Assembly: GCA_016200485.1 (NCBI GenBank)
Contig: JACQEP010000007.1
Coordinates: 48,653 to 112,652 of the forward strand
Direction: 5' to 3'
DNA length: 64,000 nt
DNA from: Gammaproteobacteria bacterium
GTDB taxonomy: Bacteria > Pseudomonadota > Gammaproteobacteria > Tenderiales > Tenderiaceae
In this document: positions 1 to 64,000 of the stretch, in pieces
Numbering within the stretch: position 1 is the first letter of the stretch
Layout of the letters: every line of letters starts with the position of its first letter
Notes under the pieces: model-generated
What the model was told of the DNA's origin: nothing
Database searches by the model: none
Seen by the model: the letters and a program-made list of their open reading frames with translations, nothing else
Position numbers and translations under genes: made by a program

Positions 1-1
1 C

Positions 2-1402
2 GAAAATCATCGCATCGAATACAAGCGCGAACTGACGGACGACCTGGAAAAACAAGTCGTCGCTTTTCTCAATGCACGTGACGGTGGCGTCATTTACCTT
101 GGCATTGACGATGAAGGCAACGCGACGGGGGTAGACGAGTGCGATCAGCTCCAATTGGTAATCAAAGACCGGCTCAAAAACAACATCCAGCCCTCCATCA
201 TGGGGTTGTTTGAAATCATCCACGAACAAATGCAGGGTAAGGATGTCATTCGCCTCACCCTGGCAGGCGGATTGGAAAAGCCCTACTACCTGAAAAAATA
301 CGGCATGACCGAAAAAGGGTGCTATCTGCGCGTCGGCAGTGCCGCAGAACCCATGCCTCAGGCGATGATTGAAACACTTTTCAGCAAGCGGGTGCGTAAC
401 ACCATTGGCCGCATGGAATCACCACGTCGCGATCTTAGCTTTGAACAGCTCAACATTTACTATCAGGCCCGCGGCCTCCACCTCAATGACGCATTCATGA
501 AAAGCCTGGAGCTGCTCACGCCCGATGAAAAGCCCAACTATGCTGCCTATTTGCTGGCCGATGAAAACGGCGTCTCTTTACAGATAGCCAAATACGCAGG
601 CACTGACCGGGTCGATCTGATCGAAAACCGCGACTATGGCCGCTGCTCACTGGTCAAGGCGCTCAAAGCGGTGCTGGAACGTATCGAAGTGGAGAACACT
701 GTCTACACCAAAATCGGCTACCCCTTACGGCAGGAGCGGGCGATGATCGACGCCATCGCCATGCGCGAGGCCGTGATCAATGCCGTGGTCCACAACGATT
801 ACTCCTATGGCGCCAGCCCCAAAGTGGAGTTTTTCTCCGACCGGGTCGAGATCACCTCCATGGGCGGTCTGCCTTATGGTGTGACCGAAGAGGACTTTTT
901 CAGCGGTTGCTCCATTCCCCGCAACAAAGAGATCATGCGCGTGTTTCGTGACCTGGAGATTGTCGAGCACCTCGGCTCCGGCATACCGCGCATTCTGGAA
1001 AAATACGCACGCAACGCCTTTGAGATCCGCAGCAGCTTTGTGCGGGTGATATTCCCCTACAACAAACCCTTTGAAGAAACCGCCCCCGGAACCGAGGCCC
1101 AGGCAGGGGTAGAGTCAGGGGTAGAGTCAGGGGTAGAGTCAGGGGTAGAGTCAGGGGTAGAGTCAGAAATGGCTTTGCAGATCATGACATTGCTTATGTC
1201 TGCCGCGCTATCCAAAACCGAAATAGCCAACGCCCTTGGTAAACAAAAACCAACCCGCTATCTCAATGATTTGATGAAAAAACTACTGGAAGCGGGCCAA
1301 GTGGCCTACACCCTGCCCGGCAAACCCAACAGCCGCCTGCAAAAATACCGGCTGACCGATGCAGGCCATGCCCTGCTGAAAACATTAAAAGACGAGAAAT
1401 AA
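2..1402 (+). CDS. AlbA_2 ('divergent AAA'/Schlafen-like) + HATPase_c_4 domain DNA-binding ATPase-like protein with C-terminal winged-helix; 5' end lies outside the window (frame open from position 2).
   Basis: ORF 155..1402 has no stop upstream in the same frame back to position 2. The upstream residues (ENHRIEYKRELTDDLEKQVVAFLNARDGGVIYLGIDDEGNATG) match the AlbA_2 N-terminal domain. The HLGSGIPRI motif is typical of HATPase_c_4. The C-terminal MTLLMS..KTEIANALG segment reads as a winged HTH. The stop lies 2 nt before the hsdM ATG. Confidence 0.75.
   Translation, partial: ENHRIEYKRELTDDLEKQVVAFLNARDGGVIYLGIDDEGNATGVDECDQLQLVIKDRLKNNIQPSIMGLFEIIHEQMQGKDVIRLTLAGGLEKPYYLKKYGMTEKGCYLRVGSAAEPMPQAMIETLFSKRVRNTIGRMESPRRDLSFEQLNIYYQARGLHLNDAFMKSLELLTPDEKPNYAAYLLADENGVSLQIAKYAGTDRVDLIENRDYGRCSLVKALKAVLERIEVENTVYTKIGYPLRQERAMIDAIAMREAVINAVVHNDYSYGASPKVEFFSDRVEITSMGGLPYGVTEEDFFSGCSIPRNKEIMRVFRDLEIVEHLGSGIPRILEKYARNAFEIRSSFVRVIFPYNKPFEETAPGTEAQAGVESGVESGVESGVESGVESEMALQIMTLLMSAALSKTEIANALGKQKPTRYLNDLMKKLLEAGQVAYTLPGKPNSRLQKYRLTDAGHALLKTLKDEK
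1104..1163 (+). repeat. Perfect 12-bp tandem repeat (caggggtagagt) x5, in frame, encoding (GVES)5 in the linker of the AlbA_2/HATPase_c_4 protein.
   Basis: Direct reading of the sequence gives five identical contiguous 12-mers followed by a partial 'cag'. Confidence 0.95.
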
Positions 1403-1404
1403 CC

Positions 1405-3066
1405 ATGCTGCAAAATAACCCCGAACTAAAAGCAAAAATCGACCAGCTCTGGAATAAATTCTGGAGCGGCGGTATCTCCAATCCACTCACCGCCATCGAG
1501 CAGATTACCTACCTATTGTTCATGAAGCGGCTCGATGAAATCGACCAAAAAAAACAGGCCGATGCCGAATGGACAGGTGAGTTATATCTTTCCAAATTCG
1601 AAGGAACCTGGATGCCGCCGCAATATCGCGGGCAAAAGGATGAGAAAAAATACGCCATTGAAAAATACAAACTTCGCTGGGGTGAATTCAAAAACTATCA
1701 TGCCGAAGAGATGCTGGCTCATGTACAAACCAATGTCTTTCCTTTCCTGAAAGACCTTAACGGTGGCGAGTCAAAATTCACGCACCACATGAAAAATGCC
1801 GTCTTCATCATCCCCAAACCAGCGCTACTGGTAGAGGCAGTGAAGACCATCGACGAAATCTTCGGCATCATGGAGAAAGACTCCCAGGAAACCGGCTGCG
1901 CCTTTCAGGATATCCAGGGGGACGTCTATGAATTCCTGCTCTCTGAGATCGCCAGTGCCGGAAAAAATGGCCAATTCCGCACCCCGCGCCATATCATCAA
2001 GATGATGACTGAACTGGTGCAACCGCAACTGGGCCAGAACATCATCGACCCAGCCTGTGGTTCCGGCGGATTTTTATTGGGGGCCTATCAATACATCATC
2101 ACCCAATTAGCCATTAACGCCGGAGCTACCATCAAAATAACGCCCGACGAAGATGGCTTTAGGCGTACCTCCATCGCCGCAGGGAACACTGAAAATGCCC
2201 AAAGCATCCTGCAACGCACACTGCATGGCTATGACATCGACAGTACCATGGTACGCCTTGGTCTCATGAACCTGATGATGCACGGCATCAACGATCCGCA
2301 GATCGACTACAAAGACACCCTCAGCAAGAGCTTTAACGCCGAAGGCGAATATAACATTGTCATGGCCAACCCGCCCTTCACCGGCAGCATCGACAAGGGC
2401 GATATCAACGAACACTTGCAACTGGCCACCACCAAAACCGAACTGCTGTTTGTCGAGAACATCTACCGCCTGCTGAAAAAAGGCGGCACCGGCTGTGTCA
2501 TCGTGCTGCAAGGCGTGTTGTTCGGTTCCGGCAAGGCCTTCAAGGATCTACGCGAAACCCTGGTGACGCGCTGCGACCTCAAGGCCGTTATCACCATGCC
2601 CAGCGGCGTCTTCAAACCCTATGCCGGGGTCAGTACCGCGATTCTCCTCTTCACCAAGGTGTGGGGACCAAAAGAGAATGTCATCAAACCAGCCACCGAA
2701 CACGTCTGGTTCTACGAAATGGCCGCCGATGGTTATTCGCTGGACGACAAACGCACGAAGCTCGAAGGCCATGGCGACTTGCAGGACATCATCGCCAAAT
2801 ATCACGCACGTAATGCAGAGACAGACACCGACCGTACCCAGAAATATTTCATGGTGCCGCGCACTGACATCGAGGCCGAAGGTTATGACCTGAGCTTAAG
2901 TCGTTACAAGGAAGATGTATTTGAAGAGGTGGAGTACGAAGCCCCGGCGGTAATACTGGATAAGTTGCTCAAGGCGGAAGTGGGTAATGCCAGTGACAAG
3001 GAGCTGACCAAGGTACAGAGTGGCATTGTGCGCGAGTTGTTGGAGTTACGGGAGATGATTGGATGA
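1405..3066 (+). CDS. hsdM: Type I restriction-modification system, DNA methyltransferase subunit M (N6-adenine).
   Basis: HsdM N-terminal signature (LWNKFWSGGISNPLTAIEQITYLLFMKRLD), GQFRTPRHII, AdoMet motif I (DPACGSGGFL) and catalytic motif IV (NPPF). Stop overlaps the hsdS start (ATGA). Confidence 0.93.
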   Translation: MLQNNPELKAKIDQLWNKFWSGGISNPLTAIEQITYLLFMKRLDEIDQKKQADAEWTGELYLSKFEGTWMPPQYRGQKDEKKYAIEKYKLRWGEFKNYHAEEMLAHVQTNVFPFLKDLNGGESKFTHHMKNAVFIIPKPALLVEAVKTIDEIFGIMEKDSQETGCAFQDIQGDVYEFLLSEIASAGKNGQFRTPRHIIKMMTELVQPQLGQNIIDPACGSGGFLLGAYQYIITQLAINAGATIKITPDEDGFRRTSIAAGNTENAQSILQRTLHGYDIDSTMVRLGLMNLMMHGINDPQIDYKDTLSKSFNAEGEYNIVMANPPFTGSIDKGDINEHLQLATTKTELLFVENIYRLLKKGGTGCVIVLQGVLFGSGKAFKDLRETLVTRCDLKAVITMPSGVFKPYAGVSTAILLFTKVWGPKENVIKPATEHVWFYEMAADGYSLDDKRTKLEGHGDLQDIIAKYHARNAETDTDRTQKYFMVPRTDIEAEGYDLSLSRYKEDVFEEVEYEAPAVILDKLLKAEVGNASDKELTKVQSGIVRELLELREMIG

Positions 3067-4643
3067 GAACCGTTGCTCTCGGTGAAATTTGCAAAATTGT
3101 ATCGGGCTCAACCCCTAAAAGGAATAAACCAGAATATTGGGGAGGAGAAATCCCATGGGTTACGCCTAAAGAACTTAGCAAGATGGGATCTCCATATTTG
3201 GAAGATTCCATGGAAAAAATTACTGAACTTGGCTTCAAGTCATGTTCAACAACAATGTTGCCACCTAGGTCATTGCTGCTTAGCTCTAGAGCTCCTATTG
3301 GTTTACTGGCTATAAACAAAAAGAGTGTTTGCACGAATCAAGGTTTCAAAAGCTTGGTGCCATCAGAAGAGGCTCATGTTGAATATCTCTACTACTTCTT
3401 GAAAAACAATATTGGGGCATTACAAGCAAAGGGTAACGGCGCAACTTTTAAAGAATTATCAAGGTCTTCTGTAGAAGAGTTCAAAATCCGCCTCCCACCA
3501 CTTGACGACCAAATCCGCATTGCCCATCTGCTCGGCAAAGTGGAAGGGCTGATCGCCCAGCGCAAACAACACCTGCAACAACTCGACGACCTGCTCAAAA
3601 GCGTCTTTCTGGAGATGTTTGGCGATCCGGTGCGGAATGAGAAGGGGTGGGACATTCAACCTTGCCAAAAAGCCGTATTGGATATTTCTTCAGGCACAAG
3701 TTACGGCGGTGAAGACAGGGCGTTTGTAGGTTCTGACGAAGTTGGAGTGCTGAAGATAAGTGCAGTAACAAAAGGCACATTTGATCCAGCAGAGTTTAAG
3801 GTTGTTAATCCAGCGCAGATAACGAAGACACTTCGCTTTGTTAAGCGTGGCGATTTTCTGTTTAGTCGTGCAAATACGGTCGAGCTTGTTGCTGCATGCT
3901 GCGTTGTTCCACAGGACTACGCACGGTTATTTCTGCCCGATAAGTTATGGGTTTTGACTCTCAATGCTGAGTTAGTAAATTCGCAATTCTTCAATCGCTT
4001 GCTGAAGAATGAACGCTTTCGAGATGTCGTAAGAAGCCTGGCGAGCGGCGGCCACGATTCGATGCTGAATATTTCGATGAAGAAATTTATGACTCTCGAT
4101 ATTCCATGCCCGCCGATCAATCTCCAAAATCAATTCGCCGCAATCGTTGAAAAGATCGAAGGTATCAAATCCCACTACCAACAAAGCCTCACAGAACTAG
4201 AAAACCTCTATGGTGCATTAAGCCAAAAGGCCTTCAAAGGGGAGCTAGATTTGTCGCGTGCCCCTCTGTTAGTGAAGCTGGATGTCGCCGACAACCTAAC
4301 AATGCAACTGGAAGAGAAGGCGGGCCAGAGACATGTAACTACATCCATTGATGTGGTTGATGAGTACCCCATGTCAAACCCGGCTGCCCGCGAGAGGCTG
4401 CTTCGTAGGCTGTTTGATGAGTTTATACAAGACCTGAAAAAAGGTGCCGTCTTGTCGTTAGATTACTTCTGGCAATCAGTGCACTGGAAAGCCGTGGATT
4501 TTACGCACGAAGGGGAGCAGCCCTTTGGCTCGGCGGAGTATGAGCTGGTAAAACGCTGGTTGTTTGAATCTATTAAGTCGGGGCAGTTGGAACAGGCTTT
4601 TGATGAGGATAACAACAAAATTGCGCTGAAGTTGACAGGCTGA
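3063..4643 (+). CDS. hsdS: Type I RM specificity subunit S with two target-recognition domains plus an unusual ~128-aa C-terminal extension.
   Basis: TRD1 start (GEICKIVSGSTPKRNKPEYWGGEIPWVTPKEL). Central conserved region (LPPLDDQIRIAHLLGKVEGLIAQRKQHLQQLDDLLKSVFLEMFGDP). Second conserved region (NLQNQFAAIVEKIEGIKSHYQQSLTELENLYGALSQKAFKGEL). Coding continues ~128 aa past the usual HsdS end. TRD1 (3063-3480) is visibly AT-rich relative to the conserved spacers. Confidence 0.9.
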   Translation: MRTVALGEICKIVSGSTPKRNKPEYWGGEIPWVTPKELSKMGSPYLEDSMEKITELGFKSCSTTMLPPRSLLLSSRAPIGLLAINKKSVCTNQGFKSLVPSEEAHVEYLYYFLKNNIGALQAKGNGATFKELSRSSVEEFKIRLPPLDDQIRIAHLLGKVEGLIAQRKQHLQQLDDLLKSVFLEMFGDPVRNEKGWDIQPCQKAVLDISSGTSYGGEDRAFVGSDEVGVLKISAVTKGTFDPAEFKVVNPAQITKTLRFVKRGDFLFSRANTVELVAACCVVPQDYARLFLPDKLWVLTLNAELVNSQFFNRLLKNERFRDVVRSLASGGHDSMLNISMKKFMTLDIPCPPINLQNQFAAIVEKIEGIKSHYQQSLTELENLYGALSQKAFKGELDLSRAPLLVKLDVADNLTMQLEEKAGQRHVTTSIDVVDEYPMSNPAARERLLRRLFDEFIQDLKKGAVLSLDYFWQSVHWKAVDFTHEGEQPFGSAEYELVKRWLFESIKSGQLEQAFDEDNNKIALKLTG

Positions 4644-4648
4644 TCCTG

Positions 4649-6454
4649 GTGAAACTGTTGCGGCTAAAGATCACCGATCCTGCTGGTTTCCGCAGCCTGC
4701 AGCCGGGTTTCGAGTATCTCTTCCGTACGCCCTGGGAAATCGAAAGCGAGTTGCAGGAGGGGCAGGGCTTTGCGCCTTTTGTTTGTGCTGGACCAAATGG
4801 CAGCGGTAAGTCCAATCTGCTCGAAGTTCTGGCGGCAATATTTTTTAGCATTGAAAGCCGTTATTTGGATTTTTTACCAGATCAATTTGCCGAAAACGGT
4901 GAGGAAGTCGATGTATTTACATCGACAAATACCAAGCCCGACAGCTTCGAGCTGGAATACTTGATACCTCATGAGACTAATACCAGTCCCGTCGAATTTA
5001 AGGACGCTCATGTTGTCATATCAAAAACAGCGGGAAATAGTCCAGAATTGAATTGTTTAAATAAAAGCGAGTTCGGCATTGATGAAAAGGACTCTATTTC
5101 TCGACAACAAGCCAAAAAACTATTACCGCAGTATGTTCTTGGTTGCTCTTCGGGGGAAAACGAGATATTGAGCCTGCCTTTTTTCAAGCTGCGTTTTGTC
5201 CAGTTCGATGAATATTGGAATGCGCTAAGCAACCAATTGCCTTATCCAGGTAGACCAGAAACTAGGCTTGCCTATCTCGATAGTTCCTTTAGTCAGGCGA
5301 TTTTGCTCTGCAATCTGCTCTTTCAGGATGCAGAAACGCTAATGCCATTTCGCGAAGACGTTGGCGTGGAGGAACTGAGAGAGTTTCGTATTATTATCAA
5401 GCGCAGCATCGATGTTTCCGCTGAGATTGCTGCGAAATTTGAAAGAGGAGGTTTTGCTGAAGAGGGTTATGCGCAGGGTGGATATTATGCCAGTAATCCA
5501 GCGCTTACCTTGGACGGCGAGACCGGTCGTCACACCATTAATCTCATGCGCCTGCTTGAGGCCGGTAAAGATTCCGCAGAGAATTTTGATCCAATCGTTA
5601 CACGTCTAAAACGATGTGCGACTTGCTCCTTCGTGGATGAAACAACCGATACGCTTTATCTCGATTATTACGTCAATGAAGCAACTAAAGAGGCGTTCAA
5701 AGAAAATTTCGATTATTCGCCAATAGCATTGTTTCAGGCGTTTCAGGTCTTGCTCTCACTTAATCTCTATTCCGTTAGCGATACATTGAAAAGTAACCTG
5801 TACAAATCCGATAGCCTTTATGTTGGGGAAACCGTGCCAATCTTAGCCTCTGATGAGCGCATTATGAGATTTAAGCATTTTCTGTTAAAGAAAAGGGGCG
5901 CTGAAGAATCTGTGCTTCTTAAAAGCCTATCTGATGGCGAGCATCAGCTTTTGCACATCCTTGGCCTATGTTTGTTGTTCAGAAATACCAACAGTCTATT
6001 TCTGCTCGATGAGCCGGAAACCCACTTCAACCCGGACTGGCGTTCGAACTTTATCACGCGCCTGCGCCAGTGTTTTCGCGAGTCCACAGATACCCATGAA
6101 ATGCTTGTTACGACCCATGCCCCCTTCTTAATCTCCGACAGTAAACCAGAAAAGGTACTGGTCTTTAAGAAAGACGAGGGGCTCGGAACGGTCAACATCA
6201 GCAAACCGGATTACAACACCCTGGGCGCATCGATTAACAAGATCACTATGAATACCTTCGGCAAACGGGAAACTATTGGCGGCTATGCACAGTCGATTCT
6301 TGAGGGTCTGCGTAACCGGTTTGAAGGTGGCGAGGACAAGGATCAGCTCATTAATGAGATTAATCAGCAACTGGGCGACTCGGTTGAAAAGGTACTGCTG
6401 ATCAAGACTATCCTTGATGGCATGGAGGGTGAGGGTAATGCTGTTCCCGTATAA
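4649..6454 (+). CDS. ABC/SMC-type (AAA_21/AAA_15-like) ATPase, GTG start; candidate PtuA-like defence ATPase.
   Basis: Walker A (GPNGSGKSN), ABC signature-like (LSDGEHQLLHILG), Walker B/D-loop (LFLLDEPETHFNP) and H-loop (TTHAPF). GTG at 4649 lies 5 nt after the hsdS stop. An insertion between Walker A and the signature is typical of SMC/OLD/PtuA-like ATPases. Confidence 0.85.
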   Translation: MKLLRLKITDPAGFRSLQPGFEYLFRTPWEIESELQEGQGFAPFVCAGPNGSGKSNLLEVLAAIFFSIESRYLDFLPDQFAENGEEVDVFTSTNTKPDSFELEYLIPHETNTSPVEFKDAHVVISKTAGNSPELNCLNKSEFGIDEKDSISRQQAKKLLPQYVLGCSSGENEILSLPFFKLRFVQFDEYWNALSNQLPYPGRPETRLAYLDSSFSQAILLCNLLFQDAETLMPFREDVGVEELREFRIIIKRSIDVSAEIAAKFERGGFAEEGYAQGGYYASNPALTLDGETGRHTINLMRLLEAGKDSAENFDPIVTRLKRCATCSFVDETTDTLYLDYYVNEATKEAFKENFDYSPIALFQAFQVLLSLNLYSVSDTLKSNLYKSDSLYVGETVPILASDERIMRFKHFLLKKRGAEESVLLKSLSDGEHQLLHILGLCLLFRNTNSLFLLDEPETHFNPDWRSNFITRLRQCFRESTDTHEMLVTTHAPFLISDSKPEKVLVFKKDEGLGTVNISKPDYNTLGASINKITMNTFGKRETIGGYAQSILEGLRNRFEGGEDKDQLINEINQQLGDSVEKVLLIKTILDGMEGEGNAVPV

Positions 6455-7526
6455 ATACGTTCCGCACCAGATGGAGAAGATGCAAGAGTTTATCGACTTT
6501 ATCTTTTTTGAGGTGTGGTGCAAGGCTCTTTGGGAAGAGTACGATATTTCCCTCTTCAACAGTTGCCCAGAGCTGAAAACCATGATCGAAGGTCTGTACC
6601 ACACGGAGCCCAAGGGGGCAGATTTTTTCATAAAAGGCATTCAACAGATTTTCGATCAATTCAAAGTTCTGAATTATTTTGACTTGATGCGAATGCAAAG
6701 GTGGTACGAGGCAAATAACAATATAGAAGCAGCTTGTAGTCGAAAAGGAAAGGTTAATCCTGTTAGGTATGGCTCTTTAGGAAAAAGCTTCAATGAGCGG
6801 TACCAAGGGCTGAGTAAATCGCTTCACGCGTTCTTCAAGGACCTCTATTCACCAAACTTCTTAACGCTGAAAATTATTGAAAATGCGATTGGTAATATCG
6901 ACGACCATTATCAGCACTTCGTGCAGGTAAACACTGCGGGAAAATGCCCGTTTTGCGGAATCGGTGACGTGAAGGGCGTGCATCACACCAAGCGCGAAGC
7001 CTACGACCACTATCTCCCCAAGGCGCTCTACCCGTTTAGCTCAATCAATTTCCGCAACCTTGCTCCGGCCTGCCACGAGTGCAACAGCACCTATAAGCTC
7101 AGCAAGGACCCGGTGAATACTGCCGCAGGTCGTCGCAAGGCCTTTTACCCCTACGCTGATCCTGGTTCCAATATCGAAGTGACGATTGAACTCAGCAAGC
7201 CGGATGTTGATGATCTCACTCCTGCTGATATTCAGCTTGCCTTCGGTCCGTCGGAGTTAAATGAAGAAATTGAAACATGGAAAGATGTATACGGTATCGA
7301 GGAGCGGTATCGAGGAAAGTTGTTGGAAGGAGATGGAAAAGCGTGGCTCACAGAAATTTTGGACGAATGGAAATGGAAGGAAGTGAGCAATGGCAACGAA
7401 GGGCGCTCTCCCGCTGAATACCTTCGGGCCCTAAACCGTCACGTAACAAATTCACCATTTACAGGGGCTAATTTTCTCAAAAAGGCATTTCTTGAAGCAT
7501 GTGAAAGACAAAAATTGTTTGGCTAA
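6438..7526 (+). CDS. HNH-family endonuclease with an N-terminal ~170-aa domain of unknown function; candidate PtuB-like nuclease partner of the upstream ATPase (alternative start at 6414).
   Basis: HNH zinc/catalytic motif (CPFCG...HHTKREAYDHYLPK...FRNLAPACHECN). ATG at 6438 is preceded by GGAGGGTGAGGG and overlaps the ATPase stop at 6454. The N-terminal half is AT-rich. Confidence 0.8.
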   Translation: MLFPYKYVPHQMEKMQEFIDFIFFEVWCKALWEEYDISLFNSCPELKTMIEGLYHTEPKGADFFIKGIQQIFDQFKVLNYFDLMRMQRWYEANNNIEAACSRKGKVNPVRYGSLGKSFNERYQGLSKSLHAFFKDLYSPNFLTLKIIENAIGNIDDHYQHFVQVNTAGKCPFCGIGDVKGVHHTKREAYDHYLPKALYPFSSINFRNLAPACHECNSTYKLSKDPVNTAAGRRKAFYPYADPGSNIEVTIELSKPDVDDLTPADIQLAFGPSELNEEIETWKDVYGIEERYRGKLLEGDGKAWLTEILDEWKWKEVSNGNEGRSPAEYLRALNRHVTNSPFTGANFLKKAFLEACERQKLFG

Positions 7527-7842
7527 GAAATGATTAAATGAGCCGGGCTCGATTTGGTCATTTGCCCATTATGCAAAATCAAAGATCATTGGTGAAGAAT
7601 GGCGCTCAGACAATCAATTTTTGAGGTGATCAATTAGCCTGCTTAAGAGGCGCGTTGTGGGTAAGCGCCGTTATGAATTAGACTAAGCAAAGATTCAGAG
7701 ATTTTTCAGGGGTGGGATCAGGAAGACCCGTGCTACAAACCCTGACTCAGGTTTCGCGACCTATCGTCTCAAGGTCTATCCCATTAGGCTGGGGTCCACC
7801 CTTTTCAACTTTATAATTGTACAGCTGATGGGGGTGGGTCAG

Positions 7843-8115
7843 ATGAGCAGAGAAAATAGAATCCGTTGCAACAACATTGACTACCGGAAAGGCTTTGTCG
7901 AAGTTGAGTCTGGTGTCCACGTGGGTTGCATAACCTTAGAAACATGGAATGTTAAAATGGACCTGGATATTTCGAATCTAGACCTTTCGGATGAAGCCAT
8001 ACCAGAAGATAGCGTTACAGGAAACACAGAAATAGAAATGAGTGTTACTGAAGCCGAACAGCTAATTCAATTACTACAAAACGCAATTGATCTGGTCAGA
8101 AAAGGAAACGTATAG
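7843..8115 (+). CDS. Hypothetical small acidic protein (90 aa) in an AT-rich spacer.
   Basis: Open frame with a purine-rich stretch before the ATG. No recognisable motif. Confidence 0.25.
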   Translation: MSRENRIRCNNIDYRKGFVEVESGVHVGCITLETWNVKMDLDISNLDLSDEAIPEDSVTGNTEIEMSVTEAEQLIQLLQNAIDLVRKGNV

Positions 8116-8266
8116 CCACGTCCAGTGGATTGCTCTACGAAGTGGGTGCTTCAAATCCAGTGGTTCGGGCTTGATCTGATTGGCTCATATCATTTTATCG
8201 AATGGCCGGGTTCGGCCTAGAGCTGTAGTTCATAGTTTGTTAGCTGAACGTCTGCTTTAATGGTAA

Positions 8267-8928
8267 GTGCTTGTTATAGCATGCTTTGGATTTCCTTTGA
8301 TTGAATGGAGGATTCGGTGCGCAAACTTCATGCCTTCACTACATAGTGCCTGGAATAAAGGAAGACTAGTTGGGCAAAAGCTACCGCTGATGCAGCTATC
8401 TGAGAATATCAGGGATCTAGCGCTCTTCAATCTAGCCATCGATAGCACAAGCTTAGAGGTTGTGACTTAGTGAGGCTAATAGTCAGTGACCTCACACATG
8501 GCTCATCAATACTTAAGTGCGCAATGATCATGCAACAGAAAACCAAGCAACCTGTTCAGTTCGAGATTACAGATCAAATCAGGAAGGCCGTATTAGGCTT
8601 GATAGCCCTTCAGTATCTGAAATACAATGACACTCTCTTCCAAAGTCGTTTTCATCAATCACCTCATATCTATACCCGACAATCCGCCAGGATGGTCGGG
8701 TAATGGGTAAATGATATCGGACTAGACCCTGCGGATTACGGCGCTCACTCTATAAGAAGAACCAAGGTCTCGTTGATCTATCGGCAAACCCACAACTTGA
8801 GAGCATCCAGCTACTCCTCGGTCACACCAGATTGGAAAGTACTGTTAGGTATCTTTAGATATCTTGGTATAGAGGTAGATGATACCCTGGAAATATCAGA
8901 ACGGATGGAAATATAGCCATCCATCCCC
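8267..8928 (+). pseudogene. Tyrosine recombinase/phage-type integrase remnant (catalytic domain only), disrupted by frameshifts, an in-frame stop and a ~10-bp duplication.
   Basis: Integrase-like peptides in three frames: AWNKGRLVGQKLPLMQLSENIRDLALFNLAIDSTSLEVV | LIVSDLTHG...QPVQFEITDQIRKAVLGLIAL..FQSRFHQSPHIYTRQSARMVG stop(TAA 8701) | DIGLDPADYGAHSIRRTKVSLIYRQTHNLRA | IQLLLGHTRLESTVRYL stop | GIEVDDTLEISERMEI. The N-terminal arm/core-binding domains are absent. Confidence 0.8.
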
Positions 8929-8960
8929 CACACCTAGAAGCATTTTACACTTAAAAGTAA

Positions 8961-8988
8961 GGGAGCAGGACAGCCTGCTCCCTTTTAT
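8961..8988. terminator. Bidirectional rho-independent terminator (GGGAGCAGG-acagc-CTGCTCCC flanked by A-run/T-run).
   Basis: Perfect 9-bp stem with AAAAG upstream and TTTTAT downstream. Lies between the integrase remnant (+) and the 3' end of the minus-strand gene 8990..9334. Confidence 0.7.
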
Positions 8989-8989
8989 A

Positions 8990-9334
8990 CTATTCGCCAG
9001 TGTAATTGGCAGCGATGTAGTTGCCATCCGGAGTATAGAATAGATATAAAGTTTGCTTGGAGGCGTCACTCACTTTCTCATTCTTGAATATCACCACCCA
9101 TTCAGGGCCGTCTGCAAAGGTCTTTTGTTCTACCGAAGCGGGTTGAATTCCAGACCAGGACGCATCAATTTTTCCGGCCGTTGCCAGTTGTTCAACTTTT
9201 TGCATTGCCTTGCCAGAGGTCACATCCGCAGAAACGGGCCCATGAGAATGGCCGTGATCGTGCCCTGATCCTGCATATATTGGGTTTGCAAAAAACAAGA
9301 ACAGTGAAACTAGTGTAGAAATTAGATAACGCAT
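8990..9334 (-). CDS. Secreted His-rich putative metal-binding periplasmic protein (114 aa).
   Basis: Start MRYLISTLVSLFLFFANPIYA (signal peptide) preceded by GGAGGA. GSGHDHGHSHGP His-rich motif. The longer ORF-track start (9409) is upstream of the RBS and is rejected. Confidence 0.6.
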   Translation of the reverse strand: MRYLISTLVSLFLFFANPIYAGSGHDHGHSHGPVSADVTSGKAMQKVEQLATAGKIDASWSGIQPASVEQKTFADGPEWVVIFKNEKVSDASKQTLYLFYTPDGNYIAANYTGE

Positions 9335-9350
9335 AAATCCTCCAGGTCTA

Positions 9351-9485
9351 TTAATTGATGGTGTCATGTTGATTTGTTTGATCATGTGAGTGCCCATTAC
9401 CATGGGCATGGCCGTCTTCTGATGAGCATGCAGAAAATAGCGTTAAACTTGAACAGGTGAATATTATCAAAACTAACTTGTGCAT
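9351..9485 (-). CDS. 44-aa His-rich lipoprotein-like peptide (MHKLVLIIFTCSSLTLFSACSSEDGHAHGNGHSHDQTNQHDTIN), absent from the ORF track.
   Basis: GGAGGT RBS 6 nt upstream of the ATG. Lipobox-like LFSAC. Same GHxHGxGHSH motif as the downstream gene, and tandem with it. Confidence 0.45.
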   Translation of the reverse strand: MHKLVLIIFTCSSLTLFSACSSEDGHAHGNGHSHDQTNQHDTIN

Positions 9486-9501
9486 TATTTACCTCCTATC
9501 G

Positions 9502-10692
9502 TTAATCAATGCTTTCATGTCTTGCCTGGAGTTTTGGAGCTGGTTCGTTAATTACCTTATTTTTATCCACTAGCTGATATTCGCCATTTACTTTTAGCGA
9601 AATGGTGATAGGTGTGTGGGTGTTGTTTTTCCAATACCAACCATGTGTACCTGCAAATGTAGAGGTTAAAGAGCCGCTTGACTGGCTTTCCGTACTCTTG
9701 TGGAAGCTTTTGAAATAGCCGGTGGTATCGCCTGCGGGTTCACCATGAAAATCATAAAACAGTGGCTCGCCATCTGTTCGCCATGAATAGTTAAACGTCG
9801 CACCTTTGGCTAGAAAGAGTTTGTACTCCTTATCACCTCTGGCAGGTATCGTGACAGCGATGGAATCTTTCCACTCTGTAGACTCCATGCTTGCAAGGCC
9901 TCCTTGCACGGCAGTAGATTGCGCGGAGGCTTCTTTACTTGCGCCTAGCTCTTTATTGATGGTGTGCTCATAACCATGCATTTGCATGAAAAATAGGTAA
10001 ATTCCCATGGCTATCAAGGCATAGTTTGCAATCAGGCTGAACGCTTTGAAACCATGGGTTTTACGCCATGCCGCAATCAGCAATAACATCAGGAACAGCG
10101 CGCTGATTTGTCCCAGTTCGATGCCTATGTTGAACGAAATAATATTCAGTAACAGTCCGTCTTCGCTTAGCGGCAGTTCCTGCAAACGCGTGGATAAGCC
10201 AAAACCATGGATCAGCCCAAGCCCAATGATCATCAGCATCATGTTAGGTGGGTTAATACCAAGATATTTACGAAAGCCGTCAATGTTAGCGAAAGCGATA
10301 TAACACACACTGAGCGCAATCACTGCATCAATGAGGAAGTAGTTAAGCTGAATCGCGTTAAATGTGGCGAAAATCAGCGTGACACTGTGCCCCAGTGTAA
10401 ACGCGGTCACGTATTTGGCAATATCCCGAAAGGTGGTTAGGAAGAAGATGATCCCGAAGACAAACGCAAGATGGTCGTAGCCGGAAAGCATGTGTGTAGC
10501 GCCTAGCCACAAATACTGCACGTTACCACCGTCGATGATTGCCTGTTTTTCCGCTCCAGACATACCATGAGCAAAGGCAAGATTGGAAAACAATGCAAAC
10601 AGCACGAGCCCGGTGATTAGAATAAACAGATTTCGTTTGACTAACATGGCTTGATTATTCTGGGGTAATGAGATTGCTTTGCTGCTAATCAC
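9502..10692 (-). CDS. HupE/UreJ-family (Ni/Co) membrane transporter fused to a ~140-aa C-terminal soluble domain.
   Basis: HupE/UreJ signature HMLSGYDHLAFVFGIIFF. Multiple TM segments over ~250 aa, followed by a hydrophilic tail (KELGASKEASAQ...WKNNTHTPITISLKVNGEYQLV). Confidence 0.7.
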   Translation of the reverse strand: MISSKAISLPQNNQAMLVKRNLFILITGLVLFALFSNLAFAHGMSGAEKQAIIDGGNVQYLWLGATHMLSGYDHLAFVFGIIFFLTTFRDIAKYVTAFTLGHSVTLIFATFNAIQLNYFLIDAVIALSVCYIAFANIDGFRKYLGINPPNMMLMIIGLGLIHGFGLSTRLQELPLSEDGLLLNIISFNIGIELGQISALFLMLLLIAAWRKTHGFKAFSLIANYALIAMGIYLFFMQMHGYEHTINKELGASKEASAQSTAVQGGLASMESTEWKDSIAVTIPARGDKEYKLFLAKGATFNYSWRTDGEPLFYDFHGEPAGDTTGYFKSFHKSTESQSSGSLTSTFAGTHGWYWKNNTHTPITISLKVNGEYQLVDKNKVINEPAPKLQARHESID

Positions 10693-10997
10693 AGGCGACC
10701 TCCTTTTTCGGCAGCTGTTACCCAGTAAACGCCATGTCCCGTGAGATTGGCTTGCGCCTCACTAAGCTTTGCCAATACAGCATTTACATCAGTATCCTCA
10801 AGTAAAATATCTGTCCGTATACGTGGGGCATAGCCAACCACGTTATCGTGTGCAGTTATAAAAGGGTCGCTTTCCACTTCTACACCATGACCTTCGACGT
10901 GGCTAAAGGTAAAGCCTGAGACCTGATCAATAGTGCGTAATAAATCAGCCAGTTGTTGCTGAACGTTCGTATGAACAATAAGCGTTAATACTTTCAT
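10689..10997 (-). CDS. Small P-II-fold/DUF3240-like protein of the kind found beside cation-efflux genes.
   Basis: 102 aa. MKVLTLIVHTNVQQQLADLL...GHGV pattern. 4-nt overlap with the HupE/UreJ gene. The family assignment is from memory. Confidence 0.5.
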   Translation of the reverse strand: MKVLTLIVHTNVQQQLADLLRTIDQVSGFTFSHVEGHGVEVESDPFITAHDNVVGYAPRIRTDILLEDTDVNAVLAKLSEAQANLTGHGVYWVTAAEKGGRL

Positions 10998-11141
10998 GCG
11001 TATTCCTCTGCAATGAATCGAATCTTTAGGGTTGCCAGTGCACCAGAAATCGGCTGCATTACTGGCTTAAATTTATGTCGCATGGATACGGTCGGCTCGA
11101 GTCTAAGTCGAGCGAGCATCAATACATTGATAGAGAAACGC

Positions 11142-11558
11142 TTAAAGTGGTGGTGCGCGAAGCGGTGGGATTAGATGAAATCGACGGGGAAGGCTAACGT
11201 TGCCACGATTTATAGGAAATTTATTTCGATATAGCCCAGGTACGGGCAGGAACAGCACGATGCCTATTAAGGCTGCCATCAGTAGATTGCTAGCTACCTG
11301 TTTTAAGCAGTCCGGGCATGCATCAATCACTGTTGTTGTTTCATCATGGTGATCCTGATGGGAGCTGTCTAAAGAAAGGTGAGCCCCACCAATGTGAGAG
11401 TGTCCATTGATATTGTCGATTGAGTGATGACCTTGATGCGAGTCATGATCAAAGCTGTGGACATGTAGAGTTACGCCTTGAGCTGACAGCATTAGCAATG
11501 AAAGCAATACTGTCCACGCAATCAATATTCTCTTATCTATTTTACGAAAAAAATCCAT
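11142..11558 (-). CDS. His-rich secreted/membrane-anchored putative metal-binding protein (DUF2946-like?).
   Basis: N-terminal signal/TM. HVHSFDHDSHQGHHSIDNINGHSHIGGAH...HQDHHDE. CPDC motif. C-terminal hydrophobic segment. Confidence 0.5.
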   Translation of the reverse strand: MDFFRKIDKRILIAWTVLLSLLMLSAQGVTLHVHSFDHDSHQGHHSIDNINGHSHIGGAHLSLDSSHQDHHDETTTVIDACPDCLKQVASNLLMAALIGIVLFLPVPGLYRNKFPINRGNVSLPRRFHLIPPLRAPPL

Positions 11559-11665
11559 CGTGGCAGTCTAGCAACTTAAGTGTCCAAGTGTAAATCGGAT
11601 ATTATTTGATCCAATTCGACAATAAGGAAAAATTCTTTATTTTGACAAGCCTTATTCATGTGTAC

Positions 11666-11941
11666 TTATTTGAGATAGGAGCGTAACACTGCCACAACCT
11701 GCTCCAGATCCTCATTGCGCTGCTGAGGCGTCACACCCTCAGCGCCTAGATGCTCCCTGAGATGCCCCTCCAGCACTTCAGTCATGAGGCCATTTACCGC
11801 ACCACGAATCGCCGCAATCTGCTGAAGAATCGCCACACATTCTTTATCTTGTTCCAGGGCCTTTTCTAAGGCCTCTGTCTGCCCTTTGATGCGGCGTAAT
11901 CGGGTCAGCAGTTGTTTCTTACCTTCAATCGTATGCGACAT
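11666..11941 (-). CDS. RcnR/FrmR/CsoR-family metal-sensing transcriptional repressor (DmeR-like), 91 aa.
   Basis: N-terminus MSHTIEGKKQLLTRLRRIKGQTEALEKAL matches the RcnR/FrmR family. Divergent to a CDF transporter. The longer ORF-track start is rejected. Confidence 0.8.
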   Translation of the reverse strand: MSHTIEGKKQLLTRLRRIKGQTEALEKALEQDKECVAILQQIAAIRGAVNGLMTEVLEGHLREHLGAEGVTPQQRNEDLEQVVAVLRSYLK

Positions 11942-11962
11942 GGTTTCTCTTTCTAAGAGAGG

Positions 11963-11981
11963 TATACTGAGGTATAGTATA
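11963..11981. promoter_or_regulatory. Candidate RcnR/DmeR operator: inverted repeat TATACT-N7-AGTATA in the divergent intergenic region.
   Basis: tatactgaggtatagtata contains TACT-N7-AGTA, resembling the E. coli RcnR site consensus TACT-G6-N-AGTA. An adjacent direct repeat GAGGTATA x2 is present. Confidence 0.5.
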
Positions 11982-12011
11982 TGCCAATATGAATCAAGTA
12001 GACAAATTTCG

Positions 12012-12974
12012 ATGATCCCCCCCAAAACAGACAACGACTGGAATCACTCTCACGTATTTGATGAGGGCAATCCACTGGCGGAAAGAAATACCCGCTGGGC
12101 GGTGATTCTGACGGCAATCATGATGGTGGTCGAAATCGCTGGCGGCTGGGTATTTAACTCAATGGCATTATTGGCCGACGGTTGGCACATGAGTTCACAC
12201 GCTCTGGCACTGGGTCTCTCTGTGGCAGCCTATGTCGCCGCCCGGCGCTTTGCCCATGATGGCCGATTTGCGTTTGGCACCTGGAAAATTGAGGTTCTGG
12301 GCAGCTATACCAGCGCAATCCTGCTCATTGGTGTTGCCGGACTGATGCTTTACCAGTCGGTAGAACGACTCATGGCGCCGTCCCCTATCCACTACGATCA
12401 AGCGATTTTCGTTGCCATCCTAGGCTTATTGGTCAATCTCGCCTGTGCTTGGCTACTCAATGACGGACATGCGCATCATGATCATGACCTTGATCACGGA
12501 CACCATCATGACCTGAACCTGCGCGCTGCCTATCTCCACGTACTTGCCGATGCAGCAACCTCCGTCCTGGCTATTTTGGCGTTGATCGGTGGTAAATTAT
12601 GGGGAGCTAGCTGGCTTGATCCCGCAATGGGCATCGTTGGTGCGGTGTTGGTTACGGTATGGGCTTATGGGCTGTTACACGACGCAGGGCGAGTGCTGCT
12701 CGATGCAGAAATGAATGCCCCCGTGGTCAATGAAATTCGTGACGTGATCGACGCCTGCCCCTCCGATGCACATATCTGCGACCTTCATGTGTGGCGTGTC
12801 GGCAAGGGTAAATACGCCTGCATCCTATCGCTTATCGTTAATGCCGATTCTAACGATGATGCGGAATATTACCAAAAGCAGTTGGGCATTCACGAGGAGC
12901 TTGTTCATATCACTGTGGAAATAAAGAACCAACAAAAACCTGTTGATCTTGAAGCTGAAATTGCACCAGCTTAA
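12012..12974 (+). CDS. Cation diffusion facilitator (CDF) family Co/Ni/Zn efflux transporter (DmeF/CzcD-like).
   Basis: MIPPKTDNDWNHSHVF...WAVILTAIMMVVEIAGG. His-rich cytoplasmic loop (HAHHDHDLDHGHHHDLN) followed by LRAAYLHVLADAATSV. Start chosen at 12012 rather than the ORF-track 11886. Confidence 0.85.
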   Translation: MIPPKTDNDWNHSHVFDEGNPLAERNTRWAVILTAIMMVVEIAGGWVFNSMALLADGWHMSSHALALGLSVAAYVAARRFAHDGRFAFGTWKIEVLGSYTSAILLIGVAGLMLYQSVERLMAPSPIHYDQAIFVAILGLLVNLACAWLLNDGHAHHDHDLDHGHHHDLNLRAAYLHVLADAATSVLAILALIGGKLWGASWLDPAMGIVGAVLVTVWAYGLLHDAGRVLLDAEMNAPVVNEIRDVIDACPSDAHICDLHVWRVGKGKYACILSLIVNADSNDDAEYYQKQLGIHEELVHITVEIKNQQKPVDLEAEIAPA

Positions 12975-13203
12975 ACACATAAGTGGCGCAATATAGCTTG
13001 GACAAGAGCCCGAAGAGGAATAAGGGAATGTCTGCTATCGCGATTCCTGCCGTTCGCTCCATAGTAGACATTCGCTAACTCCACTTTCAAAGGCAGCAAA
13101 GGGTCGTTCTGAGTCATTAAAAATTCAAGCGAATCCGACGTTCTCTGTTATATCAAGCACCATATCTTCCTGTCACCAAATGCGGATACCTGGGGAAGGG
13201 TGA

Positions 13204-13263
13204 ATTACGCAAAATTACCTGTGTCATGCGTAATTATGCAAATCGCGCGTAATTATGCGTAAT
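13204..13263. repeat. Iteron-like array of the 7-mer GCGTAAT (one inverted ATTACGC copy plus three direct copies, two of them as GCGTAATTATGC).
   Basis: Direct reading: gaATTACGCaaaattacctgtgtcatGCGTAATTATGCaaatcgcGCGTAATTATGCGTAATctgg. Confidence 0.6.
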
Positions 13264-13352
13264 CTGGCGGGGCAACTTATTGGCGTAGGGACTATTTAGG
13301 GGCGTGATCTCCACGGTCAACGAAGAGACAATGTATCCTGAGATCGCTTTTA

Positions 13353-13568
13353 TCAAGCCACAAACCGCACCTTATGCCTCGCCAACGCAATCGTTACCGT
13401 CGCCCCGACATTAAATTCCAGATAATCGCCTTCAATCCCGTCGCTGAAAATCACACCATTGCCCGTCATCTGTGAGTGAATAATGAGTGGCAGTTCGTTG
13501 GTGACCACGCCGAAGATGTGTGAGGTCTGCGTGGGCTTGCTCGGAAACGGTTCCCGTACCGCAAACAT
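13353..13568 (-). CDS. Hypothetical small protein, possibly a gene fragment.
   Basis: Open frame only. No motif recognised. Start uncertain. Confidence 0.2.
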   Translation of the reverse strand: MFAVREPFPSKPTQTSHIFGVVTNELPLIIHSQMTGNGVIFSDGIEGDYLEFNVGATVTIALARHKVRFVA

Positions 13569-13641
13569 GTACCCTTATGGAAGAGGGGTTAGCGGTGACG
13601 CCCCCTCGCCCATAAGCCGACGAGGGGTAATGTCAGCGATT

Positions 13642-13881
13642 TTAGTGTTTCCGATCCATTGGAGGACTTGGATCTTTACCGTAGCTGTCGCTGTCGCGTA
13701 TCTGGCCATTTTGGCGATGAATGACAACTTCTGCGTGCTCCCGTTTAGCCTGATCACGGGCGCGATCAATAGCTTCGCGCTGCGTATCGTGCTTTGACCC
13801 AGCCCGGTCGGCCCCTTCTTTTTTGGTCGCCCATCCGCCGTCTTTATGCGGTACAACATGTATGTCACGTTTCTTGCTCAT
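13642..13881 (-). CDS. DUF2188 domain-containing small protein.
   Basis: HVVPHKDGGWATKKEGADRAGSKHDTQREAIDRARDQAKREHAEVVIHRQNGQIRDSDSYGKDPSPP matches the DUF2188 pattern, recognised from memory. Confidence 0.7.
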   Translation of the reverse strand: MSKKRDIHVVPHKDGGWATKKEGADRAGSKHDTQREAIDRARDQAKREHAEVVIHRQNGQIRDSDSYGKDPSPPMDRKH

Positions 13882-13898
13882 ATCAGACCTCTTTTCAT

Positions 13899-14162
13899 TT
13901 AGCAGTTAGCCAAGTCATCCAGATTGTTGCGGGACGTGTTGTCCTTGTCCGTGCGCAGATATTTCCCCCTTGGTCCGTTAACCACGCGGATCGGAGTCTT
14001 TGTGCCATCGCTCCATGGGACATGGTACTGATGTGCCCTGGTTTCAATATCCCGGATCGCATCCGCCTTGTCACGGGGAGACCAAAATTCGCCGTGATTA
14101 CACAGACCGGTAATGTCGCCATCGCGATCCTTCCTGCTTCGGGTTACAGCTCTTATTGCCAT
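13899..14162 (-). CDS. DUF3892 domain-containing small protein.
   Basis: ITGLCNHGEFWSPRDKADAIRDIETRAHQYHV...RVVNGPRGKYLRTDKDNTSRNNLDDL matches the DUF3892 pattern, recognised from memory. Confidence 0.65.
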   Translation of the reverse strand: MAIRAVTRSRKDRDGDITGLCNHGEFWSPRDKADAIRDIETRAHQYHVPWSDGTKTPIRVVNGPRGKYLRTDKDNTSRNNLDDLANC

Positions 14163-14305
14163 GTGAGCACCTCATTTCAGTTGATTAAAAATAAATGTAA
14201 TGTAAAATACTACGATTCCGTATAGACCATGGGTCTAAAAAACGCCTAGCGCGTATATACGAAGGCGTATTTTATTAATATACTCTAACGTATAGAGGTT
14301 GTGCA

Positions 14306-14641
14306 ATGGTAAATGATGATGTTTTTCCGCAAAGACTCGTGGCTGCCCGCAAGAAGCGGGAACTCAGCCAGGATGATCTGGCCCAGAGGTCAGGGCTACA
14401 ACCCGCTGCGGTATCTCACTTTGAAACGGGAGCACGCAAGCCCTCTTTTGATAATCTGCGTCGGTTGGCAGATGCACTCAACGTAACCGCCGATTACTTA
14501 CTCGGCCGTACAGACGATCCCGAAGGGTTTGCCGAAGCGGACGTGGCTTTTCGGCACGGCTTTGAAAAGCTATCTTCAGACCAGAGGGAGATAGCTCTGG
14601 ACTTTATTCAGGTGTTGGCCAAGAGAAACAAGAAAGAATAG
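14306..14641 (+). CDS. XRE-family helix-turn-helix transcriptional regulator.
   Basis: LVAARKKRELSQDDLAQRSGLQPAAVSHFETGARKPSFDNLRRLADALNVTADYLLG is a Cro/C1-type HTH. Confidence 0.85.
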   Translation: MVNDDVFPQRLVAARKKRELSQDDLAQRSGLQPAAVSHFETGARKPSFDNLRRLADALNVTADYLLGRTDDPEGFAEADVAFRHGFEKLSSDQREIALDFIQVLAKRNKKE

Positions 14642-14653
14642 GAGCCACCTGAG

Positions 14654-15511
14654 ATGGATCCCTTTGCCACGAGAGAAGCTGAGCGGCTCCTGAAGGAGTG
14701 GGGAGTTACATCTCTTCCGGTCAATCCGGTTGCCATTGCTGTGCAGCATGACATTGTTTGTCAGGCCATGCCATCGCAGAATGGCGGGGTGTCGGGAATG
14801 TTGATAAAAAACAAGCGGGCGTTTGGTATTCTTTACGCCACCCATATAGAAAACGAGGGCTTCCAGCGTTTCAGTGTCGCGCACGAGCTGGGGCATTATT
14901 TTTTACCCGGCCATCCCGAAGCGGTGTTCGCAGGCGGCGTTATCCACGAATCACGGGCTGGATTTGTCTCTGACGATACATATGAAAGTGAGGCTGATCA
15001 TTTTGCCAGCGGCTTGCTTATGCCGAATTTTTTGTTCGATCCCGTATTAGATCGTGCCGGGGAAGGGATGGAAGTGGTTAAAACGCTGAAGCAGCTCTGT
15101 GGTACGTCTCTGGTGGCCACGGCTATCCGTTATGCTCAGAGAACGCCGGCGCCCGCCGCGATTGTAGTGAGCATAGGTGATAAGGTGGATTACTGCTTCA
15201 TGTCGGATGATCTGAAGGAATATCCGGGACTGGCCTGGCTCAAAAAAGGGATGGGCGTTCCGCGCGGCACAAAAACGCACACTTTCAACAGAGATGTGGA
15301 TAATGTGCGTCTTGCCAGAGAAGATGCAGATTCCATCAGCTTGGCGACATGGTTTGGTAGTAGAATAAAAGGTGAGCTGTATGAAGAAGTCATCGGTCTT
15401 GGCAGATATGGCAAGACATTGACTGTACTTTCCGCATCCGATCTGCCTGATCTTGAGGAGATCGAAGAGGATGAAGAACTTGAGGATTCATGGGCGATTC
15501 GCTTCAGATAA
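14654..15511 (+). CDS. ImmA/IrrE-family (DUF955) zinc metallopeptidase with an acidic C-terminal tail.
   Basis: HEXXH motif in FSVAHELGHYFLPGH. Immediately downstream of the XRE gene with a 12-nt gap. Tail DLPDLEEIEEDEELEDS. Confidence 0.8.
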   Translation: MDPFATREAERLLKEWGVTSLPVNPVAIAVQHDIVCQAMPSQNGGVSGMLIKNKRAFGILYATHIENEGFQRFSVAHELGHYFLPGHPEAVFAGGVIHESRAGFVSDDTYESEADHFASGLLMPNFLFDPVLDRAGEGMEVVKTLKQLCGTSLVATAIRYAQRTPAPAAIVVSIGDKVDYCFMSDDLKEYPGLAWLKKGMGVPRGTKTHTFNRDVDNVRLAREDADSISLATWFGSRIKGELYEEVIGLGRYGKTLTVLSASDLPDLEEIEEDEELEDSWAIRFR

Positions 15512-15640
15512 TGCCGATTTTTTGAATGTGGTAAATAAGTTAATTCCATTGATGCTGGTAATGCGGACAAGCTATTGTTTAATGCGTATGGAGACGTGGA
15601 AGCCGCACAAAATAACTTCATTCATATGATAAGGATCTCT

Positions 15641-15673
15641 AATTACAAACTTTATATCTTAATTACAAACTTT
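15641..15673. repeat. 13-bp direct repeat AATTACAAACTTT x2 spaced 20 bp apart in an AT-rich convergent intergenic region.
   Basis: Direct reading: ctctAATTACAAACTTTatatcttAATTACAAACTTTtttatc. Confidence 0.6.
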
Positions 15674-15742
15674 TTTATCAATGTACAAATGAAATATCGC
15701 TATTCTCTCTGATACAAGCGGCGACTAATTTCCTGAGCTGTA

Positions 15743-17314
15743 TTATGCCTGTAAGCGCGCCACCAGTTGACGCAACTCCTTTGCCTGCTGGTTGAGATGG
15801 CCGCTTATTTCGGCGGTGGACTGAGCATTATCCCTGCTGTTGCTGGCACCTGAGCTGATGGCAGTGATACTTCGATTGATTTCTTCGGCTACCGCGGTTT
15901 GCTCCTCGGTGGCTGTGGCAATCTGGGTGTTTATATCGGTGATGGAAGCGATGGCATTGTCGATGGCATCCAGCGCTTCGTTGGACTTATGTGACTGATT
16001 GATTGTGCTGTCACTCTCGTTCTTTGCACGTTCCATTTCCTTGGCGGCTGCATTGGTGCCGGATTGCAGGCGTTCGATCAGGCCGCGTATTTCCTGGGTT
16101 GCTTTTTGTGTGCGCATGGCCAGAGTTCTGACTTCATCGGCGACGACGGCAAAACCCCTGCCCTGTTCGCCGGCGCGTGCAGCCTCAATGGCGGCATTTA
16201 GGGCAAGCAGGTTGGTCTGTTCGGCGATTTCCTGAATCAACTGTACGACGGCATTGATATTGCGACTTTCATTTTCCAGAGCTTTGATAGTTTCTGCGAC
16301 GCGCCCAACTTCAGCAACAAAGCGCACCATGGATTCCATGTTGTTCTGGATCAGTCGTTTACTCGTCCCTACTTCCTGGCGGGTTTCGCTGGCTGAGCGC
16401 GCGCCGTGATTGGCATTCCGAGCGACCTCTTGAAAGCTGGCTACCATTTCATTCATGGCGGTGGCGAGTTGCTCAAGCTCGGCCTGTAGAGTTTGTGCGC
16501 CTTGATTTGCATTTTCTGAATTGGCGGCAACGTTCTGAGCGGAAGATACAATTGTATTTGATACATCGGCGACACGCCCCATCGAAGATCTGATTTGTGC
16601 CCTGAGTATCTGCAAGGCAACCCGAAGTTGACCGATCTCATCATTCCTGCCGGTATACATGAACTGGGTAAGCGGATTGTCGATAATAGATTTGGTTTCG
16701 GCAACGAAGGTGCTTAACGGACTGAGACACCACTTCACCATCCCATAAGCAAGTGCCGAGACGATGGCTGCGGTAATGAATGTCGATGTCCAGCTAATGA
16801 CATCAAAAAATTTTGCTGACCACAGCATGGCGACAAACAAAAACATAAAACCAGTATAAACACGGCTCACTAGGCCGAAACTAGAACTCCACGAGGTAAA
16901 CGCTTTGCCAGAATTGATCGCTTTATACATAGTATCGGCACGTTCAACCAAGTCACGGTTTGGTTTGACGCGTACCGACTCATAACCGATGACATCTTTG
17001 CCCTCGATGATGGGGCTGACGTAGGCATCGACCCAATAGAAATCGCCATTTTTACAGCGATTTTTGACAATCCCCATCCATGCTTTGCCGGACTTAAGTG
17101 AGTTCCATAAATCGGCAAAAGCAGCGGGGGGTACGTCAGGATGCCGCACCATGTTGTGATTTTTGCCGATGATTTCATCAAGGCTAAAGCCGGCCACATC
17201 ACAAAAATCTTTGTTTGCGCTGGTGAGGGCGCCCTTCTTGTCGGTAGTGGAAACGATCTGGATGCTGGCATCGTAACTGCGTTCATTATTGGTAACAGGT
17301 AGATTAGACTTCAC
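15743..17314 (-). CDS. Methyl-accepting chemotaxis protein with an N-terminal PAS domain (Aer-like aerotaxis receptor).
   Basis: PAS region ([39 protein letters not shown]). Two TM segments. MCP signalling-domain hallmarks ([32 protein letters not shown]). Confidence 0.88.
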
Positions 17315-17529
17315 AAATACCTCGTATCGCTGAATGTAATAGTTATAATTAAATGCTAAAGCGCAATCATGTATCGGTAATGGTGCATATAACTTTACCC
17401 TGATAAGTCTATTTAAAAGGGAGGCTTTCTATATGATTTCTAAAATAATTTTGAGCGCACTTATGACTACGCTTGGTTTTAAGTGTAAATTCATATTAGA
17501 ATTTATAACGTTAATTTCGCCGGTGTTTC

Positions 17530-18099
17530 ATGCGCATAATTCACGGAACTGAAATAAAGAACCATATCGAAACACTCGGCAGATTCCGCATCGAAATTTT
17601 CAGGGAGTACCCATATCTCTATGAAGGAAGTCTGGAATATGAACGAAAGTATTTGAGCCGTTATTCCAGAAATCCAAACAGTATTCTGGTTATGATTCCT
17701 GATGAGAAAGGGTTGGTCGGTGCTTGCACTGGCGTGCCCTTGCTGGAGGAGAGCCAGGAATTCAAGGCGCTATTTGCCGGGGAATCGCTTCACGAAATCT
17801 ACTACATCGGTGAAGTGATGGTGCGGGCAAATGCTCGTGGCAAGGGCATCGGCACAAAACTGCTGGCAACGGCTTTGTCGGCGATTGATCCTGAAAAGTA
17901 TAAAACGATATGCCTCGCCGCAGTGGATCGCGGCAACAATCATCCTTCGTGCCCTAAGCAATATGCCGCGCCCGATTCATTGTGGCGTAAATTCGGCTTT
18001 GAGAAACATGAACATCTTGTGGTGACGTTTACGTGGAAGGATGTCGGCGACGTGGTGGAAACCGAGAAGCCGATGCAGGTATGGGTTAAAAAATTTTGA
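17530..18099 (+). CDS. GNAT-family N-acetyltransferase.
   Basis: Acetyl-CoA binding motif (RGKGIGTKLLATAL). Confidence 0.75.
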   Translation: MRIIHGTEIKNHIETLGRFRIEIFREYPYLYEGSLEYERKYLSRYSRNPNSILVMIPDEKGLVGACTGVPLLEESQEFKALFAGESLHEIYYIGEVMVRANARGKGIGTKLLATALSAIDPEKYKTICLAAVDRGNNHPSCPKQYAAPDSLWRKFGFEKHEHLVVTFTWKDVGDVVETEKPMQVWVKKF

Positions 18100-18121
18100 A
18101 ATGGGAATACTTTTAACTCGG

Positions 18122-20668
18122 TCAGCGAGTAAATGCCTTGCCATGCTGGCAATAAAACCAGCGCTTAACAACTTCGACGGCTATCAGATAACACACTACC
18201 ATGGCAATAAGGAAGGCAAAAAACTCGAGTGGTAGCGGTACAAAACCAAACCAATGGCCGAGCGGTAAATAGGGGAGTATGATTGCGCACGCGATAACAG
18301 CGAGCGATGCGAGAATCAGGAGTCGGCTGGGTTGGCTCTGCAATGGGTTGTGGCGGGTACGGATGATGAAGATCACCAGCACCTGTGAGGCGATGGATTC
18401 GATAAACCATCCGGTACGAAATAGTGCTTCGCCTGCGCTGAATACGCTGAGCATAATGTAGAACGTTAGGAAGTCGAATACGGAACTCACTGGGCCGATG
18501 GTGAGCATGAAGTTGCGGATGAAATTCATGTTCCATTGCCGCGGCGTGGCAAGATAGTCGTCATCGACCTTATCCATGGGAATCGCCACTTCCGAGAGAT
18601 CATACATAAGATTATTGAGCAGAATTTGCACTGGCAACATGGGCAGGAATGGTAGTAGCACGGTAGCGCCGGCCATGCTGAACATGTTACCGAAACTGGA
18701 GCTGGTGCCCATCATGATGTATTTCATGATGTTGCCGAAAGTGCGGCGGCCTTCGCGTACGCCGTCGTGCAATACCTGGAGATCGGATTTGAGCATGATC
18801 ATGTCGGCGGCGTCTTTGGCCACATCCACTGCGCTGTCAACTGAGATGCCGATGTCGGCGGATTTCAGTGCCGGCGCGTCATTGATGCCGTCGCCGAGGT
18901 AGCCCACGACATGGCGGCGCGCCTGTAATGCCTGAATGATCCGATTTTTCTGCGCCGGGTTGACACGGCAGAAGAGATTCACATTATCCAATTTTGCCCA
19001 CAGTGCCTCATCGTTTAGCAGCTGTAGGTCGTTTCCGGTAAGTACGCCCGTGATCTCTACACCTAGCTGAGTGCAAATATGGCGCGTGACCAGTTCATTG
19101 TCACCGGTAACGATCTTGACTGCGATGCCGCTGGCCGTCAGTGCTTGTAATGCTGGCCCGGCGCTGGCTTTGGGTGGATCGAGAAAGGCGGCGAAGCCAG
19201 CAAACACCAGTTCAGTTTCGTCATCTACCACGGCATGCGGATGGTCAGCCGCTACCTTGCGCCACGCAATCCCAAGCACGCGAAAGCCTTCGCGGGCGAG
19301 GTCGTCGTTGAGGGTTTGTACGCGGGTGAGCGCGTCGCCATCAAGCGGGCGTAGATCTTCGGCGGAGTCGCCTTCGTAGTGTGTCGACAACCGCAGAATA
19401 TCTTCTGGTGCTCCTTTGACCACTAACAGTCGTTGCCCATCACTCTCTACAAGCACAGAGATCCTGCGCCGCTCAAAATCGAATTGAACTTCATCGATCT
19501 TATGCCACGCACTGATATCGATTTCCTGATGCGCGAGAATGGCATCATCCAGCGGACTGCGCAGGCCCGATTCGAAAAAACTGTTCAGATAGGCGAGCTG
19601 CAGCACACGCTCACTTTCAACACCGGAAGGATTGACATGGCGTTCGAGACGGATGCGCGCCTCTGTCAGCGTGCCGGTCTTGTCGGTACACAACACGTCC
19701 ATGCTGCCCAGATCTTGAATGGAGGACAGGCGTTTGACGATGACCTGCTGTCGTGACATGCGTATCGCGCCTCGCGACAGCGTGACCGAGACCACCATCG
19801 GCAAAAGTTCTGGCGTCAGCCCGACGGCGAGTGCGACAGCGAACAAGAAAGTCTCCAGCCAGGGGCGATGAAACAGCGAGTTGACCAGTAGCACGAACAA
19901 CACCAGCAAGATAGTCAAACGCATAATGAGCAAGCCGAATTGCCGAGTGCCGCGTTCAAATGAGGTCGGTGTACCGTTGGTAGTGAGACTGTCGGCAATT
20001 TCCCCCAGGGCGGTGGCCGGGCCCGTTCGGCAAACCAGTACTCGCGCATTGCCACTGATGACCGAGGTGCCCATGAATACGGCGTGAGTGGCTGAACTCA
20101 TATCACTCGCCGGTACAACGCCAGTGCGCTTTTCCACAGGATAAGGTTCGCCAGTCAACAACGCTTGATTGATGAAAAAATCTTTGGCCTCCAGCACTAC
20201 GCAGTCGGCAGGCACTAGATCGCCGGCGACCAGCGCCACGACATCTCCTGGCACAATTTTGGCAACGGGAGTTTCTTGAGGTTTTCCGTCGCGCAACACG
20301 CTTGCATGCACGGCGACGGATGCCTTTAAACCTTCAGCCGCCTTGCCCGCGCGGTGCTCCTGGATAAAATCGAGCGTTACACTCATCAACACCATAAAGG
20401 TGATGATAAAAAAGCTGGTTTGGTCGCCAGTCACCGCCGAAACGGCGCTGGCGGCCAACAGTAACAATACCAGCGGATTGCGAAAGCGTGATAGAAACTG
20501 AAGAATCAGCGCTCGCTCATGATGCAGACTGGGTGTGTTGGGGCCATATTGCGCAAAGCGCATATCAGCCTGCGCTGTCGTTAGGCCCGCGGGGGAAGCG
20601 TCAAGCGAGCGATATAATTCGCTGATTGATGCTTGCCAAAATGCAGAGGTTGAAGTGGGTTGTGTCAT
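18122..20668 (-). CDS. mgtA: Magnesium-translocating P-type ATPase.
   Basis: 848 aa. Phosphorylation motif CTDKTGTLT. GDGINDAPALKSADIGISV hinge. MgtA-type N-terminus and 10 TM layout. Confidence 0.88.
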   Translation of the reverse strand: MTQPTSTSAFWQASISELYRSLDASPAGLTTAQADMRFAQYGPNTPSLHHERALILQFLSRFRNPLVLLLLAASAVSAVTGDQTSFFIITFMVLMSVTLDFIQEHRAGKAAEGLKASVAVHASVLRDGKPQETPVAKIVPGDVVALVAGDLVPADCVVLEAKDFFINQALLTGEPYPVEKRTGVVPASDMSSATHAVFMGTSVISGNARVLVCRTGPATALGEIADSLTTNGTPTSFERGTRQFGLLIMRLTILLVLFVLLVNSLFHRPWLETFLFAVALAVGLTPELLPMVVSVTLSRGAIRMSRQQVIVKRLSSIQDLGSMDVLCTDKTGTLTEARIRLERHVNPSGVESERVLQLAYLNSFFESGLRSPLDDAILAHQEIDISAWHKIDEVQFDFERRRISVLVESDGQRLLVVKGAPEDILRLSTHYEGDSAEDLRPLDGDALTRVQTLNDDLAREGFRVLGIAWRKVAADHPHAVVDDETELVFAGFAAFLDPPKASAGPALQALTASGIAVKIVTGDNELVTRHICTQLGVEITGVLTGNDLQLLNDEALWAKLDNVNLFCRVNPAQKNRIIQALQARRHVVGYLGDGINDAPALKSADIGISVDSAVDVAKDAADMIMLKSDLQVLHDGVREGRRTFGNIMKYIMMGTSSSFGNMFSMAGATVLLPFLPMLPVQILLNNLMYDLSEVAIPMDKVDDDYLATPRQWNMNFIRNFMLTIGPVSSVFDFLTFYIMLSVFSAGEALFRTGWFIESIASQVLVIFIIRTRHNPLQSQPSRLLILASLAVIACAIILPYLPLGHWFGFVPLPLEFFAFLIAMVVCYLIAVEVVKRWFYCQHGKAFTR

Positions 20669-20882
20669 GTGGGCAATCGAATATTTAGGAATTACGTTAC
20701 CCTTTTGTTAAATCACTCTCCAAAGTCTAGCCCCATCATTTCACGATCTATAGAACTATCTTAATCGCAAATGCAATGAGTATCGAGCGAATACTAAATA
20801 TACGAATAAAACTTGATTAACCCCCTGCAGCCATCTAGATATTGTTATCCCCGCTCCGTGAATGACGAAAAGGAAATCCACT

Positions 20883-22193
20883 ATGAGACTCATGCAAACT
20901 TTCTACTGGGATTGCCCTCAGGCTGAGAATAAAGCTAGCGAGTGGTGGCAGTATGTGCAAACCAAGATCGCTGATCTGGCTCAGATTGGCATTACAGGGC
21001 TGTGGTTGCCGCCGTCGGCTAAATCAAGCCATATCGATAGCATGGGATATGCGCCTTATGACTATTATGATCACGGCGAGTTTGATCAAAAGGGGGGTGT
21101 CAAAACCTGGTTCGGCTCCAAAGATGAACTTCGCGCACTTATTCAAGCAGCGCACGACGAGGGAATGTCGGTGATTGCCGATGCAGTGCTTAATCACTGT
21201 GATGTTGGTGATGCAAAAGAGCTGAATCCGATCACTGGCAAGGAGATGAAGACAAAATTTTCTCCCAAGTCGGGAAAGTTTGCGCGTGACTTTAGTAATT
21301 TTCATCCCTGCGAGTATTCGTCACGCGACGCGGGTTCTTTTTATGGTGATCTGGAAGGATATGATCTGCCGGATCTTTGTCACGATAATCCTTATACCTA
21401 TCTTGGTGTGATGGAGTACATCCGCTTCCTGCACGATAGACAAACCGGAATTGGTTATGATGGCTTTCGTTATGATGCTGTTAAATATTACGATTCCTGG
21501 ATTGTGCAGAGTATTCAGGAATGGCAAAAATGTTTCGGTGTGGTTGAGTATTGGGATGGTGACAAAGGTGCGGTGAAAGCGTATCTCGATTATGTCAACT
21601 GGTCTTGTTCTGCTTTTGATTTTCCACTGTTTTATGCGTTGCGTGAAATGTGCAACAACCAATCTTATGACATGCGCGGCCTATGGGGCAGTGGTCTGAT
21701 ATTCGATGTGCCGCTGAATGCCGTTACCTTTTGTGATAACCATGATACTGATCGCAGTCAGCCGATAGTTAGCGATAAATTACTCGCCTACGCCTTTATC
21801 CTGACGCATGAGGGTGTGCCCTGTATTTTCTGGAAAGATTACTACAACTATGGATTGGCATTGCCCGGCAGCGCTAACGGCATCGATAAGCTTAGCCAGA
21901 TTCATCGTGACTATGCGGGTGGTGGCACAACGCTGCTTTATTGTGATGATCATCTCTATATCGCACAGCGGCACGGTTATCAGGGGCAGAAAGGGCTGAT
22001 TGTGGTGATCAATACCGATGCAAATGCATGGCGCGGAACCTGGGTGCAGACACAGTGGTCCAATAATCAACTCGATTGTGCCGCGTGGTGGGGCCATGAT
22101 CAGAGTAAACCCCTTGATCAGCGCGCAGATGGTGGTGGCTGGACGCAGTTATATGCGGCACCAAGGGGTTATGCGATCTATGTGCCTGCATGA
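20883..22193 (+). CDS. Cytoplasmic alpha-amylase (GH13), no signal peptide.
   Basis: GH13 regions DAVLNHC, GFRYDAVKYY, EYWD and FCDNHDT. Start chosen at MRLMQTFYWD after the AAGGAAA RBS (the ORF track starts at 20862). Confidence 0.85.
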   Translation: MRLMQTFYWDCPQAENKASEWWQYVQTKIADLAQIGITGLWLPPSAKSSHIDSMGYAPYDYYDHGEFDQKGGVKTWFGSKDELRALIQAAHDEGMSVIADAVLNHCDVGDAKELNPITGKEMKTKFSPKSGKFARDFSNFHPCEYSSRDAGSFYGDLEGYDLPDLCHDNPYTYLGVMEYIRFLHDRQTGIGYDGFRYDAVKYYDSWIVQSIQEWQKCFGVVEYWDGDKGAVKAYLDYVNWSCSAFDFPLFYALREMCNNQSYDMRGLWGSGLIFDVPLNAVTFCDNHDTDRSQPIVSDKLLAYAFILTHEGVPCIFWKDYYNYGLALPGSANGIDKLSQIHRDYAGGGTTLLYCDDHLYIAQRHGYQGQKGLIVVINTDANAWRGTWVQTQWSNNQLDCAAWWGHDQSKPLDQRADGGGWTQLYAAPRGYAIYVPA

Positions 22194-22268
22194 TTAAAAT
22201 CATGCTTATGAAGTAGAAGTAGCGGTAGTCTAAAATAAAAATGACACCCTCATTGTAAGAGGTGACGT

Positions 22269-22817
22269 ATGCAATGGAAGCGCTGGGTGTGTTTTTTGCT
22301 AATCGCCGGTCTGCTAGGGGCTTGCGCCAGTAATGTCCCGAATGAAATCCGGCAGGCGCCAACAGGTAGTCCGTCGGAGTCGGCCGTGCGTGAGCAATTG
22401 CAGCAATACGTGGGCAGCCGGGTGCGATGGGGTGGCACGATTGTCGGTGTTGAAAATCGTGCTAATGAGAGTTGGATCGAAATCGTTTCTCGTCCTCTGC
22501 AATCCAATGGCCGGCCTGATGAAGAGCTAGCAGGCAGTGGGCGTTTTCTCGCGCGATATGCCGGTTTTCTGGACCCCGTTGTTCTTGCCGCAGGCCAAGC
22601 GGTCACTGTTACAGGTATTGTTGAAGGTGATGAAGAACGAGCGATTGGTGAATATCGCTATAAATTTCCAATCGTGAAGATTGAGGCCTATTATCTGTGG
22701 CCACCTGAACCCTTGCCTGTATACCCGCCGCCCTATTGGTATGACCCCTATTGGCGTGATCCCTGGTGGTACGACCCGTGGTGGCCCTACCCCCATCAAC
22801 GTCATCCGTTAAGATGA
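22269..22817 (+). CDS. Slp-family outer-membrane lipoprotein with a Trp/Tyr/Pro-rich C-terminal tail.
   Basis: Lipobox LLGAC. Slp core (VGSRVRWGGTIVGVEN...). Tail YWYDPYWRDPWWYDPWWPYP. Confidence 0.75.
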   Translation: MQWKRWVCFLLIAGLLGACASNVPNEIRQAPTGSPSESAVREQLQQYVGSRVRWGGTIVGVENRANESWIEIVSRPLQSNGRPDEELAGSGRFLARYAGFLDPVVLAAGQAVTVTGIVEGDEERAIGEYRYKFPIVKIEAYYLWPPEPLPVYPPPYWYDPYWRDPWWYDPWWPYPHQRHPLR

Positions 22818-22827
22818 GAGGATTGTC

Positions 22828-23334
22828 ATGTCGGCGTTGTTATCGAGACTGATTTCCAGGTGGGCTGCAATAGCATTGCTCATCATTTTGACTGGTTGTG
22901 CTGCCGGGCCAAAGTTTGAAACGCAGGGCGTTGATCCGGCGATTACTCCACAATATGCTGCTGCTCATATCGATACCGTTCGTGATCATAATGTGATCTG
23001 GGGCGGAATTATCCTGAGCTGCATCAATCTTAAGGATCGCACTGAAATCGAAGTGTTGAGTTATCCGCTAGATTCAGCGCAGCGCCCCGATGTTAATGCC
23101 CAGGCGAACGGGCGCTTCCTCATCATCAAGGAGGAATATCTAGAAGCGGCAGACTATGCTCCGGGAAGAATCATCAGTGTCAGCGGTGCTTTACAAAATA
23201 CGCGTGTTGGCCAAGTCGGCGAAATATCGTACACGTACCCTGTGATTCAGCCGCAAGCCATTTATCTATGGCGACGAGACGGCTTGCCAGCGTCAAGTGT
23301 TCATTTTGGGATTGGGGTGAGTATCAGCCGATAA
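22828..23334 (+). CDS. Slp-family outer-membrane lipoprotein (tandem paralogue).
   Basis: Lipobox ILTGCAA. DHNVIWGGIILSCIN Slp core. Confidence 0.75.
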   Translation: MSALLSRLISRWAAIALLIILTGCAAGPKFETQGVDPAITPQYAAAHIDTVRDHNVIWGGIILSCINLKDRTEIEVLSYPLDSAQRPDVNAQANGRFLIIKEEYLEAADYAPGRIISVSGALQNTRVGQVGEISYTYPVIQPQAIYLWRRDGLPASSVHFGIGVSISR

Positions 23335-23547
23335 CGCGGCTGAATGGAATTGTAAAGCTCCCCGGATTAGTTGCACGCCTATTTGAAGCCGTATACCTTA
23401 ACCCATTTTTCCGTCAGTAACCGGACCTCGGAGGGCATTCTTTCTGGCGAAATCGGTGATCGAGAAGCCAATGGATCGGCATTTTTGTGTTGATAGTAAC
23501 AGTCGTTTTGCCGAAGCGTGAGCGGGAGCCTGTGGCCAGGTGTATAA

Positions 23548-24234
23548 CTAAAAGCTTAACTCTAGCGCTTTGCAAAGAAAACACATGTAAGGTGTGGCCT
23601 GTTCGAAATGTTCGGTCACAGTGGAGTTGAAATTATCAGACGTGACACTCTTTCCGCCGATTTTAGCGATGGCGATGAAATCCTTGCGTTTCAGATCTTC
23701 GATCAGGGGGTGATCTTTGGCATAGCCGCGCGGCGGGTTGGCAAGAACCTCGCCGTCGAGAGTAAAATATTTTCTGAAGGTTTTGTCATCGCGCGCCGTC
23801 AGCCAGGCGTTGCTCTTTGCGATGATGGAGCCTCTGATCTTGCCGAGAGCAGCAGCATCCGGCCGCCAGACACCCACGCCGATGAAACAGCCGCCAGGCT
23901 CAATATGAACATAGTAGCCGGGAGCGTGAACATCTTTGCCCACTTCATGACGAAACTGAATGCCGATGTTGGTTTTGTAAGGGCGTTTGTCTTTGCCAAA
24001 ACGAGTATCACGATGAATCCGCATCAACGAGCCCCCCACTTTTCTGGGTAGCGCCAGAAAGCAGGGGGAGATCATCGCCAGTTCAGTGGCCAGATCGGTA
24101 ATGAACGCCAGTGCAGGTGTACGAACCGCTGCCTCATACGCTTGCTTGTTTTGTTCGAACCACTCGCGGTTGTTGTTGGCCGCCAGGGCGGAAAGAAAAG
24201 CGAACGTTTCATGTGTGAAGTAACGGCTTGTCAT
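23548..24234 (-). CDS. DUF2461/TIGR02453-family protein.
   Basis: N-terminus FTHETFAFLSALAANNNREWFEQNKQAYE and RIHRDTRFGKDKRPYKT are characteristic. Confidence 0.7.
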   Translation of the reverse strand: MTSRYFTHETFAFLSALAANNNREWFEQNKQAYEAAVRTPALAFITDLATELAMISPCFLALPRKVGGSLMRIHRDTRFGKDKRPYKTNIGIQFRHEVGKDVHAPGYYVHIEPGGCFIGVGVWRPDAAALGKIRGSIIAKSNAWLTARDDKTFRKYFTLDGEVLANPPRGYAKDHPLIEDLKRKDFIAIAKIGGKSVTSDNFNSTVTEHFEQATPYMCFLCKALELSF

Positions 24235-24239
24235 TGTAA

Positions 24240-24638
24240 CTACATTGTCTCAAGCGAGGTATAAGTGATCAGCGACAACACTGCTCCTTGCGGGTCCTGA
24301 ATTACCATAAAACGGCCCAGCCCCGGAATCTCCATCGGTGGAGCACAGATCTTGCCGCCCAGTTTTTCCACTCGTGGGATCAGCGCATCCACATTATCTA
24401 CCGTGACATAGGCGCCCCAGGCCGGCGGCATGCCCTTGGCCTGGGTCGGGATGGCCATGATGCCGCCGACTTGTGTTTCGCCAGCCTTGGCAATGGTGTA
24501 ATCCATGCCGTTCGACTTGATGTCTTCGAGGGTCCAGCCCAACAGTTCACCATAAAACGCCTTGGCGCGTGTCACGTCCGTGGTCAACAGTTCGTTCCAG
24601 CTGAATGCACCGTGTTGTTTCATTGCTTCTTTACTCAT
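24240..24638 (-). CDS. VOC-family (glyoxalase/bleomycin-resistance fold) protein.
   Basis: FSWNELLTTDVTRAKAFYGELLGWTLED...RFMVIQDPQGAVLSL. Start chosen at MSKEAM. Confidence 0.7.
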   Translation of the reverse strand: MSKEAMKQHGAFSWNELLTTDVTRAKAFYGELLGWTLEDIKSNGMDYTIAKAGETQVGGIMAIPTQAKGMPPAWGAYVTVDNVDALIPRVEKLGGKICAPPMEIPGLGRFMVIQDPQGAVLSLITYTSLETM

Positions 24639-24788
24639 CGTGGTCTCCTTCTGCGATATTGTTAGGACAAACATAGGACTCGTAAGGGATTCCTGGCAGC
24701 GTTATGTCAGGAAGGTTTGTGTGGACGGCGATTTTGGCGAGTCCATGCTCAAAACATGGAACGATTGATTTTTGAAGCGCCCTTAAAG

Positions 24789-25283
24789 TTATAGCACGAT
24801 TGGCTGATCTGGCAATTCATTTACGTTGCCGCCGCCCGTTGGGAAGTGGCGGCTCAGTAATTCGCTAATTGCGCGGATGCCATGGAGTACGCCCGCTTCA
24901 AAATGTTGTTGGCGGAATTCCCGTTCCATTTGTTGGCAGATCGTTTCCCAGGCTGCATTGCCAACGCGGTGATGGATACCGCGGTCGGCGATAATTTCCA
25001 CGTCACGGTCGGCGAGCAGTAAATAGATCAGCACGCCGCTGTTGTGCTCGGTATCCCAGATCCGCAATTGTGAGAAAAGTTCGATGGCACGGTCACGGGC
25101 GGTGATGCCGCGAAGTAGCTCGGAAAGGCTCAAATCCGCTTCCACCACAAAACGGATCTCGCCAAAGTGATGCGTTTCGCTGTCACGGATAGCCTTTTCT
25201 ATGTTGCGCATAACTGCCCGTGGAAACGCGCGGCGGTACCACCAGGCAGGCGTTAACAAGTGTTTAAATATCCGGCTTACCAT
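24789..25283 (-). CDS. TPM-domain protein (second TPM gene of a LemA-TPM-TPM operon).
   Basis: VLIYLLLADRDVEIIADRGIH TPM pattern. Start at MVSRIF overlaps the upstream TPM gene by 7 nt. The ORF-track N-terminal extension is the alternate frame of the Gly repeats. Confidence 0.7.
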   Translation of the reverse strand: MVSRIFKHLLTPAWWYRRAFPRAVMRNIEKAIRDSETHHFGEIRFVVEADLSLSELLRGITARDRAIELFSQLRIWDTEHNSGVLIYLLLADRDVEIIADRGIHHRVGNAAWETICQQMEREFRQQHFEAGVLHGIRAISELLSRHFPTGGGNVNELPDQPIVL

Positions 25284-26128
25284 CGTCCTGATGCCCCGCC
25301 ACCACCAAAGCCGCCACCGCCGCCACGGAATGTTCCACCGCCAAAACCACCGCCGCCGCCATTGATGCCGCCGTAACGTGAGCCTCGTCCACCGCCGCCG
25401 AAAAGCGTAATGATGAAGGCGAAGATGGCGGCGAGCAGCGTAAACGTCATTGAGCCAAACAACCACCACACCGCAATGCCGATTACGGTACTGACCACTG
25501 AGGCGCCGAGCAGTTGGCCGAAAATCGCGCGCAGGAATCCACCCAGCGCAATCACGGCGAAGAACAATAAGGGCAAGCTATTTCCCCCGGACCATTCACT
25601 GTCCTGTTGGCTTGGAGCAGGTAATGGCTCGCCATCAATCAAGCGCGACAAACGATCCACGCCTGCTACCAGTCCGCCGTAATAGTCACCCTGGCGAAAA
25701 TACGGCACCATAATTTCGCTAATAATACGCTTGGCGATGGCATCGGGGACCACGCCTTCGAGGCCGTAGCCTACTTCCAGTCGCAGCGTGTGATCTTGCA
25801 ACGCAGCGAGAATCAACAAGCCGTCATCGACGCCCTTGCGACCAAGTTTCCAGTTTTCGGCTACGCGTAGCGCGTATTGTTCGATGGTCTCAGGCTCTGT
25901 GCTGGGCACCAGCAGAATCGCGATCTGACTGCCTTTTCGGTTTTCAAGACTGCGCAGTTCTTCTTCAAGCTGCGTGCGTTGTTGCGCGGTGAGTGTGCCG
26001 GTGAGGTCGGTGATGCGTGCTTCAAGTGGCGGTACGGCGAGTTCTGCCTGAGCGAAGGTGCTCGCTAGTAACGCCAGACACAACAACACCCAGCGCCAGG
26101 GCGATATCACCGTCTGAAAATAGTTCAT
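25277..26128 (-). CDS. TPM-domain (YgcG-like) membrane protein with a Gly-rich C-terminal tail.
   Basis: Signal peptide. TPM domain (GSQIAILLVPSTEPETIEQYALRVAENWKLG). TM segments. GGGGFGGG tail. Confidence 0.75.
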   Translation of the reverse strand: MNYFQTVISPWRWVLLCLALLASTFAQAELAVPPLEARITDLTGTLTAQQRTQLEEELRSLENRKGSQIAILLVPSTEPETIEQYALRVAENWKLGRKGVDDGLLILAALQDHTLRLEVGYGLEGVVPDAIAKRIISEIMVPYFRQGDYYGGLVAGVDRLSRLIDGEPLPAPSQQDSEWSGGNSLPLLFFAVIALGGFLRAIFGQLLGASVVSTVIGIAVWWLFGSMTFTLLAAIFAFIITLFGGGGRGSRYGGINGGGGGFGGGTFRGGGGGFGGGGASGRW

Positions 26129-26145
26129 GCCGGCAAGAGGCTGGG

Positions 26146-26757
26146 CTACTTGGCCGGCACTGTGCCGAAATCAACCTTGGGCGCAGTTGAGATCGCTTTT
26201 TCATTTTCCACCGTGAAATTAGGTTTCACCTTAAAGCTGAACAACATGGCCGTGAGATTGCTGGGAAATGATCGTACGGTAACGTTGTACTCTTCTACCG
26301 CCTTGATATAACGATTACGGGCAACGGTGATACGGTTTTCCGTGCCCTCCAATTGCGCCTGCAAATCGCGGAACAAACCATCCGCCTTCAATTGCGGATA
26401 GTTCTCCGCCACCACTAGCAGCCGCGAAAGTGCGGAAGAGAGTTCACCCTGTGCTGCCTGGAATTGGGCAAAGGCCTGCTGATTGTTGATCAGCTCCGGC
26501 GTCACTTGCATCGATCCCACTTTGGCGCGAGCTTCCGTTACTTTGGTCAGCACTTCTTCTTCATGTGCCGCATATCCCTTCACCACATTGACCAGATTCG
26601 GCACCAGATCGGCACGGCGTTGATATTGATTGATGACCTCCGACCATGAAGCTTTAATTTGTTCATCCGTGGCTTGCAAGGTGTTATAGCCACAGCCGCT
26701 CAGGAACAGGCTGATGATCAGGGTCAAGCTAGCTGCCAGATAGCGCATGATGTTCAT
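26146..26757 (-). CDS. LemA-family protein.
   Basis: YNTLQATDEQIKASWSEVINQYQRRADLVPNLVN...NRYIKAVEEYNVTVRSFPSNL is the LemA signature. Confidence 0.8.
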   Translation of the reverse strand: MNIMRYLAASLTLIISLFLSGCGYNTLQATDEQIKASWSEVINQYQRRADLVPNLVNVVKGYAAHEEEVLTKVTEARAKVGSMQVTPELINNQQAFAQFQAAQGELSSALSRLLVVAENYPQLKADGLFRDLQAQLEGTENRITVARNRYIKAVEEYNVTVRSFPSNLTAMLFSFKVKPNFTVENEKAISTAPKVDFGTVPAK

Positions 26758-27048
26758 CTCCTTAGGGGTGCTATGGATAAAGTATAGGACTCTCTGAGGC
26801 GCCTGGATAGCGCGTCGTCAACTGACGACATATTACACAAAGGCCCCTGCGATGGCTTGTAGTCATTGCCAGCATCGGCTAATTTCTAACACAAATACAG
26901 GGAAGAAGTTAATAAGCCCTGGTAAAGTGCAGGAAGAGAGACGAAAGCAGCAAAATAGGGTTTAAGCCCAAACTTCGCCTCACAGGGCCCGCCTCGAGCG
27001 GGCCTTGTTTTTGGTATGTGCCGGCATTGACTGGTAAACTCCCGCCCC

Positions 27049-28929
27049 ATGCTGGTTTTCAATGATGTCACCCTGCGCCGTGGCGGCCGCGTGCTGTTTG
27101 CGGGCGCAACTTTTAAAATCCATCCCGGTCAGCGTGTCGGTCTGACGGGCGCCAATGGTACCGGTAAATCCAGTCTCTTTGCCTTGCTGCGTGGGCAGCT
27201 GCATCACGACCAGGGGGATGTTGCGATTCCTAAGCAGTGGGTGATCGCGCATGTGGCGCAAGAGACGCCGGCGGTTGAGCACAGTGCCATTGACTATGTG
27301 ATGGATGGCGATAGCGAGTTGCGACAGATCGCGCTAGCGCTGGAACAGGCAGAGGCTGCGCATGATGGCAACGCAATCGCGCATCTCCACACCCGGCTCG
27401 AAAACATCGATGGCTACAATGCTCGCGTCCGCGCTGCGAAACTGATGAGCGGTTTGGGCTTCATGCCGGACCAGGAACAGACGCCGGTGTGCGCTTTTTC
27501 CGGCGGCTGGCGGATGCGGCTGAATCTGGCACAAGCCTTGATGTGCCGTTCCGATTTATTGTTGCTCGATGAGCCGACCAATCATCTCGATCTGGATGCG
27601 GTGCTGTGGCTGGAAGACTGGCTGCGCAATTATCCCGGCACTTTGATCCTGATTTCGCACGATCGCGAATTTCTCGATCAGGTGGTGAATCATATTGCGC
27701 ATCTCGAACATGAACAAATAACGCTCTATAGCGGTAATTACACCGCCTTTGAGGTGCGGCGTGCGGAGCGGTTGGCGCAACAGCAGTCGGCCTATGAGCA
27801 GCAGCAGCGCAAAATCGCGCATATGCACAGTTTTGTCGAACGCTTCCGGGCCAAGGCAAGCAAGGCGCGGCAGGCGCAGAGTCGCTTAAAGGCGCTGCAA
27901 CGCATGGAGTTGATCACGGCGGCGCATGTCGATTCCCCCTTTCATTTCAGCTTTCGCCCGCCGCTGAAAATACCACATCCGTTGTTGAGCCTGGAAAAGA
28001 TTGCGCTGGGTTATGGCGGCAATGTCATTCTGGACAATATCGGCCTGAGTCTGGTACCCGGCGATCGGATTGGCTTGCTGGGACCGAACGGTGCGGGCAA
28101 GTCCACATTCATCAAAATGCTCGCGGGTGAGCTGGCGCCGTTGCAAGGCAAGCAAACGCTCGCGCCAGAGTTACGGATTGGTTATTTTGCGCAGCATCAA
28201 CTTGAGCAATTGCACGCACAAGAGAGTGCGCTGTTGCATTTGCAGCGACTTGATTCCAAGGCGATGGAACAATCGTTACGCGATTTTCTCGGTGGTTTTG
28301 GGTTTCAGGGGGATCGCGTAACCGATGCGATCGCCCCCTTCTCTGGCGGTGAAAAGGCGCGGCTGGTGCTGGCGATGCTGGTGTATCAGCGACCGAATTT
28401 ATTGTTGCTCGATGAGCCGACCAATCATCTCGACCTCGATATGCGCGATGCGCTGAGTGTGGCATTGCAGGGATTTGAAGGCGCGATGGTGATCGTGTCG
28501 CATGATCGCAGTCTGCTCAGCAGTGTGACCGATAAATGGTTGCTGGTGGCCGATGGCCGTGTCAGCGAATTCGATGGCGACATGGATGATTATGCGCGCT
28601 GGTTATCGCAACGCCGGAATGCGATAGGTAATACCAATGCAGAGCGTGCGCCCAGCCGCAAGGATCAGCGCCGCAACGAGGCCGAACAGCGGCAGAAACT
28701 TCAGCCGCTGAAAAAAGAGCTGCAAAAAATCGAGGTGCGAATGGAAAAGCTTGGCCAGGAAAAGGCCGGTTTACAGCAGCAACTTGCCGATTCTGGGATC
28801 TATGAGGCTACCAAAAAGGATCAACTCAAAACCCTGCTCCAGCGTCAGGCCGAGGTGGAGAAAATGCTGGCAGAGACAGAAGCCGTCTGGTTGGAAATTA
28901 GCGAGCAATTAGAGCGCGTCCAAGGCTGA
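27049..28929 (+). CDS. ABC-F family ATPase (two ABC cassettes plus a C-terminal coiled-coil; Uup/YheS-like).
   Basis: Two Walker A motifs (GANGTGKSS, GPNGAGKST). Two signature motifs (FSGGWRMRL, FSGGEKARL). No TM domain. Confidence 0.85.
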   Translation: MLVFNDVTLRRGGRVLFAGATFKIHPGQRVGLTGANGTGKSSLFALLRGQLHHDQGDVAIPKQWVIAHVAQETPAVEHSAIDYVMDGDSELRQIALALEQAEAAHDGNAIAHLHTRLENIDGYNARVRAAKLMSGLGFMPDQEQTPVCAFSGGWRMRLNLAQALMCRSDLLLLDEPTNHLDLDAVLWLEDWLRNYPGTLILISHDREFLDQVVNHIAHLEHEQITLYSGNYTAFEVRRAERLAQQQSAYEQQQRKIAHMHSFVERFRAKASKARQAQSRLKALQRMELITAAHVDSPFHFSFRPPLKIPHPLLSLEKIALGYGGNVILDNIGLSLVPGDRIGLLGPNGAGKSTFIKMLAGELAPLQGKQTLAPELRIGYFAQHQLEQLHAQESALLHLQRLDSKAMEQSLRDFLGGFGFQGDRVTDAIAPFSGGEKARLVLAMLVYQRPNLLLLDEPTNHLDLDMRDALSVALQGFEGAMVIVSHDRSLLSSVTDKWLLVADGRVSEFDGDMDDYARWLSQRRNAIGNTNAERAPSRKDQRRNEAEQRQKLQPLKKELQKIEVRMEKLGQEKAGLQQQLADSGIYEATKKDQLKTLLQRQAEVEKMLAETEAVWLEISEQLERVQG

Positions 28930-29112
28930 ATGTATCTACCGTATTATCTGGCCACGCGTTTATCAACAGCGGGTGAAAAATGAGTCCAGAGGAAAGATAC
29001 ATCCTTAGATGCAGGCGGAGAAGATGTAACAAAATTTTACAATTTAAAGTTATTTTGGGGCTGTTATCACGCTACTTGTGTTCCCTTTTGCGGGTATGTC
29101 GCTATATTTGAG

Positions 29113-30402
29113 GTGCTTAGTTCACAAAGGGTTGGCGGTATGAAATGCATTCCCTATTTCAACGTTGTTACGGAGCTTCGCCGATATCATTTTTATTCAG
29201 GTGCGCGGTTTGGCTCAATTCTGGGTTTTGTGTTCAGTTTCTGTATCCTGCCCCAAGCGTATGCAAGCATGGAAAAGCTCGTCTTGACTGAGCAACAGAT
29301 TGATGTTGCAGGCGAGCATCTGAAAGTAAATGTGCCCAAAGGTTATCGCCTCGAGCTGCTCACGGCTGCGCTGGATGGGCCGCGCTTGATGACTTTTGCC
29401 GCCAACGGCGATCTTTTGATTGGTTCTAAATCCGGTAAGGTCTATCGGTTGCCGCCACCCTATGTTCGTCCTGAAGTGTTGTTAACCGTCGGCGGTTATC
29501 CGCACAGTGTTGCGTTGCGCAACGACGAGATCTTGATTGCGAAGACAAGTGGCTTGTACCGCGCGTCGTATCGACCCGGTCAGGCACGCATTGTGCCGGA
29601 TTCAGTTTCTCTGCTCGCAGCGTTGCCGGGCGGTGGCGGGCACAATAGTCGCACAGTTGCCATCGGTCCCGATGGACGCATTTATCTGAGTCTAGGTATC
29701 AGTAGTAATTGCAGCGATCAATATCTGGGTGCAGGGTATCCATTCGACGATCAACGCGGCGGCGTGATGGTATTGCGCGAAGACGGTGACAAACCAAGGT
29801 GGAAACCCTTCGCTTCCGGTCTGCGTAACCCAGTCGGTTTTGCCTGGCATCCAAAAACGGGGGATATGTATGCCAGCAACAATGGCCCCGATCATCATGG
29901 CTACGAGCAGCCGCCGGAATACTTCAGTCGCCTGACTGCGGGATCATTTCACGGCATGCCATGGTTTCAATACGATGGTGCGCACATTCGGCGTGACGAC
30001 TGTATCAAGCGCCCACCGCCCCACCCAATCGCTGAAGTTCAACCACCGGCCGTGACCTTCCCTGCCCGCAGCGCGCCAATGGGCGTGGCATTTGTACCGC
30101 AAGGGGCGATGGACCCAAATCTGGAGTTTAATGCCATTGTCGCGTTGCGAGGTTCTTGGGGGACCAAGCCGAGCGGCGGCTTTTTTGGTGATGAGGCATC
30201 GCGCCGGCCGCCGATGCTGGTGGCGGTACGCTTTGATCAGGGCACGGCGAAGCGGGTCGATGAGCTGGTCACCGGTTTTCAACTGTCCAATGGGGATCGC
30301 TGGGCGCGGCCGGTCGGGGTCGCCGTCGGCCCGGATGGCGCGCTCTATTTTACCAGCGACAGCGGAACCGAAGGCTTGTTTCGCCTGCGGCGTGAGGAGT
30401 AG
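29113..30402 (+). CDS. PQQ-dependent sugar (glucose/sorbosone) dehydrogenase-like beta-propeller protein. Start uncertain (29113 or 29140).
   Basis: LRNPVGFAWHPKTGDMYASNNGPDHHG and GDLLIG motifs typical of the soluble GDH/SGDH family. N-terminal hydrophobic signal-like region. Confidence 0.65.
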   Translation: MLSSQRVGGMKCIPYFNVVTELRRYHFYSGARFGSILGFVFSFCILPQAYASMEKLVLTEQQIDVAGEHLKVNVPKGYRLELLTAALDGPRLMTFAANGDLLIGSKSGKVYRLPPPYVRPEVLLTVGGYPHSVALRNDEILIAKTSGLYRASYRPGQARIVPDSVSLLAALPGGGGHNSRTVAIGPDGRIYLSLGISSNCSDQYLGAGYPFDDQRGGVMVLREDGDKPRWKPFASGLRNPVGFAWHPKTGDMYASNNGPDHHGYEQPPEYFSRLTAGSFHGMPWFQYDGAHIRRDDCIKRPPPHPIAEVQPPAVTFPARSAPMGVAFVPQGAMDPNLEFNAIVALRGSWGTKPSGGFFGDEASRRPPMLVAVRFDQGTAKRVDELVTGFQLSNGDRWARPVGVAVGPDGALYFTSDSGTEGLFRLRREE

Positions 30403-30470
30403 AACGCCAGTTTCGAGTACAATCACCCGTTAAGTGTGACCGGTTTTCTCTTTCATGATGAGGCGGCGAT

Positions 30471-30965
30471 ATGGTGATTGGTAAAGACAAGGTGGTGGCC
30501 ATCCATTACAAGCTCAGTGAGCAAGGACATGAAGTGCTGGAGGATTCACATGAAGATGGCCCCATGGTCTATCTGCATGGTCATGGCCAGTTGATCAAGG
30601 GCCTGGAACAGGCGCTGGAAGGCAAGCAGGCCGGTGAACGGCTGTCAGTTACATTCTCCCCCGACGATGCCTTTGGTCAGCGTACGGAAAATGCACTGCA
30701 ACGGGTGTCGATCAATCATGTCATCAATCCTTCCAAAGCAAAAATCAAATTTAAACCGGGAATGATCGTGCAGCTGAATACCAAGGCGGGCGCAGTTCCG
30801 GCGACCATCATCAAAGTGGGATTAAAGACGTTGGATGTGGATGCCAATCACCCTTATGCGGGCAAAACTGTGACCTTCGATGTGGAAGTAATCAATGTGC
30901 GTGAGGCTGAGGAAGAAGAGCTTGCGCATGGCCATGTGCATGGTGATGGTGGCGTTCACCACTGA
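30471..30965 (+). CDS. slyD: FKBP-type peptidyl-prolyl isomerase SlyD with a His-rich metal-binding tail.
   Basis: VVAIHYKLSEQGHEVLEDS...MVYLHGHGQLIKGLEQALEGK and REAEEEELAHGHVHGDGGVHH align closely with E. coli SlyD. Confidence 0.88.
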   Translation: MVIGKDKVVAIHYKLSEQGHEVLEDSHEDGPMVYLHGHGQLIKGLEQALEGKQAGERLSVTFSPDDAFGQRTENALQRVSINHVINPSKAKIKFKPGMIVQLNTKAGAVPATIIKVGLKTLDVDANHPYAGKTVTFDVEVINVREAEEEELAHGHVHGDGGVHH

Positions 30966-31015
30966 TTACAGAGGCTCCGTCGGCACGCCCGCACAAGGAA
31001 TGTGATGACGCGCGA

Positions 31016-31894
31016 CTACTCCGTTGCACAGCGACCCTCACCGCTGTCCTGGTAGTTACCGCCTTCTATGGGGACAAACTCCCAGCGGTAACGGCCGGGG
31101 AAGAGTGTCAGTTTCAGCGCGCCCCAGGTGTTGCCATTCCAGGCTTCACTAATCGACGAACGCATGCTGAAATTGTAGAGCCTGGCACCGCCAGTGCCGA
31201 CAACAAACGACCGTATGCCGTGCGGCACATCAATCTGGCCGGCACCATCCATCGGCGCCAAGCGTTCATAGTCGTGGTCGTGGCCGGAAATGACGATACT
31301 GGCGTGATGTTGTGCCAGTATTTCCCAAATCGCCGCCATATGGTTGTTGTTGCCATGGGGTCCGGAGCTATAACGGGGATGGTGCCAAAAGGCGAGAATG
31401 CACGATGCCTGGGTAGTGGCAAGATCGTGTTGTAACCATGCCACCTGCTCGGAGTCGGCGCGCGCGTCTATGTTGCTGTTGAGCGCAACGATGTGCCAGC
31501 CCGGACGATCAACGCTGTAATAGCCCTTGCCAATTTCACCGGCTTGAGTGCCAAAATAGCCAAAATATCCCGCTGCGTCTCGAGTTCCATAGTCATGATT
31601 ACCAGGGGTAGGTAAGGTGCGTGCCTTGAATCGGCCCCAGGTCGGTTCATAGCATTTAATGTAGTCCTTGGGCGCGCCTTCGGGGTAAACCAAATCGCCG
31701 ACCGCCAGGATATCACCTTCCATTTTCTCAATCAGATTCGCGGTAAGACTCGCGCCTGGAAGTCTGCACTCGCCGATGTCGCCGGCGGCGATGACCGTGA
31801 CCGGAGAGTCATCGCCGTAGACGGATAAGCAATGCAACCCTAGTACCGCAAAACCGAAATGGAACAATAATCTAACAAGTGCAGATTTTCGCAT
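31016..31894 (-). CDS. Secreted metallophosphoesterase (calcineurin-like).
   Basis: Signal peptide. GD..Y (AVGDLVYPEG), GNHD (TPGNHDYG) and GH (ISGHDHDYE) phosphoesterase motifs. Confidence 0.8.
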   Translation of the reverse strand: MRKSALVRLLFHFGFAVLGLHCLSVYGDDSPVTVIAAGDIGECRLPGASLTANLIEKMEGDILAVGDLVYPEGAPKDYIKCYEPTWGRFKARTLPTPGNHDYGTRDAAGYFGYFGTQAGEIGKGYYSVDRPGWHIVALNSNIDARADSEQVAWLQHDLATTQASCILAFWHHPRYSSGPHGNNNHMAAIWEILAQHHASIVISGHDHDYERLAPMDGAGQIDVPHGIRSFVVGTGGARLYNFSMRSSISEAWNGNTWGALKLTLFPGRYRWEFVPIEGGNYQDSGEGRCATE

Positions 31895-32042
31895 TGGATA
31901 TCCAGGTTCAGTCTGTGTGCCCAGGTTTATTAGACCTTAGAATAGGAGGTGCCTACGGATGCAGTAATCTCTATAATATAATTAAAATGTGTATGTCATG
32001 TAATATAGGGTAATCGCTGTTGATTAACTGAGGAGACTTGTT

Positions 32043-33119
32043 ATGTCACGGGTGTTTTCTGAATATCGTCTTGGAGCTATTACATTAAAAAATCGCCTGG
32101 TAATGTCCCCAATGACGCGCAACCGGGCCATCAACAATATTCCCAATGAATTGATGGTGCGTTATTACCAACAACGTGCCAGCGCAGGATTGATTATTAC
32201 AGAGGGCGTGTCACCCTCCCCTAACGGTTTGGGTTATGCGCGGATTCCGGGGATTTTTTCTGACGCTCAAATAGAAGGCTGGAAAAAAATTACCGACGCT
32301 GTTCATAAGCAGGGTGGCCATATGTTTATGCAATTGATGCATACCGGCAGGATCTCGCACCCATTAAATATGCCTGCGGGTGCCCGAGTGCTGGCGCCGT
32401 CAGCGGTCCCCGCCGCCGGTGAGATGTATACCGATGCCGAGGGCATGAAGCCGTTACCGATCCCGGAGGCCATGACCGAGGCAGATATTCGCAACGCCAT
32501 AAATGAATACGCGCGGGCGGCGCGGAATGCAGTCGCAGCTGGATTTGATGGCGTGGAGCTCCATGCTGCCAATGGTTATTTGTTGGAGCAGTTCATTCGT
32601 CCCAATTCGAATCAACGACAAGACAAGTATGGCGGCACGATAGAAAATCGTGCGCGGTTTCTGCGGGAGGTGGTTGAGGCAACCACTGATGCGATAGGGC
32701 ATCAGCGAGTGGGGGTCCGTTTATCACCCTATGGTGTGTTCAACGATATGCCGCTCTATGATGCGATGGAGAAAGATTATTCATATCTCGCAGACCTGCT
32801 GGATGTTTTGAATGTAATGTATGTGCACTTGGTGGATCATTCTCCCATGGGTGCACCAGCTGTGCCTGTCTCGATCAAAGAAGTTTTTCGTGATCAATTC
32901 TGCGATACGTTGATACTGTCAGGCGGCTACGATGCAGAGCGGGCAGAAAAAGACCTGGCCGCAGGCCGGGCTGATTTGATTGCAGTGGGCCGACTGTTTC
33001 TCGCCAATCCGGATTTGCCAGAGCGCTGGAAGAAAAATGCACCGCTGAATACGCCGGACCCGAATACTTTTTATAGCACCGGTGAGAAGGGCTATACCGA
33101 TTATCCGGCGCTCACGTAA
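32043..33119 (+). CDS. Old Yellow Enzyme-family NADH:flavin oxidoreductase / alkene reductase.
   Basis: LKNRLVMSPMTRNRA, HAANGYLLEQF and TIENRARF motifs. Confidence 0.85.
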   Translation: MSRVFSEYRLGAITLKNRLVMSPMTRNRAINNIPNELMVRYYQQRASAGLIITEGVSPSPNGLGYARIPGIFSDAQIEGWKKITDAVHKQGGHMFMQLMHTGRISHPLNMPAGARVLAPSAVPAAGEMYTDAEGMKPLPIPEAMTEADIRNAINEYARAARNAVAAGFDGVELHAANGYLLEQFIRPNSNQRQDKYGGTIENRARFLREVVEATTDAIGHQRVGVRLSPYGVFNDMPLYDAMEKDYSYLADLLDVLNVMYVHLVDHSPMGAPAVPVSIKEVFRDQFCDTLILSGGYDAERAEKDLAAGRADLIAVGRLFLANPDLPERWKKNAPLNTPDPNTFYSTGEKGYTDYPALT

Positions 33120-33537
33120 ATAACATGACGATACCCACGAGCGCGGCTAGCAGCCCCAATGCCAAAATCAACCAGTCACCCGCCACGCTCGGTTCGAGCG
33201 TGGCGATCTGTGGCGTAGTTGGGTTATAAAAGACGTGTACCTTGCTGCCGGAGCGATATTTATTTAAATAACTCGTACTTAGTTCAGGTGTCGGTGTGGT
33301 GCCGCCGGGAAATTCATAATGACACCGATAGGAATTATTGCCGACTTGGTAACTAAACACGATCTCCGGCAATAAATCATCACTGTCCGAGGCGCGCTTT
33401 GCGCTTTCAATAATCCCTTCCGTCTGCGGCCAGCGACGTCGTTGCCGGGCCTTGGCGAGAATCGTCCAGCCCCAAATTGTGGTGGCGGCTCCTCCAAGGA
33501 TAAATAGTACGATGATGATGGCGTAGGCATTGGGCAT
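33112..33537 (-). CDS. DUF3592-like membrane protein.
   Basis: TM, a central beta-rich region (GIIESAKRASDSDDLLPEIVFSYQVGNNSYRC), then a TM. Start chosen at MPNAY. Confidence 0.55.
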   Translation of the reverse strand: MPNAYAIIIVLFILGGAATTIWGWTILAKARQRRRWPQTEGIIESAKRASDSDDLLPEIVFSYQVGNNSYRCHYEFPGGTTPTPELSTSYLNKYRSGSKVHVFYNPTTPQIATLEPSVAGDWLILALGLLAALVGIVMLFT

Positions 33538-33670
33538 AAAGCCATTTTCGAAGATTCTGCGCGTGCATGCTAGTGCCGAGACAGAAAAGTTAACAATTGG
33601 CTTGGGATGGTTGGGATGGGGTGCTGATAACCTGCTACCATCGGTCTCGACCAAATTCCAGGGAATCTAA

Positions 33671-34132
33671 ATGGCCATGGGAGGTGCTATGGCGGAGCTG
33701 GGGCATGTGGTGCTGTATGTGCGCAATCTCGAGAAGTCGGTGAGTTTTTATCACCGGGTGGTCGGCTTGCAGGTCACCGGCAAGATCTTTGGTGGCCGAG
33801 CAGCGATTTTGACTGGCGGCCGCACCCACCATGAGTTGTTGCTGATCGAGGTCGGCGAGGCGCCTGGCCCACTGACCGGGCGGCGACTAGGTTTGTACCA
33901 CATCGGCTGGAAAGTGGGTGATTCCATTGAAGCGCTCAAGGCAGCACGGCAGCGCGCGCAGGAGGCTGGTTATCAGATCGATGGCGCGGCTGATCATACG
34001 ATTAGCAAAAGTCTGTACTTGCGCGATCCCGATGGCAACGAAGCAGAACTCTACATCGATAACCCGGAGATTGACTGGCGGCAGGATGATCGCTGGATGG
34101 AAGCCCCGGTAAAGCCGTTGCCGGAACTGTAA
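33671..34132 (+). CDS. VOC-family (glyoxalase/dioxygenase fold) protein.
   Basis: LGHVVLYVRNLEKSVSFYHRVVGLQV...HIGWKV. Confidence 0.7.
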   Translation: MAMGGAMAELGHVVLYVRNLEKSVSFYHRVVGLQVTGKIFGGRAAILTGGRTHHELLLIEVGEAPGPLTGRRLGLYHIGWKVGDSIEALKAARQRAQEAGYQIDGAADHTISKSLYLRDPDGNEAELYIDNPEIDWRQDDRWMEAPVKPLPEL

Positions 34133-34147
34133 TGTTAAAATGGAGCA

Positions 34148-35053
34148 ATGATATATAACCCCCCTCGCCCCTGGGTTGCTGATCTTGCGCGTCGCTCCCC
34201 GCTGTATGCTCCGGTGTCACCTTTGCTGGCGCGATTCGAACATTTCACTGCCTGGCCGACGTTGGCCGATTATCAACGGCTGCTGGACGAATGGCCGCAA
34301 GCGGTGCGCACGCTGGCCGGCAAGCAATTAAAGATCGTCGCTCAGAATGGCAAGCCCGATTGTTTTGAAGCTCACTATGCACCGCGCATTTATCAAACCG
34401 GAGAGATACAGACCCGCGCCGAAAACTGGCACGACTTCTTTCAATTTCTGACTTGGCTTGTCTTCCCCAAGACCAAGGCTCTGATCAATTCATTGCACTT
34501 GCCTTCCGCCAAAATGCGATTTGAGTACGGCGAGCATGGCCGCCGCTCGCCGCTGGAGAATATGCTGTCTTTATTCGATGAGGGTGGCGTGGTGATTATT
34601 TCCTGTGATGAATCACTGCTGCAATTGATTCGCGATTTTCAGTGGCAGGAATTATTCTGGCAGCGACGCGTAGAGCTGGAAACCAAATTGCGCTGCGTAG
34701 TGTTTGGCCACGCCTTGTATGAGAAGGGATTGGCGCCTTATATCGGAATGACAGCTAACTGCATTTTACTGCCAGTGGTGAAAGATTTTTTTGTCTTGTC
34801 TCAGGACGCGCAACGGCAATGGTTGGACGAACAGTTGATGCAAACGCTTGCTTGCGGTGAGTTATTGCAGCCGCGAGATTTGGCGCCCTTCCCTATTCTG
34901 GGCTTGCCTGGGTACGATGTGGCCAATGAATGCGCCGAATACTACGCCAATACCCGCTATTTTCGGCCAGGACGTAGCCGTAACGAGGTTCAGGATCGCG
35001 GCAATTCGTGCGGCCTCAGATCAAACACCAGTACCTCGGCATTTTCACCTTGA
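34148..35053 (+). CDS. DUF3025 domain-containing protein. 3' end overlaps the convergent pirin gene by 64 nt.
   Basis: Sequence pattern recognised as DUF3025 from memory. No earlier in-frame stop. Confidence 0.55.
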   Translation: MIYNPPRPWVADLARRSPLYAPVSPLLARFEHFTAWPTLADYQRLLDEWPQAVRTLAGKQLKIVAQNGKPDCFEAHYAPRIYQTGEIQTRAENWHDFFQFLTWLVFPKTKALINSLHLPSAKMRFEYGEHGRRSPLENMLSLFDEGGVVIISCDESLLQLIRDFQWQELFWQRRVELETKLRCVVFGHALYEKGLAPYIGMTANCILLPVVKDFFVLSQDAQRQWLDEQLMQTLACGELLQPRDLAPFPILGLPGYDVANECAEYYANTRYFRPGRSRNEVQDRGNSCGLRSNTSTSAFSP

Positions 35054-35760
35054 GCCAGACTCAAGCGTCGTGCATGACGTGCCCGCGCGCCATCACCTGC
35101 ATGCAGCTTGACGCCATTGAGTGAGATGCTGCCGCGCGCCACATGTACATAGGCATTGCGACCTGAACCGAGCAACAAATCGGCCGATTCATCGCCATCA
35201 AAACAACCGGCATAAACTCTTACGTCCTGATAGACGCTAAGAGAGCCATGTTCGCCATTCGGCGAAATGATTAATTTTAATCGCCCGCGTTTATCGGGTA
35301 CGGAAAAATACCGTTGCTGATAACGTGGCTCGACATTCTTGCGATCAGGGACGACCCAGATTTGCAGGAAATGGACTTCCTCATCGACAGAGTGATTAAA
35401 CTCGCTGTGAGTAATGCCCGTCCCGGCGCTCATTATTTGCACATCACCGGGGCGAATGACAGAACCATTGCCCATGGAATCTTTATGTTCCAGCGCCCCT
35501 TCCAGCACATAGGAAAAAATTTCCATGTCACGGTGCGGGTGTGGGCTGAAACCACGGCCGGGTTTTACACGGTCATCGTTGATCACTAACAGATCAGAAA
35601 ATCCAATTTGTAATGGATCGTGATAATGGCCAAAGGAAAACGTGTGGCGCGAATCAAGCCAGTCAAAATTGGCGATACCGCGTTCGGTCGCAGGGCGAAG
35701 CTCTAGTGTGTCGTTGCTCATGGCATGATCCTGGGTGGAATATGTATTATCGGTAGCCAA
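34990..35760 (-). CDS. Pirin-family (cupin) protein.
   Basis: FDWLDSRHTFSFGHYHDP, GFSPHPHRDMEIFSYVLEG and GTGITHSEFN are pirin hallmarks. Confidence 0.85.
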   Translation of the reverse strand: MATDNTYSTQDHAMSNDTLELRPATERGIANFDWLDSRHTFSFGHYHDPLQIGFSDLLVINDDRVKPGRGFSPHPHRDMEIFSYVLEGALEHKDSMGNGSVIRPGDVQIMSAGTGITHSEFNHSVDEEVHFLQIWVVPDRKNVEPRYQQRYFSVPDKRGRLKLIISPNGEHGSLSVYQDVRVYAGCFDGDESADLLLGSGRNAYVHVARGSISLNGVKLHAGDGARARHARRLSLAQGENAEVLVFDLRPHELPRS

Positions 35761-35902
35761 CGCTAAAAAACGTGTTCACGTAATATAAGCTAAACGATCA
35801 AGCTTTTGGTCGGCCTGGAAGCATCGTCAGCAAGGTGAGGCGCTGAAGTAGTGGTGCAAGCGGCTGGATAGGTAATTATTGCCAGCATTGTTGGGGCAAT
35901 GA

Positions 35903-37105
35903 TCAATCGCCGACTTGTTGCATGATCTGATCGGTCCAGCTAACGGCATCCAGATAGGCCTTGCTGATGTCGCTGGAATCAAGTTTGGCAAACGTTACCT
36001 CATCCCAGTTGCCGCGCTCGTAGTTGATGGTGCATTGCAGCGCATCTCGTTCCTGGCAGGGCTGGCCAAGTAATGCGTGTTTGATTTCCTGAATCAATGG
36101 CAGTGTCGACAGGGCTTCGCCCATCGGCATGTCCATCAAGGCATCAAGGGCGGAAAATAAACCGATGGTGAAATAAGTTTCACGCGATCCGCCACTCATG
36201 GCGCCGAGCTGCTCGCACATCTTGGCGCGAATAATGGCGGTGGCAATCAATTCACTGGGTTTGTCATCAATCTTCGACATCGCAATCAACGACGCCAGAT
36301 TAGTCACATTTTTGATGCCAAGATAAATAACCGCTTGATGAATGGATTCGATTTTTTTCGGCAAGCCAACGGCGGCGGAATTGATAAACCTCAGGATTTT
36401 ATAGCTGATGGCAACATCATTGCTGACCAGCTCGGCGATTTTCTTCAGATCGGCGTTGGGAGTATGCAGTTGCGCCAACAGGTTCATGATCACCAATCGA
36501 TTGGTCGGAACCGAGGTTTTTTGCAGGATGTTCGGGCGGCAGAAAAAATAGCCCTGAAAATAATCGAAGCCCAATTGTTTGGTAAATTCGAATTCCTCCT
36601 GCGTCTCAACCTTTTCTGCCAGCAACTTTACGCCAAAGGACCGTAGTTTGTCGTAATTGTATTTAATGGTGTCGCGATCCATGCCCAGAATGTCGACCTT
36701 GACGATCTTGGCCAAGGCAATCAGCGGCTTTAATTCATCGTGGTAACGAAAATCATCGAGGGCGATGGTAAAGCCATCGTCACCGAGTTTTTTAACGGCC
36801 GCCAGCACCTGATCGTCGACAGCGATATCTTCCAGTACTTCGAGTACGGATTGGGTTTTCGATAACGGAATCGGATAGTCGCCGACAATAAAGCTCCTGG
36901 GCAGATTAATGAAGGCCAAGGTGTCGCCAATCAGTTTTTCGAGGCCAAACTCGGTCAATGTGTTCATGATAACGTGCGAAGTGGCATGATCGTCGTCCAC
37001 GACGTTGGCGTCATCGCCGATGTTGGCGCGATATAAAAGTTCATACGCGTAAACGACCAGATCGCGGTCATAAATGGGTTGGCGCCCGATGAAGATTTCG
37101 CTCAT
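35903..37105 (-). CDS. EAL + HDOD domain protein (EAL signature reads YELLYR).
   Basis: EAL-domain N-terminus (GRQPIYDRDLVVYAYELLYR) and EAL loop region. C-terminal HDOD (LPKKIESIHQAVIYLGIKNVTNLA). Confidence 0.8.
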   Translation of the reverse strand: MSEIFIGRQPIYDRDLVVYAYELLYRANIGDDANVVDDDHATSHVIMNTLTEFGLEKLIGDTLAFINLPRSFIVGDYPIPLSKTQSVLEVLEDIAVDDQVLAAVKKLGDDGFTIALDDFRYHDELKPLIALAKIVKVDILGMDRDTIKYNYDKLRSFGVKLLAEKVETQEEFEFTKQLGFDYFQGYFFCRPNILQKTSVPTNRLVIMNLLAQLHTPNADLKKIAELVSNDVAISYKILRFINSAAVGLPKKIESIHQAVIYLGIKNVTNLASLIAMSKIDDKPSELIATAIIRAKMCEQLGAMSGGSRETYFTIGLFSALDALMDMPMGEALSTLPLIQEIKHALLGQPCQERDALQCTINYERGNWDEVTFAKLDSSDISKAYLDAVSWTDQIMQQVGD

Positions 37106-37108
37106 GGG

Positions 37109-37366
37109 CTAGTGGAGATGCGAGGGCACCGCCGGTGTGCGCAAGGGCTGAAGCAGGTATTCCAGCCCATTGAGTTTGATTTCATAGAGCATGCCCAGCA
37201 TGCGGCCGAGTTCGCCCGGGGGGAGGCCTTTGCGGGCAAACCAGGTGACATAGGTGTCCGGCAGGTCAATCAACAGTCGATCTTTGTATTTGCCAAAAGG
37301 CATGCGATAGCGGGCCAGTTTGAGCAGTTCGGCGGGGTCGGCATACAGCGAGGTCTGGTCGGCCAT
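37109..37366 (-). CDS. DUF3820-family protein.
   Basis: MPFGKYKDRLLIDLPDTYVTWFARKGLPPGELGRMLGMLYEIK. Confidence 0.7.
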   Translation of the reverse strand: MADQTSLYADPAELLKLARYRMPFGKYKDRLLIDLPDTYVTWFARKGLPPGELGRMLGMLYEIKLNGLEYLLQPLRTPAVPSHLH

Positions 37367-37474
37367 GGGTGTTACTATAGCCCGTTTCCTCGCGATTTCC
37401 CAAGAGGCAAACTATCTGGCGCGGGGATTTTGGTGTATTTTGCCGCATTACCTGCCACGAACCCCCAAGGATAA

Positions 37475-38029
37475 ATGATGACGACCACGGCCAATCCCCC
37501 GCTTTCCGATGACGAGCTGCAAGTGCTTGATGCCTTTTTGCTGGGCGAGACTGAAGCAGGCGAACGGTTGCCCTTGGAAGAGGTGCATGGTTATTTAACG
37601 GCCTTGATCGTGAGCCAAACCCTGTTGCCGGTGGAGGATTGGCTGACAGCGGTGTGGGGCGCGCCCCGCTTTGCCGATGCCGCTGAAGAGCAGTATCTGA
37701 CCGGTCTGATGCAACGATTGCGGCAGAATATTGAGGCGGGTTTGGCGGCAGGCCAGCGCTTTGAACCCCTGGTGATCGAGGAAGAGGAGGATGGCGAGAT
37801 CTTTGATTCCTACGAGGGCTGGTGTGTGGGCTTCATGCTGGCGGTGGCCGAACACTCTGAGGTGTGGGAAAAATTGCCTAAGCCTATGCGCGAATTGTTG
37901 CAGCCGATCGCCGCCCTGACTTTGACGGGCAGCGAGGAAGAGGCGGATCTTGATGAAGAAGAATACACACTCTGTGTCGAACTGTTGCCAGGGTCAGTGG
38001 CGGGGTTGTACGACTATTTTCGTCAGTAA
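37475..38029 (+). CDS. UPF0149 (YgfB/YecA-like) family protein.
   Basis: LSDDELQVLDAFLL...HGYLTALIVSQ...YEGWCVGFMLAV are UPF0149 hallmarks. Confidence 0.75.
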   Translation: MMTTTANPPLSDDELQVLDAFLLGETEAGERLPLEEVHGYLTALIVSQTLLPVEDWLTAVWGAPRFADAAEEQYLTGLMQRLRQNIEAGLAAGQRFEPLVIEEEEDGEIFDSYEGWCVGFMLAVAEHSEVWEKLPKPMRELLQPIAALTLTGSEEEADLDEEEYTLCVELLPGSVAGLYDYFRQ

Positions 38030-38048
38030 TTAAAATTACTTTATCAGA

Positions 38049-38360
38049 TTGATTTCAGAAGAGTTATTCTTGCTGCTTGCGCTCGTCGCCGCAGTTGCCC
38101 TGTGGTGGGACGGGCAGCGTGCGCGGGAACGGGCCAGTGATTACGCCCGTCGGCGTTGCCAAGAGGTGGGCGTGATTTTTCTTGATGATACGGTAGCGCT
38201 TACCCGCTTCCGAACGCGGCGCAGCACCGATGGCCGGGTCAGGCTTTATCGCGAATACCGCTTCGAGTTTAGTGGCGATGGCAATCGGCGAGCACATGGC
38301 GTGGTGACGGTTTTTGGCGGACGGGTGACCCATTGTGAGATGGATGCCTACCCGGTTTAG
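38049..38360 (+). CDS. DUF3301 domain protein (N-terminal TM).
   Basis: TM, then RRRCQEVGVIFLDDTVALTRFRTRRSTDGRVRLYREYRFEFSGDGNRRAHGVVTVFGGRV. Confidence 0.65.
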   Translation: MISEELFLLLALVAAVALWWDGQRARERASDYARRRCQEVGVIFLDDTVALTRFRTRRSTDGRVRLYREYRFEFSGDGNRRAHGVVTVFGGRVTHCEMDAYPV

Positions 38361-38763
38361 TCGCCCATTCCCTGTCTCTAGGGGTGGTGCAGCATTTTCA
38401 CTTCATTATTACCCTCAAGCTCGCCGCCACCACCGAGGGTGGCACACCCGAGGCGAAGAGCAGGGGACCCGATGAATATCGGGGATGCGACCGCCGGTGG
38501 GGGTGCGATCCCCACTGACGTGGGGCCCCTCCTCCGCCTCTCGGAGCGGCTAGTTGTTTGATTTTAGGTAAAAAGTTATAATGTACAGTCTGTTTTATCC
38601 CTTCCTTCCCTGTTGGGGGCGGGAACTTACAACGTCGAATTGTTGTTGTGCCGTGGTTGGATTGATTCGGTCGGGGCTGAATGCATACATTGAAGGGCGA
38701 GCGCCCATAGCAGTGCAAGGCATCGTACATAGTGGTGATGCTGAAAATCAATCGAGGGCAATT

Positions 38764-38994
38764 ATGGATAAGAATCGGATCTTCTACTGCCAACCGCAGC
38801 GGGCGTACATGAGCGTCGGCAATTGCAACGAATTGCGGAGTCGCCCTACTGGTAAAGCGGCCATTGGTGCGCAACCGCGGTTGATGGCGTGTGAACGCTG
38901 CTCCATGTATCCGATGGTGGACAAGAACAAAGTGCCTACCGTTACGCTGACAGAATATCTGGGCGGCGCCAAGCCGGCCGGTCTCAGCGGGTAA
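38764..38994 (+). CDS. Hypothetical 76-aa Cys-containing (CxxC plus two further Cys) small protein upstream of rep.
   Basis: GAGGG 8 nt before the ATG. Four Cys residues arranged as a possible zinc ribbon. No family recognised. Confidence 0.25.
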   Translation: MDKNRIFYCQPQRAYMSVGNCNELRSRPTGKAAIGAQPRLMACERCSMYPMVDKNKVPTVTLTEYLGGAKPAGLSG

Positions 38995-39168
38995 CCGAAG
39001 AATTCTGCTCGAACCGCCAAGGACGCCAAGGCGTTCGAGCACTAAAATTTTCTTTGCTGCGTCTGACGAATGAGCGAGTTACTTCCGTTAGCTACAAAAA
39101 TTAATTTCGCGTTTATTTGCGTTTTTTGCGGATAATCACCGTTTTTAGGTTAAGGGTCGCAGTTCCTC

Positions 39169-41181
39169 ATGTCTCAACTCAATCCCCGTCAGCGCCAGGC
39201 CGTGCGACACTTGGATGGCCCGTTGTTGGTGCTGGCCGGTGCCGGCAGCGGTAAAACGCGCGTCATCACCCAAAAGATCGCCCACCTGATTAAGGAATGT
39301 GGCATCCCACCGAAAAATATTGCGGCCGTCACCTTTACCAACAAGGCGGCGCGCGAGATGAAGAGCCGTGTCGGCGAATTGCTCAAGGGCAAAGAGGCGC
39401 ATGGCTTGCAGGTGTCGACGTTTCATACGCTGGGGCTGAACATTATCCGCGCCGAGTTAAAGGCGCTGGGCTATAAACCAGGCTTTACCATTTTTGATTC
39501 GCAGGATAGCGCGACATTAATTAAAGAAATGCTGCGTCGCGACTATGGTGAAGACGGCGGTGTGGTGGATCAAACGCGGTGGCAGATCTCGCGCTGGAAA
39601 AGCAATCTGTTGATGCCGGAAGAAGCGCTGGTTGAGGCCAATAACGATGCGGCATTGAACGGTATGGCGCAGCTCTACGCCCAGTATCAACGGTCATTGA
39701 AGGCTTACAATGCCGTCGATTTCGATGACTTGATTCTGTTGCCGGTGCGACTGTTTCAGCAGGATGCGGCGGCCAAAGAGCGCTGGCAAAACAAGATCCG
39801 TTATTTGCTGGTCGATGAATATCAGGATACCAATTCCACGCAATATCAATTGGTGAGGCTGCTCACGGGCGTGCGTGGCGCACTCACTGTGGTCGGCGAT
39901 GACGATCAATCGATTTATGCCTGGCGTGGCGCGCAGCCGGAGAATCTGTTGCTGCTGAAAAACGATTTTCCGAATCTGGAAGTGATCAAGCTGGAACAGA
40001 ATTACCGCTCTACCGGCCGTATCCTCAAGGCTGCCAACCAGTTGATCAGCAACAATCAACATGTGTTTGAAAAAACGCTGTGGAGCGAGTTGGGATATGG
40101 CGATCCCATTCGCGTGATTACCTTGCGCAACGATGAACATGAATCGGAGCAGGTAGTGTCTGAAATCATCAGCCACAAATTCAAGCATCGCACCGAATAT
40201 CGCGACTATGCGATTCTTTATCGCGGCAACCATCAATCGCGCTTGTTTGAACGTGCCTTGCGTGAACAGAAAATTCCGTATTACCTAAGCGGCGGCGCAT
40301 CGTTTTTTAGTCAACCCGAAGTCAAGGATATCCTTTCCTATTTGCGTTTGTTGGTGAATCCCGATGACGACGCCGCGTTTCTGCGGGTGGTGAATACGCC
40401 GCGGCGTGAGATCGGTACCACGACCTTGGAAAAATTGGGCACCTATGCCTCGGAACGAGGCAATAGTCTGTTTGCGGCCAGCTTCGAATTGGGAGTCGAG
40501 CAGCATTTGAGTGAGCGCGCGCTGCAGCGCTTGCGGCAGTTCACGCAATGGCTGGTAGAGGTGAGCGATCGCGCCGAGCGCGGCGATCCCATCGCTACGG
40601 TTAAAGACATGTTGCGTGAAATCAATTACGAGGCCTGGCTCAATGACACCTGCAAGGATCTGAAGCAGGCCGAGAAAAAAATGGCCAATGTTTACGAATT
40701 GGTCGCCTGGATGCAGCGCTTATACGAACAGGATACTGAGGAAAAAACCATTGCTGATCTGGTGGCACATATGAGCCTGATGGATATCCTGGAGCGGCAA
40801 GAGGATGACAAGTCCGGCGATCAGGTGCACCTGATGACCCTGCACGCCGCCAAAGGCTTGGAGTTTCCTCATGTTTACCTGGTGGGCATGGAGGAAGAGC
40901 TGCTGCCGCATCGTACCAGTATCGTGGAAAACAGCCTCGAAGAAGAGCGGCGACTGGCCTACGTCGGCATCACCCGCGCCCAGAAGACACTTACCTTTAC
41001 TCTTTGCGCCCGCCGCAAACGTGGCGGTGAGCTGGCTGCCGTCGAGCCGAGCCGGTTTTTACAGGAGCTGCCCGAAGACGATCTCGAGTGGCGGGGTATC
41101 GGGCAAGTGGTAAGTGTCGAAGAGCGGCAAGAGCGCGGTCAGGCGCATCTGGCCAATTTGCGGGGCATGCTCAAAATCTAG
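39169..41181 (+). CDS. rep: ATP-dependent DNA helicase Rep (UvrD/Rep superfamily 1).
   Basis: N-terminus MSQLNPRQRQAVRHLDGPLLVLAGAGSGKTRVITQKIAHLI. 670 aa, matching Rep length rather than UvrD. Confidence 0.88.
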   Translation: MSQLNPRQRQAVRHLDGPLLVLAGAGSGKTRVITQKIAHLIKECGIPPKNIAAVTFTNKAAREMKSRVGELLKGKEAHGLQVSTFHTLGLNIIRAELKALGYKPGFTIFDSQDSATLIKEMLRRDYGEDGGVVDQTRWQISRWKSNLLMPEEALVEANNDAALNGMAQLYAQYQRSLKAYNAVDFDDLILLPVRLFQQDAAAKERWQNKIRYLLVDEYQDTNSTQYQLVRLLTGVRGALTVVGDDDQSIYAWRGAQPENLLLLKNDFPNLEVIKLEQNYRSTGRILKAANQLISNNQHVFEKTLWSELGYGDPIRVITLRNDEHESEQVVSEIISHKFKHRTEYRDYAILYRGNHQSRLFERALREQKIPYYLSGGASFFSQPEVKDILSYLRLLVNPDDDAAFLRVVNTPRREIGTTTLEKLGTYASERGNSLFAASFELGVEQHLSERALQRLRQFTQWLVEVSDRAERGDPIATVKDMLREINYEAWLNDTCKDLKQAEKKMANVYELVAWMQRLYEQDTEEKTIADLVAHMSLMDILERQEDDKSGDQVHLMTLHAAKGLEFPHVYLVGMEEELLPHRTSIVENSLEEERRLAYVGITRAQKTLTFTLCARRKRGGELAAVEPSRFLQELPEDDLEWRGIGQVVSVEERQERGQAHLANLRGMLKI

Positions 41182-41292
41182 CCGATAGACCTTTTATCAG
41201 CAAACCGGTATCCTAGCCGGCCATTCTGGGGAGGGCTCCCCGTAAATGGGTTGCTGAAGGCAGCCATCAAAAATGTCATAATGTCACATCAC

Positions 41293-41369
41293 GCGCCCGT
41301 AGCTCAGCTGGATAGAGCGCAGCCCTCCGGAGGCTGAGGTCAGGGGTTCGAATCCCTTCGGGCGCGCCA
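41293..41369 (+). tRNA. tRNA-Arg (anticodon CCG).
   Basis: GCGCCCGTAGCTCAGCTGGATAGAGCGCAGCCCTCCGGAGGCTGAGGTCAGGGGTTCGAATCCCTTCGGGCGCGCCA is near-identical to E. coli tRNA-Arg(CCG). Cloverleaf intact. CCA encoded. Confidence 0.93.
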
Positions 41370-41533
41370 TCTCTTTAAAATTCCAGCTACTTATATCCCT
41401 CTTCCACTTGTCGCCAATCATGGCAAATAAAGCAGCAGCGTTGCTGCGTATAAATTGATCGCCAAGACAAATTAGTCTGCGTGTTGTTGAAAAGCAAAAG
41501 ATATAAACAGCATAATCGATTCAGTTAATCATT

Positions 41534-44440
41534 ATGGATGGCACATGGCACATGGCACCTGCGCGTACACCAATGGGATTTTGGCGTTATCTGGCGATCA
41601 CGGCAGTGCCGATGAGCATTTTGTTGGCAATGGGGTTTCATAGTGTTGCCAATCTTCGCGATGCTATCGACGAGACCAAACGGGAGCTTGAGGGGGTGCA
41701 TCAGGAAGGAGCTCTCTTTGATGTCGCCATTTTATTACAGCAAATACGAATTCAATGGGCGTTACCGCAGGCAGAGTCTGAGCGCACAAAAAAAGTTAAT
41801 GAACTTATGCGGCAGACGCTTGCCATTATCGATGCAGCTGTTGCTGAGGGGCATTCTGAAAAGCTACGCGTGCGCGATGGCCAGGAGATGATAAAGAAAA
41901 AGGCATTTGAATTGGCGCAAAATTCTGAAGGGGCGGCGGGTGCGAAAGAAAAACTAGACGCATATTCCGAGCTTATTGTTGAGTTGCATTTGTTGATGCG
42001 TGAGGTGGCAAACGGCTCGCAGCTAGTGTTGGATCCCGAAATGAAAAGCCATTACCTGATGGATTTGGTGGTGGTGCGTTTCCCGGGATTGGTGGAGTCT
42101 CTCGAAAGATTGCAGATATTACATGTGCGCGCACATCAAATTTCAGGAGAGGATCAAGAAATATTAGGTCGCAAGTTGTATGGTGTGATTAAGGAGTATG
42201 AGAGACAAGCGAGAGTGATCAGAAGTAATTTACAAATTCTTGACGATCGGGGGGTTGGTGGGTGGGGCAGTGAGCTCAAATCATTGCGCCAGATGTTAAC
42301 GACCACAGACAAATATGTTGCCATGATCGGCAAGGGGGTTGACAAGACGCGGCACGAAACCATTTTTAAGATGGGCGAAGATGCGATCAGTGGTGCAAGA
42401 AAAGCTTATCGAGAAGTAGCGCAGGATCTCAACATTTCATTGCAGTCCAGGGTTTCGGATCAGAATGAAGAATTGATATTGATTCTGGTGGGAGCTGGGA
42501 TCGCATTTCCTTTGCTATTGGTGGGGGCGGTAAGCATGTACCGGCGCACCGGAAATGAGTTTGAGGCCGCTGAACAGGCATTGCAGCGATTAAAAAGCTC
42601 AGAGACGAGGCAGCGGATCGTGGTTGAAAACATGGTTGATGGTTTGATTGCCATTGATGAGTATGGCTTGATACAGGAATTTAATCCGGCTGCAGAGCGC
42701 ATATTTGGCTATAAGTCGGATGAAGTGATCGGGAAGAATGTCAATATGCTGATGCCGGAGCCATATACGGCGGAGCATGATCAATATCTGGATAATTATC
42801 AACAAACAGGCAAAGCGAAAATCATTGGTATTGGGCGTGAGGTTGAGGGGAAGCGTAAGGATGGTAGTACCTTTCCTATCGATCTGGCGGTCAGCGCCAT
42901 GAATCTTGATGGCAAGAAATTCTATAGTGGCATTGTGCGCGACATTACTGAACGCAAGCGCATCGATAAGATGAAAAATGAATTCGTATCAACAGTGAGC
43001 CATGAGTTGCGCACGCCATTAACCTCCATACGTGGCGCTTTGGGTTTGATGGCGGGTGGGGCCGCTGGCGAAATTCCGCCTAAAATGAATGAGATGCTTA
43101 AGATTGCCACAAGTAATACGGAGCGCCTGTTGCTACTGATTAACGACATCCTCGATTTGCAGAAAATTGAATCGGGAAAAATGGCGTTTAAATTCGATGA
43201 AATCGAGTTGGCAACATTGCTCAAACAAGCCGTGGAGGAGCATCAGGCCTATGCTACGCAGCGTGGAGTGAGTTTTGTGATTACACGTATGATAGAAGGC
43301 GCTCACCTTTACGCGGATCGCAATCGTATGATGCAGGTGATGGGGAATCTGATGTCCAATGCCGCCAAGTTCTCAGAAGAAGGCGCAAAGATAGAGATTA
43401 GCGCGGTAAGACAGGGTAAAGATGCAGCGCGGATAACGGTTACCGATTATGGGACTGGTATTCCGGATGAATTCCAGGGCCAGGTGTTTGAGCGCTTCAC
43501 GCAGTCTGATTCGTCGGATACTCGCAAAAAAGGCGGGACAGGCCTGGGGTTGGCGATCGCTAAAGTGATTGTTGAAAAGCATGGCGGCCGTATCAGTTTC
43601 ATCAGTCGTGTTGGTGTGGGGACGAGTTTTATGATTGATTTGCCGGTCATGTTGGGGGCGAGTAAATCAATTAAAACAAAGAATCTGGAAGAGATATGGA
43701 ACGAGAAAACGCCGCGAGTCTTGATTGTTGAAGATGATCCGGATGTGGCGGTATTGATTCAAAGAATGCTGGCTGAGGCAGGCTACGATAGCGATATTGC
43801 TTATGATGCAGTGCAGGCGCGGGAGTTGATTCGCAAGCGAGGGCATGCCTACAGGCTGATAACATTGGATATCATGCTGCCAGGTGAGGATGGGGTGTCA
43901 TTTCTGGTGAGTTTGCGGAATGATGCTTCGGCGCGTGACATCCCTGTGGTCGTGGTGTCGGCAAAAGCGGATGAGGCGAAGCGCGAGCTCAACGGTGGGG
44001 CCATTGGCGTATTGGACTGGATGGATAAGCCCTTCGATCAGCAGCGTCTGATCGCTGTGGTCAGGCAGGCCTCAAAAAATGGGCGGCGGCCACGTGTGCT
44101 GCATGTGGAAGATGAGCTGGATATTTTCAGGATTGTGAGTAACGTCCTGGGGGATAGTTGTGAGCTGGTGAGTGCCCCGACCTTGGAGGAGGGAAGGAAA
44201 CTGCTTGAGTCTGAGCGTTTTGATCTTGTGTTGCTGGATGTGGGGCTGCCGGACGGTTCGGGATTGGATCTGCTTGACATCATCGAGCGCCGGGTTGTGC
44301 CGCCACGGGTGATCATATTTTCAGCGCACGATGTCAGTCATGAATACGCAGCGAAGGTGGCCGGGGTGTTGGTGAAGTCGAAAACAACCAATAGCGAGTT
44401 GCGTGATTTGATTGCAGCGACAATTGAAGCGCAACAATGA
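41534..44440 (+). CDS. Hybrid sensor histidine kinase/response regulator: periplasmic sensor, PAS, HisKA, HATPase and two receiver domains.
   Basis: Two TM segments flanking a ~280-aa sensor region. PAS region (LIAIDEYGLIQEFNPAAERIFGYKSDEVIGKNVNMLMP). H-box STVSHELRTPLTSI. G-boxes. Two REC domains each with a conserved Asp (LDIMLPGEDG, LDVGLPDGSG). Confidence 0.88.
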   Translation: MDGTWHMAPARTPMGFWRYLAITAVPMSILLAMGFHSVANLRDAIDETKRELEGVHQEGALFDVAILLQQIRIQWALPQAESERTKKVNELMRQTLAIIDAAVAEGHSEKLRVRDGQEMIKKKAFELAQNSEGAAGAKEKLDAYSELIVELHLLMREVANGSQLVLDPEMKSHYLMDLVVVRFPGLVESLERLQILHVRAHQISGEDQEILGRKLYGVIKEYERQARVIRSNLQILDDRGVGGWGSELKSLRQMLTTTDKYVAMIGKGVDKTRHETIFKMGEDAISGARKAYREVAQDLNISLQSRVSDQNEELILILVGAGIAFPLLLVGAVSMYRRTGNEFEAAEQALQRLKSSETRQRIVVENMVDGLIAIDEYGLIQEFNPAAERIFGYKSDEVIGKNVNMLMPEPYTAEHDQYLDNYQQTGKAKIIGIGREVEGKRKDGSTFPIDLAVSAMNLDGKKFYSGIVRDITERKRIDKMKNEFVSTVSHELRTPLTSIRGALGLMAGGAAGEIPPKMNEMLKIATSNTERLLLLINDILDLQKIESGKMAFKFDEIELATLLKQAVEEHQAYATQRGVSFVITRMIEGAHLYADRNRMMQVMGNLMSNAAKFSEEGAKIEISAVRQGKDAARITVTDYGTGIPDEFQGQVFERFTQSDSSDTRKKGGTGLGLAIAKVIVEKHGGRISFISRVGVGTSFMIDLPVMLGASKSIKTKNLEEIWNEKTPRVLIVEDDPDVAVLIQRMLAEAGYDSDIAYDAVQARELIRKRGHAYRLITLDIMLPGEDGVSFLVSLRNDASARDIPVVVVSAKADEAKRELNGGAIGVLDWMDKPFDQQRLIAVVRQASKNGRRPRVLHVEDELDIFRIVSNVLGDSCELVSAPTLEEGRKLLESERFDLVLLDVGLPDGSGLDLLDIIERRVVPPRVIIFSAHDVSHEYAAKVAGVLVKSKTTNSELRDLIAATIEAQQ

Positions 44441-44444
44441 AGAA

Positions 44445-44903
44445 TTAAATATTGCTGTTCCAGAGAATCTGTTTCAGGAGGTTGTCGGATTCATTGAGGC
44501 GGCTGGCGATCTGGCGTGCAATGCGGCGCATGATGCGGAAACCTTCTGGTTTGCGCTCCAGAAACGACATAAAACGCGGGCCATTGACGCGGATAACTTC
44601 GACTTCGCCCACTGCTTTTACAGTAGCCGTCCGGCGGACATTGAGCAGCCAGCTGACTTCCCCTAATAACTCCTTATCTTCTCGCGATAAAACGGCCTCG
44701 CCACTCGCTAAAGGAGTGGTGTTGGAAGTGATTTCAACATTGCCACGGATCAGAAAAAAAAGATCGAAGGACTCGTTCACCTTCTCCGCGATGATGGTTT
44801 CTCCATTTTCTAGGACAATGGATTGACACAGCAGGGATATATCGACCAGGACAGCGTGATCCAGTCCCTTGAAAATAGAAACCTTTTCTAATTTATCGAT
44901 CAT
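44445..44903 (-). CDS. Cyclic nucleotide-binding domain protein.
   Basis: cNMP-binding fold (IFKGLDHAVLVDISLLCQSIVLENGETIIAEKVNESFDLFFLIRGNVEI). Start chosen at MIDKLEK. Confidence 0.7.
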   Translation of the reverse strand: MIDKLEKVSIFKGLDHAVLVDISLLCQSIVLENGETIIAEKVNESFDLFFLIRGNVEITSNTTPLASGEAVLSREDKELLGEVSWLLNVRRTATVKAVGEVEVIRVNGPRFMSFLERKPEGFRIMRRIARQIASRLNESDNLLKQILWNSNI

Positions 44904-45008
44904 GTAGGCAGGTTTTAAGCGGCACGCCCAGGCGGCGATTATTTTTGTTATCGGCTCAGCGGCGGCAGTCTTAAGGACAGCCGCCGCCAAAAGTGGTGGG
45001 GTTGCGGG

Positions 45009-45566
45009 TTACCAGGTCCAGCGGCCGTGACCGGGGACATCGACAGTGTCGTCGTCAAAATTGCCCTTGGCGGCTTCGGTGTGGCACTTGTCGCAGAAGC
45101 TGAGTGATTTGACCTTGGGACCTTTGATCAGATTCTCAGGAATATCATGGTGTTTACGCTTGATGTAAGGCGTTTCGATAATGCGTAGCGGGGCATCGCC
45201 GTCCTTGAGCGAGGCCATGATCTTCTTGGAACGTTTGTAAGCAGATTTTTCTGCTGAACCTGCGACCAAGAGGTTGAGTAGTTTTGTGCGAGTGTCTTCA
45301 GGAAGTTCGGCATTCTCGCCGAAGTGATCTGAAAGCGCATCTGCGGCCATTAATTTGCGCCAGGATTGCTCAGGTAACAGGCCGGGCTGATAGGCAAAGT
45401 GACAGGAACCACATTCTTCGTTGTAAGTGGCGTCAGTGATGGGGGCAACTTCCTTTTTGCGCGACAGCGAAAGAAAATCAGACCAGGAACCTTCCGCCAG
45501 GGCAGTGCCAGTGCTGCTGATCAGTAATGCCGCAGTGACTGCCAGAATAGTCGATTTGCTTTTCAT
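45009..45566 (-). CDS. Periplasmic dihaem cytochrome c.
   Basis: Signal peptide. Two CxxCH motifs (CGSCH, CDKCH). Confidence 0.8.
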   Translation of the reverse strand: MKSKSTILAVTAALLISSTGTALAEGSWSDFLSLSRKKEVAPITDATYNEECGSCHFAYQPGLLPEQSWRKLMAADALSDHFGENAELPEDTRTKLLNLLVAGSAEKSAYKRSKKIMASLKDGDAPLRIIETPYIKRKHHDIPENLIKGPKVKSLSFCDKCHTEAAKGNFDDDTVDVPGHGRWTW

Positions 45567-45583
45567 AGGTCCTCAATCCTTGG

Positions 45584-45979
45584 TTAGAAACTGGAGAGAT
45601 AAGTGAGAAGATCACCTTTCTCCTGGTTGGTGCATTCCTGACCGTACGTCCATTTGCAATTGCGGGTAAACCACTTTTCAATCTTTTTGGGATCGTTGAA
45701 GCGATCTTTGTTGACGGTCATCGCCATCGGGTCAATTACCTTGCCGCTCTTGGCATGTTTGCCGGATTTGGTCATGTCCTTGTTGTGGCAGGTGGTGCAT
45801 TCACGCTCTTTGCCATCTTCGCTGCTGACTGTTTTTTTGGTCCACAACTCTTTACCTCTGTCGGCGCTAAATGTCAGCTTGCCGCCGGGATTGTAGTTTT
45901 GGATCATATCATTGATGCCAGCCTGACCAGCAAAAGGGAACAACAAACATAATGCAACAGCCCACATCTTGATCTTCAT
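45584..45979 (-). CDS. DUF1924-type monohaem cytochrome c.
   Basis: Signal peptide. CTTCH haem motif. AGAGGA RBS before MKIKMW. Confidence 0.7.
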   Translation of the reverse strand: MKIKMWAVALCLLFPFAGQAGINDMIQNYNPGGKLTFSADRGKELWTKKTVSSEDGKERECTTCHNKDMTKSGKHAKSGKVIDPMAMTVNKDRFNDPKKIEKWFTRNCKWTYGQECTNQEKGDLLTYLSSF

Positions 45980-45999
45980 AAAATCCTCTGCTCGTTGTG

Positions 46000-46560
46000 T
46001 TACCACGTCATCTTGATGCCGATCGCCATGCTTATCGCACCACCTGCCCCCAGGCCGGCATGGCCGCTGGCGGGAGCCTCACTCACTGCCCCGAGAAAAC
46101 CCAAAGTACCGAGGGTGGTCAACAGGGCATGAAGATTGTCGGGATTGTCGAAACCTTGGTTGAGTTCGATGTCATCCCAATGAAACACTAAACCAGTGAT
46201 AACTGCGCCCACGCCGAGTGCGGCTGCACCTTTAGCTAAATATTCGTGTGCACCGTCTTCCTCTTTCGGGGCTAACAAGGTTAGACCGGCCAAGCCAAGA
46301 GAACCGATACCCAGGTATTTGTGGATCTTGCTGGCGGTGACCAGATGCTCCTTGAATTTTGGTTTTGTGACAGCGGTATTCACACCAGCATGTTCAGTCG
46401 CCTCATCTTCGTTGGCTTCATCAGCGCTGGCCAGCTGCAGCCATTCGGCGCGGGGCGAGGTGTCCAGCGTCCAGCGAACGGGTTGTTCCAGTGCTTCTTC
46501 TGCAAGCACCGGCAGGCAACTGAGTACTAGTGCGCCTCCTAGTAGCCAATGTTTGTACAT
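46000..46560 (-). CDS. Hypothetical secreted/membrane protein in the cytochrome operon.
   Basis: N-terminal signal peptide. Gly/Ala-rich hydrophobic C-terminal half. Co-directional and tightly spaced with the neighbouring genes. Confidence 0.5.
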   Translation of the reverse strand: MYKHWLLGGALVLSCLPVLAEEALEQPVRWTLDTSPRAEWLQLASADEANEDEATEHAGVNTAVTKPKFKEHLVTASKIHKYLGIGSLGLAGLTLLAPKEEDGAHEYLAKGAAALGVGAVITGLVFHWDDIELNQGFDNPDNLHALLTTLGTLGFLGAVSEAPASGHAGLGAGGAISMAIGIKMTW

Positions 46561-46584
46561 GTTTGGTCTCCCTTAAAATAATTT

Positions 46585-47172
46585 TTAGTGCCCAAAATGT
46601 TGTTTGTAGCCGGTCAGCATTGCTTTGACCAGATTTTCTTTGTGTTGCACGCTGGCGAGTATCACGCCAACCACATGAAATGCTATTAGTGCCAACATCA
46701 CATTGACACAGACCTCATGAATTTCGCGGAAGGCGTATACAGTTTCATCACCAAGGTTATGTAATACACCCACCAGCGGGCCATCGAATTCAATGGTGCC
46801 GAGGATGACCAGGCCCGAAACAGTAATGATCGTTAATGCGGTGAGCAAGGCGAGTACCATCATACCGCCTGCCGGGTTGTGGCCAAGATAATGCGCAGGC
46901 TGTCCGGAGTAGATGGATTTGATGTAGTCGATTACCGTTTTTGGGCGGTAAATAAAATTGCTGAAGCGGGCGTATTGGGAACCGGCAAAGCCCCAGATGA
47001 TTCGAAATATGATGAGGCCAGTGATGAAGTAACCGAGGATGGCATGGGTTTCTTGCATCCCGAACTGAAAGGTCAAATAGGCGGCAATGAACGAGAGCAC
47101 CAGGCTCCAGTGAAAGAAGCGGACAAAGCCATCCCACACTTTTACTTGTTGGCCGGTAGCTTGTAGTGACAT
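46585..47172 (-). CDS. Cytochrome b561 / Ni-Fe hydrogenase b-type cytochrome family membrane protein.
   Basis: VKVWDGFVRFFHWSLVLSFIAAYLT..HAILGY and a second His-pair region (EIHEVCVNVMLALIAFHVVGV). Four TM segments. Confidence 0.8.
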   Translation of the reverse strand: MSLQATGQQVKVWDGFVRFFHWSLVLSFIAAYLTFQFGMQETHAILGYFITGLIIFRIIWGFAGSQYARFSNFIYRPKTVIDYIKSIYSGQPAHYLGHNPAGGMMVLALLTALTIITVSGLVILGTIEFDGPLVGVLHNLGDETVYAFREIHEVCVNVMLALIAFHVVGVILASVQHKENLVKAMLTGYKQHFGH

Positions 47173-47362
47173 AGTGCTAGCCCCTTTCGTGCGACGGCGT
47201 CGCCGTGATCTTAGATACCATTAGATATAAGCAGAATTAATTAGAGCTTAAAAAATTACAAACTAAGACCCAGTCTGTTAAATTAAGTTCACAATAACTG
47301 ACTGAATTAAAAGTTAATTTGACTATACTAACGACCGCCAGGTTGGAAAAATTGAGGGGATA

Positions 47363-47515
47363 ATGACACCAGTTTTGATAGAAGTAGGCATTTTGCTCGC
47401 CGTGCTTGGATTTTTAGGGTTTTTGGCGATGGATGATATTCGCAACCGGCGTCGGCGTGCCGAGGAAGATCGGGCCAAGGCGGAACAAGAGAGCGAAGAC
47501 GAGCGCCAGGATTAA
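47363..47515 (+). CDS. Hypothetical 50-aa single-TM peptide (MTPVLIEVGILLAVLGFLGFLAMDDIRNRRRRAEEDRAKAEQESEDERQD).
   Basis: GAGGGG 4 nt before the ATG. Hydrophobic helix followed by a charged tail. Below the ORF-track cutoff. Confidence 0.3.
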   Translation: MTPVLIEVGILLAVLGFLGFLAMDDIRNRRRRAEEDRAKAEQESEDERQD

Positions 47516-47522
47516 CAGACTG

Positions 47523-48356
47523 TTAGGCGGTCAGATGCACTTCTGCGGGCAGAGTCAGTTCCATCGCGATCGGGAGATGATCCGAAAGCGCATGATTGAC
47601 GACGTGCACGTTGTTGACCTTGACACTGCTCGAGGTCAGGATGTGATCGATGTTGCGCCATGGCCGCCAGCTGGGGAAGGTATGCAGTTCTTCTTCCGGT
47701 AAAACTAAATGGGTGTTGCGAAACAGGCGTTGCATCTCCGGACTGTCGGGTGGACAGTTGAAATCCCCCATCACACAAATATGCCGGTGTTCATTCACCA
47801 GCTCGCTGATAAAGTCGAGTTGGTTTTGGCGCGCGCGCTTGCCCAGGGCCAGATGCACTAACAGCAAGTTAAATGCGCTGTCATGGCGGCCATAACGCAC
47901 CAGTAGTGCACCGCGCCCCGGAATTAATCCCGGCAAGCGATATTCAATCGCGCCCGTCGGTTTAAAGCGGCTGAGCAGGCCATTACTGTGTTGGGCAAAT
48001 CGGCCGAGGTTGCGATTGGTCTGGCAATGCCAGAACGGAAAGCGGCCACGCTCGGCGAGATATTCGATCTGATTGACGAAATGGCTGCGCAGACTGCCGG
48101 CATCAACCTCTTGCAAGCCAACGATGTCATAGTCGCTGATCAAGTGGCCGATACGGTCGAGATTTTCAAAGGCCTTGGAATGAGGCAGCAGGTGTTTCCA
48201 GCTATGGGTCAGATAATGACGGGTGCGGGTCGAGGCCATGCCGATCTGAATATTGAAACTCAGCAGCCGCAGTTTGCTACCGGTAGCCGGGACGATAGAT
48301 TCGGCGACTGGAGCATGTTTAACATGGGTGTTATGCGTGTTCACTTGTTCCATCAC
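47523..48356 (-). CDS. Endonuclease/exonuclease/phosphatase (EEP) family protein.
   Basis: LRLLSFNIQ, IVGLQEV, VMGDFN and SDHLPI are EEP catalytic motifs. Confidence 0.8.
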   Translation of the reverse strand: MMEQVNTHNTHVKHAPVAESIVPATGSKLRLLSFNIQIGMASTRTRHYLTHSWKHLLPHSKAFENLDRIGHLISDYDIVGLQEVDAGSLRSHFVNQIEYLAERGRFPFWHCQTNRNLGRFAQHSNGLLSRFKPTGAIEYRLPGLIPGRGALLVRYGRHDSAFNLLLVHLALGKRARQNQLDFISELVNEHRHICVMGDFNCPPDSPEMQRLFRNTHLVLPEEELHTFPSWRPWRNIDHILTSSSVKVNNVHVVNHALSDHLPIAMELTLPAEVHLTA

Positions 48357-49990
48357 AATTGAAAGACCATCTCTCCCAGTTTAGACGTAAGTTTCAGGTT
48401 TTCCGAATAATCTACGGGGCAATCGATGATGCTGACGGTGTTATCGGCCAGCGCCTTATTTAGTATCGGCAGCAAGTCGCCAGTTCTTTCGACCCGGTAG
48501 CCTTTGGCGCCAAAGGCCGCGGCGTATTTGACGAAGTCCGGGTTGCCGAAACTGACATGGCTGGGGCGGCCATAGGCCTTCATCTGTTTCCATTCGATCA
48601 AGCCATAACCCCCATCGTTCCAGATCAGGATCACCAGCGGCAGCTTGAGCCGCATCGCAGTCTCGATCTCCTGGCTATTCATTAAAAACCCCGCATCGCC
48701 GGTCACGGCCACGATATTGCGATCGGGATAGGCGAGCTTGGCAGCGATAGCGCCCGGGACGGCAATGCCCATGCTGGCAAAGCCGTTGGAAATGATGCAG
48801 GTGTTGGGATGTTCGCAGCGGAACATGCGTGCCATCCACATTTTGTGCGCACCCACGTCGCAGATGGCAATGTCTTCCAGTGCCATCGCCGTGCGCAAAT
48901 CCCAGATCAGTTTTTGCGGTTTTACCGGCCAGGCATCGCTCTGCGCATGCTCGTTCATGTCCTTGATCAGCGCATCGCGCAGCGGGCGCAGTGCAGTGCC
49001 TTGATGTGGCGTCGCGGTTTCGGCGATGCGTTGCAGGCTCTGTTTGATATCGCCGACCACGCCGACCCTCACGCCGTAGTGAGAATCCACTTCCGCGGGC
49101 TGAAAGTCGATGTGAATAATGAAGCGGTCGCGCGTCGGATGCCAAAGATAAGGGTGATATTCTACCAGATCATAACCCACGCAGATAATGACATCGGCCT
49201 TATCAAAGCCAAAACCGACATGATCTTTCGCCTGCAACCCGGCGCTGCCCAGCGCCAACGGATGCTTGAATGGCAGCACACCCTTGGCCATGAAAGTGTT
49301 GGCGACAGGGATGTTGAGTTTGGTGGCGAACTCGGCCAATTGGTGTGCTGCATTGGCGCGAACCACGCCGTGTCCCGCGAGTACGATCGGATTTTTAGCG
49401 GCAGAAATCGCTGCGGCGGCAGCCTCGATACGATCTTGCGCCGGCGCTGGAATCACGGCTTGGCGTGACCACAAGGGTTCGGTGTGACCGGTCATTTCCA
49501 TGTCGGCGATGTTTTCCGGAAACTCGATAAACGCCGCGCCGGTTTTTTCGGTTTGCGCCAGTTTGAAGGCCTTGCGCACGACTTCGGGAATGATGTCCGG
49601 CATCAGCAGGCGTGCCGAGTATTTAGTGATCGGCCGGAACATTTCCTCCAGATCGAGCACCTGATGTGATTCTTTGTGTAAGCGTGCGGTAGAGGCCTGA
49701 CCGGCAATCGCCACTAATGGCGCATGATCCATATTGGCGTCGGCCACGCCGGTAATGAGATTGGTGGCACCCGGGCCGAGGGTGGAAAGACACACCCCCG
49801 CCCGGCCCGTCAGTCTGCCATAGACATCGGCCATAAAGGCCGCGCCTTGTTCATGACGGACGGTGACGAACTTGATCGATGAATCAAGCAGCGCATCCAT
49901 CATCGCCAGGTTTTCTTCGCCCGGAATACCGAAGATGTATTCCACACCTTCGTTCTCCAAACATTTGACGAATACCTGTGCCGCTTTCAT
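48353..49990 (-). CDS. Thiamine-pyrophosphate-dependent enzyme, acetolactate synthase-like.
   Basis: N-terminal TPP-Pyr domain (VEYIFGIPGEENLAMMDAL...VRHEQGAAFMAD). C-terminal TPP-binding region (GDAGFLMNSQEIETAMRLKLPLVILIWNDGGYG). Confidence 0.8.
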   Translation of the reverse strand: MKAAQVFVKCLENEGVEYIFGIPGEENLAMMDALLDSSIKFVTVRHEQGAAFMADVYGRLTGRAGVCLSTLGPGATNLITGVADANMDHAPLVAIAGQASTARLHKESHQVLDLEEMFRPITKYSARLLMPDIIPEVVRKAFKLAQTEKTGAAFIEFPENIADMEMTGHTEPLWSRQAVIPAPAQDRIEAAAAAISAAKNPIVLAGHGVVRANAAHQLAEFATKLNIPVANTFMAKGVLPFKHPLALGSAGLQAKDHVGFGFDKADVIICVGYDLVEYHPYLWHPTRDRFIIHIDFQPAEVDSHYGVRVGVVGDIKQSLQRIAETATPHQGTALRPLRDALIKDMNEHAQSDAWPVKPQKLIWDLRTAMALEDIAICDVGAHKMWMARMFRCEHPNTCIISNGFASMGIAVPGAIAAKLAYPDRNIVAVTGDAGFLMNSQEIETAMRLKLPLVILIWNDGGYGLIEWKQMKAYGRPSHVSFGNPDFVKYAAAFGAKGYRVERTGDLLPILNKALADNTVSIIDCPVDYSENLKLTSKLGEMVFQL

Positions 49991-50005
49991 GGGCGGAGTT
50001 AGGGC

Positions 50006-50638
50006 CTATTTACCTTTTGTTTCTTTAGCGACGAGATAATCGACCACGTTCATCATGCCATTGGCGCCAACGTTGTTCATGCCGGGATCAAGGCGGTATT
50101 TGCCGTTAACCACCATGCTCGGTGTTGCTTGAATACCATACCGTTTGCCCAATTCAGAAGCACGGCGCACCTTGGCATCGACGCTGAACGAGCGGAATGC
50201 CTTGTTGAAATCGGCGCGACTGACACCATTTTTCTCGAACAGATCGGCAATCGCCGCTTCATCATTCAGCGGCAGTTTTTGCAGGTGGATGGCATCAAAA
50301 AATGGTTTATGGATTTTATCGATAGCACCCAAAACCTCTGCGGCATAGAAGGCGCGGGCATAAAGTTCAAGCTGGGTATTGAAAATTGCCGGGATGCGTA
50401 TGAATTCAACATTTTTGGGTTTCGCTTTTAGCCAGCGTTCGAGGGTCGGTTCAAAGCGATAGCAATGTGAACAGCCGTAAGAAAATATTTCCGCGACTTC
50501 AATCTTGCCCTCGGTAGTGGTGGGTTGTGCCGGCACGATCAATTGATAGGCAACACCTTCCTGGTATTCAACCGCGGTTGCTGCTGTGGCGACGAATAGT
50601 GATGCCAGTAGATATAATGCAAGTTTGAGGGATTTCAT
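50006..50638 (-). CDS. dsbA: Periplasmic thiol:disulfide oxidoreductase DsbA.
   Basis: Signal peptide. Active site FSYGCSHCYRFEP (CxxC). ~210 aa. Confidence 0.85.
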   Translation of the reverse strand: MKSLKLALYLLASLFVATAATAVEYQEGVAYQLIVPAQPTTTEGKIEVAEIFSYGCSHCYRFEPTLERWLKAKPKNVEFIRIPAIFNTQLELYARAFYAAEVLGAIDKIHKPFFDAIHLQKLPLNDEAAIADLFEKNGVSRADFNKAFRSFSVDAKVRRASELGKRYGIQATPSMVVNGKYRLDPGMNNVGANGMMNVVDYLVAKETKGK

Positions 50639-50763
50639 GGTGGTTATCCTCGTGAGCTGTGAATCAAGAATTTCATTATTTGTCCCCTGCGATGAAGCAG
50701 GGCTGAATGTGGGCTGACGCCGGTGGCCCGATTGTCAACCACTTTGGCGGGAGAAACAAGAGC

Positions 50764-50885
50764 AGAGGAAAGGGAAAAGGGAAAAGATAAAAGGGGTTGT
50801 GTGCGCCTTTGGCGCACATTTAAAATCAATGCCGGCCTATGGCTGGTACATTCCCTTTACCCTTTTATCTTTTTCCTTTTCTCTC
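50764..50885. repeat. ~120-bp imperfect palindrome: purine-only tract (agaggaaagggaaaagggaaaagataaaagggg), then a perfect hairpin TGTGCGCC-ttt-GGCGCACA, then the complementary pyrimidine tract (ccctttacccttttatctttttccttttctct).
   Basis: Direct reading. Located in the divergent region between dsbA (-) and the cNMP-binding gene (+). Confidence 0.6.
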
Positions 50886-50941
50886 GTGCCCAATGTAATT
50901 TGCTATGATGGCGCCATCACCAGCTTAATGAGGAATGAACC

Positions 50942-51433
50942 ATGTCTGCCGCCAAAGGAATTGATCTCAAGGCCTTCATGAACCAGCAATATTTGTGTGA
51001 GTCATTGACCCTGAAAGAGGTCGAGACTTTGCTGGATTATACCGAACTGGTTACCTACAAGCAGCGTGACATTATCGCCAAGCGTGGCGAGGTCGGCGAG
51101 GCGCTCTATTTTGTGGTCAAGGGCGAAGCGGCGTTGATCTATGACGACAATGGCCGCGAGATGGAGGTTGGCAGGATGAAGGAAGGCGAGCTGATGGGCG
51201 AGATGTCGTTTTTCGACCGCGAACCACGGATGCTGGAAATGCGCTCGATCAGCCCTGAGACCCAGTTGTTGCGATTGCCTCGCGCTAAGTATAAGCGGTT
51301 GCGGGTTGAGCACCCTTATATTGCGGTAAATCTGCTTGAGCATGCGATTATCAGTCTCGATCATCTGGTGCGGCGATTGAGCGCCGAGGAAGTGAGCCTG
51401 TCGCGTTATATCTTCGGCCCTGGCAAGCGGTGA
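50942..51433 (+). CDS. Cyclic nucleotide-binding domain protein.
   Basis: cNMP-binding fold (ELVTYKQRDIIAKRGEVGEALYFVVKGEAALIYDDNGREMEVGRMKEGELMGEMSFF). Confidence 0.75.
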   Translation: MSAAKGIDLKAFMNQQYLCESLTLKEVETLLDYTELVTYKQRDIIAKRGEVGEALYFVVKGEAALIYDDNGREMEVGRMKEGELMGEMSFFDREPRMLEMRSISPETQLLRLPRAKYKRLRVEHPYIAVNLLEHAIISLDHLVRRLSAEEVSLSRYIFGPGKR

Positions 51434-52044
51434 ACCATCTCTATCGCAAGGCTACGTTCCTCAAGGGGGTGGCTGAACTTTCGCAGCTGCCGCCAGACAC
51501 AGGGATGGAGGTGGCCTTTGCCGGTCGTTCCAACGCCGGTAAATCTTCCGCCCTCAATTGCATCACCGATCAAAAATCGCTGGCGCGCACCAGTAAAACT
51601 CCGGGTCGCACCCAGCAGATCAATTTTTTCCGCCTCGATTTGCAGCGTGCCCTGGTCGATCTGCCGGGTTACGGCTACGCCAAAGTTGCAATAAATGTCA
51701 AACGCCATTGGCAACAGACGCTGGAAGGATACATTCGTCAGCGTCATGCGTTGGTGGGCGTGGTGGTGGTGATGGACATTCGCCATCCGCTCACTGATTT
51801 CGATCGCGAGATGGTGGGCTGGTGTCAGCACCTGGGGCGTCCGGTGCATATCCTGCTGACCAAGGCCGACAAGCTGAGTCGCAGCGCAGGCATGAACGTT
51901 CTCCAGCAAGTTGGGCGTGATCTGGAGCGGGAATATCGTGGTGGCCCGGGGGTGACGGTGCAACTTTTTTCTGCGCACGATAAAAGCGGTGTCGATGAAG
52001 TGCGGGCGGTGCTCGACGGCTGGCTGGACGTGGCGGCTGGTTAG
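51430..52044 (+). CDS. engB: Ribosome-biogenesis GTPase YihA/EngB.
   Basis: G1 (AFAGRSNAGKSSALN), G2/G3 (TPGRTQQINFF...VDLPGYGYA), G4 (TKADK). ~204 aa. Confidence 0.88.
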   Translation: MNHLYRKATFLKGVAELSQLPPDTGMEVAFAGRSNAGKSSALNCITDQKSLARTSKTPGRTQQINFFRLDLQRALVDLPGYGYAKVAINVKRHWQQTLEGYIRQRHALVGVVVVMDIRHPLTDFDREMVGWCQHLGRPVHILLTKADKLSRSAGMNVLQQVGRDLEREYRGGPGVTVQLFSAHDKSGVDEVRAVLDGWLDVAAG

Positions 52045-52084
52045 CTGTTAGCGATAACCGTTATTTACCTTTTGATTTTTAATA

Positions 52085-52567
52085 AAAAAGAAGCCCCGAG
52101 TTTCTTTAGGGAGAAAATCGGGGCTCAACAAACCACCAGGGGAATGGTGGGTGTCCCGCGTGAGGGAGGAGATGCGGGACTGAACTGTCACGTTCATATC
52201 TATTGACAGGCCTCTGAGAAAAAAGTTCAATGCAGGTACGCCTTGTTGTGGGTATGGCAGACCAGGGGGAATGTCAGTGCCGCAGCATCCCTCCGCAGGG
52301 CGGGTGGTAGAGAGGGAAACTCAAGTACCAATAGCAGGATCGTTGCCGTTCTATCGTTAGGAAATGGACAAAAAAAAGCCCCGGATTTCATTGGAGGGAA
52401 CCGGGGCCAAGAACCTATCCCGGCTTGGGGTTACCGGGTAGAGGGGTTCCGCTCAGGGAGGGAGAGCGGAACTGAGCACATTGGGGTGTACTCACATACA
52501 TAGATCGGCACAAACTGGAAAAGTTCAAGGGCCAAAGTGAAATATTTTCACTTTGGCTTATTTTTTA
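52085..52567 (+). ncRNA. Candidate Csr/Rsm-family (CsrB/CsrC/RsmZ-like) regulatory sRNA locus, either one ~480-nt RNA or two tandem units.
   Basis: About 18 GGA motifs on the + strand versus about 5 on the - strand. Several sit in hairpin loops: GCCCCGAgtttctttaGGGAGaaaaTCGGGGC, CACCAggggaaTGGTG, CCCGCgtgaGGGAGGAGatGCGGG, GCCCCGGatttcattGGAGGGAaCCGGGGC and gctcaGGGAGGGAGagc. Internal TTGACA-17-TTCAAT at 52203-52231. Ends with an intrinsic terminator. Lies directly after engB, the position csrC occupies in E. coli. Confidence 0.45.
52531..52567 (+). terminator. Rho-independent terminator GCCAAAGTGAAA-tatt-TTCACTTTGGC followed by TTATTTTTT.
   Basis: Perfect 12-bp stem followed by a T-run, read directly from the sequence. 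Confidence 0.75.
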
Positions 52568-52667
52568 ATGACTTACGGGATGTTAAAGAAAGGGCTGGGT
52601 TTCAGTCTCTTCTGCAAAAACCAAGCGGCAAGGATACCCCCTAACGAAAAGCAATGCCGGTAGCGAT

Positions 52668-52815
52668 CTAAGAGCCTGTTCACGATCTCGCTGAAGGGCG
52701 CATCGCGGCGTTGGAAACGGGCTCAAAATGCTCATGTACTGCGTGTACACTCCGCTTTTTCGCCCCTTTCCGCCTTGCGCTGCATCCCTTGATCGAGATC
52801 GTGAACAGGCTCTAA
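52668..52815. repeat. 148-bp element bounded by 23-bp terminal inverted repeats (CTAAGAGCCTGTTCACGATCTCG / CGAGATCGTGAACAGGCTCTAAG; 20-bp core perfect, 1 mismatch), 45 bp upstream of the SulP start. Candidate MITE or large leader structure.
   Basis: Direct reading. The arms extend imperfectly inward (gaagggcgcatcgcg / cgccttgcgctgcatccctt). Contains an inner GTAC-tgcgt-GTAC palindrome. Confidence 0.6.
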
Positions 52816-52859
52816 GTATTGGGTTATGATGGACTGCTAATCCCCGTAGACCTTTTTCG

Positions 52860-54527
52860 ATGATCGCAATCCATGAAGCATGGCGGGCCGGGCTGCTCAA
52901 ACGCGAGCATTGGGCCTCGAATATCATTTCCGGCATTATCGTCGGCGTGGTGGCGTTGCCGCTGGCAATGGCCTTTGCCATTGCTTCCGGCGCCAAACCC
53001 GAGCAGGGGCTGTATACCGCCATCATTGCCGGGCTGTTCGTGTCCGCCTTTGGCGGCAGCCGACTGCAGATCGCAGGGCCGACGGGCGCTTTTATTGTGA
53101 TCCTCGCCAGCATTACAGCCCACTACGGTATTGATGGCCTGCAAATAGCGACGCTGATGGCCGGTATCATGCTGGTGTTGCTGGGTGTGGCGCGCCTGGG
53201 CGCCATCATCAAGTTTATTCCCCATCCCGTTATCGTCGGGTTCACCGCCGGCATCGGTGTCATTATCTGGGTGGGGCAGTGGCAAGCCTTCTTTGGCTTG
53301 AACGTCAGTCCTGACGGCCATTTTCACGAAAAGGTCTGGCGTCTGTTTCAGGCCTTGCCGGATTTTCATCTGGCGACGACCGCGCTGGCGTTAGGCAGTT
53401 TGGCGTTGCTGATTTTTACATCGCATATACCACTGTTGCGGCGGGTGCCGGGGCCGCTGGTGGCGATGGTGGTGGCGACGGCGCTCCAGGCCGTGTTTCA
53501 CTTCGAGGGTGTGGTCACCATCGGCAGCGCCTTTGGCGGTATTCCGCAAGGACTACCGAGTTTCGGTCTGCCCGAGATTACGTTGCCACGCATTATTGAG
53601 TTGATTGGTCCTGCGTTCACCATCGCCATGCTTGGTGCTATTGAGTCGTTGCTCTCGGCAGTGGTGGCTGATGGCATGGCGGGTACCAAGCACGACTCCA
53701 ATCAGGAGCTGATCGGTCAGGGTCTGGCCAATATCGCGGCGCCGATGTTCGGCGGTTTTGCCGCCACCGGCGCGATTGCCCGCACCGCCACCAACGTACG
53801 CAATGGTGGCACCAGCCCGCTGGCGGGCATCACTCACGCGCTGACGCTGGTGCTTATCATTTTGTTTCTGGCGCCGCTGGCGGCGAGCATACCGCTGTGC
53901 GCCCTGGCGGCAATTTTGTTCGTTGTCGCCTGGAACATGAGCGAGGTTAAACATTTCGTCCGCATGCTGACGCGCGCGCCGCGGGCCGACGTGGTGATCT
54001 TGCTCATCACCTTTATACTTACGGTATTCGCCGATCTGGTAGTGGCCGTCAATATCGGTGTGATTCTGGCCACACTGCACTTCCTGCGCCGCATGGCGTC
54101 GTCGGTCGAGGTGCAGCAACTGACCGAAAAAGAGATAGAGGCGGAGCTGACGTATCGCGGTGGCGTGCAGTTCCCGCATGGCGTGCTGGTTTACGCTATC
54201 GAGGGACCATTTTTCTTCGGCGCGGTGGAAAATTTCGAACGTGCGCTGGCGCAAACAAGTACAGATCCGCGTATTCTTATTCTTCGTCTGCGACGAGTGC
54301 CATTTATGGACATTACCGGTCTCAAGGCGCTGGAGGATGTAATCCGGCAGCTGGAAAGACGTCATATCAGCGTATTGTTAAGTGAGGCCAATCCGCGCGT
54401 CAGGGCGAAGATGGAGCGGGCCGGCATCATTGAACAGATCGGTGTCGAACATTACTTCGACGATTTTTCCGCCGCGCTGGCATATTGCGATGCCGTGACA
54501 GGCGTGAGTGAAATCAATCAATCGTAG
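52860..54527 (+). CDS. SulP-family anion (sulfate/bicarbonate) permease with a C-terminal STAS domain.
   Basis: SulP signature region (IISGIIVGVVALPLAMAFAIASGAKPEQGLYTAIIAGL). 10-12 TM segments. C-terminal STAS domain (VLVYAIEGPFFFGAVENF...ILILRLRRVPFMDITGLKALED). Confidence 0.88.
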   Translation: MIAIHEAWRAGLLKREHWASNIISGIIVGVVALPLAMAFAIASGAKPEQGLYTAIIAGLFVSAFGGSRLQIAGPTGAFIVILASITAHYGIDGLQIATLMAGIMLVLLGVARLGAIIKFIPHPVIVGFTAGIGVIIWVGQWQAFFGLNVSPDGHFHEKVWRLFQALPDFHLATTALALGSLALLIFTSHIPLLRRVPGPLVAMVVATALQAVFHFEGVVTIGSAFGGIPQGLPSFGLPEITLPRIIELIGPAFTIAMLGAIESLLSAVVADGMAGTKHDSNQELIGQGLANIAAPMFGGFAATGAIARTATNVRNGGTSPLAGITHALTLVLIILFLAPLAASIPLCALAAILFVVAWNMSEVKHFVRMLTRAPRADVVILLITFILTVFADLVVAVNIGVILATLHFLRRMASSVEVQQLTEKEIEAELTYRGGVQFPHGVLVYAIEGPFFFGAVENFERALAQTSTDPRILILRLRRVPFMDITGLKALEDVIRQLERRHISVLLSEANPRVRAKMERAGIIEQIGVEHYFDDFSAALAYCDAVTGVSEINQS

Positions 54528-54557
54528 GGGCGATTCATGAATCGCCCCGTGGCTTGG

Positions 54558-57281
54558 TTAATGCGCCTGATCCCAGTTATCCCCTACCCCGGCATCCACC
54601 ACCAACGGCACTGAGAGCTCAGCCGCCTGACTCATGAGGTGTGGCAGTTGTTGTCGGCATTCGTCTAAACAATCCTGGTGGATTTCAAACACCAATTCAT
54701 CGTGGACTTGCATGATCATGCGGGCCTCGACCTTGGTTTGCTGTAGCCAATGATCAGTAGTAATCATCGCCAGTTTGATAATGTCGGCGGCGGTGCCTTG
54801 CATCGGCGCGTTGATGGCGGCGCGCTCGGCATATTGGCGGCGCTGGCCGTTGCGTGAGTTGATTTCGGGCAGATATAAACGACGACCCAATAAGGTTTCG
54901 ACATAACCGCGATCATGGGCCTCGCTGCGCATTCGGTCCATGAAATCTTTGACGCCGGGATAACGCGAGAAATAAAGATCGATATATTGTTGCGCCGCGT
55001 AGCGGTCGACATCGAGTTGCTTGGCGAGGCCAAAGGCAGACATGCCGTAAATTAAGCCGAAGTTGATGGCCTTGGCGCTGCGGCGTTGGTTGGCATCGAC
55101 TTGATCGAGCGGCACGCCAAAGACCTCGGCTGCTGTGGCGGAGTGAATATCCAGGCCCTGCTGAAATGCACGTTTCAGGCTGTTGTCATTCGACAAATGC
55201 GCCATGATGCGCAATTCGATTTGCGAATAATCCGCTGCCAGCAGTTGATAACCCGGCGCGGCGATAAATGCCTGGCGGATACGTCTGCCCTCCTCGCTGC
55301 GAATCGGAATGTTTTGCAGATTCGGATCACTCGATGACAAGCGGCCGGTGGCGGTGACGGCTTGATGATATGACGTATGCACCCGGCCGGTGCGCGGATT
55401 GATCTGTTCCGGCAGTTTGTCGGTGTAGGTCGATTTCAATTTGCTCAGGCTGCGGTGTTCGAGCAGCAAGCGCGGCAATTCGTATTCGAGCGCCAATTCC
55501 TGTAACACGGATTCGGCGGTAGATGGTTGGCCAGTGGGTGTCTTTTCCAACACCGGCAGGCCCTGCTTATCGAATAGGATTGCCTGAATTTGTTTCGGCG
55601 ACGCGAGATTGAAGGGTTCGCCTGCCGCATCATGGGCTTGTTGTTCGAGCTCGATCATCCGTTCGGCCAGCAGCTTGCTTTGGCGCTTGAGCATGTCACT
55701 GTCGATCAATACGCCATTGCGTTCCATGCGTGACAACACCGGTACCAGCGGCATCTCAACTTCGCTGAACACGCGCTTGAGACTGGGTTCTGCTGCAACC
55801 TTGGGCCACAAGTGCTGATGCAGGCGCAGCGTGACGTCGGCATCTTCGGCAGCGTAAGGCGCGGCGATCTCAATGGCAATTTGATTGAAGGTAATCTGCT
55901 TGCTGCCCTTGCCGGCGATGTCCTCGAAGTGAATGGTTTCGTGTTGCAGGTAAGCCAGTGCCAGCGAATCCATGTCGTGGCGCGAGGCAGTGCTGTTGAG
56001 GACGTAGGATTCAAGCATGGTGTCGTAGGCGATGCCGTCGAGCGTGATACCGTGATTGGCAAGCACGCTCATGTCGTATTTAAGATTCTGGCCGATCTTG
56101 GCGCGGCGCGGATCTTCCAATAATGGTTTAAGTTGCGCCAGAACCTGTTCACGATTGAGTTGTGCAGGTGCGCCGGGATAATCGTGGGCCAACGGTACAT
56201 AAGCCGCCTTGTTTGCTTCAATCGCGAATGAAACACCAACAATCTCGGCCTGAATGTAATCCAGGCTGGTGGTTTCGGTATCAAAGGCAAAGGCTTCGGC
56301 GGATTGTAGTTGTTGTAACCAATGTTGAAACTGTTCTGCGCTGAGTATGGTTTCATAATCAGCGGCGGTTTTTTCTGTGGCGGGCTTTTCTGCTGCGGCA
56401 AATGACTTTTCTTCATCAGCCGTTTCATTCAATTGCGCCAGCCAGGTCTTGAATTCAAGTTGCTGATACAGACCGCGTAGCGCGGCGGTGTCCGGCGCCT
56501 GTAAATGCAGCTCATCAGGGGCTAACGCCAAATCAACATCGCACTTGATGGTGGCCAGCCGCCGCGACAACTCCAGTTGCGCCAGATTCTCACGCAGGCT
56601 GTCGCCCACCTTGCCGCTGATTTCATCAGCGCGGGCGATGATCTGATCGAGGCTGCCATATTCCTGTAACCATTTGACGGCAGTTTTGGGGCCGACCTTG
56701 GGCACGCCGGGGATGTTGTCGGAGGTGTCGCCGACCAGTGCCAGGTAATCGACGATGCGTTCCGGCGGGATGCCGAATTTTTCGATCACACCCTCACGGT
56801 TGAGGCGCGAGTCGGTCATGGTGTTGACCAGGGTGATATGATCGTCCACCAGTTGCGCCATGTCCTTGTCACCGGTGGAGATCACAGTATTGAGTTTCTG
56901 ACGGCGGGCCTGAACGGCCAGCGTGCCGATCACGTCATCGGCCTCGACGCCTTCAATCACCAACAGCGGAATGCCCATCGCCTTGACCAGCGCGTGCAGC
57001 GGTTCGATCTGAGTGCGAAGATCGTCAGGCATCGGCGGCCGGTGCGCCTTGTACTGGGCGAACAGCTCATCGCGGAAGGTTTTGCCCTTGGCGTCGAAGA
57101 CCACCACTATCAATGTTGGCTGGTAATCCTTGATCAGGCGCCGCAGCATATTGGCGACGCCGTAGACCGCGCCGGTTGGCTGGCCTTTAGAGTTAGTCAG
57201 CGGCGGCAGGGCGTAAAAGGCCCGATACAGGTAAGATGAGCCATCGACCAGAATAAGCGGTGTTTTTGCAGTAGTAGACAT
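54558..57281 (-). CDS. polA: DNA polymerase I.
   Basis: 907 aa. 5'-3' exonuclease N-terminus ([33 protein letters not shown]). 3'-5' exo motifs. Polymerase motifs A ([18 protein letters not shown]) and C (QVHDELVFE). Confidence 0.93.
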
Positions 57282-57408
57282 GGATTATTGAGTGTGGGCA
57301 CGAAGAATCGATTATTATGCAACACTTTGCACGACTGGTGCCGAGACAACTTATGCCGATATAAGAAATATTAAGCTCAGGCATACTCATAGAAGGATCT
57401 TAAATCTT

Positions 57409-58134
57409 ATGAACGATCAGCAAAAATCCAGTCATCCCAGCATGTGGCCAGTCAACGACTCCACCCTGACGCGCGAGTCATGGAAAATCTTCCAGATCAT
57501 GGCCGAATTCGTCGAAGGCTTTGAGCGCCTGGCGCAGATCAAGCCCTCGGTCAGCATCTTTGGTTCGGCGCGGACGCCGGAAAATCACCCCTATTACAAG
57601 CTGACCGAAGAGATCGCCCTGTTATTGTCAGACGCCGGCTTTTCCGTAGTCAGCGGCGGCGGACCGGGCATTATGGAGGCAGCCAACCGCGGCGCCTTTG
57701 CCGGTAAATCACCGAGCATTGGCCTGAATATTTCGCTGCCGCATGAGCAAAACACCAATCCGTATCAGGACATCTCGCTGCATTTCCGCCATTTCTTCTC
57801 GCGCAAGGTGATGTTTGTGAAATACGCCTCGGCCTATGTCGTATTACCGGGTGGTTTCGGTACCCTGGACGAACTGGCCGAGATTCTGACCCTGGTGCAG
57901 ACCCAAAAGACGCGGCGGATTCCCATTATTTTGGTACACAAGCCTTTCTGGGACGGTTTGTTAAAATGGTTTGAAGAAACCCTGGTCATGGAAAAGACCA
58001 TCGACCCTGACGACATGCAATTGATGCAGGTCGTCGACACACCCAAGGAAGTGGTAGATGCTATCTTTAGTCATTATGAGAAACGTGGCTTTGAACCGTC
58101 GGCAGAAGAACGTGAGATCCTCATGGATCTGTAA
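57409..58134 (+). CDS. LOG-family (TIGR00730) cytokinin riboside 5'-monophosphate phosphoribohydrolase-like protein.
   Basis: SVVSGGGPGIMEAANRGA and VLPGGFGTLDELAEILTLVQT are LOG motifs. Start chosen at MNDQQK after AGAAGGA (the ORF-track start 57292 would collide with the polA start). Confidence 0.8.
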   Translation: MNDQQKSSHPSMWPVNDSTLTRESWKIFQIMAEFVEGFERLAQIKPSVSIFGSARTPENHPYYKLTEEIALLLSDAGFSVVSGGGPGIMEAANRGAFAGKSPSIGLNISLPHEQNTNPYQDISLHFRHFFSRKVMFVKYASAYVVLPGGFGTLDELAEILTLVQTQKTRRIPIILVHKPFWDGLLKWFEETLVMEKTIDPDDMQLMQVVDTPKEVVDAIFSHYEKRGFEPSAEEREILMDL

Positions 58135-58138
58135 CCGG

Positions 58139-58459
58139 ATGGCCGGGGCGGCGCTGTGCGCTGCCCTGCTGCCGTCGTTCGTTGCGGCTGAAGGAAACAA
58201 CAATGAGCCCCTGCCGCCGCCAGCCTTGGTCAATAGTGACCAGGTTCAGGAGGAAGAGGTCGTGATCACGCCGCGCTCGAATGAGCGGGTGCGTGAGTAC
58301 CGCATGCACGGCCAGCTATTCATGATCGAAATCATCCCTACCAAGGGGCCGCGCTACTACCTGCTGGATACCGATGGCGACGGGGTGTTAGAGACGCGGC
58401 GTTATAATGTCGAGCCCGATGTCACGATTCCACGCTGGGTGATACTGCGCTGGAAGTAA
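58139..58459 (+). CDS. DUF2782-family secreted protein.
   Basis: Signal peptide (MAGAALCAALLPSFVAA), then EEVVITPRSNERVREYRMHGQLFMIEIIPTKGPRYYLLDTDGDG. Confidence 0.6.
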   Translation: MAGAALCAALLPSFVAAEGNNNEPLPPPALVNSDQVQEEEVVITPRSNERVREYRMHGQLFMIEIIPTKGPRYYLLDTDGDGVLETRRYNVEPDVTIPRWVILRWK

Positions 58460-58798
58460 AGGCAAGTTTCAAACCCGCCCCATGGTTATCAATAACGATT
58501 ATCAACAAAAACTGTGGATAACTCTGTGCACAGTCTGCGCGTGGCTGACGCCAGGGCCAACATCAGTACATTGGGTAAAATCTGGTTTAAAAAGTAACCA
58601 GGCGAATCGGCCAATAATAATCAATAGGTTACAAGATAATCTTGCGTGAAACTTCAAAACATTGGTCTAACCCTGTTATTCTGTTATAAGAAAATCTTGG
58701 TGTGAATAACTTCCCGAGCTACAGTTCGGGGTAGAATAGGCCGTTATTGCGTTAAGATTCCAGGGAAGAAACAAAGACATGAGGCATCAGCAGCGGGC

Positions 58799-59683
58799 GT
58801 GATGAATCCAGCGGGATTGAAAAACGCGCTACACCTCCTGTATTCCCCTCCGTCGCGGTTGGTGACGGGGGTGAATCTTCTGTTTTTATTAATGTTGACC
58901 TATGCCCTGGCGCAGCTGACGTGGCGGTTGTTGCCTGCGCCGGAACCGATGCCGTTCCCCCCCGTTTCGGTGCAAGCCGTGGCGGCGCCGACCTCGGGTT
59001 TGATTGCCGCTGCGGCGGAAGTGGCGAACTGGCATTTGTTTGGACGCAAGGATCCGACAGCTGCCGGCCCAGTGCCGGATGCGTTGCCGGATACCCGTCT
59101 CGGCTTGATGTTGCGGGGATTGCTCGCCTCAACCGAGCCCAAGTATTCGCTGGCGATTGTGGCGGATCCGGCGGGTCAGGAGAACTATTACAAGGTAGGC
59201 GATAGCCTGCCGGGTGGGGCCGAACTCCACGAAATCCATGCCGATCGCATAGTATTGCGCCGTGCGGGCCAGTATGAGACTCTGCGGCTGCCCAAAGAGG
59301 GAGTGGACTTGCAATCGAATTCAGCCGGGGGGATCTCACCTCCGACATCGTCTTCGGCACTGCCAGCAAGCACTGCGCCGCTGGCGAGTTATCGTCAGGC
59401 ATTGGTCAATAATCCGCAGCAAGTCGCCGATTTAATTCATATTGAAGCGGCGCAGGATGGCAATCGCTTCCGCGGCTATCGTCTGCAACCGGGGCGCGAT
59501 CCGAGTTTTCTGGCACGATATGGCTTGCGGCCAGGGGATGTCGTAACCCGGATCAACGGCGTGACGCTGGATAATCCCGCCAAGGGTGTCGAGGCGATGC
59601 GTCAATTGTCGGAGGCGCCGATGATCGATCTGGAAGTCGAGCGCAATGGGGTGCGGGAACAATTTATGTTGCCGGTGGAATAA
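58799..59683 (+). CDS. gspC: Type II secretion system protein GspC (N-terminal TM, C-terminal PDZ).
   Basis: TM (LLFLLMLTYALAQLTWRLL). PDZ-like C-terminus (FRGYRLQPGRDPSFLARYGLRPGDVVTRINGVTLDNPAKGVEAMRQL). Immediately upstream of gspD. Confidence 0.75.
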   Translation: MMNPAGLKNALHLLYSPPSRLVTGVNLLFLLMLTYALAQLTWRLLPAPEPMPFPPVSVQAVAAPTSGLIAAAAEVANWHLFGRKDPTAAGPVPDALPDTRLGLMLRGLLASTEPKYSLAIVADPAGQENYYKVGDSLPGGAELHEIHADRIVLRRAGQYETLRLPKEGVDLQSNSAGGISPPTSSSALPASTAPLASYRQALVNNPQQVADLIHIEAAQDGNRFRGYRLQPGRDPSFLARYGLRPGDVVTRINGVTLDNPAKGVEAMRQLSEAPMIDLEVERNGVREQFMLPVE

Positions 59684-59711
59684 TCAGTTGCAGGAATAGC
59701 ACGGACAAAGA

Positions 59712-61832
59712 ATGAAGTTGGGATGGATGATGTCAGGTTCGGTTCAGCGCCGTTGTTGGGGTGTGGTGTTTGCGCTCGCGTTGGCAGCGCCCGGCCCGGT
59801 GTGGGCCGAGGCCAAAATCACCTTCAATCTGAAAGAGGCCGATATCGGCACAGTCGTGGCGACGGTGTCGGATTTCACGGGCAAGAATTTTATCGTCGAT
59901 CCACGGGTCAAGGGCAAGGTCACTATCATCTCCGCGCGCCCGATGAACAAGGATGAGGTATATCAAACATTCTTGTCGTTATTGGAAGTACACAATTTCG
60001 CTGCGGTACGCACTGGCAATATCATCAAAATCGTGCCCGATGTGAATGCCAAGCAATCGGCGGGCAACGTTTCTGGCGTGGATAATCCTGGCGAGGGCGA
60101 CGAGATTGTGACTCAGGTGATCGAGGTCAAGCACGTTTCGGCCGCGCAGTTGGTGCCGATCCTGCGGCCGCTGGTGCCACAACAAGGCCATATGGCGGCG
60201 TATGCGCCGACTAACGTGTTGATCGTTTCCGATCGGGCGGCGAATCTGAAACGGTTGTTGCAGATCATTGAGCGGATCGACATTGCTTCCGCCACCGATA
60301 TCGAAGTTTACCGGCTCAAATATGCCTCAGCCGCGGAAGTGGTACGAATTATCGAGATGCTGAATCGTCAGGGACAACGCCCTGGTGATCCCGGCGCGCC
60401 GAGCGAAGTGCCGGTGCTGGTGGCGGATGAGCGTACCAACAGTATCCTGATGGGCGGTGATAAATCGTCGCGCCTGTCAGCGCGGGCCTTGATCACTCAC
60501 CTTGATACGCCAATGGAAAGCAGCGGCAATACGCACGTTGTGTATTTACATTACGCCAAGGCCAAGGAACTGACGCCGGTGTTGACAGGATTGGGCGATA
60601 CCTACGAGAAAGAGAAAAAAGGTGGTGCCGTCGGCGCCGCGCCTTCGCCAGGTGCCGGTGCGCCCGGCGCACGGGCGCCGATAACCATTCAACCCCACGA
60701 AGCGACCAATGCCTTGGTGATCACTGCCCCGCCGGATTTGTTCCGCGAGCTTGAGAGTGTCATCAAGAAACTTGATGTGCGGCGGGCGCAGGTGCTGGTC
60801 GAGGCCGTGATCGCTGAGATTTCAAATAATCGTATGAAGGAATTGGGTGTGCAGTGGATTGCCGATGGCACGCCGGGGGGGAACGGGCCAGTGGGCGGCA
60901 CAAACTTCGGTAGCAACAATATCCTCAAGTTGGGGGCGGCGGTGCGTGGCAATACCGTGCCCGAAATCACTCCGGGCGCGCTGTTGGGTATCGGCCGATT
61001 TAACAGCAAGAATGTGAATTTCGGCGTTTTGATTAATGCGCTGGAGAGTGATGGTGATTCAAATGTCTTGTCCAAGCCGACCATCGTCACGCTCGATAAC
61101 GAAGAGGCGGAGATTATCGTTGGTCAGAATGTACCGTTTATAACAGGTTCATATAGCGGTACCGGAAATTCAACAACGCCGCAGAATCCATTTCAGACCA
61201 TCAAGCGTGAAAATGTCGGTATCACGCTCAAGGTCAAGCCGCAGATCAATGAAGGTGATGCCATCAAGCTTGATATCGAGCAAAAGGTCGATGCCCTAGT
61301 GCAAAGTTCTCTGCCAGCTTCCGATTTGATTACCAGTACCCGTTCAATCAAGACTTCGGTTCTGGTCGATGACGGTGGCGCGATTGTGTTGGGTGGCCTG
61401 ACGACCGACGATTTGAAAGAGAGTGTGCAGAAGGTGCCGATCCTGGGTGATATTCCGTTGATTGGCGCGCTGTTTCGCTATAAAAAAACCACCAAGGAAA
61501 AAACCAATCTAATGGTATTTATCCGGCCGGTGATCATGCGTGATGCAGCGGTGACTACGCGCATGACCGCAGGTAAATACAACTATATTCGTGGCCAGCA
61601 GGTCACTGCCCGCGAGCGCGGCGTTGGTTTGATGGATGACAAAGAAGCGCCGGTAATGCCGGAGTTACAGGAGTTTGTCGAACTGCCACCACCCTTTGAG
61701 CTGGTGAATCCGATTCCGCGCCGCAAGCCGCAACCGGAAACCACGCCGGCACCCTTACCAGAACCAGCACCTGCGGGGGATGATTCACCATCCGAACCCG
61801 AAGCGGTATTCCAAGAATTCAATGGACAGTGA
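59712..61832 (+). CDS. gspD: Type II secretion system secretin GspD.
   Basis: Signal peptide. N0/N1 domains. Secretin core (VPILGDIPLIGALFRYKKT). 706 aa. Pro-rich C-terminal tail. Confidence 0.9.
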   Translation: MKLGWMMSGSVQRRCWGVVFALALAAPGPVWAEAKITFNLKEADIGTVVATVSDFTGKNFIVDPRVKGKVTIISARPMNKDEVYQTFLSLLEVHNFAAVRTGNIIKIVPDVNAKQSAGNVSGVDNPGEGDEIVTQVIEVKHVSAAQLVPILRPLVPQQGHMAAYAPTNVLIVSDRAANLKRLLQIIERIDIASATDIEVYRLKYASAAEVVRIIEMLNRQGQRPGDPGAPSEVPVLVADERTNSILMGGDKSSRLSARALITHLDTPMESSGNTHVVYLHYAKAKELTPVLTGLGDTYEKEKKGGAVGAAPSPGAGAPGARAPITIQPHEATNALVITAPPDLFRELESVIKKLDVRRAQVLVEAVIAEISNNRMKELGVQWIADGTPGGNGPVGGTNFGSNNILKLGAAVRGNTVPEITPGALLGIGRFNSKNVNFGVLINALESDGDSNVLSKPTIVTLDNEEAEIIVGQNVPFITGSYSGTGNSTTPQNPFQTIKRENVGITLKVKPQINEGDAIKLDIEQKVDALVQSSLPASDLITSTRSIKTSVLVDDGGAIVLGGLTTDDLKESVQKVPILGDIPLIGALFRYKKTTKEKTNLMVFIRPVIMRDAAVTTRMTAGKYNYIRGQQVTARERGVGLMDDKEAPVMPELQEFVELPPPFELVNPIPRRKPQPETTPAPLPEPAPAGDDSPSEPEAVFQEFNGQ

Positions 61833-63330
61833 GATCTCTGTCAAACCTCCGCTGTTGCGTCTCAAGCGCCTGCCCTTTGGTTTTGCCAAGCGGCATGGTG
61901 TGCTGTTTCAGGAATTTGCTGACGGCCACGTCAAATTAACCTGCCGTCGCGGCGCCAGTGCCCGCAGTCTGGCGGAGGCGCGGCGTCATTTTGGTTTGCC
62001 ATTGCAGCTGGAATGGTTGGATACCGCAGCTTTTGAGCGTCTGCTGCAGCAAAGTTATCAAGGCGATTCCACCGAGGCGATGGAAATGATCGACGGTCTC
62101 GGCGAGGAAAACGATCTGACGCGTATCGCCGCTGAATTGCAGGAACCCGAGGATTTGCTCGAGAGCGAGGATGACGCGCCGATCATTCGCTTGCTTAATG
62201 CCTTGTTGTCGCAGGCGATCAAGGAAAATGCTTCCGATATTCACATCGATGCCTACGAAGGGCGGATGGTGGTGCGCTACCGTGTCGATGGAGTGTTGCG
62301 TGAGGTGCTGGAGCCGAAGCGTGCGCTGGCGCCATTGCTGGTGTCGCGCATCAAGGTGATGGCTAAGCTTGATATCGCTGAAAAACGTTTACCACAGGAT
62401 GGCCGCATCTCATTGCGTATTGCTGGGCGGCCAGTGGATGTGCGTGTTTCGACGCTGCCGGTAGGGCATGGCGGCGAGCGCGTAGTGTTGCGTCTGCTGG
62501 ATAAGCAGGCGGGCAAACTCAATCTTGAACATCTGGGAATGGAGGCGAAGTCGCGGGAGTTGCTTGACCGTCTGATTCATCGTCCGCATGGCATCATTCT
62601 GGTTACAGGCCCGACGGGTTCGGGTAAAACGACGACGCTTTATGCCGCGTTGTCACGGCTCAATGACCACAAACGTAATATCATGACCGTCGAAGATCCG
62701 ATCGAATATTACATCGATGGTATCAGCCAAACAGCGGTCAATACCAAAGTCGAAATGACCTTTGCCCGCGGGCTGCGCGCTATTTTGCGGCAGGATCCGG
62801 ATGTGGTGCTGGTCGGCGAAATCCGCGATCTGGAAACAGCCGAGATTGCGGTGCAGGCTTCGCTCACCGGCCACTTGGTGTTGTCGACCTTGCATACCAA
62901 TACCGCCGTCGGCGCGGTGACGCGCCTGCGTGACATGGGGATTGAGCCGTATTTATTGTCATCGAGTTTGATTGGCGTGCTGGCGCAACGCCTGGTGCGC
63001 TTGTTGTGCCCGCATTGCAAGCAGGCGCAGCCAGCAACCAGTGCTGAATGTGAAGCGTTCGGCTGGGATGCCAAGCAACCACCAACAATTTATTCGCCGA
63101 AGGGCTGTCCGCAATGTAAGCAAAGCGGTTACGTCGGGCGCACCGGTATTTACGAATTGGTGATGCTTGATGAGCATCTTCAGGAAATGGTGCATGTCGG
63201 GCGTAGCGAGCAGGAAATGGAGCATTATGCGCGCGGCATGACGCAGGGCATTCGCGATGACGGCTTGCGACGGGTGTTGCAGGGCGATACTTCGTTGGAA
63301 GAAATTCTACGGGTAACACGCGAGAACTAA
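61822..63330 (+). CDS. gspE: Type II secretion system ATPase GspE.
   Basis: Walker A (GPTGSGKTTT). Asp box. His box. Tetracysteine zinc motif (CPHCK...CPQCK). Start chosen at MDSEIS (11-nt overlap with gspD). Confidence 0.9.
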   Translation: MDSEISVKPPLLRLKRLPFGFAKRHGVLFQEFADGHVKLTCRRGASARSLAEARRHFGLPLQLEWLDTAAFERLLQQSYQGDSTEAMEMIDGLGEENDLTRIAAELQEPEDLLESEDDAPIIRLLNALLSQAIKENASDIHIDAYEGRMVVRYRVDGVLREVLEPKRALAPLLVSRIKVMAKLDIAEKRLPQDGRISLRIAGRPVDVRVSTLPVGHGGERVVLRLLDKQAGKLNLEHLGMEAKSRELLDRLIHRPHGIILVTGPTGSGKTTTLYAALSRLNDHKRNIMTVEDPIEYYIDGISQTAVNTKVEMTFARGLRAILRQDPDVVLVGEIRDLETAEIAVQASLTGHLVLSTLHTNTAVGAVTRLRDMGIEPYLLSSSLIGVLAQRLVRLLCPHCKQAQPATSAECEAFGWDAKQPPTIYSPKGCPQCKQSGYVGRTGIYELVMLDEHLQEMVHVGRSEQEMEHYARGMTQGIRDDGLRRVLQGDTSLEEILRVTREN

Positions 63331-63338
63331 GAATCGTT

Positions 63339-64000
63339 ATGGGTGCCTTTGAATACACCGCACTTGATACCACTGGCCGCCAACGCAAGGGCGTGCTGGA
63401 AGCGGACACCGCGCGCCAGATCCGGCAGCAGTTGCGGGAGCAGGGGCTGGCGCCGCTGACGGTAGTGGAAGTGCAGCAGCGCGAGTCAAAACAAAAAACA
63501 ACGGGGTTCTCCCTGCGGCGCGGTGTCAGTCCGGCGGATATGGCGCTGATGACACGCCAGCTTGCGACATTGGTGCGCGCCGGCACGCCTGTCGACGAGG
63601 CCTTGCAGGCGGTATCGAAGCAAACCGAAAAGCCGCGTGTTGCCAATATCCTGCTCGGAGTGCGCAGCAAAATAAAAGAAGGCCATTCCTTGGCGGCGGC
63701 GATGGCGGATTTTCCGGGAGTGTTTTCCGATCTTTATCGGGCCACGGTGTCTGCCGGCGAACAATCGGGGCATCTTGAAGGTGTATTGGAGCGATTGGCC
63801 GATTACACCGAAACGCGGCATGCCATGCAACAGAAATTTCAGCTGGCATTGATTTATCCCGCCTTGATTGCGTTGGTGTCGGTGGCGGTAGTGATTGGGT
63901 TGCTCGGTTTTGTGGTGCCGAAGGTGGTCGGGGTGTTTGAAAACCTCGGTCAGGAATTGCCACTGTTGACGCGCATGTTGATTGCGCTCAGCGAATTTAT
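63339..64000 (+). CDS. gspF: Type II secretion system inner-membrane protein GspF; 3' end outside the window.
   Basis: Frame open from the ATG at 63339 to the window end. MGAFEYTALDTTGRQRKGVLEADTARQIRQQLREQGLAPLTV...FSDLYRATVSAGEQSG is the GspF N-terminal signature. Confidence 0.85.
   Translation, partial: MGAFEYTALDTTGRQRKGVLEADTARQIRQQLREQGLAPLTVVEVQQRESKQKTTGFSLRRGVSPADMALMTRQLATLVRAGTPVDEALQAVSKQTEKPRVANILLGVRSKIKEGHSLAAAMADFPGVFSDLYRATVSAGEQSGHLEGVLERLADYTETRHAMQQKFQLALIYPALIALVSVAVVIGLLGFVVPKVVGVFENLGQELPLLTRMLIALSEF

Follow-up and report, generated by a model that had tools for sequence, protein, structure and literature searches.

The tyrosine recombinase superfamily is recognized by a PF00589 match above the gathering score and by the catalytic residues R, HxxR, H/W and Y, and several recombinase systems are close enough in form to the locus described here to serve as points of comparison. 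P4-type integrases are proteins of about 400 residues that carry an N-terminal arm-binding domain (DUF4102) and a SAM-like core-binding domain and are typically encoded beside a tRNA or tmRNA gene. Xer recombinases, of about 300 residues, combine a core-binding domain with the catalytic domain and are single-copy housekeeping enzymes. FimB and FimE are smaller, at about 200 residues in a one-domain layout, and operate invertible switches in which inverted repeats enclose a promoter element adjacent to the recombinase gene. Hin belongs to the serine recombinases, and hin lies inside the H segment bounded by hixL and hixR. The named protein most like the gene discussed below is RMET_RS30660 (WP_008652562.1) of Cupriavidus metallidurans plasmid pMOL30, a solitary recombinase that adjoins metal-resistance genes (copM/copK and the cop cluster). 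We found no description or characterization in the literature of the small recombinase family to which it belongs, RMET_RS30660 included, and no report of recombination activity for any family member.

The window, by which we mean the whole 64,000-nucleotide stretch that was analysed (contig JACQEP010000007.1 of the gammaproteobacterial assembly GCA_016200485.1), contains a decayed copy of such a gene. Positions 8212 to 8916 are a dead full-length copy of a tyrosine recombinase gene of about 206 codons together with its own upstream block, and in this respect an ordinary pseudogene left by mobile DNA. It adds one more member to the tyrosine recombinase superfamily, and the subfamily concerned has by nature a single domain and a solitary gene. 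We think it probable that the segment is the inert relic of one complete and compact recombination module, made up of the solitary recombinase gene and a 107-nucleotide upstream block.

Identity of the decayed gene

Six-frame translation of positions 8130 to 8960 gave integrase-like peptides on the plus strand only. Five peptide segments, distributed over three frames between 8330 and 8916, together encode a tyrosine-recombinase catalytic domain, and are as follows.

8330-8446, plus strand: coding segment 1, MPSLHSAWNKGRLVGQKLPLMQLSENIRDLALFNLAIDS, corresponding to residues ~7-50 of the intact protein and holding a 33-nucleotide in-frame deletion
8449-8700, plus strand: coding segment 2, KLRGCDLV...RQSARMVG, with the codon for catalytic Arg I at 8455-8457
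8704-8804, plus strand: coding segment 3, WVNDIGLDPADYGAHSIRRTKVSLIYRQTHNLR, with the HxxR motif (His 8746, Arg 8755)
8805-8855, plus strand: coding segment 4, IQLLLGHTRLESTVRYL, with LLGHT (His 8823) and RY (Tyr 8850)
8857-8916, plus strand: coding segment 5, RYLGIEVDDTLEISERMEI followed by the original stop codon TAG at 8914-8916, forming the C-terminus

The frame-corrected translation matches Pfam PF00589 with 57.2 bits (cutoff 27.1; E=2e-15) over profile positions 11-166 of 172, and a search of 5.8 billion proteins with the joined translation returned at least 8000 significant matches, the best with E=3e-88. These scores place the match far beyond chance. The catalytic codons are all kept, namely Arg 8455, the HxxR pair His 8746 and Arg 8755, His 8823, and Tyr 8850 (duplicated at 8860); the residues are invariant among homologs, and in the relic their codons are spread over the three frames. 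Both hallmarks of the superfamily are thus present, while the uninterrupted start-to-stop frame expected of a functional gene is not. A preliminary description of this DNA, made from the sequence, had proposed a decayed tyrosine-recombinase gene in three frames and had named the failure of integrase profiles to align across the segments as the finding that would speak against it; on both points the alignment bears the proposal out.

The nearest intact homologs are 206-208 residues long and 78-81% identical to the relic, whose reconstruction spans 98-99% of their length. As the match runs from end to end, the relic is a full-length copy save for an internal deletion of 11 codons. The N-terminal domains had been described as missing, but there were none to lose: the intact homologs contain PF00589 only, and the DNA upstream of the start is homologous to non-coding sequence in the relatives. 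The feature also begins earlier than position 8267, where its start had been placed, with a conserved upstream block that opens at about 8212.

Domain architecture and known recombinase classes

With PF00589 as the sole Pfam domain of the intact homologs, the family appears to consist of a short N-terminal tail and an Xer-like catalytic domain, core-binding and arm-binding domains being absent. Among solved structures only XerD (1a0p) gives a significant match, and it is confined to the catalytic domain: residues 20-193 of the intact homolog P0003 pair with XerD 105-281. Every match to an NCBIfam curated model falls below the cutoff of its family. The best of them are to the Xer models (XerC, XerD, XerA and XerS), at 36-64 bits against cutoffs of 220-335, and the matches cover no more than the C-terminal half of each model; P0003 reaches 64 bits with XerA and 53 bits with XerC. 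The two groups have the R..K..HxxR..H..Y catalytic set in common, but the relic family, at 206 residues, lacks the core-binding domain, and its gene is neither single-copy nor housekeeping: its accessory surroundings vary, it is also carried by plasmids, and a replicon may have several copies of it. Membership of the Xer group was rejected on the scores below the equivalog cutoffs and the lack of the two-domain architecture.

In size and one-domain layout the family is closer to FimB and FimE, whose models it matches weakly along their full length (residues 39-191 against profile positions 23-173 of 198). Distant members of the family also have inverted repeats around a short segment, as invertible switches do. 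The scores with the FimB/FimE models NF007370 and NF007371, however, are 19-26 bits against cutoffs of 221-222, far too low for membership, and where the repeats occur they surround the recombinase gene and not an adjacent promoter element; the clade to which the window's copy belongs has no such repeat pair. An integron integrase was rejected as well, with 17-27 bits against 265 for TIGR02249 and 14-27 bits against 265-435 for the integron models overall. Upstream of the recombinase, the relatives have housekeeping or accessory genes in the same direction and no cassettes.

The preliminary description had suggested a P4-type integrase. Relic and P4-type enzymes have the PF00589 catalytic fold in common and both serve as markers of acquired DNA, but the homologs of the relic are 206 residues long, contain PF00589 only, and have a tRNA gene nearby at only 1 of 90 loci. 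The P4 assignment was rejected, since no P4, DUF4102 or SAM-like domain is found and the DNA where such domains would be encoded is conserved non-coding sequence; the best curated models are Xer catalytic domains, far below cutoff. Finally, RMET_RS30660 is 68% identical to P0003 and of equal length. It differs from the relic in being intact and on a betaproteobacterial plasmid, and in that its CGGCCA-containing site lies downstream of the gene and not upstream.

The upstream block and a possible junction

The 107 nucleotides from 8212 to 8318, upstream of the ancestral start, are conserved in the closest intact relatives. The features recognized in this block are the following.

8212-8217, plus strand: TCGGCC, the left edge of the conserved block and the point at which the flanks of the relatives diverge (alignment to relatives)
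8225-8252, plus strand: inverted repeat GTAGTTCA-N12-TGAACGTC (one match in the window against 0.01 expected)
8245-8270, plus strand: TGAACGTCTGCTTTAATGGTAAGTGC, with the place and look of the left inverted-repeat site of distant members (by-eye comparison)
8307-8312, plus strand: GGAGGA, the ancestral ribosome-binding site (6-8 nucleotides before the ATG in all close relatives)

The same inverted repeat is present at loci L001 and L007, and a variant of it (GTAATTC...GAATGAC) at L178. TGAACGTCTGCTTTAATGGTAAGTGC resembles, by eye and not by a statistical measure, the upstream repeats of the distant loci L041, L044, L058 and L064.

Eight relatives (L001, L003, L006, L007, L172, L173, L176 and L178) have the block, and in each it starts with (T)CGGCC, in eight flanking contexts. 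From position -108/-107 relative to the ATG onward, L001, L003 and L006 are 99.9-100% identical across the gene and at least 8.7 kb downstream of it. Before that position they have three unrelated contexts, one with sulfur-transport and rhodanese genes, one with fabA-fabB-PALP, and a third. The identical block edge is found at L007, L172, L173, L176 and L178 in five further contexts. Because unrelated DNA is joined at the TCGGCC edge in these relatives, the edge is a recurrent breakpoint, and the simplest reading is that it would be a site for site-specific recombination. By analogy, a recombination junction at about 8212 in the window is plausible.

On this basis the following history can be proposed. 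The module would have comprised the recombinase gene and an upstream block with the ribosome-binding site, the inverted repeat, and TCGGCC at its outer edge. The intact enzyme would presumably cleave and religate DNA at a short site beside its own gene, as it is there that unrelated DNA is found joined. An event of this kind at about 8212 is the most likely way in which the window's copy arrived or was rearranged, and it would have put the copy between a type I restriction-modification (R-M)/Septu-like locus and a DUF2946-DUF3240-HupE-DUF6488 metal operon. TCGGCC may then be the crossover site and site-specific recombination the mode of entry, and one side of the junction, if either, may be cargo.

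The TCGGCC block is present in a single copy in the window, and searches of the window for att-type repeats, terminal repeats or a second copy of the 8211-8232 block gave nothing above chance. In intact close relatives a hairpin and a GCAG...ATAGACAAAGCAG motif follow the stop codon; neither is present downstream of 8916, which leaves no landmark for the unit's right end. L001 and L003 have at least 8.7 kb in common downstream of the gene, and a unit of 0.8 kb accounts for this no better than a larger element or a rearrangement at one end would. To the left of the block, 7527-8211 has no similarity to any compared locus, and neither this stretch nor its 90-residue ORF has a Pfam or PADLOC match. 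A search for structured RNA across 7000-9600 gave an Rfam match at chance level only (E=0.43).

Genomic surroundings and the island question

The genes around the relic are listed below, with the strand where it was recorded.

155-1402: Fic-like/HATPase_c_4 protein
1405-3066: HsdM
3063-4643: HsdS
4649-6454: restriction-system-associated ATPase, matching Septu PtuA (E=2e-48)
6414-7526: PtuB/PDC-M01B-like HNH protein
8990-9409, minus strand: DUF6488
9502-10692, minus strand: HupE/UreJ_2
10689-10997, minus strand: DUF3240
11142-11558, minus strand: DUF2946
11666-12034, minus strand: CsoR/RcnR-type repressor
11886-12974, plus strand: cation-diffusion facilitator
14654-15511: CapP-like peptidase

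The relic lies, as had been proposed, between a defence locus on the left and a metal-related operon on the right. The defence locus is a type I R-M system with an embedded Septu-like PtuA/PtuB pair. On a cyanobacterial plasmid a homologous ATPase pair closes an hsdR-hsdM-...-ATPase-HNH array, and given this order the absence of hsdR beyond 7526 does not point to a deletion. The AT-richness noted for the flanks is also seen, GC being 0.44 at 7527-8916 against 0.53 for 17.5-64 kb. Over a longer range, GC is 0.469 for 3063-17500 and 0.532 for 17500-64000, a compositional departure of the kind used to recognize genomic islands, and one that is found on both sides of the relic. The relic thus lies inside a composite accessory region, at the seam of two blocks and not at an outer border.

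Alternatively, the relic may have served a conventional genomic island, now immobilized, as its integrase, placed at the left end and with the metal-homeostasis islet at 8990-12974 and beyond as the cargo. Several observations agree with this. L001, L003, L006 and L172 differ in their upstream DNA but agree in the gene and at least 8.7 kb beyond it, as would be expected if an integrase occupied the left end of a larger element. The gene of L007 lies next to a tRNA gene, the homolog on pMOL30 adjoins the cop cluster, and GC is low on the right-hand side (0.467). The island of the pMOL30 homolog has been listed as containing a tyrosine-based site-specific recombinase (PMC7019866).

Against the island account stands the behavior of the metal genes themselves. 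A scan with the HupE-like protein found the DUF2946-DUF3240-HupE-DUF6488 module at 80 metagenomic loci with 63-76% identity, yet a homolog of the relic's recombinase was near it at 0 of the 80, and none had further synteny with the window beyond the four-gene module. Conversely, family loci rarely carry those metal genes, which occur near them sporadically and with no general linkage. A search of the whole window for a direct repeat of the left-end block found none, and the R-M/Septu side is as poor in GC as the metal side, which argues for a relic within a composite region. The metal operon as cargo of the recombinase is therefore not supported, and we regard the island account as unlikely. 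A junction of acquired pieces at this point, read by analogy with the relatives, is a plausible hypothesis.

The relic had further been called an old, immobilized integration scar on the ground that no tRNA gene is adjacent. The observation itself stands, as the only tRNA gene in the window is Arg-CCG at 41293. The deduction does not: a tRNA gene lies within 1 kb at 1 of 90 family loci, the exception being L007, whose gene starts 195 nucleotides downstream of tRNA-Thr, and since absence is the norm of the family it says nothing of the age of the relic.

Other occurrences of the window's genes are few. Clustered at 90%, each window protein that was checked stood alone or with one or a few other members, and an exact-protein look-up returned only a contig (L010) that is 100% identical.

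Decay of the gene and the remaining alternatives

Lesions were mapped by DNA alignment to the intact genes of L001, L007 and L011. They number seven, as listed here.

8319-8321, plus strand: loss of the start codon, the ancestral ATG now being GCG
After 8329, plus strand: 1-nucleotide deletion
After 8390, plus strand: 33-nucleotide in-frame deletion that removes KLQEIWAIRIR
8446-8447, plus strand: 2-nucleotide insertion (CA), the first frameshift
8701-8703, plus strand: nonsense codon TAA, CAA in the intact genes
After 8804, plus strand: 1-nucleotide deletion
8846-8855 and 8856-8865, plus strand: 10-nucleotide tandem duplication, TAGGTATCTT followed by TAGATATCTT, the third frameshift

The preliminary description had named three of these. 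The in-frame TAA at 8701 was placed exactly and is a CAA to TAA change; the 1-nucleotide deletion is real but follows 8804 and is not near 8795, and the duplication of about 10 bp occupies 8846-8865 and not the neighborhood of 8868. The +2 insertion, the 33-nucleotide deletion, the loss of the ATG and the -1 change after 8329 had been missed. The frameshifts are of +2, -1 and +10, plus a -1 near the start; because the N-terminus is variable in the family, the lesion in the start region is less certain than the others. The second copy of the duplication has since gained a substitution.

The decay extends beyond these lesions. Alignment with 11 intact homologs gives 104 positions at which all of these agree; the relic departs from them at 11, and the same count made for each intact homolog as a leave-one-out control gave 0-4. 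This difference indicates that the gene has been free of selection for some time. Function would have been lost through the one nonsense codon, the three or four frameshifts, the 11-codon deletion, the loss of the start and the changes at invariant residues. The relic is now inert and does nothing.

It could be argued that the gene is intact in the organism and that the lesions are sequencing or assembly errors, as the window comes from a metagenome-assembled genome and the sole second assembly of the stretch (L010; Logan SRR12113411), although 100% identical, may derive from the same reads. Errors of this kind are a very improbable source of seven independent lesions that include a 33-nucleotide deletion, a 10-nucleotide duplication that has since mutated and a nonsense substitution, and of 11 replacements at invariant residues, all in a gene whose neighbors are intact.

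Small tyrosine recombinases beside hsdS are a known arrangement, and hsdS invertons are known from pneumococcus and Mycoplasma. That the relic, 0.7 kb downstream of the hsdM-hsdS locus, was the invertase of a phase-variable type I R-M system that shuffled hsdS target-recognition domains is nevertheless largely refuted, and the least probable of the accounts, given that the window has one hsdS only and no partial copy of it, that no inverted repeats of at least 15 nucleotides tie hsdS to anything meaningful, that the PtuA/PtuB pair and a 0.7-kb orphan stretch lie between hsdS and the relic, and that HsdM is a neighbor in a single case among the family loci.

A family of compact recombinases

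Relatives of the relic are found in beta- and gammaproteobacteria and beyond, and a genome scan confirmed at least 556 among the 600 stretches listed. Besides C. metallidurans CH34, strains that carry an intact copy include Pseudomonas nitroreducens TX1, Stutzerimonas stutzeri A563/77 and Methylobacter tundripaludum SV96. No recurrent partner gene was found across 85 family loci. Viral contigs rarely carry the gene, with about 35 full-length matches in 2.9 million contigs. Many contigs break about 100-160 nucleotides upstream of the gene or just past it. Pairs of close homologs in unrelated genomes have in common only the gene and about 30-90 nucleotides on each side.

Many homologs at 64-71% identity have CGGCCA 30-90 nucleotides past the stop codon, as the middle part of the site GGTCGCTAAC-CGGCCA-GAAGCGGCC, which recurs as its reverse complement about 50-100 nucleotides before the start. 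The gene in such distant members is bracketed by inverted repeats of 22-30 nucleotides. An inverted match of at least 17 of 22 positions between upstream and downstream DNA was found at 17 of 71 loci, compared with 1 of 71 in direct orientation and 5 of 71 in mismatched pairings. The inner arms of the repeats differ among subclades and agree between the left and right ends of each copy, and this co-variation argues for a function. The distant members would therefore by their repeat patterns appear to form a unit of about 0.8 kb, with the recombinase gene set between inverted repeats that look like core sites. In the window's own clade, ungapped and gapped searches for an upstream/downstream inverted repeat gave nothing above shuffled controls, so the architecture of the distant members may not apply to it.

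The nearest analogy for these units is the H segment. A recombinase gene of about 0.6 kb between inverted sites of about 26 nucleotides, in a unit of about 0.8-1 kb, is common to Hin and to those 17 of the 71 distant loci. Hin, however, is of the serine type and its segment inverts, while the relic family is known from sequence with no inversion observed, and the window's clade has no repeat pair. More tentatively than for the relic itself, one might propose that the relic belongs to a very widespread class of self-contained minimal tyrosine-recombinase modules of about 0.8 kb, each with a catalytic-domain-only enzyme of 206 residues and its own Xer/dif-like site or sites, either an analogue of the Hin segment or a new element of the size of an insertion sequence. 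Such a class would have co-varying inverted repeats of 22-30 nucleotides in many beta- and gammaproteobacteria and a single upstream joining site in the window's clade; we hold this to be possible, but doubtful. The compact architecture at the level of the family, as suggested by patterns in the DNA, would be the only aspect that is mildly novel. If the class exists and is a mobile element of this size, it would reshuffle accessory DNA, defence and metal-resistance loci included.

In their behavior the intact relatives are compact units, each with one or more putative recombination sites of its own close by, and identical copies abut different flanking DNA, joined at one nucleotide. For the source genome itself the relic is of little consequence. 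It can be read as a neutral fossil, which suggests that the stretch of 3-17.5 kb, with the type I R-M/Septu-like pair, the metal operon and the CapP-like regulator, was assembled from acquired pieces. For annotation, a recombinase match of about 200 residues that lacks an N-terminal domain need be neither a truncated phage integrase nor the mark of an island border, since this length is normal in a huge family that has no association with tRNA genes. The gene of this family is carried by many plasmids, with pMOL30 beside its cop genes among them, and on plasmid pPUV-7 the end of an ISCfr1-like IS1182 element adjoins the recombinase gene.

Boundaries of the recombinase block

Among the contigs that carry intact close relatives of the relic, the dead tyrosine recombinase gene of the window, near-identity spans the recombinase and reaches at least 8.7 kb downstream of it (L001:7893, L003:6916 and L006:193, and also L172). 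Upstream, the same copies carry three or four unrelated sequences, all joined at the same nucleotide, which lies 107-108 nt 5' of the start codon at (A/T)TCGGCCAACAG. The flank immediately left of the joint reads GGCAGRA in L003, L006, and L172. This heptamer is similar to a motif found 3' of the recombinase's own stop codon in the same clade.

Many of the more distant members of the family are enclosed by repeats. In many beta- and gammaproteobacterial homologs, inverted repeats of 22-30 nt bracket the 0.62-kb recombinase gene, as seen in the genome loci L022, L035, L033, L044, L036, L023, L041, L065, and others; one such pair is TGTCCGCTTCTGGCCGGTTAGCGAC ... GTCGCTAACCGGCCAGAAGCGG. The inner repeat arms vary from subclade to subclade, yet within each copy the arm at one end matches the arm at the other. 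An inverted repeat score of at least 17/22 was reached in 17 of 71 family loci, compared with 1 of 71 when the upstream and downstream sides were compared in direct orientation. On the P. aeruginosa plasmid pPUV-7 (L180, NZ_MT732185.1), an intact family member has an ISCfr1-like IS1182 element ending approximately 55 nt 5' of its start codon, inside or next to the place where related copies have their upstream repeat.

Genes on either side of the relic

The flanking genes that are discussed here are as follows, with those marked L010 called on a second, 100% identical assembly of this stretch.

155-1402, Fic-like/HATPase_c_4 protein, ahead of hsdM
1405-3066, HsdM, type I R-M
3063-4643, HsdS, type I R-M
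4649-6454, PtuA-type ATPase of a Septu-like pair (PADLOC E=2e-48; NCBI name "restriction system-associated AAA family ATPase")
6414-7526, PtuB/PDC-M01B-like HNH protein of the Septu-like pair
7843-8115, acidic ORF of 90 residues (L010)
14306-14641 (equivalent position), small HTH_3 gene ahead of the CapP-like peptidase (L010)
14654-15511, CapP-like M78 peptidase (PADLOC capP E=5e-61)

The left side is occupied by a type I R-M locus (1405-7526) in which the Septu-like pair is embedded, and the 64-kb window contains no hsdR. An orphan stretch of 0.7 kb (7527-8211) separates this locus from the recombinase block; it has no Pfam or PADLOC match and resembles nothing among the loci retrieved for comparison.

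To the right, within 8990-12974, lies a four-gene module, DUF2946-DUF3240(P-II-like)-HupE/UreJ_2-DUF6488, which presumably functions in Ni/Co or Cu handling. The module is also carried by 80 marine and sediment metagenome contigs (L092-L171; HupE protein identity 63-76%), and no flanks are conserved across the window and these contigs. A CsoR/RcnR-type repressor and a cation-diffusion facilitator adjoin it in the window and in a few other loci. Further right, the HTH_3 gene and CapP-like peptidase (14306-15511) resemble a regulator pair of the CapH/CapP type; the pair has no obvious CBASS or other effector as a neighbour, and an MCP gene comes next.

The GC content is 0.469 over 3063-17500 versus 0.532 over 17500-64000; the entire left quarter of the window, beyond the flanks of the relic alone, looks horizontally acquired.

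Follow-up and report, generated by a model that had tools for sequence, protein, structure and literature searches.

The question raised by this locus is whether the metal-related genes crowded into one segment of the window (the whole 64-kb stretch of DNA analyzed) form a single functional unit, as the first-pass annotation had assumed. All of the features that it listed (ORFs, motifs, and palindrome) are real, at the positions given or a few bases off, and its description of a metal-homeostasis block holds, but its single-module reading does not. The block appears to consist of two adjacent, separate divalent-metal modules, an Ni/Co repressor-exporter pair and a five-gene operon. The best explanation, to which we give somewhat better than an even chance, is a DmeRF-type divergon beside an arrest-leader-led five-gene operon for divalent-metal tolerance. 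The features are as follows.

8267 to 8916 (approximate), plus strand: remnant of a frameshifted tyrosine recombinase (integrase) next to the operon (frame-corrected Phage_integrase match)
8959 to 8984, minus strand: intrinsic-terminator-like hairpin with a T-rich tail (11-bp stem, 7 G-C pairs, 4-nt loop)
8990 to 9334, minus strand: DUF6488 protein, 114 amino acids (PF20098, 82.3 bits, cutoff 27)
9351 to 9485, minus strand: mini-lipoprotein, 44 amino acids (AGGAGGT 5 nt before the ATG; lipobox LFSA|C)
9502 to 10692, minus strand: HupE_UreJ_2 membrane protein, 396 amino acids (PF13795, 169.7 bits, residues 60 to 212)
9505 to 9519, minus strand: C-terminal tail HESID of the HupE protein (from a tail listing of relatives)
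9577 to 9870, minus strand: GOLD-like eight-stranded beta-sandwich of the HupE protein, residues ∼275 to 372 (AlphaFold2 and Foldseek)
10689 to 10997, minus strand: DUF3240/P-II-like protein, 102 amino acids (PF11582, 54.5 bits; PF00543, 30.8 bits)
10998 to 11141, minus strand: spacer between leader and DUF3240 genes, 144 nt
11142 to 11558, minus strand: DUF2946 (CruR/CutF-type) leader, 138 amino acids (PF11162, 25.4 bits, cutoff 23.7)
11565 to 11594, minus strand: sigma-70-like promoter, TTTACA, 18-nt spacer, (TG)TAGACT (consensus scan)
11666 to 11941, minus strand: RcnR/DmeR-type repressor, 91 amino acids (PF02583, 88.6 bits)
11963 to 11981, no strand assigned: candidate RcnR/DmeR operator TATACT-GAGGTAT-AGTATA (palindrome with 6-bp arms)
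12012 to 12974, plus strand: DmeF-type CDF Co(II)/Ni(II) exporter, 320 amino acids (NF033827, 347.3 bits, cutoff 250; PF01545, 126 bits)

Full-length relatives of the HupE protein occur in 373 species-level genomes, and from these matches we took a sample of 80 loci. The conserved cassette has the gene order leader, DUF3240, HupE_UreJ_2 with beta-sandwich, mini-lipoprotein, and DUF6488. The cassette was found again in all 80, whereas RcnR adjoins it in 1 of the 80 and a DmeF-like gene in 3 to 4. The GC content of rcnR and dmeF is 0.522, compared with 0.385 to 0.465 across the five-gene operon (∼0.45). Given this rare linkage and the difference in GC content, the two modules probably have separate histories. 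The operon (positions 11594 to 8959, minus strand) is widespread, uncharacterized so far, foreign, and equipped with its own promoter. A scan of the window turned up no terminator separating rcnR from the leader gene, so that transcription of the two modules may be linked in this genome; the hairpin right past the DUF6488 stop codon likely ends the operon. A mobile or defense-island setting of the block is supported. The individual, uncorrected fragments of the integrase remnant have no Pfam match, and the frame-corrected C-terminal piece GAHSIRRT...IQLLLGHTRLESTVRYL matches Phage_integrase with an E value of 1.9e-5 (25.0 bits, under the cutoff of 27.1).

Judging from its sequence, the RcnR repressor and DmeF form an ordinary Ni/Co efflux module, separate from the cassette. 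The repressor displays the fingerprint H3-C35-H60-H64 plus E34 and E63, and the RcnR-type ligand set is H-C-H-H (PMC7055735). Its NCBIfam scores are under cutoff for both RcnR (106.8 bits, cutoff 138) and FrmR (117.7 bits, cutoff 133). The His-rich loop of DmeF is HAHHDHDLDHGHHHD. The candidate operator sits in the 70-bp divergent spacer between the two genes and overlaps a −10-like TATACT of the rcnR promoter; its core, TACT-N7-AGTA (11965 to 11979), has no other match in the 64-kb window, where 0.18 would be expected by chance. An independent RcnR/DmeF divergon in locus L065 carries TACTGGGGTATAGTA on the opposite strand, with one base different, and the site conserved between the RcnR and DmeF genes reads TACTG(A/G)GGTATAGTA. 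The DmeF equivalog score, the palindrome, and this counterpart support the earlier proposal of an Ni/Co efflux divergon. The repressor would sit on the palindrome between the genes until binding of Ni(II) or Co(II) frees transcription of its own gene and of dmeF, whose product would pump Co and Ni out of the cytoplasm.

The central product of the five-gene operon is the HupE_UreJ_2 protein, whose GTG start codon shares bases with the DUF3240 stop codon (GTGA). Its signal peptide is predicted to be cleaved ahead of an invariant H42-G-M-S, and its HX5DH motif (H67-D73-H74) is conserved in a map of 81 sequences; PF04955 scores 19.2 bits, under the cutoff of 23. By inspection there are ∼6 transmembrane segments, a number that would leave the C terminus in the periplasm. 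The ∼160 residues past the PF13795 match contain the beta-sandwich, modeled with a pLDDT of ∼97 over the domain; its best Foldseek matches in the PDB are p24/TMED GOLD domains (E value of ∼8e-6). Invariant residues are E289, K291, W304, D314, H316, H350, W352, W354, and N356, among which D314, H316, and H350 make a candidate metal site. Elsewhere the fold stands alone with a membrane anchor or is inserted into DUF6488, so that the C-terminal extension flagged in the first-pass annotation proves to be a genuine domain. An assembly artifact as its source was rejected, given a confidently modeled fold found in other contexts.

In relatives, the HupE tail reads T-H-D-[ST]-I-D, sometimes followed by SL, and it is retained on a 256-amino-acid HupE lacking the beta-sandwich. 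Tail and downstream DUF6488 occur together in 58 loci and are both missing from 13, with the tail only in 2 and DUF6488 only in none (Fisher P = 1.2e-12, with loci counted as independent and phylogeny uncorrected). The Shewanella split version has no tail and yet keeps a divergent DUF6488, so docking on the tail cannot be universal.

In 58 to 60 of the 80 loci, a gene for DUF6488 is found downstream of the one for HupE. The protein of the window, 100% identical to the Gammaproteobacteria MAG protein HY272_03725, is preceded by GGAGGA 4 nt before its ATG and has a Sec signal peptide; its mature form opens with GSGHDHGHSHG, and its body is a helix plus a four-stranded sheet in a natural-fusion model (pLDDT 86). 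The 44-amino-acid ORF between the two genes is likewise real, as previously suggested. It is composed of a signal peptide, the lipobox, the His motif DGHAHGNGHSHD (GHAHGNGHSH), and a C-terminal QHDTIN. Among 60 loci compared, homologous small ORFs (31 to 63 amino acids) occupy 18 of the 22 HupE-DUF6488 gaps longer than 100 nt, and 17 of the 19 longer than 130 nt; in the remaining 38 loci the gap is 7 to 91 nt. A Shine-Dalgarno sequence precedes all 19 of 19 small ORFs, and pN/pS is 0.18 to 0.95 over the listed pairs (pS 0.05 to 0.75), with 0.32 against locus L001. The mini-lipoprotein thus appears to be conserved and under purifying selection. It has no Pfam match, all NCBIfam matches are far under cutoff, and only 4 true relatives were found among 1.84 billion representative proteins. 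That ORF calling misses it was confirmed on a public Logan contig (one automated gene call), where the leader gene is uncalled as well. The idea of a duplicated pair with DUF6488 holds for the N terminus, where signal peptide and His motif are similar, but the conserved C terminus, HD[ST]I[DN], instead matches the transporter tail. The three periplasm-facing parts are always found together, split or fused. The remaining gene, for the P-II-like DUF3240 protein, is co-directional with the HupE gene as had been noted and lies directly upstream of it in 35 to 40 of the 80 loci; having no signal peptide, its product is presumably cytoplasmic.

The operon most likely serves in tolerance of an Ni/Co/Zn-class divalent metal, alongside efflux pumps. 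A CzcCBA-type RND pump of the CusA/CzcA family immediately precedes the cassette in 20 of the 80 loci, which favors divalent-metal resistance, and the HupE_UreJ_2 gene of Shewanella sp. KX20019 closes a CusA/CzcA-type efflux operon at its 3′ end; DmeRF next door in the window adds to this resistance context. The earlier label of Ni/Co transporter, in the sense of an importer, is not established for the HupE_UreJ_2 subfamily. HupE/UreJ proteins are classically Ni/Co importers, so that uptake would fit better than resistance, which counts against the tolerance reading, and uptake systems typically include His-rich periplasmic carriers. A possible but rather doubtful alternative is therefore high-affinity Ni/Co/Zn uptake, with HupE_UreJ_2 importing, the His-tipped periplasmic proteins delivering, and a CruR-like leader shutting the operon off when metal relieves arrest. 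The conserved HX5DH motif agrees with this, as does the precedent of CruR, a DUF2946 leader that controls an uptake operon through Rho-dependent attenuation (PMC9426467); the C>G bubble and a leader-DUF3240 spacer of 143 to 153 nt in 11 loci, the window included, would suit that mode. However, an importer at the end of an efflux operon would be futile, the exporter DmeF adjoins the cassette in the window and 3 to 4 other loci, and no urease, hydrogenase, or cobalamin genes were found near the cassette.

The leader itself had been recorded as another His-rich protein with CPDC. The ORF and motif are present, but rather than a mere His-rich protein it is a DUF2946 leader with a RAPP arrest motif and, as far as its sequence indicates, the key regulatory element of the operon. 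It has a signal peptide (∼residues 11 to 27), a second hydrophobic segment (92 to 109), CPDC at residues 81 to 84 (nt 11318 to 11307), and the C terminus PPLRAPPL, with RAPP at residues 134 to 137 (nt 11159 to 11148). RAPP-ending ORFs occur in 44 of the 80 loci and in the window, all but one upstream of the HupE gene. The motif is kept even between leaders of 19 to 30% identity and is the sole invariant block across very divergent ones, 1 to 8 residues (mostly 1 to 3) from the C terminus. RAPP arrest and metal control were demonstrated experimentally for the DUF2946 members CruR and CutF (PMC9426467; PMC9973294; PMC12992588), and His-only CutF-like clusters adjoining HupE/UreJ genes were already reported (PMC9973294).

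Copper specificity as in CruR/CutF, with Cu bound by CPDC and by the N-terminal His of the mature transporter, is unlikely, even though the window leader carries CPDC, the DUF2946 literature centers on copper (PMC9973294; PMC9426467), and the HGMS terminus of mature HupE could make a His-brace-like Cu(II) site. CxxC is present in only 5 of 20 aligned leaders of the HupE-linked subfamily, whereas the invariant ligands of the exported segment are His and Asp (H32, H34, H53, D64, and H67); the adaptor of the associated RND pump is CzcB/NccB/IhpB-like, of the divalent-metal type, unlike CusB; and the His-only, HupE-linked clusters were set apart as probably not Cu-specific (PMC9973294). A point against the arrest-leader reading is that CPDC and RAPP are 49 residues apart in the window leader, compared with 45 ± 2 reported for the family (PMC9426467).

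Expression of the five-gene operon probably begins with a leaderless transcript, since the −10 box, conserved in an alignment of relatives, ends 6 nt ahead of the leader ATG at 11558. In 33 of 39 loci, the leader ATG is preceded by a TANNNT hexamer ending 4 to 10 nt away, compared with 1 of 44 downstream-gene starts, 13% of all ORF starts, and 11% of random positions, while a Shine-Dalgarno sequence is found at 0 of 39 leader starts versus 41 of 44 downstream genes. The −10 boxes next to the leader ATG, a sign of an own promoter in 33 of 39 loci, together with RAPP as the only invariant block in divergent homologues, RcnR adjacency in just 1 of 80 loci, and the undetectable mature CruR and CutF proteins (PMC9426467; PMC9973294), make it very improbable that the DUF2946 protein acts as a stable, nonregulatory metal binder of the membrane or periplasm in an operon regulated only transcriptionally, e.g., by read-through from the RcnR-controlled promoter, despite its length for a leader, its two hydrophobic segments, the lack of a terminator found after rcnR, and a regulatory RNA structure that is unsupported family-wide.

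As a regulatory leader, the protein would have its His/Asp-rich N-terminal segment (with CPDC here) exported cotranslationally until RAPP stalls the ribosome two codons ahead of the leader end, and metal on the exported part may alter the duration of arrest. The stalled ribosome could melt a helix hiding the DUF3240 ribosome-binding site, as for CutF/SecM, or cover a C-rich site for Rho loading at the leader 3′ end, as for CruR; either or both would set expression of the downstream genes. Their products would be the cytoplasmic DUF3240 protein, the inner-membrane transporter with periplasmic beta-sandwich and THD[ST]ID-type tail, the mini-lipoprotein sharing this tail and bearing a His motif, and the periplasmic His-tipped DUF6488. 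The last three may assemble into a complex that handles metal on the periplasmic side, with DUF6488 recognizing the shared tail.

Such a helix is predicted in the window, where the minimum-free-energy fold of the spacer joins a 5′ arm directly after the leader stop codon (GCGUUUCUCUAUCAAUG, 11141 to 11125) to its partner CAUUGCAGAGGAAUACGC (11015 to 10998), which contains the DUF3240 Shine-Dalgarno sequence (−19.5 kcal/mol, z = −3.96, matched by 1 of 200 shuffles). It is not supported family-wide: RNAalifold gave no consensus structure, no Rfam family matches the spacer, and Shine-Dalgarno occlusion over 39 loci showed no excess (0.65 versus 0.69 in shuffled spacers). Arms pair marginally better within a locus than across loci (P = 0.018 and 0.054). 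The leader 3′ end is C-rich and G-poor, a rut-like C>G bubble in which C outnumbers G in every one of 45 loci (30.7% versus 14.2%). Part of this bias is imposed by the codons for Pro, Arg, and Ala.

Based on an ORF listing, direct reading of the sequence, and scans with Pfam and NCBIfam models, we called seven genes between positions 8990 and 12974, and the features that a first-pass annotation had listed there were therefore confirmed. Together with a terminator, these are the following:

11941-11666, minus strand: RcnR-family repressor (PF02583, 88.6 bits)
11558-11142, minus strand: His-rich DUF2946 protein of 138 aa (PF11162, 25.4 bits against a cutoff of 23.7, residues 14 to 137)
10997-10689, minus strand: DUF3240/P-II-like protein (PF11582, 54.5 bits, and PF00543, 30.8 bits, both above cutoff)
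10692-9502, minus strand: HupE_UreJ_2 protein of 396 aa (PF13795, 169.7 bits against a cutoff of 24.5, residues 60 to 212)
9485-9351, minus strand: ORF of 44 aa (AGGAGGT located 5 nt before the ATG)
9334-8990, minus strand: DUF6488 protein (PF20098, 82.3 bits against a cutoff of 27, full length)
8984-8959: strong hairpin terminator after DUF6488
12012-12974, plus strand: CDF exporter of the DmeF type (NCBIfam NF033827, 347.3 bits against an equivalog cutoff of 250)

The GTG start of hupE overlaps the stop codon of the preceding DUF3240 gene, whose product scored 19.9 bits against the NCBIfam P-II model (cutoff, 181). The DUF6488 protein is 100% identical to a protein from a Gammaproteobacteria metagenome-assembled genome (MAG; locus tag HY272_03725). 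The same block is present on a public Logan contig, the one public annotation checked, where the 44-aa ORF is uncalled, as the first-pass annotation had supposed, and so is the DUF2946 gene.

A scan of one genome per species returned 373 loci with a full-length relative of the HupE fusion, placing such relatives in at least 373 species-level genomes, mostly of marine, sediment, and vent Gammaproteobacteria and Zetaproteobacteria and including the cultured Shewanella sp. KX20019. The best 80 of these 373 loci were fetched, and their neighborhoods were compared by tblastn and ORF clustering. Among these 80, the genes of the cassette, as we call the minus-strand operon of five genes running from the DUF2946 leader to DUF6488, are co-directional and conserved, with DUF6488 downstream of the hupE fusion in 58 to 60 loci, DUF3240 upstream of it in 35 to 40, and a DUF2946-type ORF upstream in at least 43. 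RcnR adjoins the cassette in 1 of the 80 loci and a DmeF-like CDF in 3 to 4, contradicting the proposal of a single metal homeostasis module, so that the first interpretation of this region was right in part. The rcnR and dmeF genes each have a GC content of 0.522, close to that of the whole window (0.518), compared with 0.385 to 0.465 for the five-gene operon. Given the rare linkage to RcnR and DmeF, the GC contrast, and the mobile and defense genes on the flanks, the islet is a composite, of which the five-gene operon is the compositionally foreign part.

The mobile and defense features flanking the operon are an integrase remnant, type I restriction-modification genes, Septu-like genes, and an HTH/M78-peptidase pair. 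The integrase remnant is frameshifted; its three raw fragments had no match in Pfam, and the corrected piece matches Phage_integrase with an E value of 1.9e-5 and 25.0 bits, below the cutoff. A megablast search of positions 8900 to 13000 against plasmids gave no match. Upstream of the islet lies a defense island on the plus strand (1405-7523), and the other flank (13642-15508) carries small genes of the mobile-element type:

1405-3063, plus strand: HsdM, type I restriction-modification
3063-4640, plus strand: HsdS, type I restriction-modification
4649-6451, plus strand: PtuA-type AAA ATPase of the Septu-like pair (PADLOC PtuA, 163.6 bits)
6414-7523, plus strand: 370-aa protein of the Septu-like pair, matching the PDC-M01B and PtuB models
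13881-13645, minus strand: DUF2188 protein
14162-13902, minus strand: DUF3892 protein
14306-14641: HTH_3 regulator
14654-15508: M78/ImmA-IrrE peptidase, adjoining the HTH_3 regulator

Related loci carry additional genes downstream of DUF6488 that are missing from the window (e.g., L047 7323-7673, L068 8214-8660, L021 3193-3678, and L038 7690-8736). Their products are, in 11 loci, a multi-pass membrane protein of 116 aa; in 5 loci, a secreted protein of 148 aa whose C terminus carries a CxxCH-like CVSCH motif; and in 4 loci, a lipoprotein of 161 aa, none of these three having a Pfam match. An EamA transporter whose tail is very rich in His is encoded in 4 loci.

The divergent rcnR-dmeF pair (11666-12974) resembles the DmeRF systems of Rhizobium, Agrobacterium, and Sinorhizobium and RcnR-RcnA of Escherichia coli. 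The repressor matches PF02583 and carries the W-X-Y-Z fingerprint H3-C35-H60-H64; read from the sequence, its N-terminal MSH, E34, C35, H60, E63, and H64 agree with the Ni/Co ligand set of RcnR/DmeR (PMC7055735). It scored below the NCBIfam equivalog cutoffs for both RcnR (106.8 versus 138 bits) and FrmR (117.7 versus 133 bits), while the exporter passes that for DmeF. The 70-bp spacer between the two genes holds TATACT-GAGGTAT-AGTATA (11963-11981), an AT-rich inverted repeat of the type TACT-N7-AGTA, which occurs once in the 64-kb window (0.18 expected by chance) and overlaps the −10-like TATACT of the rcnR promoter. The assignment of this site as the operator, already made in the first-pass annotation, is strengthened by an independent RcnR/DmeF divergon in a related locus (L065; repressor 51% identical), whose spacer has TACTGGGGTATAGTA, with one base different. 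In contrast to dmeRF, described as an operon, the genes in the window are divergent, and in contrast to the E. coli RcnR site, the GAGGTAT spacer of the candidate operator lacks the G6 tract. Judged by these features, the pair is an ordinary DmeRF-type system and already-known biology. Control of the five-gene operon by RcnR through a second operator is not supported, given that no other TACT-N7-AGTA is found in the window. Further sites of this form occur in related loci with no RcnR gene in the fetched stretch (L035 9002-9016, L047 8564-8578, and L073 10600-10614), the one in L047 immediately preceding another set of OEP/adaptor efflux genes.

The five-gene operon starts with the DUF2946 protein, whose C terminus reads IPPLRAPPL, with RAPP at residues 134 to 137 of 138. 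ORFs terminated by RAPP were found in 44 of the 80 loci and the window, upstream of hupE in all but one. A metal motif and a C-terminal RAPP together define the DUF2946 family, and its Bordetella member CruR senses copper through RAPP-dependent arrest, which is coupled to Rho-dependent termination ahead of the following gene (PMC9426467). When CruR arrests in vitro, the P and A sites are occupied by the two Pro codons (PMC12992588). In CutF of Rhodobacter, copper prolongs stalling, which opens a stem-loop masking the Shine-Dalgarno sequence of the following gene (PMC9973294; bioRxiv 2025.02.05.636593). Like CruR (Bp2923 of Bordetella pertussis) and CutF (of Rhodobacter capsulatus), the window leader matches DUF2946 in Pfam, has a putative N-terminal signal peptide, and heads a metal operon, with RAPP located 1 residue from the end compared with 3 in CruR. 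It is shorter than 150 aa, first in its operon, and followed on the same strand by a gene within 1,000 nt (138 aa and a 144-nt spacer), the features used to recognize such leaders in PMC9973294. By inspection, its N terminus resembles a Sec signal peptide, with the n-region RKIDKR, an h-region of 14 residues, and SAQ|G.

In an alignment of 20 leaders with identities down to 19%, the invariant positions are M1, H32, H34, H53, D64, H67, and R134-A135-P136-P137. The conserved ligands of this subfamily are thus His and Asp, unlike the CxxC of CruR or the CxxxC of CutF. A CxxC is present in 5 of the 20 sequences; in the window, it is CPDC (residues 81 to 84), with 49 residues intervening before RAPP, in contrast to the family spacing of 45 ± 2 (PMC9426467). 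Two further differences from CruR and CutF are the downstream genes, DUF3240 and HupE_UreJ_2 instead of a TonB-dependent receptor or multicopper oxidase, and a second hydrophobic segment (residues 92 to 109) ending 29 residues before the arrest site. Arrest-peptide force-profile work suggests that membrane insertion at this distance could pull on an arrested chain. His-only CutF-like clusters next to HupE/UreJ genes, with Ni or Co as possible signals, have been mentioned on bioinformatic grounds (PMC9973294), and the window leader is a member of this uncharacterized, HupE-linked branch.

A consensus scan placed the leader promoter at TTTACA, an 18-nt spacer, and (TG)TAGACT, with the −10 box ending 6 nt before the ATG and forming the only conserved block upstream of the leader in the aligned relatives. 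With leader start codons picked heuristically in 39 loci, 33 of them show a TANNNT hexamer that ends 4 to 10 nt upstream of the ATG, and 17 of these also have a −35-like element; the corresponding rates are 1 in 44 for downstream-gene starts, 13% for all ORF starts, and 11% for random positions. A Shine-Dalgarno sequence precedes 41 of 44 downstream genes but not a single one of the 39 leader starts. Unlike those of CruR and CutF, the leader mRNA therefore looks leaderless in these sequences. Since the −10 box abuts the leader ATG, the operon has its own promoter, independent of rcnR. The consensus scan detected no terminator between rcnR and the leader, and read-through from rcnR may occur in this genome.

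Beyond sequence conservation, we infer all mechanistic steps: arrest of the leader would control the downstream genes, with Shine-Dalgarno unmasking, Rho attenuation, or both as the readout. As in CutF, a helix could hide the next Shine-Dalgarno sequence in the window, where the 17 nt right after the leader stop, GCGUUUCUCUAUCAAUG, pair with CAUUGCAGAGGAAUACGC, which contains the DUF3240 Shine-Dalgarno sequence and ends at the DUF3240 ATG. In the minimum-free-energy fold of the region, the two arms are paired; their duplex energy is −19.5 kcal/mol (z = −3.96), a value matched by 1 of 200 shuffles. From the geometry, the helix base would lie under a ribosome whose P site contains Pro136. Across loci, RNAalifold found no consensus structure in 12 leader-DUF3240 spacers, Shine-Dalgarno occlusion in the 39 loci did not exceed that of dinucleotide shuffles (0.65 versus 0.69; p = 0.2), and pairing of the post-stop segment with the Shine-Dalgarno region of its own rather than another locus was marginal (p = 0.018 and 0.054), with the window a strong outlier. 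Given this poor support across loci, we do not claim a CutF-type stem-loop as a feature of the family.

Also shared with CruR is a C-rich, G-poor stretch ahead of a spacer of about 150 nt. The last ∼90 nt of the leader ORFs contain 30.7% C versus 14.2% G, with C exceeding G in 45 of 45 loci, while the C-minus-G difference in downstream genes averages −1.2 points (p = 6e-14); this bias is partly forced by the Pro, Arg, and Ala codons. The leader-DUF3240 spacer measures 143 to 153 nt in 11 loci, and both features were tied to a Rho-loading site by Roy et al. An Rfam scan of positions 8700 to 13200 (E ≤ 1) gave no match, either to the NiCo riboswitch or to any other.

The transporter of the operon belongs to a separate Pfam family, HupE_UreJ_2, and scored 19.2 bits against PF04955, below the cutoff of 23. 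As in HupE/UreJ permeases such as HupE of Rhizobium leguminosarum, a signal peptide is followed by a mature N-terminal His, and there are about six transmembrane segments. The membrane core is highly conserved, including H42-G-M-S right after the predicted cleavage site. An HX5DH motif in the first transmembrane segment is the HupE/UreJ signature, and here it reads H67-MLSGY-D73-H74, with each position at least 95% conserved in an 81-sequence alignment. The protein differs from HupE/UreJ permeases in its genetic partners, which are efflux pumps, DUF3240, and DUF6488 and not hydrogenase or urease genes, and in carrying a GOLD-like sandwich and a conserved C-terminal tail, which should be periplasmic given the six hydrophobic segments seen by inspection after the cleaved signal peptide. 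AlphaFold2, run on a 53-sequence alignment, modeled residues ∼275 to 372 as an eight-stranded sandwich (pLDDT ∼97). The extension is not a mis-joined separate gene but a genuine domain, as the first-pass annotation had held, with full-length relatives of 61 to 81% identity in 80 of 80 sampled loci and this high pLDDT. GOLD domains (p24/TMED, Sec14-like, and ACBD3) bind peptides or ligands; the sandwich, which is bacterial and predicted to be periplasmic, shares 9 to 17% identity with them, and the resemblance is therefore one of fold only, so that common ancestry cannot be claimed. Residues 240 to 396 gave no GOLD match in Pfam and only a sub-threshold one to APD1-4_N. The invariant residues D314, H316, and H350 may form a metal site.

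The sandwich occurs in three arrangements. In the window it is fused to HupE; in Shewanella sp. KX20019 it is a separate membrane-anchored protein of 171 aa, encoded between a 232-aa HupE_UreJ_2 protein and DUF6488 in a set that ends an OEP, CzcB, CusA/CzcA operon; and in the third it lies between the lipobox/His-rich N terminus and the body of DUF6488, adjoined by a 256-aa HupE_UreJ_2 protein. In a model of one such natural sandwich-DUF6488 fusion (pLDDT 86), the DUF6488 body comes after the sandwich and consists of a helix and a four-stranded sheet. That the HupE core, the sandwich, and DUF6488 are always adjacent and fused in alternative ways argues for one periplasm-facing complex. In a Thalassolituus MAG (L047 6001-7074), the HupE fusion ends in KVKGDYIAANNSGK, which is the DUF6488 C terminus, without a separate DUF6488 gene downstream, an arrangement apparently produced by a deletion that joined the end of the sandwich to the last DUF6488 strand. 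Another locus (L033 7123-7431) has a second, partial sandwich copy (query residues 274 to 376; 69% identity) directly after the full gene and is one of two loci with the tail but without DUF6488.

In the 60 loci with both genes, the distance from the hupE stop to the DUF6488 start is bimodal, with 38 gaps of 7 to 91 nt and 22 of 113 to 246 nt. An ORF of 31 to 63 aa lies in 18 of the 22 larger gaps (17 of the 19 exceeding 130 nt). These small ORFs are all preceded by a Shine-Dalgarno sequence and share a putative signal peptide, D-H-G-H-S-H-D, and the C-terminal x-H-D-[STN]-I-[DNE]; a Cys occupies the lipobox position in 16 of 19 homologues, most of which fit the strict [LVI][ASTVI][GAS]C, while the window ORF has F-S-A-C, with F at −3. 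The pN/pS ratio ranges from 0.18 to 0.95 over the listed pairs (pS 0.05 to 0.75) and is 0.32 for the window versus L001. An exhaustive phmmer search of 1.84 billion representatives returned four true relatives of 44 to 56 aa; a word-indexed search with the 44-aa peptide found none, no Pfam model matches, and NCBIfam matches lie far below cutoff. Together, these features indicate that the 44-aa ORF most probably encodes a genuine small lipoprotein. Under the E. coli sorting rule, Ser at +2 sends a lipoprotein to the outer membrane, and the window mini-lipoprotein, with Ser at +2 after the lipid-modified Cys, would be targeted there.

The transporter shares the C-terminal motif of the mini-lipoprotein, as HESID in the window and T-H-D-[ST]-I-D, sometimes with SL, in relatives. 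This tail and a downstream DUF6488 occur together in 58 loci and are both absent in 13, with the tail alone in 2 and DUF6488 alone in 0 (Fisher p = 1.2e-12, uncorrected for phylogeny). The 256-aa HupE without the sandwich keeps the tail; the divergent Shewanella version is without it. DUF6488 may recognize the tail or share a metal site with it. The 44-aa and DUF6488 proteins had been described as a duplicated pair, which holds for the DUF6488-like N terminus of the mini-lipoprotein and not for its HupE-like C terminus. A tandem duplication of the hupE-3′/duf6488-5′ junction would give just such a chimera, and this combination of termini fits it exactly.

With respect to function, we lean toward a role of the operon in resistance or efflux support for a divalent metal. 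In 20 of the 80 loci, the cassette comes right after OEP, adaptor, and RND genes, as a 3′ extension that recalls czc-type efflux operons with their accessory proteins (CzcD and the leader-like CzcI), and at least once (in L043) a DUF2946 leader stands at the head of the entire RND-HupE operon. The linked RND protein exceeds the CusA/CzcA family cutoff (1,092 versus 701 bits), and the adaptor, with Pfam CzcB domains, is nearest the divalent-metal types IhpB and CzcB/NccB. We also counted in favor of divalent-metal tolerance the adjoining DmeRF pair in the window and the leader ligands, which are His and Asp rather than Cys or Met. Unlike czc-type operons, the window has no RND pump within the region examined, and the accessory inner-membrane protein is HupE_UreJ_2 instead of a CDF or P-type ATPase; we found no paper linking HupE/UreJ with czcA. 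Metal uptake, for which the import reputation of the HupE/UreJ family and the precedent of CruR for leader-controlled uptake can be cited, is an unlikely alternative next to this efflux linkage. To our knowledge, metal sensing by nascent exported peptides has been shown so far only for copper, in CruR and CutF, and we regard a copper-specific operon with these His/Asp ligands as quite improbable.

The operon is probably a new, uncharacterized variant of arrest-peptide-controlled metal operons that the literature touches only bioinformatically. The leaderless geometry, the mobile GOLD-like domain, and the C-terminal tail that the transporter shares with the chimeric mini-lipoprotein and that connects both to DUF6488 appear to be undescribed, the literature not having been searched specifically for them. 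As a tentative and rather doubtful model, the leaderless His/Asp RAPP peptide would be the first non-copper nascent-peptide sensor, reading periplasmic Ni, Co, or Zn and controlling an unrecognized inner-membrane/periplasmic machine, in which the transporter and the chimeric mini-lipoprotein, born of a junction duplication, compete for DUF6488 or hand metal to it via the THD[ST]ID tail. The operon family is a tractable His-based variant, suited to asking whether Ni, Co, or Zn can also be sensed in this way and how RAPP arrest works together with a leaderless mRNA and a second hydrophobic segment. It also gives context to four domains without assigned function (DUF2946, DUF3240, DUF6488, and the GOLD-like sandwich), reveals a conserved family of 31- to 63-aa lipoproteins without a Pfam match, and offers the C-terminal tail as a candidate protein-protein or metal hand-off signal.

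Elsewhere in the window, an 848-aa P-type ATPase is encoded at 18125-20668 on the minus strand. It has Cation_ATPase_N and Cation_ATPase_C domains, which we take to indicate a Ca/Mg/Na type rather than a heavy-metal P1B type, and therefore it probably lies outside the metal resistance theme. Two tandem genes at 22269-23331 on the plus strand encode Slp-family outer membrane lipoproteins of 182 and 168 aa.

Follow-up and report, generated by a model that had tools for sequence, protein, structure and literature searches.

What does a compact block of four genes do when it sets a putative regulator pair (an XRE-family helix-turn-helix (HTH) protein and an M78-family zinc peptidase) beside two tiny proteins of the DUF2188 and DUF3892 families? 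A preliminary description of this locus had offered two answers: a relic control switch of an ICE or prophage, or a self-contained module acting in defence or as a toxin. The analysis below indicates that the locus is probably a complete CapH/CapP-type stress switch controlling a minimal two-gene cargo, a reading built on gene content, on protein family as judged by sequence, and on the conservation of synteny and operators; an ICE or prophage relic is an unlikely explanation.

Gene content and surroundings of the locus

The four genes lie in a 64-kb window (the whole stretch of DNA that was analysed) and form two divergent pairs separated by a 143-bp control region (14163–14305). On the minus strand, the promoter-proximal gene of the cargo operon encodes an 87-aa DUF3892 protein (13899–14162) and the second gene a 79-aa DUF2188 protein (13642–13881), which starts 17 nt past the DUF3892 stop codon and has its own ribosome-binding site (AAAGAGG). 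On the plus strand, a capH-like repressor gene (111 aa; 14306–14641) precedes a capP-like zinc metallopeptidase gene (285 aa; 14654–15511), with a 12-nt spacer between the HTH stop codon (TAG, 14639–14641) and the peptidase ATG (14654). The pairs had been described as convergent, but a truly convergent arrangement is formed instead by capP and an MCP gene on the minus strand (15743–17314).

The domain assignments made earlier for these four reading frames hold up. Each is matched by its Pfam family (DUF3892, PF13031, E 5.5e-6, 27.2 bits against a cut-off of 22.3; DUF2188, PF09954, E 4.8e-26; HTH_3, E 1.4e-15; Peptidase_M78, E 2.2e-11), the matches far exceed chance, and the calls are identical to the NCBI annotation of the same MAG (MBI3771798-801). 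Hundreds to thousands of full-length homologues with 50–90% identity were found for each of the four proteins.

The module is flanked by a metal-homeostasis cluster on one side and by MCP, GNAT and P-type ATPase genes on the other, and its GC content is the same as that of the flanks. Type I restriction-modification (R-M) and Septu-like genes are present 6–12 kb away within the window. No integrase, phage structural or conjugation genes were found within about 10 kb of the module, as had been noted before, and the only tRNA lies 26 kb from it. A search for flanking direct repeats or target-site duplications returned just weak, unconvincing matches of 17–19 nt (76–82% identity). DNA searches with a 2.8-kb segment gave no match to E. 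coli genomes and phages, and those against plasmids gave no more than short coding-sequence matches.

Two further features were considered and set aside. A 71-aa reading frame 3' of DUF2188 (13353–13568) forms a singleton cluster, matches no Pfam, PHROGs, PADLOC or NCBIfam family and has no relative in any fetched locus; it was not counted as a member of the conserved cassette. The DUF2188 and capH coding regions are joined by a perfect inverted repeat of 15 nt, which is treated as a coincidence because eight orthologous loci lack it. To the left of the module, 667 bp of poorly coding DNA contain short repeats.

The regulator pair groups with CapH and CapP

CapH/CapP was first described as an ssDNA-activated regulator upstream of CBASS operons, with capH followed by capP and the two genes divergent from their cargo in all such systems (Lau et al. 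2022, bioRxiv 10.1101/2022.04.27.489752). The pair examined here has the same gene order, sizes and divergent placement, and both proteins match the corresponding PADLOC profiles over nearly their full length: the peptidase matches capP with E 5.4e-61 (profile positions 6–240 of 242, reaching residue 260), and the repressor matches capH with E 9.7e-25 (residues 6–108, profile positions 6–102 of 103). One relative is encoded on the A. baumannii plasmid pWM98-2, where a capH-capP pair faces an annotated CBASS cyclase gene; the two peptidases align end to end with ~49% identity, and the HExxH...E ligands and an F-R dipeptide are conserved between the two pairs.

The peptidase itself is intact, as the preliminary description had it. 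Its zinc site comprises the HELGH motif (residues 77–81; nt 14882–14896) and E111 as third ligand, the latter aligning with E129 of Thauera CapP (7T5T), and in an alignment of 42 homologues H77, E78, H81 and E111 are invariant. CapP 7T5T is also the best PDB match of the protein (E 2.8e-8, with the alignment running to residue 204), against 1.6e-4 and 3.1e-4 for the IrrE structures 3DTE and 8SLM. The long C-terminal half, which ends in an acidic tail (DLPDLEEIEEDEELEDSW), appears to match the full-length capP profile in the portion that forms an HTH-like linker and, with the ssDNA groove, a GAF domain in the solved CapP. Two tryptophans, W195 within this half and W280 near the C terminus, are nearly invariant in the 42-sequence alignment, and numbering alone suggests that they may be equivalent to the ssDNA-binding W196 and W280 of E. 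coli CapP. A loop of similar length to the switch loop that covers the active site in CapP is present but contains no cysteine: Thauera C113 aligns to G94/G95, and an invariant His98-x-Ser100 is present instead. As a cysteine-switch loop has been found in just about 33% of CBASS CapPs, it is not strictly defining for CapP.

The repressor consists of an XRE HTH domain (residues 13–65) and a predicted C-terminal helical oligomerisation region. It aligns over its full length with the CapH of the CBASS-linked pair, the C-terminal part gap-free and the F-R dipeptide kept. In E. coli CapH, cleavage occurs between F82 and R83 (Lau et al. 2022; Calloji et al. 2026, bioRxiv 10.64898/2026.05.16.725639). 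The predicted cleavage dipeptide of the protein studied here also falls at F82/R83 (nt 14549–14554; motif ADVAF/RHGF), a numbering match that comes from alignment to a different, CBASS-linked CapH and not to E. coli MS115-1 CapH. A PDB search with the C-terminal 45 residues did not retrieve the structure of the CapH CTD. W35 of E. coli CapH, which is said to anchor CapH on CapP, has no counterpart in this protein, which contains no tryptophan anywhere.

Taken at the level of sequence, the regulator pair belongs to the CapH/CapP clade and not to the ImmR/ImmA type of ICEBs1. The ImmR/ImmA switch of ICEBs1 and phage-like elements follows a similar logic, in that DNA damage causes a cognate M78 peptidase to inactivate an XRE repressor; the domain pair is identical, and the HTH domain matches the ICEBs1 regulator structure 7T8I (E 1.7e-5). 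The best models for the present pair are nevertheless capH and capP, the peptidase carries the CapP-like C-terminal half, and no int, xis or other element genes are nearby.

The intergenic region carries three conserved palindromes and two facing promoter-like sites

The layout of the 143-bp control region is kept in 13 related loci. Three conserved ACG-N4-CGT palindromes, together with two facing promoter-like sites, are a new observation of this study. Candidate operator O1 (TACGattcCGTA, 14211–14222) is found at −82 to −95 from the capH ATG in 13/13 loci, and O2 (TACGaaggCGTA, 14258–14269) at −34 to −47 in related loci, with an O1–O2 spacing of 47–50 bp. O3 (TACTctaaCGTA, 14281–14292) is degenerate, with one core mismatch, and is present in a perfect form (TACGATAACGTA) in the Thiodiazotropha locus. 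Across the 13 related intergenic regions, the ACG-N4-CGT motif was observed 24 times, at three fixed positions, against an expectation of 0.19. Within the 64-kb window the longer form TACG-N4-CGTA is found twice (0.34 expected), on both occasions inside this 143-bp control region, and a search of the window revealed no further operator copies elsewhere.

A predicted sigma-70-like promoter on the plus strand (TTGATT-16-TAAAAT, 14181–14208; 9/12 match) would be directed toward capH; it adjoins the cargo start codon, and O1 begins immediately 3' of its −10 element. Most of the intergenic regions compared (n = 12 read) contain an equivalent of the form TTGAyn-16/17-TAnAAT. The second predicted promoter, on the minus strand (TGCACA-17-TATATT, 14277–14305; 9/12 match), would be directed toward DUF3892 and faces the first, with O3 inside its spacer and O2 at about +1; equivalents were identified in 6 of 7 related intergenic regions read, with none clear in L011.

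Between the two lies a central inverted repeat (TAAAAAACGCCT / AGGCGTATTTTA, 14236–14274) with 12-nt arms that are 92% complementary, the right arm overlapping O2. It includes an A6 tract (14237–14242), and an A-tract beside a GC-rich hairpin is found at the same place in other loci. RNA folding predicts a hairpin followed by a T-rich run on either strand, so that the repeat resembles a bidirectional terminator. The two predicted promoters face each other across this terminator-like hairpin, and their assignment may be wrong; inspection by eye for back-to-back promoters flanking the hairpin yielded no acceptable −35/−10 pairs.

The control region differs in two respects from those of described CapH/CapP systems. 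Three candidate operators are present, as compared to the single 22-bp site described, and the promoter region of the CBASS-linked pWM98-2 pair lacks ACG-N4-CGT palindromes, so that operator specificity probably differs between the two loci.

The four genes recur as a mobile unit

The identical four-gene layout was found in Ca. Thiodiazotropha weberae and Marinicella meishanensis, in 8–9 of 80 DUF2188-anchored genomes and in 4 of the 62 CapP-anchored metagenome loci that were informative. That the cassette is kept together across a dozen or more unrelated genomes is also new here, and the gene 3' of it is not conserved. Its neighbours in other genomes include defence genes (an OLD-family nuclease, SNF2, BrxR with type I R-M, DruA and MmeI), and genes for SOS-response-associated peptidase (SRAP) are found near the module at two loci (L001 and L090). 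The distribution is patchy, mostly on plasmids, conjugative ones among them, and in defence islands with no fixed chromosomal site, and reflects horizontal transfer.

These distributions bear on the proposal that the block is the lysogeny or excision switch of a decayed prophage or ICE. Embedding of homologues in such elements, named in the preliminary description as a finding that would refute its reading, was seen rarely (IMG/VR contigs L093 and L098), the block then forming accessory cargo beside an integrase or terminase. Those rare cases, along with the ImmR/ImmA-like domain pair and HTH match described above and the poorly coding, repeat-containing DNA to the left, speak for the proposal. 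Yet the four genes are intact and highly conserved; unrelated genomes carry the same cassette and operators with no phage or ICE genes beside them; and no integrase, tRNA or target-site duplication was found at the locus, whose base composition equals that of its flanks. Full-length relatives of the peptidase number one in 50,697 phage records versus 99 plasmid records, and the two small genes were matched just 6 and 4 times in 2.9 million viral contigs. We consider this explanation largely refuted and its residual probability very low.

The small cargo proteins accompany several kinds of HTH/M78 switch

In its cargo the locus departs from described CapH/CapP systems: the operon consists of just DUF3892 and DUF2188, with no CBASS, DISARM, cyclase or ubiquitin-like effector. 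DUF2188 matches both PADLOC PDC-S16 models end to end (E 8.1e-33 and 1.2e-31; residues 1–74, profile positions 1–73 of 75). PDC-S16 is listed as a single-gene candidate, for which no experimental validation was found in the literature examined, whereas at this locus the gene belongs to a regulated operon of two genes. A PDB sequence search with DUF2188 gave no match even at E <= 10, and one with DUF3892 gave chance-level matches only; a fold is confidently predicted for DUF3892, with no solved counterpart for the modelled structure. Neither protein showed detectable similarity to an enzyme fold. Both are widespread, are about 70–80% identical between phyla and are under strong purifying selection.

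An M78/HTH partner is encoded within 3.5 kb of DUF2188 in 38 of the 80 DUF2188-anchored loci, and in 31 DUF2188 stands alone, with no such partner within that distance. The earlier statement that DUF2188 and DUF3892 travel together is correct in part: DUF3892 is directly upstream of DUF2188 in 15–16 of the 80 loci. DUF3892 heads the cargo operon in 17 of 62 CapP loci (about 27%), some of which continue with ubiquitin-like (Bil-type) systems (L089, L162 and L176) or other tiny proteins. In other settings it occurs as a fusion with caspase, tyrosinase or hydrolase domains; both patterns are new observations of this study. DUF2188 is located directly before a patatin CBASS-type effector, in the same position, at L019 and L047 (scanned in L019 only). 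This behaviour suggests that the two are partners of HTH/M78 switches rather than independent enzymes. For DUF3892 the likeliest role is that of a sensor or adaptor domain; DUF2188 is most likely a small binding protein whose action accompanies or follows that of the peptidase/repressor pair.

DUF2188 is also associated with a second class of regulator. RosmerTA (Millman et al. 2022, bioRxiv 10.1101/2022.05.11.491447) combines HTH and zinc-peptidase functions in its antitoxin, RmrA, and a DUF2188 gene of the PDC-S16 subfamily directly follows a bona fide rmrA (E 2e-161) in 11 sampled genomes, with a conserved gene of ~216 aa in the toxin position upstream; this RmrT-RmrA-DUF2188 order accounts for 11 of the 38 partnered DUF2188 loci. 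That DUF2188 accompanies both the split CapH/CapP and the fused RmrA is a further new observation of this study. It raises the question of whether the present locus is itself a toxin-antitoxin system of this type, in which one small protein would be a toxin and CapH/CapP, as a split RmrA, the antitoxin and regulator. Zinc-peptidase antitoxins are an established arrangement, and PADLOC RmrA models do match CapH and CapP over the corresponding halves (best E 4e-16 and 4e-10). Both proteins fit their capH and capP models far better, however (1e-24 and 5e-61), and RmrA is one fused protein co-transcribed with its toxin, unlike the two separate proteins found here, which are divergent from the small genes and thus differ from bicistronic toxin-antitoxin operons. 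RmrA loci, moreover, have their own ~216-aa toxin-position gene, of which no homologue exists at this locus, and DUF2188 is an extra third gene. A toxin-antitoxin function therefore seems improbable, and the toxin module suggested earlier finds no direct support.

A proposed mechanism and its alternatives

In characterized systems CapH represses, CapP cleaves it between F82 and R83, and ssDNA is the activator (Lau et al. 2022; Calloji et al. 2026). By homology, CapH would oligomerise through its C-terminal helices, as needed for DNA binding, and occupy the three palindromic operators, (T/G)ACG-N4-CGT(A/C), between the divergent gene pairs. Since these overlap the promoter-like sites of both capH-capP and DUF3892-DUF2188, both operons would be held off. 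Single-stranded DNA arising from DNA damage or phage replication would then activate CapP, which would cut CapH at the predicted F82/R83 site in the first helix of the oligomerisation domain; cut CapH would leave the DNA, allowing DUF3892 and DUF2188 to be transcribed. The two proteins, each below 90 aa, would thus be the output of the switch, and together would most likely provide a damage-induced protective or anti-phage response. Several features run against this reading: the missing W35 of CapH, the missing cysteine switch of CapP, the facing promoters, the frequency with which DUF2188 occurs alone, and the many loci in which the small genes precede bona fide effectors.

The last of these points leads to a possible, though less probable, account in which DUF3892 and DUF2188 are accessory parts of the HTH/M78 signalling module, such as feedback modulators of CapP/CapH or sensors that widen its input, and the locus contains no effector; in that case the four genes would constitute either a stand-alone switch working in trans on operators elsewhere in the genome, or a cassette that has lost, or not yet gained, its effector. 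The small genes are indeed promoter-proximal before varied effectors (the patatin/CBASS and ubiquitin-like loci described above, and the cyclases in Lau et al. 2022), DUF2188 is also a third gene after fused RmrA and behind a separate RmrT, and neither small protein resembles an enzyme fold. On the other side, the four-gene form is kept as a unit with variable neighbours in at least a dozen genomes, which argues for a function of its own; the operator is not repeated elsewhere in the 64 kb searched; and 36 of the 62 sampled CapH/CapP loci do without either small gene.

It also seems unlikely, if somewhat less so than a toxin-antitoxin role, that the locus serves a general response to DNA damage or stress, comparable to the IrrE/DdrO circuit of radiation or desiccation resistance, in which the small proteins would protect or repair nucleic acids or ribosomes and have no part in phage defence. 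CapP has homology to Deinococcus IrrE (3DTE and 8SLM, E about 1e-4). The two belong to one superfamily and work alike, in that ssDNA switches on an M78 peptidase carrying a GAF domain, which then cuts an XRE repressor close to the C-terminal domain through which it dimerises. YdaT, the DUF2188 protein of B. subtilis, is a general-stress protein, and SRAP genes are close to the module at the two loci given above. The Aravind group compares the DUF3892 fold to dsRNA-binding domains and ribosome-hibernation factors. The sequence similarity to IrrE is nevertheless weaker than that to CapP, and IrrE/DdrO control a dispersed chromosomal repair regulon through a shared operator motif, whereas the locus studied here, whose operator has no further copy in the 64-kb window, is a mobile cassette with a private cargo, horizontally transferred and patchily distributed on conjugative plasmids and in defence islands; DUF2188 is itself a PADLOC defence-island candidate.

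The reading of the locus as a CapH/CapP-type switch with a two-gene output agrees with the self-contained, possibly defensive module of the preliminary description, which is the better of its two answers. The original defence prediction reportedly goes back to work by Burroughs and Aravind in 2020. Because CapH/CapP-like pairs facing DUF2188 or DUF3892 operons have been listed and termed putative defence systems already (Lau et al. 2022), the locus itself will not surprise a specialist. More tentatively, DUF3892 and DUF2188 may be unrecognised working partners of the whole class of HTH/M78 switches (CapH/CapP, fused CapH-CapP and RmrA) that alone form a complete DNA-damage-induced output, with the control region acting as a bistable or pulse-generating switch. 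If so, the output could bind ribosomes, nucleic acids or a phage protein, or feed back on the peptidase, and the facing promoters, central terminator-like hairpin and three operators would constitute a bistable or pulse switch and not a simple repressor site.

The two small families are repeatedly linked to defence loci, and the cassette is their simplest natural setting: one switch, two small genes and no other effector. This simplicity, together with a compact 143-bp region containing clear candidate operators, makes it a convenient system in which to ask what the small proteins do, whether they are effectors or parts of the signalling path, and how three operators and facing promoters affect induction.

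A divergent four-gene module with a CapH/CapP-type regulator pair

The module at positions 13642-15511 comprises two genes on the reverse strand, encoding a DUF2188 protein (13642-13881; 79 aa; Pfam E = 4.8e-26) and a DUF3892 protein (13899-14162; 87 aa; Pfam E = 5.5e-6, over the curated cut-off), and two on the forward strand, encoding an HTH protein (14306-14641; 111 aa; Pfam HTH_3 E = 1.4e-15) and a peptidase (14654-15511; 285 aa; Pfam Peptidase_M78 E = 2.2e-11). These four ORFs, first proposed in a preliminary description made from the sequence alone, were borne out by ORF listing, by Pfam and by the NCBI annotation of the source MAG, which has the same four proteins (MBI3771798-801). As described, the HTH and peptidase genes are 12 nt apart, and the peptidase has both the HELGH motif and an acidic C-terminus. 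The gene pairs are not convergent, however, as had been claimed; they are divergent, with a 143-bp control region (14163-14305) between them. The nearest relatives are from Candidatus Thiodiazotropha, Sedimenticola, Thiolapillus and Marinicella.

On the basis of sequence and architecture, we assign the HTH protein and the peptidase to the CapH/CapP family, in which a repressor is paired with an ssDNA-activated peptidase that cuts it. The PADLOC capH model matched the HTH protein over its whole length (E = 9.7e-25), and the capP model matched the peptidase over profile positions 6-240 of 242 (E = 5.4e-61). Among solved structures, the peptidase is closest to the Thauera CapP (7T5T; E = 2.8e-8), with Deinococcus IrrE scoring lower (about 1e-4). 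A capH-capP pair carried by the A. baumannii plasmid pWM98-2, located opposite an annotated CBASS oligonucleotide cyclase operon, is ~49% identical to that of the window, and the proteins of the two pairs align end to end.

None of the zinc ligands (H77, E78, H81 and E111) varies across an alignment of 42 CapP sequences, and W195 and W280 are almost invariant; judged by residue numbering alone, these tryptophans may be the counterparts of W196 and W280, the ssDNA-groove residues of E. coli CapP (Lau et al. 2022; Calloji et al. 2026). E. coli CapH is cleaved by CapP between F82 and R83 (Lau et al. 2022; Calloji et al. 2026). The window's CapH likewise contains F82-R83 (motif ADVAF|RHGF), and the F-R dipeptide is retained in the CBASS-linked CapH homologue in the pWM98-2 alignment. 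Unlike the studied CapPs that possess a ‘cysteine switch’, the window's CapP has no cysteine in the corresponding loop and displays instead an invariant His98-x-Ser100; the switch loop is present in only 33% of CBASS CapPs (Lau et al. 2022, bioRxiv 10.1101/2022.04.27.489752). The pair also differs from that of E. coli, where W35 of CapH is described as an anchor on CapP, in that the window's CapH has no tryptophan at all.

Candidate operators in the control region

The 64-kb window holds two copies of the palindrome TACG-N4-CGTA (0.34 expected), both in the control region, and these form candidate operators O1 (14211-14222) and O2 (14258-14269); a degenerate third copy forms candidate O3 (14281-14292). 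In 13 related intergenic regions, some of them from loci whose cargo differs, 24 copies of the core ACG-N4-CGT were observed against an expectation of 0.19. The core occupies three fixed positions relative to the start of capH (about -90, -40 and -15), with O1-O2 spacing of 47-50 bp and O2-O3 spacing of ~23 bp. The motif is not present in the CBASS-linked pWM98-2 region, and operator specificity would therefore vary inside the family. E. coli CapH is a dimer of dimers whose oligomerization is needed for DNA binding (Lau et al. 2022; Calloji et al. 2026); by analogy, such an assembly would be suited to several palindromic sites.

A consensus scan indicated two promoter-like sites that face one another. 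The forward site (TTGATT-16-TAAAAT, 14181-14208), which is well conserved in the other loci, is directly followed by O1, while the reverse site (TGCACA-17-TATATT, 14305-14277) contains O3 within its spacer and has O2 at about +1. The two sites are separated by an inverted repeat (14236-14274) that has an A6 tract and a T-rich run at its sides, folds as a terminator-like hairpin on both strands and looks like a bidirectional terminator. An A-tract beside a GC-rich hairpin occupies the same place in other related loci. This element may act as an attenuator in both leaders or as a bend in the DNA that separates O1 from O2, or it may signal that the promoters have been wrongly assigned.

Recurrence of the module and its published relatives

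The identical layout was found in peptidase-anchored neighborhoods of Ca. Thiodiazotropha weberae and Marinicella meishanensis, with proteins of 79 aa, 87 aa, 111 or 108 aa, and about 269-286 aa. Other close relatives keep DUF3892 alone of the two small genes; in further relatives the pair lies ahead of a ubiquitin-like operon, with DUF3892 close by.

Among 80 species-representative genomes sampled by their DUF2188 genes, the full cassette was present in 8-9, and in another four DUF3892-DUF2188 is located opposite a more diverged capP. Five have capH/capP with a weak or absent DUF3892 match (two of which face DUF2188 directly), 11 display the order RmrT-RmrA-DUF2188, 10 have a weaker M78 match, 31 have a partnerless DUF2188, and the remaining contigs (10 of 80) were too short to judge. 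A metagenome sample anchored on CapP gave 62 informative loci from 80: the DUF3892+DUF2188 pair was found in four, DUF3892 was the first cargo gene in a further 13, DUF2188 was first in three, either small gene was elsewhere within the locus in six, and 36 had cargo of other kinds. In four-gene loci, the gene past DUF2188 varies between genomes or sits on the opposite strand; the conserved mobile unit therefore corresponds to exactly these four genes.

The four loci with a diverged capP (L010, L016, L020 and L025) represent a further variant of the system, in which DUF3892-DUF2188 faces a three-gene operon encoding proteins of about 190 aa and about 140 aa and the diverged CapP (257-286 aa; PADLOC capP E = 6e-55 for L010, the copy scanned). 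In L020 and L025 that operon is followed by a gene for a conserved protein of ~585-591 aa, the L020 copy of which gave no PADLOC match.

Three sets of DUF2188 or DUF3892 operons that are preceded by CapH/CapP-like pairs in the opposite orientation have been described previously (Lau et al. 2022), with examples in Tsuneonella (DUF2188 with cyclases), Extensimonas (two hypothetical genes with DUF2188) and Sulfitobacter (two DUF3892 genes); a defense role for such operons was predicted by Burroughs and Aravind (2020), as cited by Lau et al. (2022). The module joins this published class. The exact two-gene cargo of DUF3892 and DUF2188 is absent from those examples, although it follows the same general pattern. 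What our analysis adds, namely the operator architecture and the association of the small proteins across regulator types, is modest. The window's DUF2188 protein also matches PDC-S16, a PADLOC defense-island candidate family.

We consider it probable that the CapH/CapP switch derepresses DUF3892-DUF2188 and that the two small proteins form a minimal output or adaptor pair whose role is protective or directed against phages. The trigger would be DNA damage or phage-derived ssDNA.

The two small proteins as companions of HTH/M78 regulators

Both small proteins are under striking constraint, with a mean column identity of 72-73% across proteobacterial classes, Nitrospirota, Chloroflexota, Planctomycetes and others. 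The DUF3892 protein is confidently predicted (pLDDT 93) to form two beta-beta-beta-alpha units; C21 and the C-terminal C87 are among its invariant positions. Searching 1.8 billion representatives with a profile recovered 921 relatives, most of them stand-alone proteins of ~87 aa, but some carry fusions to caspase, tyrosinase, alpha/beta-hydrolase, C2, pentapeptide-repeat or PKD domains. Such a pattern is typical of a sensor or adaptor domain, and the Aravind group proposes the same role from Min-Wnt fusions. The DUF2188 protein is modeled as a small beta-beta-alpha-beta-beta domain (pLDDT 85), with invariant residues that include H8, H12, W17, H55, R56 and a DSDS motif.

Behind DUF3892 there can be DUF2188, a gene for another tiny protein (61-64 aa) or a ubiquitin-like system. 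The gene for the 61-64-aa protein, directly after DUF3892 in L089 (3995-4180), L121, L129, L130, L131, L157 and L159 (for example MSKQYKPGEKAPRSGQYAIVGPRGG...PPPPRK), occurs in CapH/CapP-controlled operons either alone or before multiubiquitin/ThiF/DUF6527 genes; its product may resemble YjzC-like proteins.

DUF2188 accompanies HTH/M78 regulators both when these are split and divergent (CapH/CapP) and when they are fused and co-directional (RmrA). In eleven loci (L028, L034, L035, L037, L052, L064, L070, L075, L077, L087 and L088), mostly from Burkholderiales/Comamonadaceae (L070 being assigned to Pseudomonadota only), a conserved gene for a protein of ~216 aa at the toxin position, RmrA and DUF2188/PDC-S16 follow one another in overlapping or abutting frames; the RmrA of L034, the copy scanned, matched PADLOC with E = 2e-161. 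DUF2188 may thus be an unrecognized third component of some RosmerTA systems. That the window's module is itself a RosmerTA-like toxin-antitoxin is improbable: the PADLOC models of the fused RmrA match its regulator pair partially and far more weakly than do the capH and capP models.

In one locus (L019), DUF2188 lies directly before a patatin-type CBASS effector (PADLOC E = 1.5e-96, from a scan that covered this locus only), and L047 has a similar-sized ORF at the same position. In genomic terms, DUF3892 and DUF2188 therefore behave as promoter-proximal companions of HTH/M78 switches, with an effector behind them in some loci and none in the window. The small proteins could accordingly be accessory parts of a signaling module, the cassette having no effector of its own, a reading that we hold as a tentative possibility beside that of a minimal output pair.

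Genomic setting and links to mobile elements

In other genomes the neighbors of the module include an OLD-like ATPase, an SNF2 helicase, BrxR with type I R-M, DruA, MmeI, MazG and DUF488/mSLOG, which are typical defense-island genes, as well as a Tn7-like transposon. Within the window, a defense cluster (155-7526) lies 6-12 kb to the left of the module and encodes a HATPase_c_4/Fic-like_C protein (155-1402), type I R-M HsdM (1405-3066) and HsdS (3063-4643), and a Septu-like pair consisting of a PtuA-type ATPase (4649-6454; PADLOC E = 2e-48) and a PtuB/PDC-M01B-like protein (6414-7526); the ORFs checked did not include an HsdR. Between these defense genes and the module lies a metal-homeostasis cluster (8990-12974) encoding DUF6488, HupE/UreJ, a P-II-like DUF3240 protein, a His-rich DUF2946 protein, a metal-sensing CsoR/RcnR-type repressor and a CDF (cation efflux) transporter, and on the right are MCP, GNAT and P-type ATPase genes. 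A general damage or stress response in place of defense is doubtful as the role of the module. The readings are partly compatible: such a response shares its regulatory half with the minimal output pair and with the accessory parts of a signaling module.

Conjugative plasmids account for 54 of the 99 records returned by a plasmid tblastn search with the peptidase, pWM98-2 being one of the 99, and a full-length match to it was found in one of 50,697 phage genomes. Six DUF2188 loci and four DUF3892 loci were recovered from 2.9 million IMG/VR contigs, two of them near element genes (L093 beside an integrase and L098 near a terminase). In L093, a single 449-aa ORF (4358-5707; HTH_3 plus Peptidase_M78) combines CapH and CapP and diverges from DUF3892-DUF2188; this arrangement is flanked on one side by a tyrosine integrase, located where the contig ends, and on the opposite side by a DNA methylase. 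In both contigs the module looks like accessory cargo rather than the element's own immunity switch. Near the window's module we found no tRNA or integrase and no convincing target-site duplications, and its GC content is normal relative to the flanks. Of the two interpretations previously offered, a self-contained module holds, as a recurring four-gene unit; a relic element switch is highly improbable, since phage links are rare and an integrase is absent near the module.

Non-coding sequences beside the module

The 667 bp between the CDF transporter and DUF2188 genes (12975-13641) contain no recognizable gene. GCGTAATTATGC occurs there twice exactly (13228-13239 and 13247-13258), together with related half-copies, and a 62-bp segment (13201-13262) shares 84% identity with unannotated intergenic sequence of the Vibrio tubiashii plasmid p123. 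An orphan 71-aa ORF (13353-13568; MBI3771797.1) belongs to no family and had no homologue in any fetched locus. Just past the DUF2188 stop, on the reverse strand (13575-13618), is a long GC-rich hairpin, CTTATGG..GAGGGG...CCCCCTC..CCATAAG, that could be a transcript-end or REP-like element; the folded 85-nt region has an energy of -32.8 kcal/mol, and no T-run follows.

A perfect 15-nt inverted repeat (13732-13746 and 14424-14438) links the DUF2188 and capH coding regions, such that both mRNAs contain AAACGGGAGCACGCA. The chance of such a repeat within 2.9 kb is roughly estimated at ~0.004. It is probably a coincidence, because it is absent from eight orthologous loci, in which the longest common k-mer is 7-10 nt. 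On the other side of the module, capP and the MCP gene converge on an AT-rich gap of 231 bp, in which two exact copies of TAATTACAAACTTT (15640-15673) have starts 20 bp apart.
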